64,000 nucleotides of DNA, taken from NCBI GenBank assembly GCA_024679065.1, contig JAGIQG010000014.1:11036001-11100000 (forward strand), read 5' to 3'. Under the pieces are notes generated by a model, which was not told the origin of the DNA, did not search any database, and saw nothing but the letters and a program-made list of their open reading frames with translations. The position numbers were made by a program, and so were the translations under genes. This DNA is from Sphyrna mokarran (taxonomy: Eukaryota). Below, one piece after another: positions 1 through 64,000 of the stretch (position 1 is its first letter; each line of letters opens with the position of its first letter).

Positions 1-1155
1 TTAGCAAGGAGTTTGATAAGGTCCCCCATGCAAGGCTTCTGGAGAAGATGAGAGGGCATGGGATCCAAGGGGCTTTGGCCTTGTGAATCCAGAACTAGCT
101 TGCCGGCAGAAGGCAGAGAGTGGTTGTGGATGGGTCTTGATCTGCATAGAGGTCAGTAACCAGTGGAGTGCCCCAGGGATCTGTTCTGGGACCCCTGCTG
201 TTTGTCATTTTCATAAATAACCTGGATGAGGAAGTGGAGGGATAGGTTAGTAAGTTTGCCGACAATACAAAGGTCGGTGGTGTTGTGGATGGTCTGGAGG
301 GATGTCAAAAGTCGCAGCGGGACATAGACAGGATGCAAGATTGGGCGGAGAAGTGGCAGATGGACTTCAACACGGATAAATGTATAGTGGTCCATTTTGG
401 CAGGAATAATGGGATGAAGGAGTACACTATCAAGGGTAGGAGTCTTAGCTGTGTTGAAGAGCAGAAGGATCTTGGGGTCTGGGTCCACAGGACTCTTAAA
501 TCGGCCTCGCAGGTGGAGGGTGTGGTCAAGAAAGCGTATGGTGTACTGGCCTTCATTAATCGAGGGATTGAGTTTAGGAGTCGGGAGATAATGATGCAGC
601 TGTATAAGACCCTTGTCAGACCCCACTTGGAGTACTGTGTGCAGTTCTGGTCGCCTCACTATAGGAAGGATGTGGAAGCTATTGAAAGGGTGCATGGGAG
701 ATCTACAAGGATGTTGCCTAGATTGGGAGGCAGGCCTTATGAAGACAGGTTGAGGGAGCTGGGACTCTTCTCCCTGGAGAGACGAAGGTTGAGAGGTGAC
801 CTGATAGAGGTTTACAAGATGTTGAGAGGAATAGATAGGGTGGATCCTCAGAGGCTATTTCCCCGAGCTGAAATGGTCACTACGAGAGGACACAGATTTA
901 AGGTGCAGGGAAGCAAATACAGAGGGGATGTTAGGGGTAAGTTTTTCACTCAGAGGGTGGTGAGCGAATGGAATCGGCTGCCGTCGATAGTGGTAGAGAC
1001 GAACTCGCTGTGGTCTTTTAAGAGACTCCTGGATGAGTATATGGGAACGAATGGGATTGGGTGTTATAGATAGGTCTGTGGATTGATAGGTATAGATGTG
1101 ATCGGCACAACTCATGTGCCGAAGGGCCTGTTTGTGCTGTAGTGTTCTATGTTCT
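1..1155 (+). mobile_element. CR1-like LINE (HER1-type), 3' part of ORF2 plus tail
   Basis: RT motifs VPQGSVLGP and KFAD, then RPHLEYCVQFWSP and FFTQRVV. Tail gccgaagggcctg...(ttctatg)n. Contains stops. Confidence 0.93.
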
Positions 1156-4100
1156 ATGAAATAGTCACTGCTTGGGACAGGATGCTGCCAAGATAATTGA
1201 ACTGGTCCACTTCCTGTAGTTTCTGCCTTTTGATGGTGATTATGGGTTCTGTGTACGGTGCATGAGGAGCAGGATGGTGCATGACTTCAGTCTTTTTAAT
1301 GTTGATGGTGAGTCCAAAGTTGTCACAAGCTGTAGAAAATTTGTCCATATTGACTTGCATCTCTGGCTGTGAACCAGCATACAGGCACAGTCATTGGCAA
1401 AGAGGAAATCTCTCAGAACAGTCTCTTTCACTTTGGTAATAGTTTAAAGTCTCCTCAGGTTGAAGTGAAGAGTTTCCCATCCACTCTGTACTTGAGGCTG
1501 ATTCCAGCAACACTGTCTTGGAAGGCATCATTCAACATGGCAGTAAACATCATGCTGAACAGTGTGGGTGCGAGCACACAGCCCTGTTTGACGCCATTGG
1601 TGATTGGGAATGCCTCAGAGAATTCTCCACCATCCAGTACTCAGGCCATCATGTAACTGGCATACTATCTGAATAAATTTGGGAGGGCAGCCGAACTTTG
1701 ACATGATCCTCCACAGGCCTTGTCGGCTTACAGTGTCAACGGCTTTTGCGAGGTCAACAAAGAACATAGAACATTACAGCGCAGTACAGGCCCTTCGGCC
1801 CTCGATGTTGCACCGACCAGTGGAACCAATCTAATGATCCTCTAACCCAAACTATTCCAATGTTATCCATATGCCTATCCACTGACCATCTGAACACTCT
1901 TAAAGTTGGCAAGTTCACAACTGCTGCAGGCAGGACACCCATGCCCTCTGAGTAAAGAACCCACCTCTGATATCCATCCTATAATTACCACCACTTAATT
2001 TAAAACTATGTCCCCTCATGTTAGCCATCACCATCTGAGGAAAAAGGTTCTCACTGTCCACCCTATCTAACCCTCTGATCATCTTGTATGCCTCAATTAG
2101 GTCATTTCTTAACCTTCTTCTCTCTAACGAAAACAACTTCAACTCCCTCAGCCTTTACTCATAAGACTTCCCACCATACCAGGCAACCTCCTGGTAAACC
2201 TCCTCTGCACCCTCTCCAATGCCTCCACATCTTTCTTATAATGCGGCGACCAGAACTGTACGCAATACTCCAAGTGCGGCCGCACCAGAGTTTTGTACAG
2301 TTGCAACATGACCTCATGGCTCCGAAATTCAATCCCTCTACCAATAAAAGCTAACACACCGTACACCTTCTTAACAACCTTAACAACCTGGGTGCCAACT
2401 TTCAGGGATCTTTACTCATGTACACCGAGATCTTTGCTCATCGACACTACCAAGAGTCCTTCTATTAACCCTATATTCTGTACTCCTGTTACTCTTTGCA
2501 AAGTGAATCACCTCACACTTTTCCGCATTAAACTCCATTTGCCACCTCTCAGCCCAGCTCTGCAGCTTATCTATGTCCCTCCGCAAACTGTAACATCCAT
2601 CCTCATCGTCTACAACTCTTCCGACTTTGGAGTCATCAGCAAATTTACTAACCCATCCTTCTACACCCTCATCTAGGTAATTTATAAAAATGACAAATAG
2701 CAATGGCCCCAAAACAGATCCCTGAGGACCACTAGTAACTGAACTCCAGGTTGAATATTTCCCATCAACCACCACCCTCTGTCTTCTATCAGCTAGCCGA
2801 TTCCTGATCCAAACTATGAAATTAGCCACAATCCCGTGTATCTGCATTTTCTACCATGAGGAACCTTATCAAACGTTTTGCTAAAATCCATATACACCAC
2901 ATCAACTACCTTACCCTTATCTACCTCTTTGGTCACCTTTTCAAAAAACTCGATAAGGTTTGTGAGGCACCATCTACCCTTCACAAAATCGTGTTGACTA
3001 TCCCTAATCAATTTATTTCTTTCTAGATGATTATAAATCCTGTCCCTTATAATTCTTTCCAAAAGTTTGCCCACAACAGAAGTAAGTTTCACCGGTCTAT
3101 AATTCCTAGAATAGTCTTTACTCTGCTTCTTGAACAAAGGGAAAACATTTGGTATCCTTCAGTCTTCCAACACTATACATTAGCCAATGACAACATGAAG
3201 ATCAAAGCTAAAGGCTCTGCAATCTCCTCGCTAGCCTCCCAGAGAATCCTAGGGTAAATTCCATCTGGCCCAGGGGACTTATCTATTTTCATACTCTCAA
3301 GAACAAAGATTGTGGAGATCTCACAATTCTGCTCCTGACACTTCTCCTGAAGTTGGAGTGCAGCAAAAATCATGTCAGTGGTCCCACGACCTTTGCAGAA
3401 GCCTCACTGTGACTCGGGAATCATGTCTAGCTCCAGATGAGTGACCAGATGATTTAGTCGGACTCTTGCGAGAGTTTTTCCTGTGACGGAGAGCAGCGAG
3501 AGTCCTCGGTGGTTGTCGCATACTTGCCGATTGCCCTTCCTCTTGTAGAGGTGTACGAGGGAGGCATCTTTAGGTTCCTGAGAAATGGATCCTTGCTTCC
3601 AAAAGGACTGGAACAACTGGGTGAGCTTCTCGATAAGTGCAGGACTTGCAGCTTTATAGATTTCTGCGGGTATGGCATCTGCCCCTGGGGCTTTGCCACT
3701 GGATAGCTGGCTTACACTTTCGTGATTTCGGCTACTACTGGTGGGTCATCCATGGCGCTGTTGACATCAACCTGGGGAATCCTGTCTATTGTCTCATCGT
3801 TAATGGATGAAGGTCAGTTGAGGATGGCTTCGAAGTGTTCAGCCCATCTTTGCAAGATCTGAGCCTTCTCTGTAACGAGAGTTGTGCCATCTGTACTCAG
3901 GAAGGGGGAATTCCTGAGAGATTGAGGTCCATAAGAGTGTTGAGGGCTTCATAGAACCGTTTCAAATCATTTCTGTCAGCGTATCCCACATTTCATTTGC
4001 CTTGTTGCTCGGCCAGGCATCCCGCATTTTAAGTAGTTTATTCTGGACTATCCTGCGGGCACTGATAAAAGCATTTTTCTTGGTAGTTGAAGGTAGTTTG

Positions 4101-5390
4101 TTCTGACAGGCCCTATGAAGATAATGCTTTTCAACAAGTATAGCCTGTATCTCCTCATCATTCTCATCGAACCAATCATGCTGCTTACGGTTAGAAGGCC
4201 TGAGCATCTTCAGCGCAGATGTACCGATAGCATCCCTGAAGCATTCCCAGTCATCCTCAGCGCTGCCTGCAAGATGTAGGTCAGCAAGCTTGATTTCTAA
4301 GTCTTCAGCCAGTGCTGAAGCTATGCTGGAGTTCTTTAGCTTGGTCGCATTGATTCTTTTCATAACCTTACTTCCTTGTGGTCACCTCTTGGGTCTGATG
4401 TAGAGTCTCATTTTGGAGACAACGAGTCTGTGATGTGTCCAGCAGTGAGCATCGCATGTGGTTTTGGTTACTCTGACATGCTGCCTGTCTTTTCCCTTGA
4501 CAATGACATAGTCGTATAGATGCCGAGGCTTAGAGCGGGGGTGCATCCAGAAGGTCTTGTTACACATAGACAGACAGAAGGCTGTATTGGTGATGAAGAG
4601 TTTGTGTGCTTCGGTAAGAGGAGACCGTTACTGTTACACATGCCCACTCCATGTCTCCCAATGACTCCCTGCCAGATTGCAGAGTCACACTCTACCCTTG
4701 CATTGAAATCGCCAAGGAAGAGTCATACTAAGGCTATTCTTCTCTCTGGTCTCTCTGCTGTAGGATTGTCCAAAAGCGTGCGCACATTCCAAGTGCTAAT
4801 GGTGAGTGGTGTCGGCTTGTGTTTTATTTTGTTTGTTCAACATAGGATCCCCGTCAGCAGTGGTAAATTGGCCAGTGTGTAGTGAAGCAGGGCACCTTTC
4901 CTAACCCCTTCCTCATCCTACGGAGGTGAGCAGTGCATTCCTGAAGAGGATTGCTCAGTTGCCCAGGTAGACGCCGAGTTCCTCTGATGCTTCGGTCAGC
5001 GAAGAACGCCTGCATGCAAATCCGTGACTACAGCTCCCAGTGTATCCGTACCTGCCGCTTCGCCACGGCGCTTGCAAACACCGCTTTCTTGACTATTGAA
5101 CTTTCCAACGATTCCGTCCACTCAATCTGCTGGGCTCTGTCTTCGCTTCCTGGGATAGACAACTTCCCATCTCGGGGGGGGGCGGGGAAGCTGTTGAGAC
5201 CCATCTGCTACTCTCACCTGGTTTAGCCGGCTTGTCGAAGCGGTTGCCGGGGGTGCTGTCGCGTGCAAACAGCGGAGCGACAGATGAGAGCTGAGTGCTA
5301 GGTGGGGACAAACCGCCCTGAAAGCATGCAACCCCCACCAGAGGTACCCTGACACCCCATGTACCCTGGTCAAGTACCAACCCACTCAAG
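1156..5390 (-). mobile_element. Decayed RTE-clade LINE with 5' UTR, endonuclease and RT, interrupted by a CR1 insertion at ~1763-3301
   Basis: Minus-strand fragments TWNVRTL (endonuclease start), [87 protein letters not shown]. Many frameshifts. Confidence 0.85.
1763..3301 (-). mobile_element. 5'-truncated CR1-like LINE nested in the RTE element
   Basis: KSPGPDGIYPRIL, NYRPVKLTS, YMDFSKTFDKVPH, KFADD, RPHLEYC on the minus strand. Flanked by AACAAAG at 1756-1762 and 3302-3308. Confidence 0.92.
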
Positions 5391-5580
5391 AGCAGCTTCT
5401 TCCCTGCTGCTGTCAGACTTAACCTTGCGTTAAGTTGAACTTTCTCTACACCCTAATTGCGACTGTGACATTACGTTCTGCACTCTTCTGTTTCCTTCTC
5501 TATGAAGGGTATGTTTTGTCCGTAAAGCGCACAAGAAACAATACTATTCACCGTACACGTGGCAATAATAAAATCAAATT
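5388..5580 (+). mobile_element. Rex1/Babar-like LINE 3' end
   Basis: Similar to the 3' end at 47020-47245 (caagaacagcttcttccctgctgc...gcaataataaaatcaaa). Confidence 0.6.
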
Positions 5581-5589
5581 TCTGGAAAG

Positions 5590-6930
5590 GTAGGGAAGTT
5601 GCACGTAGAGCCGTTAAGGTAGACAAATCGCCGGGGCTGGGTAGATCTATGCCAGGTTACTGAGGGAGGCTAGGGAAGAAATAGCTGGGGCCTGAACAAA
5701 TATCCTCACATCCTCTTTGAACACAGGCTTCAAAAAAATGTTGCTTCCTTTTTCAAGAAAGGAAACCGGGATAATCCAGGAAATTATCGGGCAAGACTTG
5801 TTTACCATAGTGCAATTTAGGAAAACCCAATGCTTCCCCCTTCGCTATATTGACATTATTTAGAGCATTCAAACATCTGTCTGTGACCTCAACATCAGTC
5901 ATGTCCTCCTCCTTGATGAATACTGATATAAAGTACCCATTAAGGATCTCACCCACTTCCTGAGGGTCCACATTACAACTTCTCTTCCTTGTCCTTGAGA
6001 GAGCCAACTCTTTCCCTTGTGACCCTCCCTCTCCTAATAGATGCATAAAAAGCCTTGGGATTCTCCTTGACCCTGTTTGTTAAAGATATTTCATGGCTCC
6101 TTTAAGCTTTCCTCATTCCATATTGAAGTTACTTTCTACTTTCTCTCTACTCCGCGAGGGCTTTGTCAGTTTTTAGTTGCGTAGACTTATTGTATGCTTC
6201 CTGTTCTCTTTTGACCAACTTTACAATATCCTCTTGTCGTCCGTGGTTCCTGAATCCTGTCACTTCAATTCTTCAGTTTTTTTTCGCAGGGACCTAGCTG
6301 TCCTGCACTCCAATCAGCCGGCCTTTAAAATCCTTCTAAGTGTCAGACATGGATTTGCCCTCAAAAAGCTGCTCCCAATCCACCTTCCCCAGTTTCGGTT
6401 TAATTTGGATGTATTTGGCCGTTGCCCAATTAAAGCACCCTCACTGAGAGTGAATCTTGTTTTTATCCATGACTGCCCAAAATCTTTTGGAATTACGGTT
6501 GCGAAGCCCAGAATTCTCCCCCCCTGAAACATTGACCTCCTGGCCTGGCTCATTCCCCAATAACAAGTCTGTGTGACCCCCTTCTTGGTTGGATTGGTAA
6601 CTTGCTGTATCAAAAAGCCCTCCTGGACACATCTAACAAAGTGTTCTCCACCTGAGCTGTAAGGAAGTCCCAGTGAGTATGGGGGAAATTTAAAGTCAGC
6701 TATCACAAATACCCCTGCTTTTTTTTCACACCTTTCCAGTAGCTGATTACACGTCTGTTCCTCTGTCTCCTACGGGCTGTTGGGAGGTTCATAATTCTCC
6801 CAACACTGTGATTTCACCCTTCTTATTCCTGAGCTCCACTCATAATTCTCACTGTGAGATCCCTGCAATGTGTTCCCCCTCACACAGTGATGTGCTCACA
6901 AATCAGCAACATAACACCCCCCACCCCTTC
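5590..6930 (-). mobile_element. Older CR1-like ORF2 fragment (endonuclease/linker) with a short inverted piece at ~5610-5790
   Basis: Minus-strand CVQEGFLIQQVTNPT, LLLGNEPGQ, GEILNGYFISVF. The plus-strand continuation reads VDKSPG...REAREEIAGA. Confidence 0.7.
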
Positions 6931-6932
6931 TA

Positions 6933-7611
6933 TCCCTGAAAGTAGGCAGTCAAGTGGATAAAGTTGTTAAGAAGGCTTATGGAGTCTTAGCTTTTATTGG
7001 TAGGGGGATTGAATTTAGGAGCCGCAGCATCATGTTGCAGCTGTACAAAACTCTAGTGCGGCCGCACTTGGAGTAGTGTGTGCAGTTCTGGTCGCCACAT
7101 TATAAGAAAGATGTGGAGGCATTGGAGCGGGTACAGAGGAGGTTTACTAGGATGTTGCCTGGTATGGAGGGCAGGTCCTATGAAGAGAGGTTGAAGGATT
7201 TGAGGTTGGTTTCGTTAGAAAGGAGGCGGCTAAGAGGGGATCTTATTGAAGCATATAAGATGATTAGAGGTTTAGATAGGGTGGACAGTGATAGCCTTTT
7301 TCCTAGGATGGAGGAAGCTAGCACGAGGGGACACAGCTTTAAATTAAGGGGTATGAGTTATAGGACGGATATCAGAGGTAGGTTCTTTACTCAAAGAGTG
7401 ATTAGGGAGTGGAATGCCCTGCCTGCAGCTGTTGTATATGCGCCAAGTTTGGTGGCGTTTAAGAGGTTAGTTGATAAGTATATGGAAGAGAAGGGAATGG
7501 TTTAGTTAGGAGGGGCATTGCTTTTTATTTTGGTCGGCACAACATCGAAGGCCGAAGGGCCTGTTCTGTGCTGTATTGTTCTATGTTCTATGTTCTATGT
7601 TCTATGTTCTA
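6933..7611 (+). mobile_element. CR1-like LINE 3' fragment
   Basis: ORF 7080-7505 QFWSPHYKKDVEALERVQRRFTRMLP and a (ttctatg)n tail. Confidence 0.93.
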
Positions 7612-7764
7612 TTTCACCTTCTGTCCCATCTAAAATAATGATATCCGGGAACGTTAAGCTGCCAGTCCCGTCCCTCCTTCAAACATGCCTCTGTAATTAT
7701 CCGTTCAGAATTTTCTGTTTCAGATTACGGTATTTGAATGAATTCACTTTTATCTTTGTAATGC

Positions 7765-8890
7765 ACTGGGTGCTCAGTCCCGGGAGGGGTGGGCAGTTGG
7801 GTGGGTGGGATGTGGATGGGGCTGGGGGGAAGCGGGGAGGGTGCAGTCAGTGCTGAGGCTCTGCCCCGCGAGGGGGTTCAGTGCTGGGTGCTGTGTCCCG
7901 GGAGTGGGGGGTCAGTGCTGTGTGCTGTGTCCCCGGGAGGGGGGTCAGTGCTGGGTGCTGTGTCCCGGGAGGGGAGGGGCTGGGAGGGGGGGTCAGTGCT
8001 GGTGCTGTGTCCCGGGAGGGGTGGGGTCAGGGGGGTCAGTGCTGGGTGCTGTGTCCGGGAGGGGGGGTCAGTGCTGAGTGCTGTGTTCCGGGAGGGGAAG
8101 GGTCAGTGCTGGGTGCTGTGTCTCGGGAGCCTGTGTCGGAGGGGTGTCAGTGCTGGGTGCTGTGTCCCGGGAGGGGGGGGTCAGTGCTGGGTGCGGTGTC
8201 CCGGGAGGGGAGGGGTCAGTGCTGGGTGCTGTGTCCCGGAGGGGAGGGGTCAGTGCTGGGTGCTGTGTCCCTGGAGGGGGGGGGGTCAGTGCTGGTGCTG
8301 TGTCCCGGGAGGGGGGGTCAGTGCTGGGTGCTGTGTCAGGGGGGGTCAGTGCTGGGTGCTGTGTCCCGGGAGGGGGGGGTCAGTGCTTGGTGCTGTGTCC
8401 CGGGAGGGGGGTCAGTGCTGGGTGCTGTGTCCCCGGGAGGGGGGGTTCAGTGCTGGTGCTGTGTCCCGGGAGGGGGGGGGTCAGTGCTGGTGCTGTTCCA
8501 GGGGGGGTGTGCTGGGTGCTGTGTCCTGGAGGGGGAGGGGGGGTTCTGTGCTGGGTGCTGTGTCCTGGGGGGGAGGGGAGGGGGGGGGGTCAGTGCTGGT
8601 GCTGTGTCCTGGGAGGGGGGAGAGGGGGGGATCTGTGCTGGGTGCTGTGTCCCGGGAGGGGTGTAAGTGTGGGTGCTTGTTCCAGGAGGGAGGAGTCAGT
8701 GCTGGGTGCTGTGTCCGGGAGGGGTGTAAGTGGTGGGTGCTTGTCCCAGGAGGGAGGAGTCAGTGCTGGGTGCTGTGTCCCGGGAGGGGGGGGGGTCAGT
8801 GCTGGGTGCTGTGTCCCGGGAGGGGTGTAAGTGGTGGGTGCTTGTCCCAGGAGGGAGGAGTCAGTGCTGGGTGCTGTGTCCCAGGGTGGG
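7765..8890 (+). repeat. G-rich minisatellite, ~30-35-bp unit GTCAGTGCTGGGTGCTGTGTCCCGGGA(G)n
   Basis: Visible tandem copies with variable G-runs, just upstream of the TM exon. Confidence 0.93.
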
Positions 8891-8992
8891 TGGAGGGTGG
8901 GGTGTGAGGGAGGAGGCAGTGTTACAAGCTCTATCCTATCGCTGTTCTGAGAGTGGAACTTGTCCGATTATCTCCTCTCTCCTTTCACACAG

Positions 8993-9084
8993 AGGCACTG
9001 CAGCCCCCTGAAATCTGTTACGTGTTGGATGCTGTCCTCTTTGTCTACGGGATTGTGTTAACTGCTCTCTATTGCCGTCTGAAG
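8993..9084 (+). CDS. FCER1G: FCER1G-like transmembrane exon (92 bp, phase 1 to 0)
   Basis: Acceptor tctcctctctcctttcacacag, donor AAG|gtaagt. Encodes [30 protein letters not shown] with the dimerisation Cys, the intramembrane Asp and the YCRLK signature. Confidence 0.95.
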
Positions 9085-12000
9085 GTAAGTTTAAACAGGG
9101 CATGAATGAGTGACAGTGTGAGGGAGCTGGATTAACATCAGTCGAGATACAGTCAGTAACCCAGGGTGCTGGGGGAGAGGGGTTACTGAGTGACAGTGTG
9201 AGGGAACTGGATTAACATCAGTAGAGATACAGTCAGTAACACAGGGTGCTGGGGGAGAGGGGTTACTGAGTGACAGTGTGAGGGAGCTGGATTAACATCA
9301 GTAGAGATACAGTCAGTAACACAGGGTGCTGGGGGAGAGGGGTTACTGAGTGACAGTGTGAGGGAGCTGGATTAACATCAGTAGAGATACAGTCAGTAAC
9401 ACAGGGTGCTGGGGGAGAGGGGTTACTGAGTGACAGTGTGAGGGAGCTGGATTAACATCAGTAGGGATACAGTCAGTGATACAGGATGCTGGGGAGAGGG
9501 GTTACTGAGTGACAATGTGAGGGAGCTGGATTAACATCAGTAGGGATACAGTCAGTGATACAGGATGCTGGGGAGAGGGGTTACTGAGTGACAGCGTGAG
9601 GGAGCTGGATTAACATCAGTAGAGATACAGTCAGTCACACAGGGCTCTGGGGGAGAGGGGTTACTGAGTGACAGTGTGAGGGAGCTGGATTAACATCAGT
9701 AGAGATACAGTCAGTGACACAGGGTGCTGGGGGAGAGGGGTTACTGAGTGACAGTGTGAGGGAGCTGGATTAATATCAGTAGAGATACAGTCAGTAACAC
9801 AGGGTGCTGGGGGAGAGGGGTTACTGAGTGACAGTGTGAGGGATCTGGATTAACATCAGTAGAGATACAGTCAGTGACACAGGGCGCTGGGGAAGAGGGG
9901 TTACTGAGTGACAGTGTGAGGGAGCTGGATTAACATCAGTAGAGATACAGTCAGTGACACAGGGTGCTGGGGGAGAGGGGTTACTGAGTGACAGTGTGAG
10001 GGAGCTGGATTAACATCAGTAGAGATACAGTCAGTAACACAGGGCACTGGGGGAGAGGGGTTACTGAGTGACAGTGTGAGGGAGCTGGATTAACATCAGT
10101 AGAGATACAGTCAGTGACACAGGGCGCTGGGGGAGAGGGGTTACTGAGTGACAGTGTGAGGGAGCTGGATTAACATCAGTAGAGATACAGTCAGTGACAC
10201 AGGGCGCTGGGGGAGAGGGGTTACTGAGTGACAGTGTGAGGGATCTGGATTAACATCAGTAGAGATACAGTCAGTAACACAGGGTGCTGGGGAGAGGGGT
10301 TACTGAGTGACAGTGTGAGGGAGCTGGATTAACATCAGTAGAGATACAGTCAGTAACACAGGGTGCTGGGGGAGAGGGGTTACTGAGTGACAGTGTGAGG
10401 GAGCTGGATTAACATCAGTAGAGGTACAGTCGGTGACACAGGGTGCTGGGGGAGTGGGGTTATTGAGTGACAGTGTGAGGGAGCTGGATTAACATCATTA
10501 GAGATACATTCAGTGACACAGGGTGCTGGGGAGAGGGGTTACTGAGTGACAATGTGAGGGAGCTGGATTAACATCAGTAGAGATACAGTCAGTGACACAG
10601 GGTGCTGGGGGAGAGGGGTTACTGAGTGACAATGTGAGGGAGCTGGATTAACATCAGTAGAGATACAGTCAGTGACACAGGGTGCTGGGGAGAGGGTTAC
10701 TGAGTGACAATGTGAGGGAGCTGGATTAACATCAGTAGAGATACAGTCAGTCACACAGGGTGCTGGGGGAGAGGGGTTACTGAGTGACAGTGTGAGGGAG
10801 CTGGATTAATATCAGTAGAGATACAGTCAGTAACACAGGGTGCTGGGGGAGAGGAGTTACTGAGTGACAGTGTGAGGGATCTGGATTAACATCAGTAGGG
10901 TTTAGCAGATGAGTTCCAGTATTAGGGAGTGAGGAACCTCCATAATTTTAAGTAAACAGTTGGCTGCTGAGACTCAGTTTGATAAATGGGAGACATGGGG
11001 AGGGATTGCTTATATTTTTGAAAGCTGCAGAGTAGGTGATGGCGGAAGAGCCAATGTCTGAACCTCACACACAAAAGTGAATTAATTCTCTTCTCCTATT
11101 CACTCAGCTCCAGATGAACAAGAAGGCAAAGGCACTTTCTCAGGGCTCGGAATATGAGGTAAAGAAATTACAAGTTAGGGGGGAGTGAGGGGTGCTGAAC
11201 CAGGAACATCAGCATTACACTGGGGAGAAGGTCACTGGCAGCAATAAGACCCCAGTGCTCCATCCCAATACAATCCTGACTCCATTCCAATACAATCCTC
11301 AATCCATTCCAATACAATCCTCACTCTGCTCTATCCCAAAACAATCCTCACTCCGCTCCATCCCAATACAATCCTCACTCCATTCCAATATAATCCTCAC
11401 TCCGCTCCATCCCAATGCAATCCTCACTCCGCTCCATCCCAATACAATCCTCACTCCGCTCCATCCCAATACAATCCTCACTCCGCTCCATCCCAATACA
11501 ATCCTCACTCCGCTCCATCCCAATACAATCCTCACTCCGCTCCATTCCAATACAATCCTCACTCCGCTCCATTCAAATAAAATATTCACTCCGCTCCATT
11601 CCAATACAATCCGCACTCAGCTCCATTCCAATACAATCCTCACTCTGCTCCACCCCAATACAATCCTCACTCTGCTCCATCCCAATACAATCCTCACTCC
11701 GCTCCATTCCAACGCAATTCTCACTCCGCTCCATTCCAATACTATCCTCATTCCGCTCCATTCCAATACAATCCTTATTCCACTCCATTCCAATACAATC
11801 CTCACTCAGCTCCATTCCAATACAATCCTCACTCCGCTCCATCCCAATACAATCCTCACTCCGCTCCATTCAATAATCCTCATCCCCATCCCAATACAAT
11901 CCTCACTCTGCTCCATTCCAATCATCCACTCCTCCATCCAATACATCCTCATCCGCTCCATTCCAATACTATCCTCACTCCGCTCCATCCAATACAATCC

Positions 12001-15000
12001 TCACCCGCTCCATTCCAATACAATCCTCACTCCGCTCCATTCCAATACAATCCTCACTCCGCTCCATTCCAATACTATCCTCACTCCGCTCCATTCAATA
12101 CAATCCTCACTCCGCTCCATCCCAATACATCCTCACTCCGCTCCATTCCAATACAATCCTCACTCCGCTCCATCCCAATACTATCCTCACTCCGCTCCAT
12201 CCAATACAATCCTCACTCCGCTCCTTCCAATAACCTCTCCGCTCCATCCCAATAATCCTCACTCCGCTCCATTCCAATACAATCCTCACTCCGCTCCATT
12301 CCAATACACTCTTCACTCCACTCCATTCCAATACAATCCTCACTCCGCTCCATCCCAATACTATCCTCACTCCGCTCCATTCCAATACTATCCTCACTCC
12401 GCTCCATTCCAATACTATCCTCACTCCGCTCCATCCCAATACAATCCTCACTCCGCTCCATTCCAATACAATCCTCACTCCGCTCCATCCCAATACAATC
12501 CTCACTCCGCTCCATCCCAATACAATCCTCACTCCGCTCCATTCCAATACAATCCTCACTCCGCTCCATTCCAATACAATCCTCACTCCGCTCCATTCCA
12601 ATACAATCCTCACTCCGCTCCATCCCAATACAATCCTCACTCTGCTCCATCCCAATACAATCCTCACTCCGCTCCATCCCAATACAATCCTCACTCCGCT
12701 CCATCCCAATACAATCCTCACTCCGCTCCATCCCAATACAATCCTCATTCGCTCCATTCCAATACAATCCTCACTCGCTCCATTCCAATACAATCTCCCC
12801 TCCATTCCAACTCTCACTCCTCATTCCAATACAATCCTCACTCCGCTCCATCCCAATACAATCCTCACTCCGCTCCATCCCAATACAATCCTCACTCCGC
12901 TCCATTCCAATACAATCCTCACTCCGCTCCATCCCAATACAATCCTCACTCCGCTCCATTCCAATACAATCCTCACTCCGCTCCATTCCAATACAATCCT
13001 CACTCCGCTCCATTCCAATACAATCCTCACTCCGCTCCATCCCAATACAATCCTCACTCCGCTCCATCCCAATACAATCCTCACTCCGCTCCATTCCAAT
13101 ACAATCCTCACTCCGCTCCATCCCAATACAATCCTCACTCCGCTCCATCCCAATACAATCCTCACTCCGCTCCATCCCAATACAATCCTCACTCCGCTCC
13201 ATCCCAATACAATCCTCACTCCGCTCCATCCCAATACAATCCTCACTCCGCTCCATCCCAATACAATCCTCACTCCGCTCCATTCCAAGCAATTCCACTC
13301 CGCTCCATTCCAATACAATCCTCACTCCGCTCCATTCCAATACAATTCCCAATCAGCTCCATTCCAATACAATCCTCACTCCGCTCCATTCCAATACAAT
13401 CCTCACTCAGCTCCATTCCAATACAATCCTCACTCCGCTCCATTCCAATACAATCCTCACTCCGCTCCATTCCAATACAATCCTCACTCCGCTCCATTCC
13501 AATACAATCCTCACTCCGCTCCATTCCAATACAATCCTCACTCCGCTCCATTCCAATACAATCCTCACTCCGCTCCATCCCAATACAATCCTCACTCCGC
13601 TCCATCCCAATACAATCCTCACTCCGCTCCATTCCAATACAATCCTCACTCCGCTCCATTCCAATGCAATCCTCACTCCGATCCATTCCAATACAATCCT
13701 CACTCCGCTCCATTCCAATACAATCCTCACTCAGCTCCATTCCAATACAATCCTCACTCTGCTCCATTCCAATACAATCCTCACTCCGCTCCATCCAAAT
13801 ACAATCCTCACTCTGCTCCATTCCAATACAATCCTCACTCCGCTCCATCCCAATACAATCCTCACTCCGCTCCATCCCAATACAATCCTCACTCCGCTCC
13901 ATCCCAATACAATCCTCACTCCGCTCCATCCCAATACAATCCTCACTCTGCTCCATCCCAATACAATCCTCACTCCGCTCCATTCCAATACAATCCTCAC
14001 TCCGCTCCATCCCAATACAATCCTCACTCCGCTCCATTCCAACACAATCCTCACTCGCTCCATTCCAATACAATCCTCACTCCCCACACAACCCCCCACA
14101 ACAACCACCCCCACCAAACACCTCCTCACTCCGCTCCATCCAATACAATCCTCACTCCGCTCCATCCCAAACATCTCACTCGCCATCCAATAATCCTCAC
14201 TCCGCTCCATCCCAAAACCTCCCGCTCCATCCCAATACAATCCTCACTCCGCTCCATCCCAATACTATCCTCACTCCGCTCCATTCCAATACAATCCTCA
14301 CTCCGCTCCATTCCAATACACTCTTCACTGCACTCGATTCCAATACAATCCTCACTCCGCTCCATCCCAATACAATCCTCACTCCGCTCCATCCCAATAC
14401 AATCCTCACTCCGCTCCATTCCAATACTATCCTCACTCCGCTCCATCCCAAACAACCTCACTGTCCATTCCAATACAATCTCACTCCGCCCATTCCAATA
14501 CAATCCTCACTCGCTCCATCCCAATCAATCCTCCTCCGCTCCATCCAATACATCCTCACTCCGCCCATCCAAACAACACCCCACCAACCCACCCCCACAA
14601 CACCCCCAACAACCCACCCCCCAAACACCCCACCAAAACCCACCCCCACACAACACCAATACAATCCTCACTCCGCTCATTCCAATACTATCCTCACTCC
14701 GCTCCATTCCAATACTATCCTCACTCCGCTCCATTCCAATACTATCCTCACTCCGCTCCATTCCAATACACTCTTCACTGCACTCGATTCCAATACAATC
14801 CTCACTCCGCTCCATCCCAATACAATCCTCACTCCGCTCCATCCCAATACAATCCTCACTCCGCTCCATCCCAATACAATCCTCACTCCGCTCCATTCCA
14901 ATACAATCCTCACTCCGCTCCATTCCAATACAATCCTCACTCCGCTCCATTCCAATACAATCCTCACTCTGCTCCATTCAATACAATCCTCAAACCGCTC

Positions 15001-18000
15001 CATCCAATACAATCCTCACTCCGCCCATCCCAATACAATCCTCACTCCGCTCCATTCCAATACAATCCTCACTACGCTCCTCCCAACACAATCTCACTCC
15101 GCTCCATCCCAATACAATCCTCACTCCGCTCCATCCCAACACTATCCTCACTCCGCTTCATCCCAACACAATCCTCACTCCGCTCCATCCCAATACAATC
15201 CTCACTCCGCTCCATCCCAATACAATCCTCACTCCGCTCCATTCCAATACAATCCTCACTCCGCTCCATTCCAATACAATCCTCACTCCGCTCCATCCCA
15301 ATACAATCCTCACTCCGCTCCATCCCAATACAATCCTCACTCCGCTCCATCCCAATACAATCCTCACTCCGCTCCATCCCAATACAATCCTCACTCCGCT
15401 CCATCCCAATACAATCCTCACTCCGCTCCATCCCAATACAATCCTCACTCCGCTCCATCCCAATACAATCCTCACTCCGCTCCATTCCAAATTCAGATAC
15501 AAACATTCTTCTATTCAATTCAAAACCATACCTTTCTAACAACGCAACACCTTTCAGCTATCCATTTATTGAATTAGTTCCACTCTGTTCTCTTCTGAAT
15601 ATCCCAGTCACTGTTCCACTTCAAGTATTTGTCTAATTGTCTCTGAAAATTATACTTCTGTATCTCCTTCAACAACTGCATCACAACTTACCGTGTAAAA
15701 ACATTTGATGTATTATTGCCACATGTATTAGTGTACAGCGAAAAGTATTATTGTTTGCACAGACAAAGCACACAGTATATAGAAGAGGATAGGAGAGATT
15801 GCGCAATGTAATATTGCAGTCTTAGCTCGGATTATTGTCATCTCTCCTCATCTCACCCTCTGGTTCTTCAATCGATTCTCTACGATTAGTGTCTCCCCGG
15901 GCATTGACCCTCCTGTCACTGGAAACAGCAAGCTTTACTGTATTTATGATGTTAGACAAAATGATTAAATCTCCACTTAATCTTCACTGCTCTCCAGAAA
16001 GAACAGACACAACTCTTGCTGCCTGTCCTAATCCCTGATTGTACCTCTCTAGAGACCTCAACCTATAACTGCAGCAGAGGTGGGTGAGAGGGCTAATCCC
16101 CCCTCTGATGGGGCAACAGGCTGCCCGGTGTGTGTGAATGGGGAGAGGTGGGTGAGAGGATTTATCCCACCTCCGATAGGGGAACAGACTGCCCGGTGTG
16201 TGTGAATGGGGAGAGCTGGGTGAGAGGGTTAATCCCCCCTCCGATATGGGAACAGAATTCCCGGTGTGTGTGTGTGAATGGGGAGAGGTGGGTGAAAGGG
16301 TTAATCCCCGCTCCGATAGGGGAACAGGCTGCCCTGTGTGTGTGTCAATGCGGAGAGTTGGGTGAGAGGGTTAATCCCCCTCCGATAGGGGAACAGGCTG
16401 CCCGGTGTGTGTGTGAATGGGAGAGGTGGCTGAGAGGTTTAATCCCCCCTCCGATAGGGGAACAGACTGCCCCGCGTGTGTGTGAATGGGGAGGGTGGCT
16501 GAGAGGTTTAATCCCCCCTCCGATAGGGGAACAGACTGCCCGGTGTGTGTGTGTGAATGGGGAGAGGTGGGTGAGAGGGTTATCCCCCTCCGATAGGGGA
16601 ACAGACTGCCCGGTGTGTGTGAATGGGGAGAGGTGGGTGAGAGGGTTAATCCCCCTCCGATAGGGGAACAGACTGCCCGTGTGTGTGTGAATGGGGAGAG
16701 GTGGGTGAGAGGGTTAATCCCCCTCCGATAGGGGAACAGACTGCCCGTGTGTGTGTGAATGGGGAGGGTGGTTGAAAGGGTTAATCCCCCCTCCGATAGG
16801 GGAACAGACTGCCCGGTGTGTGTGTGTGTGGAGAGGTGGTTGAAGGGGTTGATCCCCCCTCCGATAGGGGAACAGGCTGCCTTTCGTGTGTGTCAATGGG
16901 GCGAGGTGGGTGACAGTGTTAATCCCCCCTCCAATTGGGGAACAGGCTGCCCGATGTATGTGTGAATGGGGAGAGGTTGGTGAGAGGGTTAATCCCCCTC
17001 TGATAGGGAAACAGTCTGCCCGGTGTGTGTGTGAATGTGGAGAGGTGGGTGAGAGGGTTAATCCCCCTCCAATAGGCTAACAGTCTTCCCGGTGTGTGTG
17101 TCAATGGGGAGAGGTGGGTGAGAGAGTTAATCCCCCTCCGATAGGGGAACAGGCTGCCCGGTGTGTGTGTCAATGGGCAGAGGTGGGTGAGAGGGTTAAT
17201 CCCCCCTCCGATAGGGGAACAGGCTGTCCAGTGTGTGTGTGTCAATGGGGAGAGGTGGTTGAGAGGGTTAATCCCCCGTCCGATAGGGGAACAGGCTGCC
17301 CGGTGTGTGTGAATGGCGAGAGGTTTGGTGAGACGGTTAATCCCCATCCGATAGGGGAACAGGCTTCCCCGTGTGTGTGTGTGAACAGGGAGAGTTGGCT
17401 AAGGGGGTTAATATCTGTGAGTTGTGTGTTTCACAGGAAATACGAGCCAATCAGAAAGATGTTTATCTTGGACTGAACAGAGGAAAAGGGGATTCTCGGA
17501 AGGAAATGCCGGTGAGTAGTAATTTAAATTCCATCCTATTTTCTCAAAACTCTCAGAAATAGTTTTAAATCTGCTTTCCCCCTTTGATGTAGACAGCACT
17601 GATGGAGCTTTACTCTGTATCTAACCCCGTGCTGTACCTGTCCTGCGAGTGTTTAATGGGGACAGTGCAGAGGGAGATTTACTCTGTATCTAACCCCGTG
17701 CTGTACCTGTCCTGGGAGTGTTTGATGGGGGACAGTGTAGATGGAGCTTTCATTTTCTGTAATTACTACAGACTTGTCCTGAATGAACTCTGGTCACACA
17801 ATCAATCGATGGATTGGAATGTGTGAGATGTGTTGGTAGCATTTACCAAAGTTTAATCTGTCTTCTCCTCTCCTCCCTTGTACAGAAAGAAGAAGGAATC
17901 TACACGGTGAGACCATTCACTCTCTCTCCCTCTCTCTTTCACTTTGTGTAACATTATCTCTAATCTGTCTCTCTCTCTCTCTGTTTCTGTCTCTGTCTCT

Positions 18001-18094
18001 CTGTAAAACATTATCTCTAACCTGGCTGTCTCTGTCTCTCTTCCTCTGCGTTTCTGTCTCTGTCTCTCTGTAAAACTTTATCTCTAAATGCCTG

Positions 18095-18125
<31 letters not shown>

Positions 18126-18445
18126 CTGTTTCCCCTCCTTCTGCGTTTCTGTGTAAAACGTTATCTCTAACCTGCCTGTCTCTCTCTCTCTCTCTCCCTC
18201 TCTGTTTCTGTCTCTGTTACGGTCTCTGTCTCTCTGTAAAACATTATCTCTAAATGCCTGTCTCTCTCTCTCTCTCTCTCTCCCTCTGTCTCTCTCCTTC
18301 TGTGTCTCTGTCTCTGTGTAAAACATTATCTCTAACCTGCCTGTCTCTCTCTCTCTCTCTTTAATCTCTGTCGCAGGGTCTGGAAGGGAGGCAGCTTGAT
18401 ACCTACGAGTCTCTGCAGCCTCAGAAGTTTCACAAGCCGGAGTGA
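8993..18445 (+). CDS. FCER1G: FcR-gamma (FCER1G)-like ITAM adaptor gene, 5' incomplete. Exons 8993-9084, 11108-11158, 17437-17511, 17886-17906, 18377-18445, plus optional 16053-16079
   Basis: Spliced translation (E)[30 protein letters not shown]|[17 protein letters not shown]|[25 protein letters not shown]|KEEGIYT|[22 protein letters not shown]. Closely matches mammalian FcR-gamma as recalled ([24 protein letters not shown]...SYE|KSDGVYT|GLSTRNQETYETL). All junctions are AG/GT and phases are consistent. Confidence 0.92.
9105..10900 (+). repeat. 80-bp tandem repeat, ~22 copies
   Basis: Unit GAGTGACAGTGTGAGGGAGCTGGATTAACATCAGTAGAGATACAGTCAGTAACACAGGGTGCTGGGGGAGAGGGGTTACT. ggttactgag recurs at 9181, 9261, 9341. 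Confidence 0.97.
11108..11158 (+). CDS. FCER1G: FCER1G-like juxtamembrane exon (51 bp, phase 0-0) ending in YE
   Basis: Acceptor ttctcttctcctattcactcag, donor GAG|gtaaag. [17 protein letters not shown] corresponds to mammalian IQVRKAAITSYE. Confidence 0.88.
11255..15490 (+). repeat. 27-bp minisatellite (AATACAATCCTCACTCCGCTCCATYCC), ~150 copies
   Basis: Direct tandem periodicity, seen as 9-aa periodic translations in the ORF track. Strongly C-rich and G-poor on the + strand. Confidence 0.97.
15700..15830 (-). mobile_element. Rex1/Babar-like 3' tail fragment
   Basis: Reverse complement resembles the tails at 5460-5580 and 47120-47245. Confidence 0.45.
16053..16079 (+). CDS. Possible 27-bp in-frame micro-exon (RPQPITAAE)
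   Basis: Branch-like cctaat plus gtacctctctag acceptor, GAG|gtgggt donor, phase 0-0, no stop. The donor coincides with the first unit of the adjacent minisatellite, so it may be fortuitous. Confidence 0.35.
16075..17410 (+). repeat. ~69-bp minisatellite (GGGGAGAGGTGGGTGAGAGGGTTAATCCCCCTCCGATAGGGGAACAGACTGCCCGG(TG)nAAT), ~19 copies
   Basis: Tandem copies. The same family lies inverted at 45250-46580. Confidence 0.96.
17437..17511 (+). CDS. FCER1G: Extra cytoplasmic exon (75 bp, phase 0-0) completing a membrane-proximal ITAM
   Basis: Acceptor gttgtgtgtttcacag, donor CCG|gtgagt. [25 protein letters not shown] joined to the previous exon gives [15 protein letters not shown]. Confidence 0.85.
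17590..17750 (-). repeat. ~2 copies of a second 69-bp satellite (same family as 25810-26470)
   Basis: tttactctgtatctaaccccgtgctgtacctgtcctgggagtgtttgatggggacagtg repeated. Confidence 0.85.
17886..17906 (+). CDS. FCER1G: FCER1G-like 21-bp exon KEEGIYT
   Basis: Acceptor tcttctcctctcctcccttgtacag, donor ACG|gtgaga. Same length and position as the mammalian KSDGVYT exon. Confidence 0.92.
17915..18365 (+). repeat. Compound (CT)n repeat with recurring GTAAAACATTATCTCTAA blocks
   Basis: About 6 units filling the last intron. Confidence 0.85.
18377..18445 (+). CDS. FCER1G: FCER1G-like terminal coding exon [22 protein letters not shown]
   Basis: Acceptor (ct)n-ttaatctctgtcgcag. Completes YTGL-x7-YESL. 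TGA at 18443-18445. Confidence 0.92.
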   Translation, partial: GLEGRQLDTYESLQPQKFHKPE

Positions 18446-18951
18446 GCTGCTGATCTGCCCCTGGCTCCTGTCTCTCAGTGTTGGGAAGTGAAGTGTCGGG
18501 GGGCCAGGAGGGAGTGAGTCAGAGCCAACCACTCTGTGGTCAGACTAACATCAGCAGTGCTTCACCAATCTATATATATCTATCTTCCAGCAATCCAGCT
18601 GCGCTTTGAATACGTGATCTCAGTCAAATGTCAAAAGCACCTCTGAGAGTCAGGCCTCTCTCTCTCTGAGAACAGGAGGCCGTTCAACCCCTCTAGAACT
18701 GTTACTCAGGAACAGGAGGAGGCCCATTCACATCTCCAGACAATTGCAGAAATTTGTGTTAAAATGCTTTTCAGATGCTGTCGGGTGCCTTACACTGAGG
18801 AAGTTGCATTGGGGATGGGAGGCGGGGGGAGGGAGTCAGTGAGGGGCATTTGTGTGGGGTTGGGGAGGTGGCGGGGAGGTGGTTGGGGACAGAAGATGTA
18901 CTGGAAATGCCACAGGCTGTGAAGCTCACCCAGTCAAACAGCTTGCTACTC

Positions 18952-19013
18952 AATAAACTCCCGTCTCCTTTACTCGTTTGCGATTGGATCATAAATTCTA
19001 ATTTTGCAATAAA
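18952..19013 (+). terminator. Candidate polyadenylation signals of the FCER1G-like gene
   Basis: AATAAA at 18952-18957 and 19008-19013, about 500-570 bp after the stop, in unique sequence. Confidence 0.5.
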
Positions 19014-19182
19014 CTAAGCTGAAAAGGAGCCTGTGGTGAAAGAGTTTCCTTGGTCGCATGAACTCATTGTGCGGCCTGGTTTGTGGAAGTGAGGCCTGAG
19101 GCGTTGCAGCTTTAAATACACAAAATACAGGGTTTGGGGTAGGCCACACAGCCCCACAATCCTGCTCCACCATGCAAATAAG

Positions 19183-19472
19183 ATCATAGAAACCCTACGT
19201 GCAGAAAGAGGCCCTTCAGCCCATCGAGTCTGCACCTAACACTATCCCACCCAGGCCCTACCCCCATATCCCTACATATTATACCCACTAATCCCCTCTA
19301 ACCTACACATCCCTGGACACTAAGGGGCAATTTCTTAGCACAGCCAATCAACCTAACCCGCACACCTTTGGACTGTGGGAGGAAACCGGAGTACCTGGAG
19401 GAAACCCACGCAGACACGAGGGGAACGTGCAAACTCCGCACTGACAGCGACCCGAGCCGGGAATTGAACCCA
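19183..19472 (-). mobile_element. tRNA-derived V-SINE (HE1-like), 5' truncated
   Basis: Minus strand has B box GGTTCAATTCC, the V-domain (GGAGTTTGCACGTTC...TCTGCGTGGGTTTCCTCC...CCGGTTTCCTCCCACAGTCCAAAG) and a LINE-like tail. Confidence 0.85.
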
Positions 19473-19762
19473 GATCAGATCAGACCAATAAGATCTTATA
19501 AGATCAGGTCTGATCAGATTGAGTCCTCAACTCCACTTTCCAGGCCTGCCTCCTACACCTCGACAACCCCCCCACCCCCCCCCCCCCCCCCCCAACCCCT
19601 CCCCCACCTCAACACCCCCCCTCCGCCCACCCCCCACACCCCCCCCAAGCCTTCCCATCCCACACCGCTCCACCACTGCAAAAAAAAATCAACTCCCATA
19701 CCAGTAAAATTCTGGTTTGAATGTATTCAATTACTACCGAGAGCCTCCACTGCTCTCTGCAG

Positions 19763-20700
19763 TCAAATCCGGGGCCTGAGGCCCAGGCTGTGCTGTCAAA
19801 CCCGGAGGCTGAGGCCCAGGCTGTGTCATCAAACCCAGAGCCTGAGGCCCAGGCTGTGTCATCAAACCCAGAGCCTGAGGCCCAGGCTGTGCTGTCAAAC
19901 TGGAGGTTGAGGCCCAGGCTGTGCTGTCAATCCCGCAGCCTGAGGCCCAGGCCATGTTGTCTAACCTGGAGGCTGAGGCCCAGGCTGTGCTGTCAAACTG
20001 GAGGTTGAGGCCTAGGCTGTGCTGTCAAACCCGGAGCCTGAGGCCCAGGCCATGCTGTCTAACCTGGAGCCTGAGGCCCAGGCTGTGCCATCAAACCTGG
20101 AGCCTGAGGCCCAGGCCGTGCAATCAAACCTGGAGCCTGAGGCCCAGGCCGTGCCATCAAACCTGGAGCCTGAGGCCCAGGCCGTGCCATCAAACCTGGA
20201 GCCTGAGGCCCAGGCCGTGCCATCAAACTTGGAGCCTGAGGCCCAGGCCGTGCCATCAAACCTGGAGCCTGAGGCCCAGGCCGTGCCATCAAACCTGGAG
20301 CCTGAGGCCCAGGCTGTGCCATCAAACCTGGAGCCTGAGGCCCAGGCTGTGCAGTCTAACCTGGAGCCTGAGGCCCAAGCCGTGCGGTCAAACCTGGAGC
20401 CTGAGGCCCAGGCTGTGCAGTCTAACCTGGAGCCTGAGGCCTACACCGTGCCATCAAACCTGGAGCCTGAGGCCCAGGCTGTGCCATCAAACCTGGAGCC
20501 TGAGGCCCAGGCCGTGCCATCAAACCTGGAGCCTGAGGCCCAGGCTGTGCAGTCTAACCCACAATCTGAGCCACAGGCTGTTCTGTCGAACCCAGAGCCT
20601 GAGGCCGAGATTTATTTGCTGGTAAAAAGAACCTGGAACTACAGCCTTCAAAGTTTATGGCCTAAACCAGAAAGAGAGCTCCAGGCTGTGCAGGTTCACC
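19763..20700 (+). repeat. 33-bp minisatellite (TCAAACCTGGAGCCTGAGGCCCAGGCCGTGCCA), ~25 copies plus decayed edge
   Basis: 11-aa periodic translation [11 protein letters not shown]. Two 32-bp units shift the frame. Confidence 0.93.
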
Positions 20701-21132
20701 CAGGACGTGCAGCCTCATCCACACAGAACTAAGGCTTTGTGGCCTAACCATAGCTTGAATATTTTACTGTGAATTATAACTCCAGCTAGGCTTTTGAAGC
20801 CTAACAGAGAGTCCAGGGGTATGCAACCCAATAGATTATGCCTCACAACCTTTAAAAGATAAGTGGACGAGCCTTTGAAATTCGAGACTGTTGTTTAATC
20901 CTGTGTGTTTTATCCTCGGTAGCAAATAAAGCCAACTTTATGTACTTTAAACACAATTTCCTTTCTTCTGGAGCCACCTTAGACAACTGTAAATATTTGC
21001 GTAAACCAAATGCTCGCTAATCTGTTACCTTATTTAATTTAAGGTTGAGTTCCATTTGTAGTTAAAACCTGGCCAGGATTTTGTTGGCACACAGAATGTG
21101 TTCTGTGTTCTCTTCTCCTTCCGGATGTTGCG

Positions 21133-21187
<55 letters not shown>

Positions 21188-21477
21188 CGCCGTGAGCTTG
21201 GCTCCTGGGTTCTTCACTCTGCCTTTCTGAACAGGTGCTTTGTGTTTGCAGAGTTCCTCCAGCCAACAAGTTGATCAGAGCCCCAGTTTAATTCGGCTGA
21301 TCGATTACAGGCAGAGGAGTGGCGTTGGTCACCCTAAACCTCCTAGCCCATTTCAGCTCCTTAAGTACGCATTCTTGACCTTCCGATGCCCAGCCGAGCA
21401 ACACTGGTTGTAAAAGAACTCCTCCCGGCCAAGGACAAGACCTTAAACCCGACAAACTGTGTCCCCTGCCAAGTCAT

Positions 21478-21657
21478 GATGCGGAGATGCCGGGGTTGGA
21501 CGGGGGTAAAGACAGTAAGAAGTCTCACAACACCAGACTAAAGTCCAACCAGTCTATTTGACAGTATACCCACAGGTTGGCAAATCCCGAAAGCTTGTGG
21601 GTATACTGTCAAACAAACTGGTTGGACTTTTAACCTGGTGTTGTGAGACTTCTTACT
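21478..21657. mobile_element. Penelope-like terminal repeat in inverted (hairpin) configuration
   Basis: Arms 21514-21574 and 21596-21657 are near-perfect reverse complements. The sequence matches the termini at 27245, 30740-30830, 36300-36357 and 38530. Confidence 0.8.
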
Positions 21658-21684
21658 ATATATTACTATATATTACTTCTTACT

Positions 21685-21995
21685 GGACAGTGATAGCCTT
21701 TTTCCTAGGATGGAGGAAGCTAGCACGAGGGGACACAGCTTTAAATTAAGGGGCGATAGTTATAGGACGGATATCAGAGGCAGGTTCTTTACCCAAAGGG
21801 TGGTTCGGGAGTGGAATGCCCTGCCTGCAGCAGTTGTAGATGCGCCAAGTTTGGTGGCGTTTAAGAGGTTAGTTGATAAGTATATGGAAGAGAAGGGAAT
21901 GGTTTAGTTTGGAGGGGCATTGCTTTTCATATTGGTCGGCGCAACATCGAGGGCCGAAGGGCCTGTTCTGTGCTGTAATGTTCTATGTTCTATGT
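21685..21995 (+). mobile_element. CR1-like LINE 3' end
   Basis: ORF 21710-21907 plus (ttctatg)n tail. Confidence 0.9.
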
Positions 21996-22415
21996 TCTAT
22001 ATTTCCCAGTCAGGATGGTGAGTGACTTGGAGGGGAATCTCCAGGATCTGGCGTACGCAGGTATCTGCTGCTCTTGTTCTTCTGGAGAGTAGTGGGCTGG
22101 GTTTGGAAGGTGCTGTCGAAGGAACCTCAGTGAGTTCCTGTAGTGTATGGTGTAGATGGTACACACTGTGCATCGCTGGTGGAGGAAGCGAAAGTTTGTG
22201 GATGGGATGCCAATCAAATGGCTTGGGTATCGAGCTTCTTGAGTATTGTTGGAGCTGCACTCATCCAAGCAAGTGGGGAGCATTCAATTATCCTCTTGAC
22301 ATTTGATGCCTTTGGAAAATCGGGAGGAGGGTTGCTCACTGCAGGATTCCCAGCCTCTAACCTGCCCTGGTATTTATATGGTTGGTCCAGTTCAGTTTCT
22401 GGTCAACGGTAACCT
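21996..22415 (-). mobile_element. Fragment of an older, different L2/CR1-group LINE (ORF2 C-terminus)
   Basis: Minus-strand AAPTILKKLD...LIGIPSTNF..LHQRCTV..CTIYTIHYRNSLRFLRQHLPNP. Clade assignment is tentative. Confidence 0.6.
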
Positions 22416-22534
22416 GCGTAGAATTATAGAATTATACAGTGCAGAAGAGGACCTTCGATCCATCAACTGATATGTGTAAAACATCTGAACTCCTTCCCAA
22501 TCTGCCAGCGTTTGGCCCACAGCCCCGAATATTA

Positions 22535-23050
22535 TCTCTGCGCAGTTCTGGTCGCCTCACTATAGGAAGGATGTGGAAGCTATTGAGAGAGTGCAGAGGA
22601 GATTTACAAGGATGCTGCCTGGATTGGGAGGCAAGCCTTATGAAGATAGGTTGAGGGAGCTGGGCCTCTTCTCACTGGAGAGATGTAGGTTGAGAGGCGA
22701 CCTGATAGAGGTTTATAAAAGGAATAGATAGGGTGGACTCTCAGAGACTATTTCCCCGAGCTGAAATGGTCACTACGAGAGGACACAGATTTAAGGTGCA
22801 GAGAAGCAAATACAGAGGAGATGTTAGAGGTAAGTTTTTCACTCAGAGGGCGGTGAGTGAATGGAATCGGCTGCCATTGGTGGTAATAGAGGCGAACTCA
22901 CTGGGGTCTTTTAAAAGACTTCTGGATGAGTATATGGGAACTAATGGGATAGGGGGTTATAGATAGGCCTGTGGCTTGGTAAGTATAGATATGATCAGCG
23001 CAACTCGTGGGCCGAAAGGCCTGTTTGTGCTGTAGTGTTCTATGTTCTAT
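22535..23050 (+). mobile_element. CR1-like LINE 3' fragment
   Basis: QFWSPHYRKDVEAIERV, ORF 22733-22966 and tail. Confidence 0.92.
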
Positions 23051-23731
23051 TATGATATGCCGAGTGCTCATCCAGATACAAAAGGATGTGAGGCAACTGG
23101 CCTCTCCCACCCTCCCACGCAGACAGTCACTACCCTCGGGGTAAAAACATTTTTCCTCACATTTCCCCCCCCCGACAAACTTCTTGCCCCTCCGCTTGAA
23201 CCTATGTCCCCTTGTGGCCGACTCTTCAACTGCTTATCCGCTCTGTCTCTCATAATCTTGTACACGTCTACACCTTTAACTTAAACAAGCATTCCAATTT
23301 AAAGAGACAAAGATAGTAATTCAATTATCCCTTTATTTAACACTTCTCGTGCCAACTCAAACATAAACAGTTGGAACTCATTAACTCCTTACTGAGTTTT
23401 GACTCTGACTGAACATCGAGTTTCAACTGAACTTTAACACTTAACATCAATTTTAACTATTTACCTGAAAGTAGATGCCACCGAGTTAGGCAAACCTTGG
23501 CCAAGAATTGTCCTGGCTATAGGATCAGCTTTCTTCTCTCTGAAGCATTCCTCAGGGTACAAGCTTTGTCGCGATGGTTATTCTCTTGGAATTATCGCTG
23601 CCAAGCAATGGACTCACATGACCTGCTTCCGGAAGATTCTCTATCCTCCGGCCAATTGAGTTACCAGAAACTCATCACATGGTTCGATTATCCAATGAAA
23701 TTACTTTCGAAAGAAGCCATGATGCTTAGTT

Positions 23732-24568
23732 CAAAGAACAAAGAACAAAACAGCACGGGAAACAGGCCCTTCGGCCCAACGAGCCCGCGCCGCCGCCACC
23801 CCGATGTTCCCACCTTTACCCGTGATCCCTGTCCATGTTTATAGATCTATGGATTAAAAACCAAATTTGACACAATTTAGGGAGAATTTGTTTTGCCAAT
23901 TAGCCTAAGAGCACATCTTTGGGATATGGGAGGAAACCGGAGCACCCGGAGAAAACCACGCAAGCACGGGGAGAATGCGCAAACTCCCACAGACACAGGC
24001 CCAAATCCATGTATCTGCACAGCACAGCGATAGTCACTGAGCTGTCATGTTGTCCATCAAATGGTCCAGGTCAAGCATACACTAACGACGTGAAGCACTA
24101 GGATACTCTCGAAAAAATATCCAAGAGCAGCCCTCTCACGACCCATCGCGTGTATGCCCCTTGTTAGACAACAAGGCGGACCAAAACACCTGTAGGATAA
24201 AAACAAGTACATCAATATCATCATCTATTTACACACTTCCCAGGGACTCCCAAGGCTCATGATCCCTATCTTAAATCAGTTTTCTATACCCCTCCATTCC
24301 CATTCTGTTCATGTGCCCATCTAAGTATTTCTTAAATAACTCCAGAGTACCTGCCTCCACCACTTTAGTTGGCAGTGCATTCCATACCCCCACCACCCTC
24401 TGTGTGAAAAAACTCCCTCTAGTTTTATACCTTATATAAAAGGTTATAAGGGGTAATGTTATACAAATTATACCTTACCCCCCCCCACCCTAAGCCTATG
24501 ACTCCTCGTGCTATTTGAGTCCATCCTAGGAAAAAGCTTAACTCTGTTTACTCTATCTATACCCCTCA
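23732..24568 (-). mobile_element. Chimeric CR1-like LINE 3' end with SINE-derived 3' UTR (copy 1)
   Basis: Near-identical to 40587-41394: ORF2 C-terminus, then spacer, decayed SINE head, V-domain and tail. Confidence 0.85.
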
Positions 24569-25064
24569 ATAAATCAGAGTTGCCCATGTCTCAGGTAATG
24601 TAAACAACTTCTCTCATCTGACCAACACAGGAAGCCTCACATCACGGCTCGCAGACCAGAGCTTCTTCACCATGGGCGTCTGGTTTTAATCGATACGGTG
24701 ACCAAAATTCCCAGCATACTTCACTCTTAGCCACAACACCCATTTTAAAGGCACTATTGCCATTACTGTTCTGAAATCATCGTTGTAACCATTATTTTTC
24801 AGTGCAAACCTCGTTGAGGTCGCCCCCTCAGTCTTCTCTGCTCCAACTCAAGCTTTCTTCGTAACTTAAATATTCCATCCCAGGCAGCATCCTCTGCACC
24901 CCCTCCAGTGCAATCACATCCTCCCTATAATGTGGTGACTACAACTGCACACAGTATTCTAGCTGTAGTTTGATACAATCATAACTCCCTGGTTTATAAT
25001 CTGTCTCTTGTTCTATGCCCCAAGATGTTGATAGTGGAGGACTCAGTGATGGTAACAGCGATGG

Positions 25065-25440
25065 AGATAGGTAAGATCATGAAGGGGCTAGATAGGGTCG
25101 CGGTAGAGAGATTCTTCCTGCTTAGAAAGCAGAGCAGAATTAAAGGGCACAGCCTCAAAATAAGGGGAGGAGGTGTAGTTTAGATCGGAGTTGAGGAGGA
25201 ACTTCTTCACTCAAAGGGTCGTGAGTCTCTGGAATTCTCTGCCCATTGAAGTGGTGGAGGCTACCCAGCTGAATATATTTAAGTCACGGGTAGATAGGTT
25301 TCTGATAGACAAAGGAATCAGGGGAGAAAGTGGGAAAGTGGAACTGATCCATTTCAGATTAGCCATGATCTTATTGAATGGCGGGGCAGGCTCGAGGGGC
25401 TGGATGGCCGACTCCTGCTCCTATTTCTTATGTTCTATGT
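25065..25440 (+). mobile_element. CR1-like LINE 3' fragment (other subfamily)
   Basis: RRNFFTQRVVSLWNSLP and tail. Confidence 0.85.
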
Positions 25441-25809
25441 AATGCCATAGAATGTCAAGGGGCGATACTTACACCCTTCCCTGTTGGCCTTGGTCATTGC
25501 CTGGTACACATTAACTTGTGACATGACTGTTTCCATGCAATAAGCAACTCAATGTTGGATTTAGTATGCAACAGGCAACAGGCCAGTAACAATACCACAA
25601 CTTCCTGGCTAAGATAATGTTTCAGGAAGGACTGTGCCTAAGAAGAATGAAGATGAGATGGAGCCTGATCCACATAGATAACAGTGAGATTCTATTCTAA
25701 GATTCTTTTAAACACTTGGGGTTACGCCAGCTGTGTCTGGGGCAGAGATTAGTGACCACTCTTACAACATCGAGAATCAGAAGGGAAGAATTTGGTTACT
25801 GTCAGCGAT

Positions 25810-26470
25810 ATAGAGTGAATCTCCCTCTACACTGTCCCCATCAAACACTCCCAAAACACAAACAAACCCCTCTACACTGTCCCCATCAAACACTCCCAGG
25901 ACAGGTACAGCACGGGGTTAGATACAGAGTAAATCTCCCTCTACACTGTCCCCATCAAACACTCCCAGGACAGGTACAGCACGGGGTTAGATACAAGAAA
26001 TCCTTACACTGTCCCCATCAAACACTCCCAGGACAGGTACAGCACGGGTTAGATACAGAGTAAACTCCCTCTACACTGTCCCCATCAAACACTCCCAGAC
26101 AGGTACAGCACGGGGTTAGATACAGAGTAAATCTCCCTCTACACTGTCCCATCAAACACTCCAGACAGGACAGCAGGGTAGATACAGAGTAATCCCTCAC
26201 ACTGTCCCCATCAAACACTCCCAGGACAGGACACACGGGTTATACAGAGTAAATCTCCCTCTACACTGTCCCCATCAAACACTCCCAGACAGGTACAGCA
26301 CGGGGTTAGATACAGAGTAAATCCCCCTCTACACTGTCCCCATCAAACACTCCCAGGACAGGTACAACACGGGGTTAGATACAGAGTAAATCTCCCTCTA
26401 CACTGTCCCCATCAAACACTCCCAGGACAGGTACAACATGGGGTTAAATACAGAGTAAAGCTCCCTCTAC
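25810..26470 (+). repeat. 69-bp satellite (ACAGAGTAAATCTCCCTCTACACTGTCCCCATCAAACACTCCCAGGACAGGTACAGCACGGGGTTAGAT), ~10 copies
   Basis: catcaaacac recurs at 26341 and 26410. Confidence 0.95.
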
Positions 26471-26474
26471 ATTC

Positions 26475-27000
26475 ATAGAAAATGGAATCTAGAATAGCCC
26501 ATTCAGCCCCTCGAGTCTGCTGTTCGATTCATTATGATCATTGGCTGATCATCAAATCCTGATCCCACTCTTCCTCCCCATATCCCTTGATCCCTTTATC
26601 CCCAAGAGCTCTATCTAATTTCTTCTTGAAATTGGACATTGTTTTGGCCTCAACTACTTTCTGTGACAGTGAATTCCACACATTCACCACACTCTGGGTG
26701 AAGAAATTTCTCTTCACCTCAATTCTAAAAAGTTTATCCCTTATCTTCAAACTATGACCCCTAGTTCTGGACTCCCCTCACCATTGGTAACATTCTTTCT
26801 GAATCTACCCTGTCCAATTCTGCTAGGATGTTATAAAGTTTGTATGAGATCCCCTCTCACTCTTCTGAACTCCGGTCAATATAATCCTAATCGATTTAGT
26901 CTCTCCTGATAGAACAGACCTACCATCCAGGAAAGCTTCGCTGTACTCCCTCCGTAGCAAAGACATCCTTCCTCAGATAAAGTCACCAAAACTGCAAACG
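26475..27000 (-). mobile_element. CR1-like LINE 3' fragment
   Basis: ORF 26538-26750 KRNFFTQSVVNVWNSL. Confidence 0.85.
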
Positions 27001-27242
27001 GTACTACACACAAACCGCCTGTTTCTTCACAAAATATGGCTTTCATCGAGGCTTCCAACATTTTTTATTATTTATGATTGTCTCAGTGAAGTTATTTCTG
27101 CTCCAAGACTTGACCTGCAGTATCTCCTGTGGACTGGCAGTGGAGCTGTTTTCCTTCCGAGCAGTATCTATCACTGTGTGCAGTTACCTCACTATCTCTG
27201 TCCCTCGCCGTGTCCCTCCTTCTGTGCCTCTTCCTTTCTCAC

Positions 27243-28110
27243 AGCACCAGGTTAAAGTCCAACCACTTTATTTGGTGGCAGAAGCCACCAGCTTTCGGAG
27301 CACTGCTCCTTCGTCAGGTTAAGTGGGAATTTTTGTTCACAAACAGGGCACAAACTCAATTTACAAAATAATGGTTGGAATGCGAGTCTCTACAGGTAAT
27401 CAAGTCTTAAAGGTACAGATAATGTGAGTGGAGAGAAGGTTAAGCACAGGTTAAAGAGATGTGTATTGTCTCCAGACAGGACACTTAGTGGGATTTTGCA
27501 AGCCCAGGCAAGTCGTGGTGATTATAGAAGTGTGGCATGGACCCAAGATCCCAGTTGAGGCATGATCTCCCCAGTGAAACATGCCTCAGGACATCCTTTC
27601 CTGCAGTGTATCAGGTAGACAACGTTGGCCGAGTTCCAAGAGTACGGACTGTTTTCCTGGTGAGAAGATGGCATCCATGCTGATGATCCGGCATGTCTTG
27701 CAGAGGTTGCTGTGGCAGGTTTGTGTGGTGTTGTGGTCACTGTTCTCCTGAAGGTTGGATAGTTTGCTGCGGACAATGGTTTGTTTGAGGTTGTGCAGTT
27801 GTTTGAAGGCAAGAAGTGGGGATGTGGGGATGGCCCTGGCGAGATGTTCGTCTTCATCAATGACATGTTGAAGACTCCGGAGAAGATGCCATAGCTTCTC
27901 CGCTCCAGGGAAGTACTGGACGACAAAGGGTACTCTGTCCACCGTGTCCAGTGTTTGTCTTCTGAGGAGGTTGGTGCGGTTTTTCGCTATGGCACGTCAG
28001 AACTGTTGATCGATGAGTCTTCCGATGTCTAGATGTGTCTGTTGCGATCCTCCTCATCTGAGCAGATCCTGTGTGCACGGACAGCTTGTCAGTTGGGGAT
28101 GGCTTCTTTA
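27243..28110 (-). mobile_element. Penelope-like element fragment (RT thumb/linker, GIY-YIG start, terminal repeat)
   Basis: DRVPFVVQYFPGAEKL...PLLAFKQ..NLKQTIVRSKL, CxxxxCxxC linker and NVVYLIHCRKGCP. Terminal repeat carries a hammerhead-like core. Confidence 0.85.
27285..27321 (-). ncRNA. Minimal hammerhead ribozyme-like motif (Penelope-associated)
   Basis: Minus strand AAC-CUGACGA-A-GGAGC-AGU-GCUCC-GAAA-GCU-GGUGG. Core intact, helix I weakened. Confidence 0.6.
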
Positions 28111-28449
28111 ACGTCGTCACGCTCCGGGTACACTGAGGGTGAATTTAGCACGGCCAATGCACCTAACCCAGCATGGGGGAAGGTTAGACTCTGTGTGGAT
28201 GAAACCGCAAAGGTAAAAAGACAGGTTTGATGAAGTGAATGTTAATTAAATGATCCCCCTTCTCAAACAGTCTAGGCCAAGGGAGCAAGAGGAGGCAGGT
28301 TCAAGACAGAGATAAGGAGCAGCTACTCCTCGAGGTTGTGAATCTATGCCCCAGAATACAGTGGTGCAGAATCAATCAATGGATTCAAGAAAAAGATAAA
28401 AAAATGTTGATCAAAAGTGGGAAGTGGAGTTAGGATGAGATGAGTTAGG

Positions 28450-29080
28450 ATGGTGGTCAAGAAGGCGTATGGTGTACTGGCCTTCATTAATCAAGGGGTT
28501 GAGTTTAGGAGTCGGGAGGTAATGCTGCAACTTTATAAGACCCTTGTCAGACCCCACTTGGAGTACTGTGCTCATTCTGGTCACTATAGGAAGGATGTAG
28601 AGGCTATTGAGAGAATGCAGAGGAGATTTACAAGGATGCTGCCTGGATTGGGAGGCAGGCCTTATGAAGATAGATTGAGGGAGCTGGGACTCTTCTCCCT
28701 GGAGAGACGAAGGTTGAGAGGCGACCTGATAGAGGTTTATAAAATGTTGAGAGGGATAGACAGGGTGGACTCTCAGAGACTATTTCCCAGGGCTGAAATG
28801 GCCGCGACGAGAGGACACAGATTTAAAATGCAGGGAAGCAAATACAGAGGAGATGTAAGTTTTTCACTCAGAGGGTGGTGAGTGAATGGAATCGGCTGCC
28901 GTTGGTGGTGGTAGAAGCGAACTCGCTGTGGTCTTTTAAGAGACTTCTGGATGAGTATATGGGAACTAATGGGATAGGGGGTTATAGATAGGTCTATGGC
29001 TTGGTAGGTATAGATGTGATCGGCGCAACTTGTGGGCTGAAGGGCCTGTTTGTGCTGTAGTGTTCTATGTTCTATGTTCA
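28450..29080 (+). mobile_element. CR1-like LINE 3' fragment
   Basis: ORF 28450-28881 plus tail. Confidence 0.92.
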
Positions 29081-29179
29081 TATAGGATGGTGGAGTGCGC
29101 TTGAGGGGCTGAATTCCCTACTCTCTCTCTAATGCTCTTTTTTCCTTTTTATTAAGGATGAAATTTCAGATACTTGTAA

Positions 29180-30440
29180 GTAAAATAGGGCATGGTTTCA
29201 TTAAGGGGAGATGATGCCTGACAAATCTGTTAGAATTCTTCGAGGTGGTAAGGAATAGGTTAGACAAAGGGGAGCCAGTGGATGTTATTGACTTCGATTT
29301 CCAGAAGGTCTTTGACAAGGTGTCACGCTGCTGAGTAAATTAACAACCCGCGGTGTTAGAGGTGAGGTGCGAGCAAGGATAAATGATTAACTGGCAGAGA
29401 GTGGGAATAAAAGAGCCCTTTTCAGGGTGTCAGCTGGGGAATAGCGAAGGTGTTGGGACCTTAACTTTACACTTTATTTATCAACGATCTAGATGAAAGA
29501 ACTTCAGGGCATTGTGACCAAGTTTATAGATGACACAAAGATAGGCGGAGTGACAGGCAGTGTTGAAGAGCTGAGGTGACTGCAGAAGGAGATTAGGAGA
29601 ATGGGTAAGGAAGTAGAACATAAAACATTACAGCACAGAACAGGCCCTTTGGCCCTCAATGTTGCGCCGACCAATTAAGAAAAAGCAATGACCCTCTAAC
29701 CTAAACCATTCCCTTTTCATCCATAAACCTATCCATTGACCTCTTAAACGCCCCCAAACTTGGCACATCTACAACTGCAGCAGGCAGGGCATTCCATACC
29801 CTTACCACCCTCTGGGTAAAGAACCTACCTCTGACATCCGTCCTACAACCACCACCCCTTAATTTAAAGCTGTGTCCCCTCGTGCTAGCTTTCTCCATCC
29901 GAGGAAAAAGGCTATCACTGTCCACCCTATCTAAACCTCTGATCATCTATATGCCTCAATAAGGTCTCCTCTTAGCTGCCTTCTTTCTAACGAAAACAAC
30001 CTCAAATCCCTCAGCCTCTCCTCATAAGACTTACCCATCATACCAGGCAACATCCTGGTAAACCTCCTCTCCAATGCCTCCACATCTTTCTTATAATGCG
30101 GGGACCAGAACTGTACACAATACTCCAAGTGCGGCCGCACTAGAGTTTTGTACAGTTGCAACATGACGTTGCGGCTCCGAAATTCAATCCCCCTACCAAT
30201 AAAAGCTAAGACTCCGTATGCCTTCTTAACAACTTTATCGACTTGATTGCCAACTTTCAGGGATCAATACACATATACACCAAGATCCCTCTGGAAGTGG
30301 CAGATGGAATGCAATGTGGAATAGTGTGAGCACTTTGGTAGGAAGAACAGAAGCAAAGACTATTTTCTAAATGGAGCAAATTCAAAATTGAAAGCACAAA
30401 AGGACTTGGGAGTTTTGGTTCTGGATTCTCTTTAAGTTTG
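29180..30440 (+). mobile_element. Old CR1-like RT fragment split by a younger minus-strand CR1 (29615-30292)
   Basis: Host reads DFQKVFDKV...KFIDDTK...KWQME. The insert has ORFs 29701-30164 (-). GGAAGT is duplicated at 29609-29614 and 30293-30298. Confidence 0.82.
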
Positions 30441-30457
30441 ACTTGCAGCTTCAGTTA

Positions 30458-30725
30458 GAACGTAGAAAAATTACAGCACAAACAGGCCCTTCGGCCCACA
30501 AGTTGCGCCAAACATATCCCAATTTACTAGACTTATCTATAACCCTTCATCTTACTAAGTCCCATGTACTTATCCAAAAGTCTCTTAAAAAGCCCTATCG
30601 AATCCACCTCCACCACCACCGCCTACGCCAATTCCACTCACCCACCACCCTCTGAGTGATAAACTTACCCCTAACATCTCCTCTGTACCTACTCCCCAGC
30701 ACCTTAATCCTGTGTCCTCTTGTGA
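30458..30725 (-). mobile_element. CR1-like LINE 3' end
   Basis: Reverse-complement tail (acaggcccttcggcccaca) and ORF2 end. Confidence 0.8.
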
Positions 30726-30729
30726 CAAT

Positions 30730-31120
30730 GACGTAGAGATGTTGGCGTTGGATTGGGGTGAACACAGTAAGAAGTCTGGCAACACCAGGTTAAAGTCCAA
30801 CCGATTTATTTGATAGTAAACTCACAAGCTTTCGAGGCTATTCTCTTCGTCAGGCGAATGAGGTGTTCTGGTCTCAAACAGCACATATAACAGCACAGAC
30901 TGTTTACAGATTGCTGATTAGAATGTGAATCCCTACACCTAACCTGCTATTCAAGTCTTAAAGTGGCTAACAATGTGTGAGTGGAAGGAGCACTGAGCAC
31001 AGGTTAGAGAGATGTGTATTGTCCCCAGACAGCACAGTAAGTGAGGTTTTTTTTGCTAACCCAGGCAAGTCATGGGGGTTACAGATAGTGTGACATGAAC
31101 CTCAGATCCCTGTTGAGAGG
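30730..31120 (-). mobile_element. Penelope-like terminal repeat/3' fragment
   Basis: Homologous to 27243-27560 and 36020-36357. Confidence 0.78.
30821..30858 (-). ncRNA. Minimal hammerhead ribozyme-like motif (best-preserved copy)
   Basis: Minus strand UUCGC-CUGACGA-A-GAG-AAUAGC-CUC-GAAA-GCU-U-GUGAG. Helix I (with G-U pairs), core, helix II and palindromic AGCU helix III are present. Confidence 0.68.
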
Positions 31121-31764
31121 CAGCCGTTTCAGCCCTGGGGAAAAAGCCTCTGAGAATTCACTCGATCTCTCAACAGTAGAGTTGGCAGTGCGGAAGGCAA
31201 ATGCAACTTTAGCATTTATTTTGAGAGATTTAGAAAACAAAAGCAGGGATAAACTGCTGAAGCTTTATAAAGTTCGACCAGATTTAGAACATTGTGGGTG
31301 ACTCTTGACCATCCGAAAGGCTGACCAGAGAAGAAAGGAAGTAAGAAGCTGCCATCGAGGCTCACCTTTGTGACAACATAGAACATAGAACATAGGACAT
31401 AGAACATTACAGCGCAGAACAGGCTCTTCGGCCTTCGATGTTCCGCCGACCAATATAAAAAGCAATAACCTGGAGCAGAGGGATTCAGAGAATGGAGCCT
31501 TCAGTTTGAACCAAACTATCTTTGTGGGTAATATACTTGAATTTCGGGTATCCTCTTGTTTTATGTGGGTAATTTAAGGGTTAATACTGTTATTATTAAT
31601 AAAATTTCTTGAACTTTTACGTTGTTTCTGCTTTGTCCATCTTGTAAATAAGAACAGCAGGTAAAACTTTAGATTAAGCAAACTGGTCAAAAGTATCTAG
31701 AATTAATAGGTACAGCAGTCCCACATGTCAGATTGGTACAAAAACTAAAATCACACAGATTTTA

Positions 31765-32150
31765 GTGCAGTCTGTCAGTGGGTCAGTGCTGAGGGAGTGC
31801 TGCACTGTCAGTGGGTCAGTACTGAGGGAGTGCTGCGCTGTCAGAGGGTCAGTACTGAGGGAGTGCTGCAATGTCAGAGGGTCAGTACTGTGGGATTGCC
31901 GCACTGTCAGAGGGTCAGTACTGAGGGAGTGCTGCACTGTCAGGGGGTCAGTACTGAGGGAGTACTGCACTGTCAGAGGGTCAGTACTGAGGGAGTGCTG
32001 CACTGTCAGAGGGTCAGTACTGTGGGATTGCCGCACTGTCAGAGGGTCAGTACTGAGGGAGCACCGCAGTGTCAGAGGGTCAGTACTGTGGGATTGCTGC
32101 ACTGTCAGAGGGTCAGTACTGAGGGAAAACTGTACTGTCAAAGGGTCAGA
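31765..32150 (+). repeat. 33-bp minisatellite (GTCAGAGGGTCAGTACTGAGGGAGTGCTGCACT), ~11-12 copies
   Basis: 11-aa periodic translation VRGSVLRECCT. Confidence 0.95.
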
Positions 32151-33259
32151 AAAGTTTTCCTCACATCTCAACGTGGAGAGTGGGTGAGCTGGTGAGTCAT
32201 GCAAGTATATCGCGTTGAGTATAACAATTTGCGTTTTCCGATAGTGTGTTAAATCTATTTTCTGACACTAAATTGTATGCCATTATGGAAAATGTTTACT
32301 TTTGTTGATGACCTCCTTGACAATGACAATTCCCAAACTGTGCTGGAACCAAGACTGCTAACCACTGTTCATTGCTTCACAGCTGAATCTCTTCAGCCCA
32401 GACAGCATCCTGGTGAATCTCATCTGCTCCTTCTCCATTGCAATCACACCCTTACGCACAGAGTACGCTAGCTGTGATCTAGCCAGCGTTTTATACTGCT
32501 CCATCATAACCTCCCTGCTCCGATATTCAATTGAAAGGGCCTTGGACAAACACCAAAATTATATTTAGAAGCTGGATTAGACCTCAAGAGTTTTTCTATT
32601 TTGGCATAATCGTAAGGATAGAATGCTTTTCCCCGGGAGTAATTCCGCTGACAAAATAGAAATGATTTATAGAAAAACAAACTTTATTTAATAACTGTTC
32701 AAATGTCATTCGAACGAATGATACAACTATTAACAATTGAACAATATTCAAAAAAACAACTTTAATTTCTTCTCACTGTTTCAGTTCCAAATAAGTAACA
32801 TTCTTCTTACAGACACCAAAGCCATTTTAAATACAGTTAGCAAACTATATTTGCTTTACTCAGTGTAGATAGTCTTAAGTATTTCAGAGAGGTTTTGATT
32901 TTCAGAGTGGCTTACAACTATCTATCTTCCAATTCCCAAGATTCTTTCTCCGTACTAGACCTAGCCTCACCATTAACCACATCATCATGTGACCCTGCCA
33001 ATCTACATCTACTTTACAATCCTTCAATCAAGAACCCCAGGAAAATTTTTCTTCTGGTAAACAAAAAAATCCATTATCTCAATCCTTAGTAAACACTACA
33101 TGGATAAAATGAGTCATTATGCTGTTTATTCAGCATCGGAGCTGTTTTCCTTCCAACATACTGACTACCTGTAGGAAAATAAAACAAAATTTTAATGCAG
33201 TTTATTCAAACAGATAAAAAATAATACCATTTATATAACAACTTGGATTTGTAAATTTT

Positions 33260-34170
33260 GGATTAGTAAATTTGCGGATGACACTAAAGTCGGTGGAGTG
33301 GTAGATAGTGAAGAGGGGTGTTATAGTTTGCAGAGAGACTTGGACAAGTTGCAGAGCTGGGCCGAGAGGTGGCAAATGGAGTTTAATGTGGAAAAGTGTG
33401 AGGTAATGCACTCTGGCAGGAACAATAAATGTGTAGAGTATAGGGCTAATGGTAGGGCTCTTAATAGTGTTGAGGAACAGAAGGATCTTGGTGTATGTGT
33501 CAATAGATCCCTGAAAGTAGGCAGTCAAGTGGATAAAGTTGTTAAGAAGGCTTATGGAGTCTTAGCTTTTATTGGTAGGGGGATTGAATTTAGGAGCCGC
33601 AGCATCATGTTGCAACTGTACAAAACTCTAGTGCGGCCGCACTTGGAGTATTGTGTGCAGTTCTGGTCCCCACATTATAAGAAAGATGTGGAGGCATTGG
33701 AGAGGGTACAGAGGAGGTTTACCAGGATGTTGCCTGGTATGGAGGGCAGGTCTTATGAAGAGAGGCTGAGGATTTGAGGTTGTTTTCGTTAGAAAGGAGG
33801 CGGCTAAGAGGGGACCTAATCGAAACATATAAGATGATTAGAGGTTTAGATAGGGTGGACAGTGATAGCCTTTTTCCTAGGATGGAGAAAGCTAGCACGA
33901 GGGGACACAGCTTTAAATTAAGGGGTATGAGTTATAGGACGTATATCAGAGGTAGGTTCTTTACTCAAAGAGTGATTAGGGAGTGGAATGCCCTGCCTGC
34001 AGCTGTTGTAGATGCGCCAAGTTTGGTGGCGTTTACGAGGTTAATTGATAAGTATATGGAAGAGAAGGGAATGGTTTAGTTTGGAGGGACATTGCTTTTT
34101 ATATTGGTCGGCGCAACATCGAGGGCCAAAGGGCCTGTTCTGTGCTGTAATGTTCTATGTTCTATGTTCT
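33260..34170 (+). mobile_element. CR1-like LINE 3' fragment
   Basis: ORFs 33298-33777 and 33774-34079 (one frameshift) plus tail. Confidence 0.93.
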
Positions 34171-34919
34171 AACTATCACCCCACTATGCCTCAGCTTTAA
34201 ATGCCTTCTTAACTACCCTATCTACTTGTCTCGCTGCCTTCAGGGATCTATGAATGTGCAGCCCAAGATCCCTCTGCTCCTCTGTCCTTCCAAACTTCCT
34301 ACCATTCATTGTATATTCCCCTGACTTGTTAGTCCTCCCGAAATGCGTTAGTTTACTCAGAGGGTGGTGAATTCCCAGAATCTTCCAGTCCAGAGGGCTG
34401 TAGAAGGTCAATCATTGGGTATGTTCAAGAAAGAAATGGGTACTTCCTGGAGATTAATGATAGCTGTGGATTTATTAGATAACGGAGCAGGCTCGAGAGG
34501 CTGAAGGGCCCACTTCCGCTTTGTACTCAATCGCGATATTATTGGTGAGACCACATCAGGAGTATTTTGCACAGTACTGGTCTGCTTATTTAAGAAAGTC
34601 TGTCAAAGTGTTGAAAGCAGTTCAGAGAAAGTTCTCTAAACTAATATCAGGAATGGGCGGGGTGTTGTATGAGGAATGGTTGGAGAGGTTAGTTTGTATC
34701 CTCCGGAGTTTAGAAGAGGACTAATTTGAGCCATTCGGATCCTGAGGGATATTGCCAGGGTGGATGTGGAGAGGATGTTTTCTCTTGTGGGAGAATCTAG
34801 ACCCCAGGGGTCACTGTTTAAAAATAAGGAAGTCGCTCGTTTAGGATGAGGAGGAATTTTTCTCTCTCGGAGGGTAGGGGAGTCTCTGCGACTGTCTTCC
34901 TCAAAGGTAGCAGAAGCAG

Positions 34920-35210
34920 TCACAGAAACCCCTACACTGCGGAAGGAGGCCATTCCGGCCATCAACAATAACAATCTTACTCAGGCCCTCTAACCATATC
35001 CCGCGCATTTACCCTCCTCATCCCCCTGACACTAAGCGTCAATTTAACATGGCCAATCAACTTAACCAGCACATCATTAGACTATGGGAGGAAACCCGGA
35101 GGGAACCCATGCAGACACGGGGAGAATGTACATAGACAGTAAGCCGAGGCTGGAATTGAATGCCATCCCTGTTGCTGTGAGGCAGCAATGTTGACCACTG
35201 TGCCCCCATG
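34920..35210 (-). mobile_element. tRNA-derived V-SINE (HE1-like), decayed, inserted in an older CR1 fragment (34540-35370)
   Basis: Minus head ggggcacagtggtcaacattgctgcctcacagc...gcattcaattcc, V-domain remnant and tail. Confidence 0.75.
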
Positions 35211-35374
35211 CTACTGTGATAGTCTTTGAATATTTTAAAGGTATATCCTGGATTAACAAGGAGGTGAAAAGTTATCGGGGGAAGGGCCGGCAGGAAGGTG
35301 GGGTTGAGGTTACAATCAGATGAGCCATGATCTTATTGAACGGGATCGAGGAGCCGAGTGGCCTACTTTCTAGC

Positions 35375-35885
35375 TGAGGTCGGTCACTAGTGATGTGCCG
35401 CAGGGCTCGGTACTGGGACCTCTTCTATTTGTAATATATATAAATGACTTGGAAGAGGGAGTAAGTGGAGTGATCAGCAAGTTTGCAGACGGTACAAAGA
35501 TGGCTGGACTTGCGGATATTGAGGAGCATTGTCAGGCGATGCAGCAGGACATAGATAGGCTGGTAGCTTGGGCAGATAGATGGTAGATGGAATTCAATTC
35601 TGATAAATTCGAGGTGATGCATTTCAGGAGAAAGAATGTAGGGGGGAGGTATATGATAAAGGGTAGACCTATTAAGAGTATAGAAACGCAGAGGGACCTG
35701 GGGGTGCAGGTGAACAAGTCTCTGAAGGTGGCAGAACAGGTAGAGAAGGTTGTGAAGAAAGCATATAGTATGCTAGCCTTTATAGGTATAGAGTACAAGA
35801 GTTGGCCTTTAACGTTGCAGTTGTATAAAACGCTGGTTAGACCTCATTTGGAATACTGCGTCCAGTTCTGGTCGCCCTACTACCG
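35375..35885 (+). mobile_element. CR1-like RT fragment truncated by Penelope-like sequence
   Basis: [39 protein letters not shown]. Confidence 0.88.
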
Positions 35886-36357
35886 GAGTGTTCTCTTCCT
35901 GTTGGGGAACACTTCAGTGGTCACGGGAATTCGGCCTCTGATCTTTGGATAAGCATTCTCCAAGGCGGATTTCACGACAGTGCAGAGCAGAGACTAATAG
36001 CTAAGTTCCCTACGGCCTCAACCGGGATCTTGGGTTTATGTCACACTATCTGTAACCCCCACAACTTGTCTGGGTTTGCAAAATCTCACTAACTGTCCTG
36101 TCTAGAGACAATACACATCTGCCTAACCTGTACTTAATCTTTTCTTCATTCACAATGTTTGTACCATTAAGACTTGATTACCTGTAAAGACTCGCATTCC
36201 AACCATTATTTTGTAAATTGAGTTTGTGTCTTTCTATGCCCTGTTTGTGAACAGAGCTCCCGCTCACCTGATGAAGGGGCAGAGCTCCGAGAGCTGGTGG
36301 GTTTTGCTGCCAACTAAACCTGTTGCACTTTAACCTGGTGCTGTGAGACTTCTCACT
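35885..36357 (+). mobile_element. Penelope-like 3' fragment (GIY-YIG C-terminus plus terminal repeat with degenerate hammerhead at 36263-36300)
   Basis: CSLPVGEHFSGHG...LQGG...EQRLIAKF...GLNRDLGFMSHYL*, then cacCTGATGAaggggcagagctccGAGAgctggtg. Confidence 0.82.
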
Positions 36358-36889
36358 GCATGTGACTCCAAAACCACAGCAGTGTTGGCTGACTCTCCAC
36401 TGCTCTCAGCCACAAACAAAATCAAAGTTAAAAAACAATTGGCACGGGGCCCTGTTTGCAAACTTGCTGATCCAGTGAATCACATCGCGTGTGGAGCTTT
36501 TCTACTTCCTCCGGGAAGCGATGTTTTTTGCATCTTGTTTCGGCTCCCCAGTCCGTCACCAAGCTCCCCACTCCCCCCACCGAAACCATCCAAAATGATT
36601 CTGGATGCCTAACCAGTCCAATTATGGTTAGCCTTCTGGCAAAATTCCCCACGGCGGCACCGGCTGTTTTCCCCCGCTGTCTGCTGTTCTGTTTTTGATT
36701 AAACGTCCATCTCAGACACACCCTGTGGTTATGGCTTCAACACACTCCTTGCTTTTTCAAAAGAGATAGCGCTTTCTCCGTAATTCCCCACTTGTGGAAT
36801 CTCCCTCGCTGACTCTTTCTCATACTGACAGCCCTTTCCCGTAGCAACTAAGAGCAGGAATAGACCGTTTGGCCTTTTGATCAGCATGA

Positions 36890-37545
36890 TCTAGTGAACT
36901 GTACGCAATACTCCAAGTGCGGCTGCACCAGAGTTTTGTACAGTTGTAACATAACCTCACGGCTCCTAAATTCAATCCCTCTACCAATAAAAGCTAACAC
37001 ACCATACGCCTTCTTAACAACTTTATCAACCTGGGTGCCAACTTTCAAAGAGCTATGTACTTGTACCCCAAGATCCCTCTGCTCGACAACGCTGTTAAGG
37101 GTCCTTCCATTAGCCCTATATTTCATATGCCTGTTATTCCTACCAAAGTGAATCACCTCACACTTATCCGTATTGAATTCCATTTGCCACCTCACGGCCC
37201 AGCTCTGCAACCTATCTACGTTCCTCTGCAAACTGTAACATCCATCCTCACTGTCTACAACTCCCCCCACTTTTGTATCGTCAGCAAATTTACTAATCCA
37301 ACCCTCTACGCCCTCATCTAGGTCATTTATAAAAATGACAAACAGCAGTGGCCCTAAAACAGATCCTTGAGGTACACCACTTGTAACTGCACTCCAGGTT
37401 GAATATTTCCCATCAACCACCACCCTCTGTCTTCTATCAGCTAGCCAATTCCTAATCCAAACTGCTAAATCATCTTCAATCCCATGCATCTGCACTTTCT
37501 GCAGTAGCCTACCATGGGGAACCTTATCAAACGCTTTGCTAAAAT
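36890..37545 (-). mobile_element. CR1-like RT fragment
   Basis: ORF 36881-37582 with [27 protein letters not shown]. Confidence 0.93.
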
Positions 37546-37756
37546 AAACTTGGTAACTCCACAACTGCAGGAGGCAGGGCATTCCACGCCCTTACTACCC
37601 TCTGAGTAAAGAATACTGACCCGGTTAAACTAATCTCTCCTCTTGGGATAGTGCCACCGATCCCAGTATCAGCCTATAGAATCTCCGCTGCACTCCCTCA
37701 ATGACAAGTGAATCCTTTTTCGGTAGGGACTCAAACTGCACAGAATATTCCAGTTG

Positions 37757-38008
37757 CTGTGGGAGTTTGCGCATTCTCCCCGTACTTGCGTGGGTTTTCG
37801 CCGGGCGCTCCGGTTTCCTCCCACATCCCAAAGGTGTGCTCTTAGGCTAAGTGGCAAAACAAATTCTCCCTAAATTGTCTCAAATTTGGTTTTTAATCCA
37901 CAGATCTATAAACATGGATAGGGATCGCGGATAGAGGTGGGAACATCGGGGTGGCGGCGCGGGCTCGTTGGGCCGAAGGGCCTGTTTCCCGTGCTGTTTT
38001 GTTCTTTG
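37757..38008 (+). mobile_element. Short copy of the chimeric LINE/SINE 3' end (copy 3), inserted in an old minus-strand CR1
   Basis: Reverse complement of ~40590-40850. TTGCTG occurs on both sides. Confidence 0.8.
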
Positions 38009-38157
38009 CTGTCTCACCAAGGCCCTGTGGAACTGCAGCAAGGCATCCCAATTCCGAACTCTAATCCTCTTGCGATGAAGGCCAAGCCGGCGTTTGTTTT
38101 CCGAATTGCTTGCTGCACCACTTTCATGGAGTGGTTTACAGGGACACCCGGATCCCA

Positions 38158-38442
38158 GTGGTGAACGCCGCTGCCTCACAGCACCAGGGACCCGGGTTCA
38201 ATTCTGGCCTCGGGTCAGTGTGGAGTTTGCACATTCTCCCCACGTCTGCGTGGGTTTCCTCCGATTTCCCCAAAGACGTGGGGGTTAGGTTGATTGGCCG
38301 TGCTAAATATTAACCCGAGTTTTACGGGACTAGCAGGGTAAATATGTGGGGTCATGGGAACACAGTCCCTCAATGAGTAGGATTGTGGTAGGTGTAGATT
38401 TGATGGGTCGAATGGCCTCCTTCTGCAATGTACGATTCTACG
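38158..38442 (+). mobile_element. tRNA-derived V-SINE (HE1-like)
   Basis: gtggtgaacgccgctgcctcacagcaccagggacccgggttcaattc head, V-domain gtggagtttgcacattctcccc, tail gggtcgaatggcctccttctg. Confidence 0.85.
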
Positions 38443-38529
38443 ATCGATGCTTCCCATTTAAATGATACTCTTCCTTTCTGATTTTCCACTTCCGAAGCAG
38501 GTAAGTTCAAATGTAGCCATGTTGTACTG

Positions 38530-38612
38530 AGTAAGAAGTCTCACCAGGTTAAAGTCCAACAGGTTTATCTGGAATCACGAGCTTTCGGAGCACTGCTGCT
38601 TTGTCGGGTGAG
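38530..38612 (-). mobile_element. Short Penelope-like terminus with decayed hammerhead core
   Basis: agtaagaagtctcaccaggttaaagtccaacaggtttat...cacgagctttcggagcactgctgctttgtcgggtga. Confidence 0.7.
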
Positions 38613-38654
38613 GGGAGAGGTAGCTTCCATAGATATGTTAAGATCTGCTTTCTT

Positions 38655-40478
38655 TCATAGATATGCTTTCTTTCGATATGTTAAGAATAGAAGATTGGTT
38701 AGGGCAAGATTAGGGCCAGTCATAGACAGCAGTGGGAAGTTGTGCGTGGAGCCTGAAGAGATTGGTGAGGCACTGAATAAATATTTCTCTTCGGTATTCA
38801 CGCAGAGTGCTGGAAATGTAGCTATGGAGAACACTGAGGTACAGGGTTGCAAATTGGGAAGTATTGTAGTAGATAGGGAGGATGTGTTAGAAATTCTCGA
38901 GGGTTTGAAGTTGGATAAGTCCCCTGGGCCGGACGGGATTTACCCTAGGATTCTCTGGGAGGCAAGAGAGGAGATTGCAGAGCCTCTGGCTCTGATCTTC
39001 AGGTCCTCGTTGGTTACGGGTGTGGTTCCGGAGGACTGGAGGATAGCGAATGTGGTCCCATTGTTTAAGAAGGGGAAGAGAGACCTTCCAGGGAATTATA
39101 GGCCAGTGAGTCTTACTTCTGTTGTGGGCAAGGTATTGGAGAGAATTATTAGGGATAGGATTTATAGTTATTTAGAGAGAAATGAATTGATTGGGGATAG
39201 TCAGCATGGTTTCGTGAAGGGTAGGTCATGCCTTACTAACCTCATTGAGTTTTTTGAGAAAGTGACCAAAGAGGTGGATGGGGGTAAGGCGGTTGATGTA
39301 GTATATATGGACTTTAGTAAGGCGTTTGATAAGGTGGCCCATGGAAGACTTCTACAGAAAATGCAGATGTGTGGAATAGAGGGTGATTTAGCTAATTGGA
39401 TTAGGAATTGGCTGGCAGATAGAAGACAGAGGTGGTGGTTGATGGGAGATATTCATCGTGGAGTTCGGTGACAAGTGGTGTGCCTCAGGGGTCTGTTTTG
39501 GGGCCCCTGCTGTTTGTAATTTTTATAAATGATCTGGATGAGGGTATTGAGGGATGGATCAGTAAATTTGCAGATGACACTAAAGTTGGTGGAGTGGTAG
39601 ATAGTGAAGAGGGGTGTTTTAGTTTACAGAGTGACTTGGACAAGTTGCAGAGCTGGGCCGAGAGGTGGCAAATGGAGTTTAATGTGGAAAAGTGTGAGGT
39701 AATGCACTTTGGCAGGAACAATAAATGTGTAGAGTATAGGGCTAATGGTAGGGCTCTTAATAGTGTTGAGGAACAGAAGGATCTTGGTGTATGTGTCATA
39801 GATCCCTGAAAGTAGGCAGTCAAGTGGATAAAGTTGTTAAGAAGGCATATGGAGTCTTAGCTTTTATTGGTAGGGGGATTGAATTTAGGAGCCGCAGCAT
39901 CATGTTGCAACTGTACAAAAATCTAGTGCGGCCGCACTTGGAGTATTGTGTGCAGTTCTGGTCGCCACATTATAAGAAAGATGTGGAGGCATTGGAGAGG
40001 GTACAGAGGAGGTTTACCAGGATGTTGCCTGGTATGGAGGGCAGGTCCTATGAAGAGAGGTTGAAGGATTTGAGTTTGTTTTCGTTAGAAAGGAGGCGGC
40101 TAAGAGGGGATCTTATTGAAGCATATAAGATGATTAGAGGTTTAGATCGGGTGGACAGTGATAGCCTTTTTCCTAGGATGGAGAAAGCTAGCACGAGGGG
40201 ACACAACTTTAAATTAAGGGGTATGAGTTATAGGACGGATATCAGAGGTAGGTTCTTTACTCAAAGAGTGATTAGGGAGTGGAATGCCCTGCCTGCAGCT
40301 GTTGTAGATGCGCCAAGTTTGGTGGCGTTTAAGAGGTTAATTGATAAGTATATTGAAGAGAAGGGAATGGTTTAGTTTGGAGGGGCATTGCTTTTTATTT
40401 TGGTCGGCACAACATCGAAGGCCGAAGGGCCTGTTCTGTGCTGTATTGTTCTATGTTCTATGTTCTATGTTCTATATG
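38655..40478 (+). mobile_element. Longest CR1-like LINE copy (~1.8 kb, entire RT domain, two frameshifts)
   Basis: Overlapping ORFs 38608-39471, 39432-39809 and 39791-40375, plus (ttctatg)n tail. Confidence 0.95.
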
Positions 40479-40586
40479 TAGACACAGACTCAATTGGTTG
40501 GAATGCGAGTCTTTTCGACGTGTGCGTGATCTCCTCGGATCTTCATTGTACTGAATGAGCCACTTGTTTGCCCACTCACTCAACTT

Positions 40587-41394
40587 AGAACAAGGAACAA
40601 AGAACAAAACAGCACGGGAAACAGGCCCTTCGGCCCAACGAGCCCACGCCGCCACCCTGATGTTCCCACCTCTACCCGCGATCCCTGTCCATGTTTATAG
40701 ATCTATGGATTAAAAACCAAATTTGAGACAATTTAGGGAGAATTTGTTTTGTCAATTAGCCTAAGAGCACATCTTTGGGATGTGGGAGGAAACCGGAGCA
40801 CCCGGAGAAAACCCACGCAAGCACGGGGAGAATGCGCAAACTCCCACAGACACAGGCCCAAATCCATGTATCTGCACAGCACAGCGATAGTCACTGAGCT
40901 GTCGTGTTGCCCATCAAATGGTCCACGTCAAGCGTACACTAACGACGTGAAGCACTAGGATACTCTCGAAAAAAATCCAAGAGCAGCCCTCTCACGACCC
41001 ATCGCGTGTATGCCCCTCGTTAGACAACAAGGTGGACCAAAGCACCTGTAGGATAAAAACAAGTACATCAATATCATCATCTATTTACACACTTCCCAGG
41101 GACTCCCAAGGCTCATGATCCCTATTTTAAATCAGTTTTCTATACCCCTCCATTCCCATTCTGTCCATGTGCCCATCTAAGTATTTCTTAAATAACTCCA
41201 GAGTACCTGCCTCCACCACTTTACTTGGCAGCGCATTCCATACCCCCACCACCCTCTGTGTGAAAAAACTCCCTCCAGCATCCAAATTATACGTTACCCC
41301 CCTCACCCTAAGCCCGTGACTCCTCGTGCTATTCGAGTCCATCCTAGGAAAAAGCTTAACCCTGTTTACTCTATCTATACCCCTCATAATCTTG
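40587..41394 (-). mobile_element. Chimeric CR1-like LINE 3' end with SINE-derived 3' UTR (copy 2)
   Basis: ORF 41127-41387 (FFTQRVVGVWNALP...GYRKLI*) followed on the minus strand by ~540 bp of UTR with a V-domain at ~40775-40850 and a (ttctttg)n tail. Confidence 0.87.
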
Positions 41395-41689
41395 TCCAGT
41401 CATTATGGAACCTGATTGAATCCTCGCCCATCTCACAATTCCACTCTTCTGCCCTCTTTCCCTACATTCCCCCCCTTCCTTCCCTGCATCCCCACTTCAC
41501 CACCGAGGCAAAACGTGGGAGGATGGGAAGAGAGCAAGCGCGGAGAGTAAGGGTTGTGTTTCCAAATGTTCCCTCAGGGGCACAATCACAAAAAGACTTC
41601 ACTTCCCCAGGACCCGTTGTTCATTTTTCTCTCAGCCCCGATGGATCATTTCAATCCATACTTTCGCAATTTTGAACGCCGGTTTTGCA

Positions 41690-42550
41690 GGACGATACTG
41701 GTCAGATGGGCGGCAAATGGAATTTCACCCTGAAAAGTGTGAGGTGATGCATTTCAGGAAGATTATCAAGGCACGGGAATACACCAGGAATGGTAGGTAG
41801 CTGCTCTGAAGTACAGGGGATCATAGGCCTGGAGGAGACAGGTCAGGTAGATAAAGTGGTTAGGAAGGCATGTGGGATACTGGCTTTTATTAATCAAGGT
41901 ACAGAGTGTAAGAGCAGAGAGGTTCTGATGGAGCTGTATAAGACCACAGCTGGAGTACTCTGTGCAGTTCTGGTCACCGCATTGTAGGGAAGATGTGATT
42001 GTAATGGAGAGGGAGCAGAGGAGATTCACCAGGATATTGCCTGGGCTGGAGGGTTCCAGCGATGGAGAGATGCTGGATAAGATGGGATTGTTTTCCTCGG
42101 AGTGGAGAAGGATAAGGGGAGACTTGATTGAGGTTTGTAAGATTACGGGGGATATAGATAAGAATAAAACCTTAGTAGACAAGCCAATGACCAGAGAGAG
42201 GGACTCTTAATGTAAGGTCAGGAGATTTAGAGAGGATTTGAGGAAATATTTTTTCACTTAGAGAGTGGTGGGAATCTGGAACTTGAAAGACTGATGGATA
42301 TAGGAATCTTCACAGCGTTTAAGAACATTGTCCGCTGTTTCAGAGCTGGAATTAGTCCTGTTTGCACACACAGATCCAATTAGCATATTTGGACTCAGCA
42401 GAGATAAACAAGTTAAACTCAAGGAGAGATGGGCTGACATCTATAATATGTGCTTTCCCAAGAGGAAATTGGGTCCATGTTTGAGGGAAATGTGCGCAGG
42501 GATCTGGATTGTCTTTTCAAAGATGCTGCCAGGGCCACATGATGGGCTGA
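41690..42550 (+). mobile_element. Old CR1-like fragments
   Basis: VVRKACGILAFINQG, QFWSPHCREDV and a degenerate LINE tail near 42500-42550. Confidence 0.75.
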
Positions 42551-42554
42551 GTGA

Positions 42555-44670
42555 GTCATAGAGGTTTACAGGATGGAAACAGGCCTTTCAGCCCAACTTG
42601 TCCATGCCGCTCAGTTTTTACCATTGAGCTAGTCCCAATTTGGCCCATATCCCTCTATATCCATCTTACCCATGCAACTAAAAGCTTTTTAAAAGACAAA
42701 ATTGGACCCACCTCTACTACTACCTTTGGCAGCTTGTTCCAGACACTCACCACCCTCTGTGTGAAAACACTGCCCTTTCTAAACCCTTTTTGTCTCCCCT
42801 CTCATCTTAAACCTACCCCCTCTAGTTTTTAGACTCCTCTACCTTTGCGAAACAATGTTGACTATCTACTTTATCTATTCCCCTCATTGTTTTATAGACC
42901 TCTATAAGATCATCCCTAAACCTCTTATGCTTCAGGGAAAAGAGTCCCAGTTTATCCAGCTTCTCCTTATAACTCAAACCATCCCGGTAGCATCCTAGTA
43001 AATCTTTTCTGCACTCTTTCTAGTTTAATAATATCCTTTCTATAATAGGGTGACTAGAATTGCACACAATATTCCAAGTGTGGCCTTACCAATGCCTTGT
43101 ACAACTTCAACAAGATGTCCCAACTCCTGTATTCAATGTTCCGACCAATGAAGCCAAGCATGCCGAATACTTGTTCACCACTCTATCCACCTGTGACTTC
43201 AAGGAGCTACGAACTTGTACCCACAGATCACTGTATTCTATAACTCTCCCCAACACCCTACCATTCACTGAATAGGTTCTGACCCGATTCAGTTTATCAA
43301 ATTCCATTACCTCGCATTTATCTAAACTAAACTCCATCTGCCCTTTGTCAGCCCATTTGCCCAATTGATCAAGATCCTGTTGCAATCCTAGATAACCTTC
43401 TTCATTGTCCACTATGCCACCAATCTTGGTGTCATCACAAACTTACTAACCATGCCTCTGAAATTCCTATCTGAATCATTAACATAAATGATAATTAACA
43501 GTAGACCGATCCCTGAGGTCACAGGCCTCCAGTCTGATAAACAAAGTTTTACAACCACTCTTAATCTTCTATCAACAAGCCAATTTTGTCTCCAATTGGC
43601 TACCTCACCCTGGATTCCATGAGATTTAACCTTATGCAACAATCCGCCGTGCTGTATCTTACCAAAAGCCTTGCTGAAGTCCATGTAGACAACGTCAACT
43701 GCACTGCCCTCATCTACCTTCTTGGTTACCTCTTCAAAAGACTCAATTAAACTCATGAGACATGAATTTCCATCACAAAGCCACGCTGACTGTCCCAAAT
43801 CAATCATTGTCTCTCTAAACGCTTGTGGATCCTGTCTCTCACAATACCCCCTAACAACTTACCCACCACAGATGTGAGGTTCACTGGCCTGTAGTTGGAA
43901 CATAGAACACTACAGCACAAACAGGCCCTTCGGCCCACAAGTTGTGCTGATCATATCTAAACCTACCAGGGCCATAGAACTATCTGTAACTCCCAATCCC
44001 ATTAAATCCCATGTACTCATCCAGAAGTCTTTTAGGAGACCCCAGCGAGTTCGCCTCTACCGCTACCAACCAATTCCATTCGCTCACCACCCTCTGAGTG
44101 AAAAACTTAGTTCCCAGGCTTTTCCCTGCAGCCCTTTTTAAACAAAGGCACAACATTTGCCGCCCTCCAATCTTCACCCGTGGCTGTCGATGATTCAAAT
44201 ATCTCTGCTAGGGAACTCACAATTTCCTCCGTCGCCTCCCACAATGTCCTGGGATACACTTCATCAGGTCCCAGGGATTTATCTACCTTGATGTGCTTTA
44301 AGACTTCCAGCACCTCCTTCTTGGTAATATGTACACTCGTAATCTCATGTCCCCTTTTTGCCTTCCTCTTAACTCTACTTTGACAAATTCTGTACAGTTC
44401 AAGAGATCTACTTGATCCCACCTGCATGTCATCTGCGTCCTTCCTTTTGACCAGAGCTTCAATATCCTGAGTCATCCAGGGTTCCCTACGTCTACCAGCT
44501 TTGACCTTCACTCTTAGAGGGATGTGCTTACCCTGAGCCCTGGTTAATACACTTTTGAAAGGCTCCCACTTAGCAGACACCCCTTGCCTGTCAACACACT
44601 CCCCCAATCATCTTGTAAAATTTCCTGCCTGATACTATTAAAAATTAACCTTACTCCAATTTAGAATTTT
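42555..44670 (-). mobile_element. Decayed CR1-like LINE with a younger CR1 3' end nested at 43897-44107
   Basis: Minus ORFs 44107-44607, 43412-43807 and 43107-43412. TAGTT is duplicated at 43892-43896 and 44108-44112. Confidence 0.87.
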
Positions 44671-45249
44671 AGAATGGCCCCCTCTTCCTCTGCTGCGGTG
44701 TCCTCTAAGGATAAAAATAATTATATTTTTCACCAATCATTCCTTGTCCTCCCTGCGCATCTGTCTCTGCACCATCGCTCCATGCTTCTGTCGTGCCTCT
44801 CTCCCTATCTCCGTCTCTCCCACTCACTTTCTGTCTCTGGTTCTTTCCCCCTCTCTTTCCCCCTCGTCTATCTCTCTCCTGTTCTGGCCCCTCTCTCTCC
44901 CTATCTCCGTCTCTCCCATTTCTTTCGTTCTCTGCCTCTTTCTGCCCCTCTCTCTCTCTCTCCCTTTGTTGAACGTAACTCCCGTGATTTCAGTCCCTTG
45001 GCTCTGAGAGACACTGAGAATGTGATCATGAGAAACACAATTTCCTCACCAGACTGGATGCTACACGGTGCCAAACCAAGAGTTGGACTTAACCTTGACT
45101 AACCCTGATGTAAGTTTACGAGGCGTGGAAATGAAAGGCTGGAATTGATTTAATTACCAACAATTAAAAGTGTCATTCAAGCGCTTCAGTAAGCAAAGAG
45201 ACATATGGTAATCAGTGACTCACAAATAAACATGTTTTCTATTAATATT

Positions 45250-46580
45250 CAGTTAACCCTTCCTCTCACCCAAACCACTGACACACACCGGGCAGTCTGT
45301 TCCCCTATCGGAGGGGGATAAACCCTCTCACCCACCTCTCCCCATTCACACACACACCGGGCAGTCTGTTCCCCTATCAGAGGGGGATTAACCCTCTCAC
45401 CCACCTCTCCCCATTGACACACACACCGGGCAGTCTGTTCCCCTATCGGAGGGGGATTAACCCTCTCATCCACCTCTCCCCATTCACACACACACCGGGC
45501 AGTCTGTTCCCCTATCGGAGGGGGGATTAACCCTCTCACCCACCTCTCCCCATTCACACACACGGCACACACACACACCGGGCAGTCTGTTCCCCTATCG
45601 AGGGGATTACCCTTCACCCACTCCCCATTCACACACACCGGGCAGTCTGTTCCCCTATCGGAGGGGGATTAACCCTCTCACCCACCTCTCCCCATTCACA
45701 CACACCGGGCAGTCTGTTCCCCTATCGGAGGGGGATTAACCCTCTCACCCACCTCTCCCCATTACACACACACCGGGCAGTCTGTTCCCCTATCGGAGGG
45801 GGATTAACCCTCTCACCCACCTCTCCCCATTCACACACACACCGGGCAGTCTGTTCCCCTATCGGAGGGGGATTAACCCTCTCACCCACCTCTCCCCATT
45901 CACACACACACCGGGCAGTCTGTTCCCCTATCGGAGGGGGATTAACCCTCTCACCCACCTCTCCCCATTCACACACACACCGGGCAGCCTGTTCCCCTAT
46001 CGGAGGGGGGATTAACCCTCTCACCCACCTCTCCCCATTCACACACACACCGGGCAGTCTGTTCCCCTATCGGAGAGGGATTAACCTTCTCACCCACCTC
46101 TCCCCATTCACACACACACCGGGCAGTCTGTTCCCCTATCGGAGGGGGGATTAACCCTCTCACCCACCTCTCCCCATTGACACACACACCGGACAGTCTG
46201 TTCCCCTATTGGAGGGGGATTAACCCTCTCACCCATCTCTCCCCATTCACACACACCGGGCAGTCTGTTCCTCTATCGGAGGGGGATTAACCCTCTCACC
46301 CACCTCTCCCCATCTTCACACACACACCGGGCAGTCTGTTCACCTATCGGAGGGGGGATTAACTCTCTCACCCACCTCTCCCCATCTTCCACACACACCG
46401 GGCAGCCTGTTCCCCTATCGGAGGGGGATTAACCCTCTCACCCACCTCTCCCCATTCACACACACACCGGGCAGCCTGTTCCCCTATCGGAGGGGGGATT
46501 AACCCTCTCACCCACCTCTCCCCATTCACACACACACCGGGCAGCCTGTTCCCCTATCGGAGGCACATTAACCCTCTCTC
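45250..46580 (-). repeat. ~69-bp minisatellite, inverted copy of the 16075-17410 family, ~19 copies
   Basis: accgggcagt recurs at 45841 and 45910. Confidence 0.96.
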
Positions 46581-46699
46581 TTTTACTAGTATGTATGATC
46601 CAAGTGATAGAGAAATACTCCTTTAATAGTGATTAAGTTGGGTATGGTGGAAGAGCCCTTTAATAGTGATTTCAGTACGTGTGAGCTTGGGTGTGAAGA

Positions 46700-47245
46700 A
46701 GACCACGAGCACCTCTATTTTCTCAGAAGACGAAGGAAATTTGACATGTCCGCTACAACTCTCATCAACTTTTACAGAGGCACCATAAAAGGTTTTCTTT
46801 CTGGTTTTGCACAGCTTGGTAAGGCTCCTGCTGTGCCCCAAATCAGAAAAAATTACAAAAGATTGCGAATGTAGCCCAATGCATCATGCAAACCAGCCCC
46901 CCATCCATTGACTCTGTCTACAAAGCAGTCAGCATAATTCAGAACCCCATGCATCCTGAACATTCTCGCTTCCACCTTCTTCCAAGATAAAGATACAAAA
47001 GTCTGAGATCATCTATAGCTGACTCAAGAACAGCATTGTCCCTGCTGCTATCAGACTTTTGAAAGGACATACCTGGCATCAAGCTGAACTTCCTTTACAC
47101 ATCAACTTTGACTGAAGTACTAAATTCTGCACTCTCTCATTTCCTTCTCTACGAACAGTAAATTTAGTCTGAGTAGCGCGCAAGAAACAATACATTTCAT
47201 TGCATGTTAACACATGTGACAATAATAAGTCAAATCGAATCAAAT
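46700..47245 (+). mobile_element. Rex1/Babar-like LINE 3' fragment inserted in the edge of the large satellite
   Basis: HLYFLRRRRKFDMSATTLINFYRGTIKGFLSG resembles the RLYFLRRL...FYRCTIESIL motif of this clade. Tail gtgacaataataagtcaaatcgaatcaaa. Degenerate satellite monomers lie on both sides. Confidence 0.8.
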
Positions 47246-47269
47246 TAACACTGTGTTCATTACTGAGTC

Positions 47270-50200
47270 CATGTGTGAAGGAATATTTCTTCAAAAGAAT
47301 TTCAGTGCGTGTGAGTCTGAGTGTGAAGGAACACTCCTTTAATAAAGATTTGAGTGTGTATGTGAGCCTGGATGTGAAGGAACGCACCTTTAATAGTGAT
47401 TTCAGTGTGCGTGTGAGCCCGGGTGTGAAGGAACACTCCTTTAAGAGTGATTTCAGTGTGTGAGAGCCGGGGTGCGAAGGAACACTCCTTTAATAGTGAT
47501 TTCGTAGTGATTTCAGTGTGTGTGAGCCCGGGTGTGAAGGAACACTCCTTTAAAGTGATTCTTCAGTGTGTGTGTGAGCCCGGGTGTGAAGGAACACTCC
47601 TTTAATAGTGATTTCAGTGTGGTGAGCCCGGGTGTGAAGGAACACTCCTTTAATAGTGATTTCAGTGTGTGTGAGAGCCGGGTGTGAAGGAACACTCCTT
47701 TAATACTGATTTCAGTATGGACCGGTGAGAACACCCTTAATATGCAGTTGTGAGCGGAAGGAACTCCTAATTGATCTGTGTGTGAGCCCGGGTGTGAAGT
47801 AACACTCCTTTAATAGTGGGTTCAGAGTGTGTGAGAGCCTGAGTGTGAAGGAACACTCCTTTAATAGTGATTTCAGTGTCTGTTTGAGCCCGGGTGTGAA
47901 GGAAGACTCCTTGAATAGTGATTTCAGTGTGTGTGTGAGCCCGGGTGTGAAGGAACATTCCTTTAATAGTGATTAAAGTGTGTGCGTTTGAGCCGGGTGT
48001 GAAGCAACAGTCCTTTAATAGTGATTTTGGTGTGTGTGAGCCGGGGTGTGAAGGAACACTCCTTTAATAGTGATTTCAGAGTGTGTGTGAGCCCGGGTGT
48101 GAAGGAACACTCCTTTAACAGTGATTTCAGTGTGTGTGTGTGAGCCCGGGTGTGAAGGAACACTCCTTTAATAGTGATTTCAGTGTGTGTGTGGAGCCCG
48201 GGTGTGAAGGAACACTCCTTTAATAGTGATTTCAGTGTGTGTGTGTGAGCCCGGGTGTGAAGGAACACTCCTTTAATAGTGATTTCAGTGTGTGTGTGAG
48301 CCCGGGTGTGAAGGAACACTCCTTTAATAGTGATTTCAGTGTGTGTGTGTGAGCCCGGGTGTGAAGGAACACTCCTTTAATAGTGATTTCAGTGTGTGTG
48401 AGCCCGGGTGTGAAGGAACACTCCTTTAATAGTGATTTCAGTGTGTGTGAGCCCGGGTGTGAAGGAACACTCCTTTAATAGTGATTAAAGTGTGTGTGTG
48501 AGCCCGGGTGTGAAGGAACACTCCTTTAATAGTGATTTCAGTGTGTGTGTGAGCCCGGGTGTGAAGGAACACTCCTTTAATAGTGATTTCAGAGTGTGTG
48601 AGAGCCCGGGTGTGAAGGAACACTCCTTTAATAGTGATTTCAGTGTGTTGTGAGCCCGGGTGTGAAGGAACACTCCTTTAATAGTGATTTCAGTGTGTGT
48701 GTAGCCCGGTGTGAAGGAACACTCCTTTAATAGTGATTTCAGTGTGTGTGTGAGCCGGTGTGAAGAACACTCCTTTAATATGATTCAGGTGTGTGAGAGC
48801 CCGGGTGTGAAGGAACACTCCTTTAATAGTGATTTCAGTGTGTGTGAGCCGGGTGTGAAGGAACACTCCTTAATATGATTCGTGTGTGTGAGCCCGGGTG
48901 TGAAGGAACACTCCTTTAATAGTGATTTCAGTGTGTGTGAGCCCGGGTGTGAAGGAACACTCCTTTAATAGTGATTTCAGTGTGTGTGAGCCCGGGTGTG
49001 AAGGAACACTCCTTTAATAGTGATTTCAGTGTGTGTGTGAGCCCGGGTGTGAAGGAACACTCCTTTAATAGTGATTTCAGTGTGTGTGAGCCCGGGTGTG
49101 AAGGAACACTCCTTTAATAGTGATTTCAGTGTGTGTGAGCCCGGGTGTGAAGGAACACTCCTTTAATAGTGATTTCAGTGTGTGTGTGAGCCCGGTGTGA
49201 AGGAACACTCCTTTAATAGTGATTTCAATGTGTGTGTGAGCCCGGGTGTGAAGGAACACTCCTTTAATAGTGATTTCAGTGTGTGTGTGAGAGCCCGGGT
49301 GTGAAGGAACACTCCTTTAATAGTGATTTCAGTGTGTGTGAGAGCCCGGGTGTGAAGGAACACTCCTTTAATAGTGATTTCAGTGTGTGTGTGAGCCCGG
49401 GTGTGAAGGAACACTCCTTTAATAGTGATTTCAGTGTGTGTGTGAGCCCGGGTGTGAAGGAACACTCCTTTAATAGTGATTTCAGTGTGTGTGAGCCCGG
49501 GTGTGAAGGAACACTCCTTTAATAGTGATTTCAGTGTGTGTGAGCCCGGGTGTGAAGGAACACTCCTTTAATAGTGATTTCAGTGTGTGTGTGAGCCCGG
49601 GTGTGAAGGAACACTCCTTTAATAGTGATTTCAGTGTGTTGTGAGCCCGGGTGTGAAGGAACTCCTTTAATAGTGATCAGTGTGCCGGGTGTGAAGGAAC
49701 ACCTTTAATAGTGATTTCAGGTGTGAGAGCCGGGTGTGAAGGAACACTCCTTTAATAGTGATTTCAGTGTGTGTGTGAGCCCGGGTGTGAAGGAACACTC
49801 CTTTAATAGTGATTTCAGTGTGTGTGTGAGCCCGGGTGTGAAGGAACACTCCTTTAATAGTGATTTCAGTGTGTGTGTGAGCCCGGGTGTGAAGGAACAC
49901 TCCTTTAATAGTGATTTCAGTGTGTGTGAGAGCCCAGGTGAGAAGGAACACTCCTTTAATAGTGGGTTCAGTGTGTGTGAGAGCCCGGGTGTGAAGGAAC
50001 ACTCCTTTCATAGTGATTTCAGTGTGTGTGTGAGCCTGGGTGTGAAGGAACACTCCTTTTATAGTGATTTCAGTGTGTGAGAGCCCAGGTGTGAACGAAC
50101 ACTCCTTTAATAATGATTTCAGTGTCTGTGTGAGCCCGGATGTGAAGGAACACTCCTTTAATAGTGATTTCAAAGAGTGAGACCCGGGTGTCAAGGAACT

Positions 50201-53200
50201 TTCCTTTACTCGTGATTTCAGTGTGTGTTTGAGCCCGGGTGTGAAGGAACACTCCTATAATAGTGATTTCAGTCTATGTGTGAGCCCGGGTGTGAAGTAA
50301 CACTCCTTTAATAGTGGGTTCAGAGTGTGTGAGAGCCTGAGTGTGAAGGAACACTCCTTTAATAGTGATTTCAGTGTCTGTTTGAGCCCGGGTGTGAAGG
50401 AAGACTCCTTGAATAGTGATTTCAGTGTGTGTGTGAGCCCGGGTGTGAAGCAACAGTCCTTTAATGGTGATTTTGGTGTGTGTGAACCGGGGTGTGAAGG
50501 AACACTCCTTTAATACTGATTTCAGTGTGTGTTTGAGCTCGGGTGTGAAGGAACACTCCTTTAATAGTGATTTCAGTGTGTGTGTGTGAGCCCGGGTGTG
50601 AAGGAACACTCCTTTAATAGTGATTTCAGTGTGTGTGTGAGCCCGGGTGTGAAGGAACACTCCTTTAATAGTGATTTCAGTGTGTGTGTGAGCCCGGGTG
50701 TGAAGGAACACTCCTTTAATAGTGATTTCAGTGTGTGTGTGAGCCCGGGTGTGAAGGAACACTCCTTTAATAGTGATTTCAGTGTGTGTGTGAGCCCGGG
50801 TGTGAAGGAACACTCCTTTAATAGTGATTTCAGTGTGTGTGTGAGCCCGGGTGTGAAGGAACACTCCTTTAATAGTGATTTCAGTGTGTGTGAGCCCGGG
50901 TGTGAAGGAACACTCCTTTAATAGTGATTTCATGTGTGTGTGTGAGCCCGGGTGTGAGAACACTCCTTTAATAGTGATTTCATGTGTGTGTGTGAGCCCG
51001 GGTGTGAAGGAACACTCCTTTAATAGTGATTTCAGTGTGTGTGTGTGAGCCTGGGTGTGAAGGAACACTCCTTTAATAGTGATTTCAGTTGTGTGTGTGT
51101 GAGCCTGGGTGTGAAGGAACACTCCTTTAATAGTGATTTCAGTGTGTGTGAGCCCGGGTGTGAAGGAACACTCCTTTAATAGTGATTTCAGTGTGTGTGT
51201 TGAGCCCGGGTGTGAAGGAACACTCCTTTAATAGTGATTTCAGTGTTGTGTGAGCCCGGGTGTGAAGGAACACTCCTTTAATAGTGATCAATGTGTGTGT
51301 GAGCCCGGGTGTGAGAACACTCCTTTAATAGTGATTTCAGTGTGTGAGAGCCCGGGTGTGAAGGAACCTCCTTTATAGTGATTTCAGTGTGTGTGAGAGC
51401 CCGGGTGTGAAGGAACACTCCTTTAATAGTGATTTCAGTGTGTGTGTGAGCCCGGGTGTGAAGGAACACTCCTTTAATAGTGATTAAAGTGTGTGTGTGA
51501 GCCCGGGTGTGAAGGAACACTCCTTTAATAGTGATTTCAGTGTGTGTGTGAGCCCGGGTGTGAAGGAACACTCCTTTAATAGTGATTTCAGTGTGTGTGA
51601 GAGCCCAGGTGTGAAGGAACACTCCTTTAATAGTGGGTTCAGTGTGTGTGAGAGCCCGGGTGTGAAGGAACACTCCTTTCATAGTGATTTCAGTGTGTGT
51701 GTGAGCCTGGGTGTGAAGGAACACTCCTTTAATAGTGATTTCAGTGTGTGGGAGCCCAGGTGTGAACGAACACTCCTTTAATAATGATTTCAGTGTGTGC
51801 GTGAGCCCGGATGTGAAGGAACACTCCTTTAATAGTGATTTCAGTGAGTGAGACCCGGGTGTCAAGGAACTTTCCTTTACTCGTGATTTCAGTGTGTGTT
51901 TGAGCCCGGGTGTGAAGGAACACTCCTATAATAGTGATTTCAGTCTATGTGTGAGCCCGGGTGTGAAGTAACACTCCTTTAATAGTGGGTTCAGAGTGTG
52001 TGAGAGCCTGAGTGTGAAGGAACACTCCTTTAATAGTGATTTCAGTGTCTGTTTGAGCCCGGGTGTGAAGGAAGACTCCTTGAATAGTGATTTCAGTGTG
52101 TGTGTGAGCCCGGGTGTGAAGCAACAGTCCTTTAATAGTGATTTTGGTGTGTGTGAACCGGGGTGTGAAGGAACACTCTTTAATACTGATTTCAGTGTGT
52201 GTTTGAGCTCGGGTGTGAAGGAACACTCCTTTAATAGTGATTTCAGTGTGTGTGTGTGAGCCCGGGTGTGAAGGAACACTCCTTTAATAGTGATTTCAGT
52301 GTTGTGTGAGCCCGGGTGTGAAGAAACCTCCTTTATAGTGCCCTGTGAGGAACACTCATTTAATAGTGATTTCAGTGTGTGTGTGTGAGCCCGGGTGTGA
52401 AGGAACACTCCTTTAATAGTGATTTCAGTGTGTGAGAGCCCGGGTGTGAAGGAACACTCCTTTAATAGTGATTTCAGTCTGTGTGAGAGCCCGGGTGTGA
52501 AGGAACACTCCTTTAATAGTGATTTCAGTGTGTGTTGTGTGAGCCCGGGTGTGAAGGAACACTCCTTTAATAGTGATTTCAGTGTGTGTGAGCCCGGGTG
52601 TGAAGGAACACTCCTTAATATGATTCAGTGTGTGTGAGAGCCCGGGTGTGAAGAACACTCCTTATAGTGATTTCAGTGTGTGGTGAGCCCGGGTGTGAAG
52701 GAACACTCCTTTAATAGTGATTTCAGTGTGTGTGTGAGCCCGGGTGTGAAGGAACACTCCTTTAATAGTGATTTCAGTGTGTGTGAGAGCCCGGGTGTGA
52801 AGAACACTCATTTAATATGATAAGTGTGTGTGTGATCCCGGGTGTGAAGGAACACTCCTTTAATAGTGATTTCAGTGTGTGTGAGAGCCCGGGTGTGAAG
52901 GAACACTCCTTTAATAGTGATTTCAGTGTGTGTGTGAGCCCGGGTGTGAAGGAACACTCCTTTAATAGTGATTTCAGTGTGTGTGTGAGCCCGGGTGTGA
53001 AGGAACACTCCTTTAATAGTGATTTCAGTGTGTGTGAGAGCCCGGGTGTGAAGGAACACTCCTTTAATAGTGATTTCAGTGTGTGTGTGAGCCCGGGTGT
53101 GAAGGAACACTCCTTTAATAGTGATTTCAGTGTGTGTGTGAGCCCGGGTGTGAAGGAACACTCCTTTAATAGTGATTTCAGTGTGTGTGAGAGCCCGGGT

Positions 53201-56200
53201 GTGAANNNNNNNNNNNNNNNNNNNNNNNNNNNNNNNNNNNNNNNNNNNNNNNNNNNNNNNNNNNNNNNNNNNNNNNNNNNNNNNNNNNNNNNNNNNNNNN
53301 NNNNNTGTGTGTGAGAGCCCGGGTGTGAAGGAACACTCCTTTAATAGTGATTTCAGTGTGTGTGTGAGCCCAGGTGTGAAGGAACACTCCTTTAATAGTG
53401 GTTTCAGTGTGTGTGAGAGCCCGGGTGTGAAGGAACACTCCTTTCATAGTGATTTCAGTGTGTGTGTGAGCCTGGGTGTGAAGGAACACTCCTTTAATAG
53501 TGATTTCAGTGTGTGGGAGCCCAGGTGTGAACGAACACTCCTTTAATAATGATTTCAGTGTGTGCGTGAGCCCGGATGTGAAGGAACACTCCTTTAATAG
53601 TGATTTCAGTGAGTGAGACCCGGGTGTCAAGGAACTTTCCTTTACTCGTGATTTCAGTGTGTGTTTGAGCCCGGGTGTGAAGGAACACTCCTATAATAGT
53701 GATTTCAGTCTATGTGTGAGCCCGGGTGTGAAGTAACACTCCTTTAATAGTGGGTTCAGAGTGTGTGAGAGCCTGAGTGTGAAGGAACACTCCTTTAATA
53801 GTGATTTCAGTGTCTGTTTGAGCCCGGGTGTGAAGGAAGACTCCTTGAATAGTGATTTCAGTGTGTGTGTGAGCCCGGGTGTGAAGGAACATTCCTTTAA
53901 TAGTGATTAAAGTGTGTGCGTTTGAGCCGGGTGTGAAGCAACAGTCCTTTAATAGTGATTTTGGTGTGTGTGAGCCGGGGTGTGAAGGAACACTCCTTTA
54001 ATAGTGATTTCAGAGTGTGTGTGAGCCCGGGTGTGAAGGAACGCTCCTTTAACAGTGATTTCAGTGTGTGTGTGTGAGCCCGGGTGTGAAGGAACACTCC
54101 TTTAATAGTGATTTCAGTGTGTGTGTGAGCCCGGGTGTGAAGGAACACTCCTTTAATAGTGATTTCAGTGTGTGTGTGTGAGCCCGGGTGTGAAGGAACA
54201 CTCCTTTAATAGTGATTTCAGTGTGTGTGTGAGCCCGGTGTGAAGGAACACTCCTTTAATAGTGATTTCAGTGTGTGAGAGCCCGGGTGTGAAGGAACAC
54301 TCCTTTAATAGTGATTTCAGTGTGGTGTGAGCCCGGGTGTGAAGGAACACCTTTAATAGTGATTTCAGTGTGTGTGTGTGAGCCCGGGTGTGAAGGAACA
54401 CTCCTTTAATAGTGATTTCAGTGTGTGTGTGTGAGCCCGGGTGTGAAGGAACACTCCTTTAATAGTGATTTCAGTGTGTGTGAGAGCCCGGGTGGAAGGA
54501 ACACTCCTTTAATAGTGATTTCAGTGTGTGTGGAGCCCGGGTGTGAAGGAACACTCCTTTAATAGTGATTTCAGTGTGTGTGTGAGCCCGGGTGTGAAGG
54601 AACACTCCTTTAATAGTGATTTAAGTGTGTGTGTTGAGCCGGGTGTGAAGGAACACTCCTTTAATAGTGATTTCGGTGTGTGTGAGCCCGGGTGTGAAGG
54701 AACACTCCTTTAATAGTGATTTCAGAGTGTGTGTGAGCCCGGGTGTGAAGGAACACTCCTTTAATAGTGATTTCAGTGTGTGTGTGTGAGCCCGGGTGTG
54801 AAGGAACACTCCTTTAATAGTGATTTCAGTGTGTGTGTGAGCCCGGGTGTGAAGGAACACTCCTTTAATAGTGATTTCAGTGTGTGTGTGAGCCCGGGTG
54901 TGAAGGAACACTCCTTTAATAGTGATTTCAGTGTGTGTGTGAGCCCGGGTGTGAAGGAACACTCCTTTAATAGTGATTTCAGTGTGTGTGAGAGCCCAGG
55001 TGAGAAGGAACAGTCCTTTAATAGTGGGTTCAGTGTGTGTGAGAGCCCGGGTGTGAAGGAACACTCCTTTCATAGTGATTTCAGTGTGTGTGTGAGCCTG
55101 GGTGTGAAGGAACACTCCTTTAATAGTGATTTCAGTGTGTGGGAGCCCAGGTGTGAACGAACACTCCTTTAATAATGATTTCAGTGTGTGCGTGAGCCCG
55201 GATGTGAAGGAACACTCCTTTAATAGTGATTTCAGTGAGTGAGACCCGGGTGTCAAGGAACTTTCCTTTACTCGTGATTTCAGTGTGTGTTTGAGCCCGG
55301 GTGTGAAGGAACACTCCTATAATAGTGATTTCAGTCTATGTGTGAGCCCGGGTGTGAAGTAACACTCCTTTAATAGTGGGTTCAGAGTGTGTGAGAGCCT
55401 GAGTGTGAAGGAACACTCCTTTAATAGTGATTTCAGTGTCTGTTTGAGCCCGGGTGTGAAGGAAGACTCCTTGAATAGTGATTTCAGTGTGTGTGTGAGC
55501 CCGGGTGTGAAGCAACAGTCCTTTAATGGTGATTTTGGTGTGTGTGAACCGGGGTGTGAAGGAACACTCCTTTAATACTGATTTCAGTGTGTGTTTGAGC
55601 TCGGGTGTGAAGGAACACTCCTTTAATAGTGATTTCAGTGTGTGTGTGTGAGCCCGGGTGTGAAGGAACACTCCTTTAATAGTGATTTCAGTGTGTGTGT
55701 GAGCCCGGGTGTGAAGGAACACTCCTTTAATAGTGATTTCATGTGTGTGTGGAGCGGGTGTGAAGGAACATCATTTAATAGTGATTTCAGTGTGTGTGAG
55801 CCGGTGTGAAGGAAACTCCTTTAATAGTGATTCAGTGGGTGAGCCCGGGTGTGAAGGAACACTCCTTTAATAGTGATTTCAGTGTGTGTGTGTGAGCCCG
55901 GGTGTGAAGGAACACTCCTTTAATAGTGATTTCAGTGTTTGTGAGCCCGGGTGTGAAGGAACACTCCTTTAATAGTGATTTCAGTGTGTGTGAGCCCGGG
56001 TGTGAAGGAACACTCCTTTAATAGTGATTTCAGTGTGTGTGAGCCCGGGTGTGAAGGAACACTCCTTTAATAGTGATTTCAGTGTGTGTGTGAGCCCGGG
56101 TGTGAAGGAACATTCCTTTAATAGTGATTTCAGTGTGTGTGTGGGTGTGAAGGAACACTCCTTTAATAGTGATTTCAGTGTGTGTGAGAGCCCGGGTGTG

Positions 56201-59200
56201 AAGGAACACTCCTTTAATAGTGATTTCAGTGTGTGTATGTAGCCCGGGTGTGAAGGAACACTCCTTTAATAGTGATTTCAGTGTGTGTGAGTCCGGGTGT
56301 GAAGGAACACTCCTTTAATAGTGATTTCAGTGTGTGTGTGTGAGCCCGGGTGTGAAGGAACACTCCTTTAATAGTGATTTCAGTGTGTGTGTGAGCCCGG
56401 GTGTGAAGGAACACTCCTTTAATAGTGATTTCAGTGTGTGTGTGAGCCCGGGTGTGAAGGAACACTCCTTTAATAGTGATTTCAGTGTGTGTGTGAGCCT
56501 GGGTGTGAAGGAACACTCCTTTAATAGTGATTTCAGTGTGTGTGTGTGAGCCCGGGTGTGAAGGAACACTCCTTTAATAGTGATTTCAGTGTGTGTGTGA
56601 GCCCGGGTGTGAAGGAACACTCCTTTAATAGTGATTTCAGTGTGTGTGTGAGCCGGGTGTGAAGGAACACTCCTTAATAGTGATTTAGTGTGTGTGGCCG
56701 GGTGAAGGAACACTCCTTTAATAGTGATTTCAGTGTGTGTGAGAGCCCGGGTGTGAAGGAACACTCCTTTAATAGTGATTTCAGTGTGTTGTGAGCCCGG
56801 GTGTGAAGGAACACTCCTTTAATAGTGATTTCAGTGTGTGTGTGTGAGCCCGGGTGTGAAGGAACACTCCTTTAATAGTGATTTCAGTGTGTGTGTGAGC
56901 CCGGGTGTGAAGGAACACTCCTTTAATAGTGATTTCAGTGTGTGTGTGGAGCCCGGGTGTGAAGGAACACTCCTTTAATAGTGATTTCAGTGTGTGTGTG
57001 AGCCCGGGTGTGAAGGAACACTCCTTTAATAGTGATTTCAGTGTGTGTGTGGAGCCCGGGTGTGAAGGAACACTCCTTTAATAGTGATTTCAGTGTGTGT
57101 GTGAGCCCGGGTGTGAAGGAACACTCCTTTAATAGTGATTTCAGTGTGTGTGTGTGAGCCCGGGTGTGAAGGAACACTCCTTTAATAGTGATTTCAGTGT
57201 GTGTGAGAGCCCGGGTGTGAAGGAACACTCCTTTAATAGTGATTTCAGTGTGTGTGAGAGCCCGGGTGTGAAGGAACACTCCTTTAATAGTGATTTCAGT
57301 GTGTGTGAGAGCCCGGGTGTGAAGGAACACTCCTTTAATAGTGATTTCAGGTGTGTGAGAGCCGGGGTGTGAAGGAACACTCCTTATGATTCAGTGTGTG
57401 TGGGGTATAGTGATTCAGTGTGTGTGAGCCCGGGTGTGAAGGAACACTCCTTTAATAGTGATTTCAGGTGTGTGTGAGCCCGGGTGTAAGGAACACTCTT
57501 TAATAGTGTTCAGGTGTGGGAGCCCGGGTGTGAAGGAACACTCCTTTAATAAGATTTAGTGTGTGTGAGCCCGGGTGTGAAGGAACACTCCTTTAATAGT
57601 GATTTCAGTGTGTGTGTGAGCCCGGGTGTGAAGGAACACTCCTTTAATAGTGATTTCAGTGTGTGTGTGAGCCCGGGTGTGAAGGAACACTCCTTTAATA
57701 GTGATTTCAGTGTGTGTGAGAGCCCAGGTGTGAAGGAACACTCCTTTAATAGTGATTTCAGTGTGTGTGAGAGCCCGGGTGTGAAGGAACACTCCTTTAA
57801 TAGTGATTTCAGTGTGTGTGTGAGCCTGGGTGTGAAGGAACACTCCTTTAATAGTGATTTCAGTGTGTGTGAGCCCGGGTGTGAAGGAACACTCCTTTAA
57901 TAGTGATTTCAGTGTGTGCGTGAGCCTGGGTGTGAAGGAACACTCCTTTAATAGTGATTTCAGTGGTGAGCCCGGGTGTAAGGAACTCCTTTATGTGATT
58001 TCAGTGTGTGTTTGAGCCCGGGTGTGAAGGAACACTCCTTTAATAGTGATTTCAGTGTGTGTGAGCCCGGGTGTGAAGGAACACTCCTTTAATAGTGATT
58101 TCAGAGTGTGTGTGTGAGCCTGGGTGTGAAGGAACACTCCTTTAATAGTGATTTCAGTGTGTGTGAGCCCGGGTGTGAAGGAACACTCCTTTAATAGTGA
58201 TTTCAGTGTGTGTGTGAGCCCGGGTGTGAAGGAACACTCCTTTAATAGTGATTTCATTGTGTGTGTGAGCCCGGGTGTGAAGGAACACTCCTTTAATAGT
58301 GATTTCAGTGTGTGTGTGAGCCCGGGTGTGAAGGAACACTCCTTTAATAGTGATTTCAGTGTGTGTGTGAGCCCGGGGTGAGGAACACTCTTTAATATGA
58401 TTTCAGTGTGTGTGTGAGCCCGGGTGTGAAGGAACACTCTTTAATAGTGATTTCAGTGTGTGTGAGCCCGGGTGTGAAGGAACACTCCTTTAATAGTGAT
58501 TTCAGGTGTGTGAGCCCGGGTGTGAAGGAACACTCCTTAATAGTGATTTCAGTGTGTGTGAGAGCCTGGGTGTGAAGGAACACTCCTTTAATAGTGATTT
58601 CAGTGTGTGTGTGAGAGCCCGGGTGTGAAGGAACACTCCTTTAATAGTGATTTCAGTGTGTGTGAGAGCCCGGGTGTGAAGGAACACTCCTTTAATAGTG
58701 ATTTCAGTGTGTGTGAGACCCGGGTGTGAAGGAACACTCCTTTAATAGTGATTTAAGTGTGTGTGTGAGCCCGGGTGTGAAGGAACACTCCTTTAATAGT
58801 GATTTCAGTGTGTGTGAGCCCGGGTGTGAAGGAACACTCCTTTAATAGTGATTTCAGTGTTGTGTGATGCGGGTGTGAAGGAACACTCCTTTAATAGTGA
58901 TTTCAGAGTTGTGTGTGAGCCTGGGTGTGAAGGAACACTCCTTTAATAGTGATTTCAGTGTGTGTGTGAGCCCGGGTGTGAAGGAACACTCCTTTAATAG
59001 TGATTTCAGTGTGTGTGTGAGCCCGGGTGTGAAGGAACACTCCTTTAATAGTGATTTCAGTGTGTGTGAGAGCCCGGGTGTGAAGGAACACTCCTTTAAT
59101 AGTGATTTCAGTGTGTGTGAGACCGGTGTTGCGGGTGTGAAGGAACACTCTTTAATAGTGATTCAGTGTGTGGTGAGCCCGGGTGTGAAGGAACACTCCT

Positions 59201-62200
59201 TTAATAGTGATTTCAGGTGTGTGGAGCCGGGTGTGAAGGATTATGGTATGGTGCGGGGTGAAGGAACACTCTTTATAGTGATAGTGTGTGTGGACCGGGT
59301 GTGAAGGAACACCCTTTAATAGTGATTTCAGTGTGTGTGTGAGCCCGGGTGTGAAGGAACACTCCTTTAATAGTGATTTCAGTGTGTGTGGAGAGCCCGG
59401 GTGTGAAGGAACACTCCTTTAATAGTGATTTCAGTGTGTGTGAGCCCGGGTGTGAAGGAACACTCCTTTAATAGTGATTTCAGTGTGTGTGAGAGCCCGG
59501 GTGTGAAGGAACACTCCTTTAATAGTGATTTCAGTGTGTGTGTGAGCCTGGGTGTGAAGGAACACTCCTTTAATAGTGATTTCAGTGTGTGTGTGAGCCC
59601 GGGTGTGAAGGAACACTCCTTTAATAGTGATTTCAGTGTGTGTGTGAGCCCGGGTGTGAAGGAACACTCCTTTAATAGTGATTTCAGTGTGTGTGTGAGC
59701 CCGGGTGTGAAGGAACACTCCTTTAATAGTGATTTCAGTGTGTGTGAGCCCGGGTGTGAAGGAACACTCCTTTAATAGTGATTTCAGTGTGTGTGTGTGA
59801 GCCCGGGTGTGAAGGAACACTCCTTTAATAGTGATTTCAGTGTGTGTGTGGAGCCCGGGTGTGAAGGAACACTCCTTTAATAGTGATTTCAGTGTGTGTG
59901 AGCCCGGGTGTGAAGGAACACTCCTTTAATAGTGATTTCAGTGTGTGTGTGAGCCCGGGTGTGAAGGAACACTCCTTTAATAGTGATTTCAGTGTGTGTG
60001 TGAGAGCCCGGGTGTGAAGGAACACTCCTTTAATAGTGATTTCAGTGTGTGTGTGAGAGCCCGGGTGTGAAGGAACACTCCTTTAATAGTGATTTCAGTG
60101 TGTGTGAGCCCGGGTGTGAAGGAACACTCCTTTAATAGTGATTTCAGTGTGTGTGAGCCCGGGTGTGAAGGAACACTCCTTTAATAGTGATTTCAGTGTG
60201 TGTGAGCCCGGGTGTGAAGGAACACTCCTTTAATAGTGATTTCAGTGTGTGTGTGAGAGCCCGGGTGTGAAGGAACACTCCTTTAATAGTGATTTCAGTG
60301 TGTGTGTGAGCCCGGGTGTGAAGGAACACTCCTTTAATAGTGATTTCAGTGTGTGTGTGAGAGCCCGGGTGTGAAGGAACACTCCTTTAATAGTGATTTC
60401 AGTGTGTGTGTGTGAGCCCGGGTGTGAAGGAACACTCCTTTAATAGTGATTTCAGTGTGTGTGAGCCCGGGTGTGAAGGAACACTCCTTTAATAGTGATT
60501 TCAGTGTGTGTGAGCCCGGGTGTGAAGGAACACTCCTTTAATAGTGATTTCAGTGTGTGAGAGCCCGGGTGTGAAGGAACACTCCTTTAATAGTGATTTC
60601 AGTGTGTGTGGAGCCCGGGTGTGAAGGAACACTCCTTTAATAGTGATTTCAGTGTGTGTGTGAGCCCGGGTGTGAAGGAACACTCCTTTAATAGTGATTT
60701 CAGTGTGTGTGGTGAGCCCGGGTGTGAAGGAACACTCCTTTAATAGTGATTTCAGTGTGTGTGTGAGCCCGGGTGTGAAGGAACACTCCTTTAATAGTGA
60801 TTAAAGTGTGTGTGTGAGCCCGGGTGTGAAGGAACACTCCTTTAATAGTGATTTCAGTGTGTGTGTGAGCCCGGGTGTGAAGGAACACTCCTTTAATAGT
60901 GATTTCAGTGTGTGTGAGCCCGGGTGTGAAGGAACACTCCTTTAATAGTGATTTCAGTGTGTTGTGAGCCCGGGTGTGAAGGAACACTCTAATAGTGATT
61001 TCAGTGTGGTGAGAGCCCGGGTGTGAAGGAACACTCCTTTAATATGATTTCAGTGTGTTGTGAGCCCGGTGTGAAGGAACACTCCTTTAATATGATTCAG
61101 TGTGTGTGTGAGCCGGGTGTGAAGGAACACTCCTTATAGGATGTGGTGTGTGGCCCGGTGGGTAAATATTTCAGTGTGTGTGACCCGGTGTGAAGAACAC
61201 TCCTTAATAGTGATTCAGGTGTGTGAGCCGGGGTGAAGGAACACTCTTTAATAGTGATTTCAGTGTGTGTGAGCCCGGGTGTGAAGGAACACTCCTTTAT
61301 AGTGATTTCAGTGTGTGTGGAGCCCGGGTGTGAAGGAACACTCCTTTAATAGTGATTTCAGTGTGTGTGTGCCCGGGTGTGAAGGAACACTCCTTTAATA
61401 GTGATTTCAGTGTGTGTGGTGACCCGGGTGTGAGGAACACTCCTTTAATAGTGATTTCAGTGTGTGTGAGAGCCAGGTGTGAAGGAACACTCCTTTAATA
61501 GTGATTTCAGAGTGTGTGAGGGGTGTGAAGAACACTCTTAATAGTGATTCAGAGTGTGTGAGAGCCCGGTGTGAAGGAACACTCCTTTAATAGTGATTTC
61601 AGAGTGTGTGAGAGCCGGGTGTGAAGGAACACTCCTTTAATAGTGATTCAGATGTGTGTGTGAGCCGGGTGTGAAGGAACACTCCTTTAATAGTGATTTC
61701 AGTGTGTGTGTGAGCCCGGGTGTGAAGGAACACTCCTTTAATAGTGATTTCAGAGTGTGTGAGAGCCCGGGTGTGAAGGAACACTCCTTTAATAGTGATT
61801 TCAGTGTGTGTGAGAGCCCGGGTGTGAAGGAACACTCCTTTAATAGTGATTTCAGTGTGTGTGTGAGCCCGGGTGTGAAGGAACACTCTTTTAATAGTGA
61901 TTTCAGAGTGTGTGAGAGCCCGGGTGTGAAGGAACACTCCTTTAATAGTGATTTCAGTGTGTGTGTGAGCCCGGGTGTGAAGGAACACTCCTTTAATAGT
62001 GATTTCAGTGTGTGTGTGTGAGCCCGGGTGTGAAGGAACACTCCTTTAATAGTGATTTCAGTGTGTGTGTGAGCCCGGGTGTGAAGGAACACTCCTTTAA
62101 TAGTGATTTCAGTGTGTGTGAGCGGGTGTGAAGGAACACTCTTTATAGTGATTTAGATAGTGATTTCAGGTGTGTGAGAGCCCGGGTGTGAAGGAACACT

Positions 62201-62310
62201 CCTTTAATAGTGATTTCAGTGTGTTTGTGAGCCCGGGTTTGAAGGAACACTCCTTTAATAGTGATTTCAGTGTTTGTGTGATTCCAGTTGTGAAAGACCA
62301 CTCCTTTAAT
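47270..62310 (+). repeat. Large satellite, ~51-bp monomer (GTGTGAAGGAACACTCCTTTAATAGTGATTTCA(GT)nGAGCCCGG), roughly 290-300 copies
   Basis: Continuous tandem array with 17-aa periodic translations. Monomer length varies through the (GT)n tract. Confidence 0.98.
53206..53305. other. Assembly gap (100 N)
   Basis: Run of exactly 100 N inside the satellite. Confidence 0.99.
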
Positions 62311-62639
62311 CTCAGATAGAAGTTGCCTCTCTCCTGTATCTGTGAAGTTTATTCTTTGTTCTTTTTTTTTGTAGCACATTTCTGCCGTGACTGAGGTACT
62401 GCCTTGTCCAAATCTGTTCCCCTTGTACTTGCTGCGTGTACATTCACTGTCGATCCCTCGCTGTACATGTGGCATGTGTGTGCTCTAACTATTAGTTCTT
62501 ACATATATTGCTCAGGAATTCGGGGGCAGGCAGAGATATCAGATTGTGATCCAGTCTTTGGAATTAAAGGAACAACAACTCTCCGGCATCTGGGCAACAG
62601 ACCGAGTGCTAAGTGGAGCCAGATGGAAGCTATTATAAC

Positions 62640-63003
62640 ACACGCACACAGACACACACACACACACACACACACAGAGCGAGGGAACTGCAATGGTTCT
62701 ACCGACATCTGGCACAGTGCACATGATGTATACACATGTGTATCTGTCTGTATGTATGTGTCTATGCCGGTCGAAGTGTCTGCAAGTGTGTGTCTGTCTG
62801 TATGTTTGTGCTTGTGTGTATGTCAGTGTGCATCTTTGTGTGTGTGTACGTATCTCGTGTGTGTGTACGTTTGTGTAAGTGTGCATGCTTGTTTGTCTGT
62901 ACTTAAGTGTGTTTGTGCATATGTCTGTGTGCAATTGCGTGTCTGTGTTTGTGCCTATGTGTAATTGTGCGTGTAAGTGTGTTTACGTGTGTGTGTTTCT
63001 GTG
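62640..63003. repeat. (CA)n and degenerate (TG)n microsatellite region
   Basis: Direct inspection. Confidence 0.85.
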
Positions 63004-63009
63004 TCATAG

Positions 63010-63105
63010 AGAAAATATGCAAACTCCACACAGGCGTTGTCCCGAGGCCAGAATCGAACCCGGGTCCCTGGCAGTGTGAGGTAGCAGTGCTGAGCGCTGT
63101 GCCAC
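63010..63105 (-). mobile_element. tRNA-derived SINE head fragment
   Basis: Minus strand ggtggcacagcgctcagcactgctacctcacactgccagggacccgggttcgattctggcc...gtggagtttgcat. Confidence 0.75.
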
Positions 63106-63951
63106 CTGGGATTGTTTTTCTTGGAGCGGCGAAGGTTGAAAGGGGGCCTGAGAGAGGTGTGCAAGGTGGGGAGGGGCATCGATAGGGTAGAGAGGACGGC
63201 ATGTTTTCCAAGGGTCAATAAACAGGGGACATAGAGTTAAGGTTAAAAAGCTAAGAGTGGATTCGAATCGAAAGGTTTGCACCCAGAGAGTTGTGGGAGT
63301 CTGGAACTCTCATAATATTGAAGATGTATTTTGATATGCACTTGCAATACTGTAAACCCTCCAGGGCTATGAGTTTTAAAAATAGGATTAGAGTGTTTAC
63401 TTGCGTGAACACAATTTGCCAGAATCTCTATGAAAATAAATGCTCTGGATGTGAGTACTCCAGTGCCCTCTGCAATTGAAGCATAACTTCCCTAGTCCTG
63501 CATTCAATTGCCTTCACTCCAATGGATTTGGGGAGGTTGTGTAGTGGCCCAGAGAACCAGGCTAATGCTCTGGTGACCCAGGTTCGAATCCCACCACGGC
63601 AGACGGTGGAATTGGATCTCAGTAGAAAATATCTATTTCTATCTTTTATGCCCAGGATTTCCTCCAGGGTTTTATCAGGATTATGGAACGGAGAATTAGA
63701 ATACTGCAGATGCAGCAAATCGGAAATAAAAACGCAAAATGCTAGTGTGCGGTGACCTGAGATTACAGATAGGACAGTGGAATGTGCTTTTTAAAATCAG
63801 GAAGATCTTCATATAAATAAATAACAAAGTTCCACAATAATTAATTCAGCAGAACGGTAATAACGATGGGAACAGGAGCACTAGTACTTGTACAAACGGC
63901 TGCCACAAAAGGACACAGCTTTAAGGTGCTGGGGAGTAGAAAACTCCCCAG

Positions 63952-64000
63952 AAAAAAGAACAAAACAGCACGGGAAACAGGCCCTTCGGCCCAACGAGCC
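63952..64000 (-). mobile_element. Tail of another chimeric LINE/SINE copy running out of the window
   Basis: agaacaaaacagcacgggaaacaggcccttcggcccaacgagcc, the same as 40601-40644. Confidence 0.75.

What the first reader, a model, noticed from the sequence alone, without database searches (positions are those of the whole stretch)
11108..18445. FcR-gamma-like chain with two canonical ITAMs: an intermediate between FcR-gamma and CD3-zeta
Seen: splicing exon 11108-11158 (...SEYE) to exon 17437-17511 ([13 protein letters not shown]...) gives YEEI-x7-YLGL, and the last two exons give YTGL-x7-YESL. Established: mammalian FcR-gamma has one ITAM, CD247 has three, and in both each ITAM is split by a phase-0 intron after Yx. 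The TM exon here is clearly gamma-type ([19 protein letters not shown], short ectodomain). The extra exon resembles the CD247 exon [27 protein letters not shown] in size, phase and motif spacing. Inference: this lineage keeps an ancestral multi-ITAM gamma chain with doubled Syk/ZAP70 docking capacity. I recall an extra ITAM-like motif being reported for amphibian FcR-gamma, so novelty must be checked.
Basis: partly seen in the sequence, partly recalled or inferred. Interest (0 to 1): 0.88.

Follow-up and report, generated by a model that had tools for sequence, protein, structure and literature searches.

The report
Shark FcR-gamma with two ITAMs
This is a shark's version of the immune signalling adaptor FcR-gamma, and it really does carry a second docking motif made by an extra small exon, a design already described in frogs that now looks ancestral for jawed vertebrates.

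Summary
The window holds exons 2-6 of a + strand FCER1G (FcR-gamma) gene: 8993-9084, 11108-11158, 17437-17511, 17886-17906 and 18377-18445. All have AG/GT borders, and the tail introns are phase 0. The extra 75-bp exon is present in spliced transcript contigs of three organisms from two studies. These show the joint 17511^17886, and in a close relative the join of exon 3 to exon 4. It completes a membrane-proximal YEEI-x7-YLGL motif upstream of the usual YTGL-x7-YESL.

The gene is gamma, not zeta. Automatic RefSeq models give the same six-exon, two-motif tail in sharks, rays and a chimaera, and in all three amphibian orders. The models I examined for amniotes, coelacanth, a bichir relative and teleosts lack the exon.

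A six-exon, two-ITAM FcR-gamma is already published for Xenopus, where it was called unique to X. laevis (PMC4536121). Two papers state that cartilaginous fish lack the gamma chain (PMC4016189, PMC5742104), and this locus contradicts them.

Verdict: a real feature and a new member of a known kind. Ancestral retention is likely but not proven. Doubled Syk docking is untested. Moderate interest.

The parts
8993..9084 (+). Exon 2: short ectodomain stub with the dimerising Cys, the transmembrane helix with the conserved Asp, and the start of the tail (ends ...YCRLK)
   Evidence: Acceptor AG at 8991-8992 (phase 1) and donor GTAAGT at 9085. Pfam PF11628, E 2.7e-15, 56.2 bits against a cutoff of 25. 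phmmer gives 151 hits at E<=0.001, with gamma chains on top. The PDB top 5 are Fc-epsilon-RI gamma. Identical over 31 of 31 residues to Mustelus P0151.
11108..11158 (+). Exon 3: 51 bp, phase 0/0, ends with Y-E, the first two residues of ITAM 1
   Evidence: AG at 11106-11107 and GT at 11159. tblastn match to P0151. The loose end of the X4 contig before 17435 is this exon's 3' end, showing the exon 3 to exon 4 join in a close relative.
17437..17511 (+). Exon 4: the extra 75-bp phase 0/0 cassette exon. It supplies E-I (completing YEEI), the x7 spacer, YLGL and a 12-residue linker
   Evidence: AG at 17435-17436 and donor GTGAGT at 17512. Joint 17511^17886 in X1 and X4 contigs, with depth on the exon in X1, X4 and X21. 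tblastn to P0151: 22 of 25 residues identical. The same block is the only difference between the Geotrypetes isoforms X1 and X2.
17886..17906 (+). Exon 5: 21 bp, phase 0/0, ends with Y-T, the first two residues of ITAM 2
   Evidence: AG at 17884-17885 and GT at 17907. 7 of 7 residues identical to P0151. It is the 21-letter side of the X1 joint.
18377..18445 (+). Exon 6, coding part: G-L completes YTGL, then x7, YESL, a C-terminal tail and the stop TGA at 18443-18445
   Evidence: AG at 18375-18376. 22 of 22 residues identical to P0151. X1 contig piece 18376-18579 has 0 mismatches.
18446..19028 (+). 3' UTR with AATAAA at 18952-18957 and 19008-19013
   Evidence: X1 contig pieces 18376-18579 and 18550-19028 have 0 mismatches. 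The 480-nt contig ends about 15 nt after the second AATAAA.

Best explanation
This is the FCER1G (FcR-gamma) orthologue of a shark closely related to Mustelus. Exon 1 was not found in the window. The gene has six coding exons instead of the five of mammals and teleosts. The additional 75-bp exon (17437-17511) is symmetrical in phase and is included in the mature mRNA. Together with the Y-E that ends exon 3 it builds a membrane-proximal ITAM, so each chain carries two ITAMs and a disulfide-linked dimer carries four.

Shown: the exon structure, its splicing into RNA, its conservation, and the gamma identity of the gene.

Inferred from the established biology of FcR-gamma and CD3-zeta: the chain pairs through its TM Asp with basic TM residues of ligand-binding receptors. 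Src-family kinases then phosphorylate the four tyrosines, and Syk-family tandem SH2 domains dock on each doubly phosphorylated ITAM. One chain could therefore recruit two kinases.

Inferred from the distribution: the two-ITAM, six-exon form is the ancestral state of jawed vertebrates. It is kept in chondrichthyans and amphibians and was lost by exon loss in amniotes and ray-finned fishes. Because the exon is a phase 0/0 cassette, skipping it yields a mammal-like one-ITAM chain, and such isoforms are annotated in three other species.
For: Splicing. X1 is the same organism (0 mismatches). Its 542-nt contig has the GT..AG joint 17511^17886, and its depth of 314.8 reproduces the bin depths on exon 4 and exon 5. 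X4 (second organism, second study) has a contig over 17435-17510 plus 18376-18679, and its loose end equals the end of exon 3. X21 (third organism) has a contig over 17485-17510 plus 18376-18448, and its loose end reads K-D-V-Y-H-E-L.

Gamma identity: (best hit S. canicula gamma-like, 94% identity, E 1.3e-11). (five gamma chains at 42-44 bits rank before twelve zeta chains at 37 bits or less). (tree of 36 rows: gamma/zeta split 100/99, window exon 2 inside the shark clade 93/98). (PF11628).

Conservation. The exon is present in 11 of 12 chondrichthyan rows, the exception being the skipped isoform of S. torazame. A strict two-ITAM pattern holds in 8 of 12 chondrichthyan rows and 29 of 38 amphibian rows. 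The exon is absent in 9 of 9 other rows (coelacanth, reedfish, one teleost, six amniotes); of 277 stored proteins, 41 have two-motif tails. 40 of these are gamma chains and 37 carry chondrichthyan or amphibian names. The other three are unnamed Logan proteins (P0033, P0188, P0199) that resemble frog, caecilian and salamander chains. The 41st is a zeta chain.

Homology of the exon across clades. The Y1a-Y1b distance is 11 in 23 of 24 sequences, Y2a-Y2b is 11 in 24 of 24, and Y1b-Y2a is 21 in 11 of 24, including sharks, rays, caecilians and Bombina. Each half-motif is most similar to its positional counterpart. Y1b against Y1b scores 5.44 against a column-permuted mean of -5.55, and 19 of 2000 permutations reach it.

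Cassette borders. There is a clean 25-residue block between ...Y-E and the 7-residue exon in Geotrypetes X1 versus X2, which are 95 of 95 identical elsewhere. The same holds for the Scyliorhinus and salamander pairs.

Against: No functional data: phosphorylation and Syk binding of ITAM 1 are untested.

The Pfam ITAM model (PF02189) reports only the C-terminal motif in the shark proteins, and below its cutoff (11.7-12.8 bits against 22.2). ITAM 1 is not reported at all.

ITAM 1 lacks the D/E/N at -3 of the strict consensus quoted in PMC4536121. The first half-motif departs from YxxL/I in Narcine (M at +3) and Callorhinchus (E at +3), so constraint on it is not universal.

A simple event count favours two gains (chondrichthyans, amphibians) over three or more losses.

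The runs are labelled RNA only as a guess. The spliced joints are what argue for RNA. Contigs cannot give isoform ratios and drop rare variants, so a skipped isoform in this species is not excluded.

Exon 1 was not found in the window.

The tree used exon 2 alone for the window and P0151 as a stand-in for the full-length protein.
Confidence: 0.75

Rival explanations
1. Convergence: the extra ITAM exon arose independently in chondrichthyans and in amphibians, for example by duplication of an ITAM half-exon. The ancestral gamma chain had one ITAM, as in mammals and teleosts.
For: On the accepted vertebrate tree this needs two gains against at least three losses (ray-finned fishes, coelacanth, amniotes), using the distribution. 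PMC4536121 describes the Xenopus exon as an 'emergence' and a unique feature.
Against: The exon lies in the same intron with the same phase 0/0 and the same borders (after Y-E, before the 7-residue exon) in a shark, a caecilian and salamanders. The tyrosine spacing 11/21/11 is identical in sharks, rays, caecilians and Bombina. Similarity outside the constrained Y and +3 positions is position-specific, and 19 of 2000 permutations reach it. A Y-E or Y at the end of exon 3 persists in one-ITAM chains of coelacanth, alligator, turtle and snakes.
Confidence: 0.2
2. The exon is a regulated or minor cassette. The main product in this shark is the one-ITAM, mammal-like chain, and the two-ITAM form is a variant.
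For: The exon is 75 bp and phase 0/0, so skipping keeps the frame. Exon-skipped isoforms are annotated in S. torazame (P0155), Geotrypetes (P0162) and Lissotriton (P0217).
Against: In one search the only gene contigs of X1, X4 and X21 contain the exon. In X1 the depth on exon 5 (84.8) equals that expected from the single exon-4-containing contig (314.8 x 21/78), leaving no room for a second assembled isoform. Every elasmobranch species except S. torazame is represented by an exon-containing model. For S. torazame only the skipped isoform X2 was returned.
Confidence: 0.1
3. The membrane-proximal motif fits the ITAM pattern but does not work as a Syk-docking ITAM. It may be, for example, a pair of YxxPhi sorting signals or an inhibitory or partial ITAM, so docking capacity is not doubled.
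For: There is no acidic residue at -3. The Pfam ITAM model does not report it. The first half-motif is non-canonical in Narcine and Callorhinchus.
Against: Both tyrosines and the 11-residue spacing are kept in 23 of 24 sequences from two clades separated by the chondrichthyan-osteichthyan split. The second half always keeps YxxL/I. That is the constraint expected of a tandem-SH2 site.
Confidence: 0.25
4. The gene is a CD247-type chain or a separate gamma/zeta paralogue, not the FCER1G orthologue.
For: It has more than one ITAM, and both families share PF11628.
Against: In the tree all 34 gamma rows, including window exon 2, are separated from 2 zeta rows at 100/99, and the internal branching follows the species groups. 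In the PDB search gamma chains rank first. The tail's last two exons match gamma (Y-T|G-L...YESL). Exon 4 has no significant match to zeta.
Confidence: 0.03

Closest known systems
Xenopus laevis / X. tropicalis FcR-gamma (Guselnikov et al. 2003a, cited in and restated by PMC4536121)
   Same: Six exons. The extra exon creates a second ITAM whose first tyrosine module is split by the exon border (PMC4536121, passage in section 3.1). The Xenopus proteins P0191 and P0194 have the same Y1a-Y1b and Y2a-Y2b spacing of 11 and the same block position.
   Different: The linker between the two ITAMs is shorter (16 against 21 residues). Identity to the shark chain is about 44-48%. The paper calls the feature unique to X. 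laevis, whereas here it is seen in a shark and, in database models, across chondrichthyans and all amphibian orders.
RefSeq automatic models of elasmobranch FCER1G (Mustelus asterias P0151, Scyliorhinus canicula P0001, Carcharodon, Stegostoma, Hemiscyllium, Narcine, Mobula, Hypanus, Leucoraja) and Callorhinchus milii V9LFN2 'ITAM-bearing signaling subunit' (P0094)
   Same: Same gene and same exon set. Against P0151, exons 2, 5 and 6 are identical, exon 3 differs at 2 of 17 residues and exon 4 at 3 of 25.
   Different: They are other species. I found no paper describing them. The window's own protein was not returned by the searches.
Mammalian FCER1G (Fc-epsilon-RI gamma; solved in PDB entries 8k7t, 8ywa, 8y81, 8zgs, 8yvu)
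   Same: Ectodomain stub, TM helix with Asp, and the ...YCRLK start of the tail (E 3e-11). The C-terminal ITAM is split after Y-T. The gene falls in the same clade.
   Different: Five exons and a single ITAM (PMC4536121). The 75-bp exon is absent from all 6 amniote rows.
CD247 (CD3-zeta)
   Same: Same Pfam TM family, PF11628. More than one ITAM. [quoted passage not shown]
   Different: Three ITAMs. A different TM/tail junction and a separate clade at 100/99. Lower PDB scores. No significant similarity to exon 4.
Teleost fcer1g and fcer1gl
   Same: Gamma-type TM and C-terminal ITAM.
   Different: One ITAM in every teleost sequence I printed, including an Oryzias protein named 'gamma polypeptide like' (P0264). 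Five exons according to PMC4536121.

Membership tests
FCER1G (FcR-gamma) | Zeta/gamma-type transmembrane segment with a conserved Asp (Pfam PF11628) | tested here: met
   Exon 2 alone: PF11628, E 2.7e-15, 56.2 bits, cutoff 25.
FCER1G (FcR-gamma) | TM and juxtamembrane sequence closer to gamma than to zeta | tested here: met
   In the PDB search the five best matches are gamma (42.3-44.4 bits) and zeta starts at 37.4 bits. In phmmer the top hits are gamma chains, and the three-ITAM chains appear only at E about 2e-4.
FCER1G (FcR-gamma) | Very short ectodomain with one Cys for the disulfide-linked dimer | tested here: met
   Exon 2 encodes about 8 residues before the TM, including the Cys that is invariant in alignment A1. 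Dimer formation itself was not tested.
FCER1G (FcR-gamma) | C-terminal ITAM YTGL-x7-YE(S/T)L split after Y-T by a phase-0 intron, preceded by a 21-bp exon | tested here: met
   Exons 17886-17906 and 18377-18445.
FCER1G (FcR-gamma) | Groups with FCER1G orthologues in a tree that includes CD247 | tested here: met
   gamma/zeta split 100/99, shark clade with window exon 2 at 93/98. Caveat: the window is represented by exon 2 only, and P0151 stands in for the full-length protein.
FCER1G (FcR-gamma) | Conserved neighbourhood (for example NDUFS2 next to FCER1G, as the fused model P0115 suggests) | tested here: inconclusive
   tblastn of P0115 finds only its gamma part in the window.
FCER1G (FcR-gamma), mammalian/teleost form | Five coding exons, one ITAM | tested here: not met
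   There is an additional exon at 17437-17511 and a second motif. This matches the Xenopus six-exon form instead (PMC4536121).
ITAM | YxxL/I-x6-8-YxxL/I | tested here: met
   ITAM 1 is YEEI-x7-YLGL across exons 3 and 4. ITAM 2 is YTGL-x7-YESL across exons 5 and 6.
ITAM | Strict consensus with D/E/N three residues before the first Tyr (as quoted in PMC4536121) | tested here: not met
   This holds for ITAM 1 only, where the residue at -3 is Gly. ITAM 2 has Glu at -3. The Pfam ITAM model reports only ITAM 2, and below cutoff.
ITAM | First tyrosine module split by an exon border | tested here: met
   The border lies after Y-E (11158|17437) and after Y-T (17906|18377). The rule is stated in PMC4536121.
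ITAM | Tyrosine phosphorylation and binding of Syk/ZAP-70 tandem SH2 | not testable with these tools
   Needs biochemistry.
CD247 (CD3-zeta) | Three ITAMs and a zeta-type TM; clusters with zeta | tested here: not met
   Two motifs. The gene is separated from the zeta rows at 100/99.

The most novel reading that the evidence does not exclude
The six-exon, two-ITAM FcR-gamma is the ancestral adaptor of jawed vertebrates. Its ITAM-1 exon is a phase 0/0 cassette that lets cells choose between one and two ITAMs per chain by splicing. Amniotes and ray-finned fishes fixed the skipped form by losing the exon, and the Y-E at the end of exon 3 in several tetrapods and the coelacanth is its fossil. If so, cartilaginous fish, said in print to lack the gamma chain, instead hold its oldest form.
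Probability: 0.55. Interest if true: 0.5.

Novelty: new member of a known kind. Interest (0 to 1): 0.4.

Why it matters
Three statements in the literature I could read need revising.

- A PLoS One analysis (PMC4016189) and a Frontiers review (PMC5742104) say the FcR gamma chain is lacking in cartilaginous fish and arose with bony fish. Here it is present and spliced into RNA.
- The second ITAM of FcR-gamma was presented as unique to Xenopus laevis (PMC4536121). It is shared by sharks, rays, a chimaera and all amphibian orders.
- The one-ITAM mammalian chain then looks derived, not primitive. That bears on how the gamma/zeta family and ITAM multiplicity evolved.

The cassette also offers a natural experiment on how ITAM number per adaptor scales signalling.

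Tried and rejected
Exon 1 (signal peptide). I tried tblastn with four shark proteins, a pattern search for the shark leader, and a scan for short hydrophobic ORFs ending in a phase-1 GT donor. None gave a convincing candidate in 1-8992. The best tblastn matches to the leader lie in a repeated element that also occurs at 21917, 31382 and 40385. Exon 1 is probably upstream of the window. The 542-nt X1 contig leaves about 100 nt for it by my arithmetic.

Synteny. There is no NDUFS2 match. The ten longest non-satellite ORFs gave only reverse-transcriptase fragments and low-complexity matches. Synteny remains untested.

Similarity of exon 4 to zeta. BLASTP against the three-ITAM chain P0129 gave only a 5-residue match, E 0.41. 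I rejected this as evidence of a specific link to a CD247 exon.

Pfam ITAM model. It is too weak on these short motifs to count ITAMs, so I used the pattern instead.

11158 and 17437 are 6280 bases apart, over the 6000-letter limit, and intron 3 is almost all tandem repeat. It is inferred from the X4 loose end and from the length of the X1 contig.

It was not tested.

Literature. Six searches found no paper on a shark FcR-gamma, and one search found nothing on two-ITAM gamma chains in teleosts. led to the fish and Xenopus papers. Yoder 2007 (PMC2049010) is not held. Guselnikov 2003a and 2003b were seen only as citations. Supplements were not opened. Supplementary Table 3 of PMC11929736 (FcR-gamma homologues in lower vertebrates) and Supplementary data 2 of PMC4536121 could bear on the claim that shark gamma chains are undescribed.

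The joined coding sequence of the window's gene was never assembled, typed, searched or folded. Searches used exon 2 alone and exons 4 and 6 separately. The stored RefSeq protein P0151 stood in for the full length.

Full report
**What is in the sequence**

On the + strand the window holds five consecutive coding exons of one small gene:
- 8993-9084: phase-1 acceptor, donor GTAAGT.
- 11108-11158: 51 bp.
- 17437-17511: 75 bp, donor GTGAGT.
- 17886-17906: 21 bp.
- 18377-18445: ends with TGA.

After the last exon comes a 3'UTR with AATAAA at 18952 and 19008. All tail introns are phase 0.

Exon 3 ends in Y-E, and exon 4 begins E-I and contains YLGL eleven residues after that Tyr. Exon 5 ends in Y-T, and exon 6 begins G-L and contains YESL eleven residues on. 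Each has its first tyrosine module split by an intron. The last exon starts at 18377.

tblastn with the RefSeq protein of Mustelus asterias (P0151) hits exactly these five places. Exons 2, 5 and 6 are identical, exon 3 matches at 15 of 17 residues and exon 4 at 22 of 25.

Every search used a single exon or a stored database protein.

**Is the extra exon used?**

The look-up of sequencing runs with the last exon plus UTR found one run (X1) holding 0.99 of the sampled words.

The shorter stretch 16700-19030 was laid.

X1 is the same organism, with 0 mismatches over 18376-18579 and 18550-19028. It has a 542-nt contig at depth 314.8 with a GT..AG joint that, read one place to the right, is 17511^17886. 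The binned depths match what this one contig predicts:

| Bin | Observed depth | Predicted from one contig at 314.8 |
|---|---|---|
| 17402-17479 | 181.6 | 173.5 |
| 17480-17557 | 125.1 | 129.1 |
| Bin holding exon 5 | 84.8 | 84.75 |

X4 is a different organism from a different study, about 90% alike in the UTR. It has a 633-nt contig over 17435-17510 and 18376-18679 with the same joint. Its loose end before 17435 is the 3' end of exon 3, and differs from the window so as to give the residues found in the Mustelus protein. This shows the exon 3 to exon 4 join in a close relative.

X21 is a third organism. Its contig covers 17485-17510 and 18376-18448, and its loose end reads K-D-V-Y-H-E-L, the residues seen in the white shark and epaulette shark proteins.

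X22 showed nothing at the gene.

The runs are labelled RNA only as a guess. The spliced joints, and the high depth in runs of about 100 million letters, are what argue for RNA.

The two sites are 6280 bases apart and the intron is nearly all satellite.

**What gene it is**

- Exon 2 alone matches Pfam PF11628 (E 2.7e-15).
- Against 1.84 billion representative proteins it finds 151 hits at E<=0.001, led by a Scyliorhinus canicula protein named as the gamma subunit.
- Against the PDB, the five best matches are Fc-epsilon-RI gamma chains and the next twelve are CD3-zeta.
- A maximum-likelihood tree of 36 rows separates 34 gamma rows, including the window's exon 2, from two three-ITAM zeta rows at 100/99. 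It puts the window's exon 2 in the shark clade (93/98).
- Exon 4 has no significant similarity to a zeta chain.

The gene is therefore the FCER1G orthologue. It is 'between gamma and zeta' in motif number only.

**How widespread the architecture is**

Two searches of the 5.8-billion-protein collection returned named models (34 of 77 candidates; 539 of 2852 candidates, best 120 listed). I tabulated 59 of them.

| Group | Rows | Result |
|---|---|---|
| Chondrichthyans | 12 | Exon block present in 11; strict two-ITAM pattern in 8 |
| Amphibians (caecilians, salamanders, frogs incl. Xenopus) | 38 | Strict two-ITAM pattern in 29 |
| Others (coelacanth, reedfish, one teleost, six amniotes) | 9 | Exon block in none |

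The chondrichthyan row without the block is the exon-skipped isoform X2 of S. torazame. The other three that fail the strict pattern are:
- Rhincodon, whose model runs off after exon 5.
- Narcine, with M at +3 of the first half.
- Callorhinchus, with E at +3.

The other nine amphibian rows are skipped isoforms, truncated models or alternative 3' ends, and one species annotated without the exon (Rhinophrynus).

40 are gamma chains and 37 of those carry chondrichthyan or amphibian names. The other three are unnamed Logan proteins (P0033, P0188, P0199) that resemble frog, caecilian and salamander chains. The 41st is a zeta chain.

**Is the exon the same exon in both clades?**

Isoform pairs show the same cassette borders. 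Geotrypetes X1 and X2 are identical at 95 of 95 shared residues and differ by one block of 25 residues, lying between ...Y-E and the 7-residue exon. The Scyliorhinus pair differs by 25 residues and the salamander pairs by 23.

In 24 sequences (10 chondrichthyan, 14 amphibian):
- The two tyrosines of ITAM 1 are 11 apart in 23.
- Those of ITAM 2 are 11 apart in all 24.
- The distance between the two ITAMs is exactly 21 in 11, including sharks, rays, two caecilians and Bombina.

I left out the Tyr and +3 positions, which any ITAM must keep. Each of the four half-motifs of chondrichthyans is then most similar to its positional counterpart in amphibians. The diagonal scores are 2.71, 5.44, 22.51 and 6.71, and the highest off-diagonal score is 2.31. 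For the half-motif carried by exon 4, 19 of 2000 column permutations reach the observed score.

The sequences within each clade are related, so this is support, not a probability.

Against this, a bare count needs two gains but at least three losses. I put common descent at about 0.65-0.7.

**What is known**

PMC4536121 (passages read) states three things. [quoted passage not shown] Mammalian and teleost FcR-gamma genes have 5 exons.

PMC4016189 (abstract and the section on cartilaginous fish) and PMC5742104 (Fc receptor section) state that the gamma chain is not found in cartilaginous fish. The present locus, its transcripts and the RefSeq models contradict that.

Six searches found no paper describing a shark gamma chain. 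Only open-access papers and preprints are searched, and supplements were closed.

**Mechanism**

The anatomy is shown. The rest is inferred from what is established for FcR-gamma and CD3-zeta:
- A disulfide-linked dimer forms through the ectodomain Cys.
- The TM Asp pairs with basic TM residues of ligand-binding chains.
- Src-family kinases phosphorylate the tyrosines after receptor clustering.
- Syk-family tandem SH2 domains dock on each doubly phosphorylated ITAM.

With two ITAMs per chain, the dimer would offer four docking sites instead of two. Because exon 4 is a phase 0/0 cassette, splicing could switch between the two forms. Three other species have such isoforms annotated, but in this species only inclusion was seen.

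**Limits**

- Exon 1 was not found.
- Synteny is untested.
- There are no isoform ratios and no functional data.
- Lungfish and non-teleost ray-finned fishes other than the reedfish were not examined.

**Verdict**

This is a real, expressed and conserved feature: a new member (the chondrichthyan one) of a known kind (the six-exon, two-ITAM FcR-gamma of Xenopus). It also corrects two published statements. Interest is moderate.

Noticed in passing
window 7780-8900, 9107-10898, 11280-15490, 16076-17412, 17964-18361: Every intron of this small gene is largely tandem repeat. Intron 1 has a G-rich minisatellite. Intron 2 has an 80-bp unit x22.5. Intron 3 has a 27-bp unit x159 plus a 69-bp unit x19. 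Intron 5 has CT-rich 67-83-bp units. The 27-bp array alone gives a spurious 1461-aa ORF.
   Followed up: partly
window 17583-17750 (intron 4): A roughly 69-bp unit present twice here is matched by very many transcript contigs of all four runs laid, that is four organisms. Summed depths reach several hundred thousand. It looks like an abundant, transcribed interspersed repeat shared among sharks.
   Followed up: no
No evidence for or against.
   Followed up: no
window 36881-37582 (-) and 38608-39471 (+): ORFs with reverse-transcriptase domains (PF00078, E 3e-21 and 2e-18), likely LINE fragments. No other cellular gene was recognised among the ten longest non-satellite ORFs.
   Followed up: partly
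window 7515-7673, 21917-22003, 31382-31465, 40385-40471: One repeated element recurs at these places and gives spurious tblastn matches to the hydrophobic signal peptide of shark gamma chains.
   Followed up: no
window 53206-53305: A run of 100 N.
   Followed up: no
proteins P0115, P0031 (not in the window): Some database models fuse FCER1G to other sequence: P0115 to an NDUFS2-like N-terminus and P0031 to a transposon-like N-terminus. Several 'gamma' models run into introns after exon 2. Automatic annotation of this tiny gene is often wrong.
   Followed up: no
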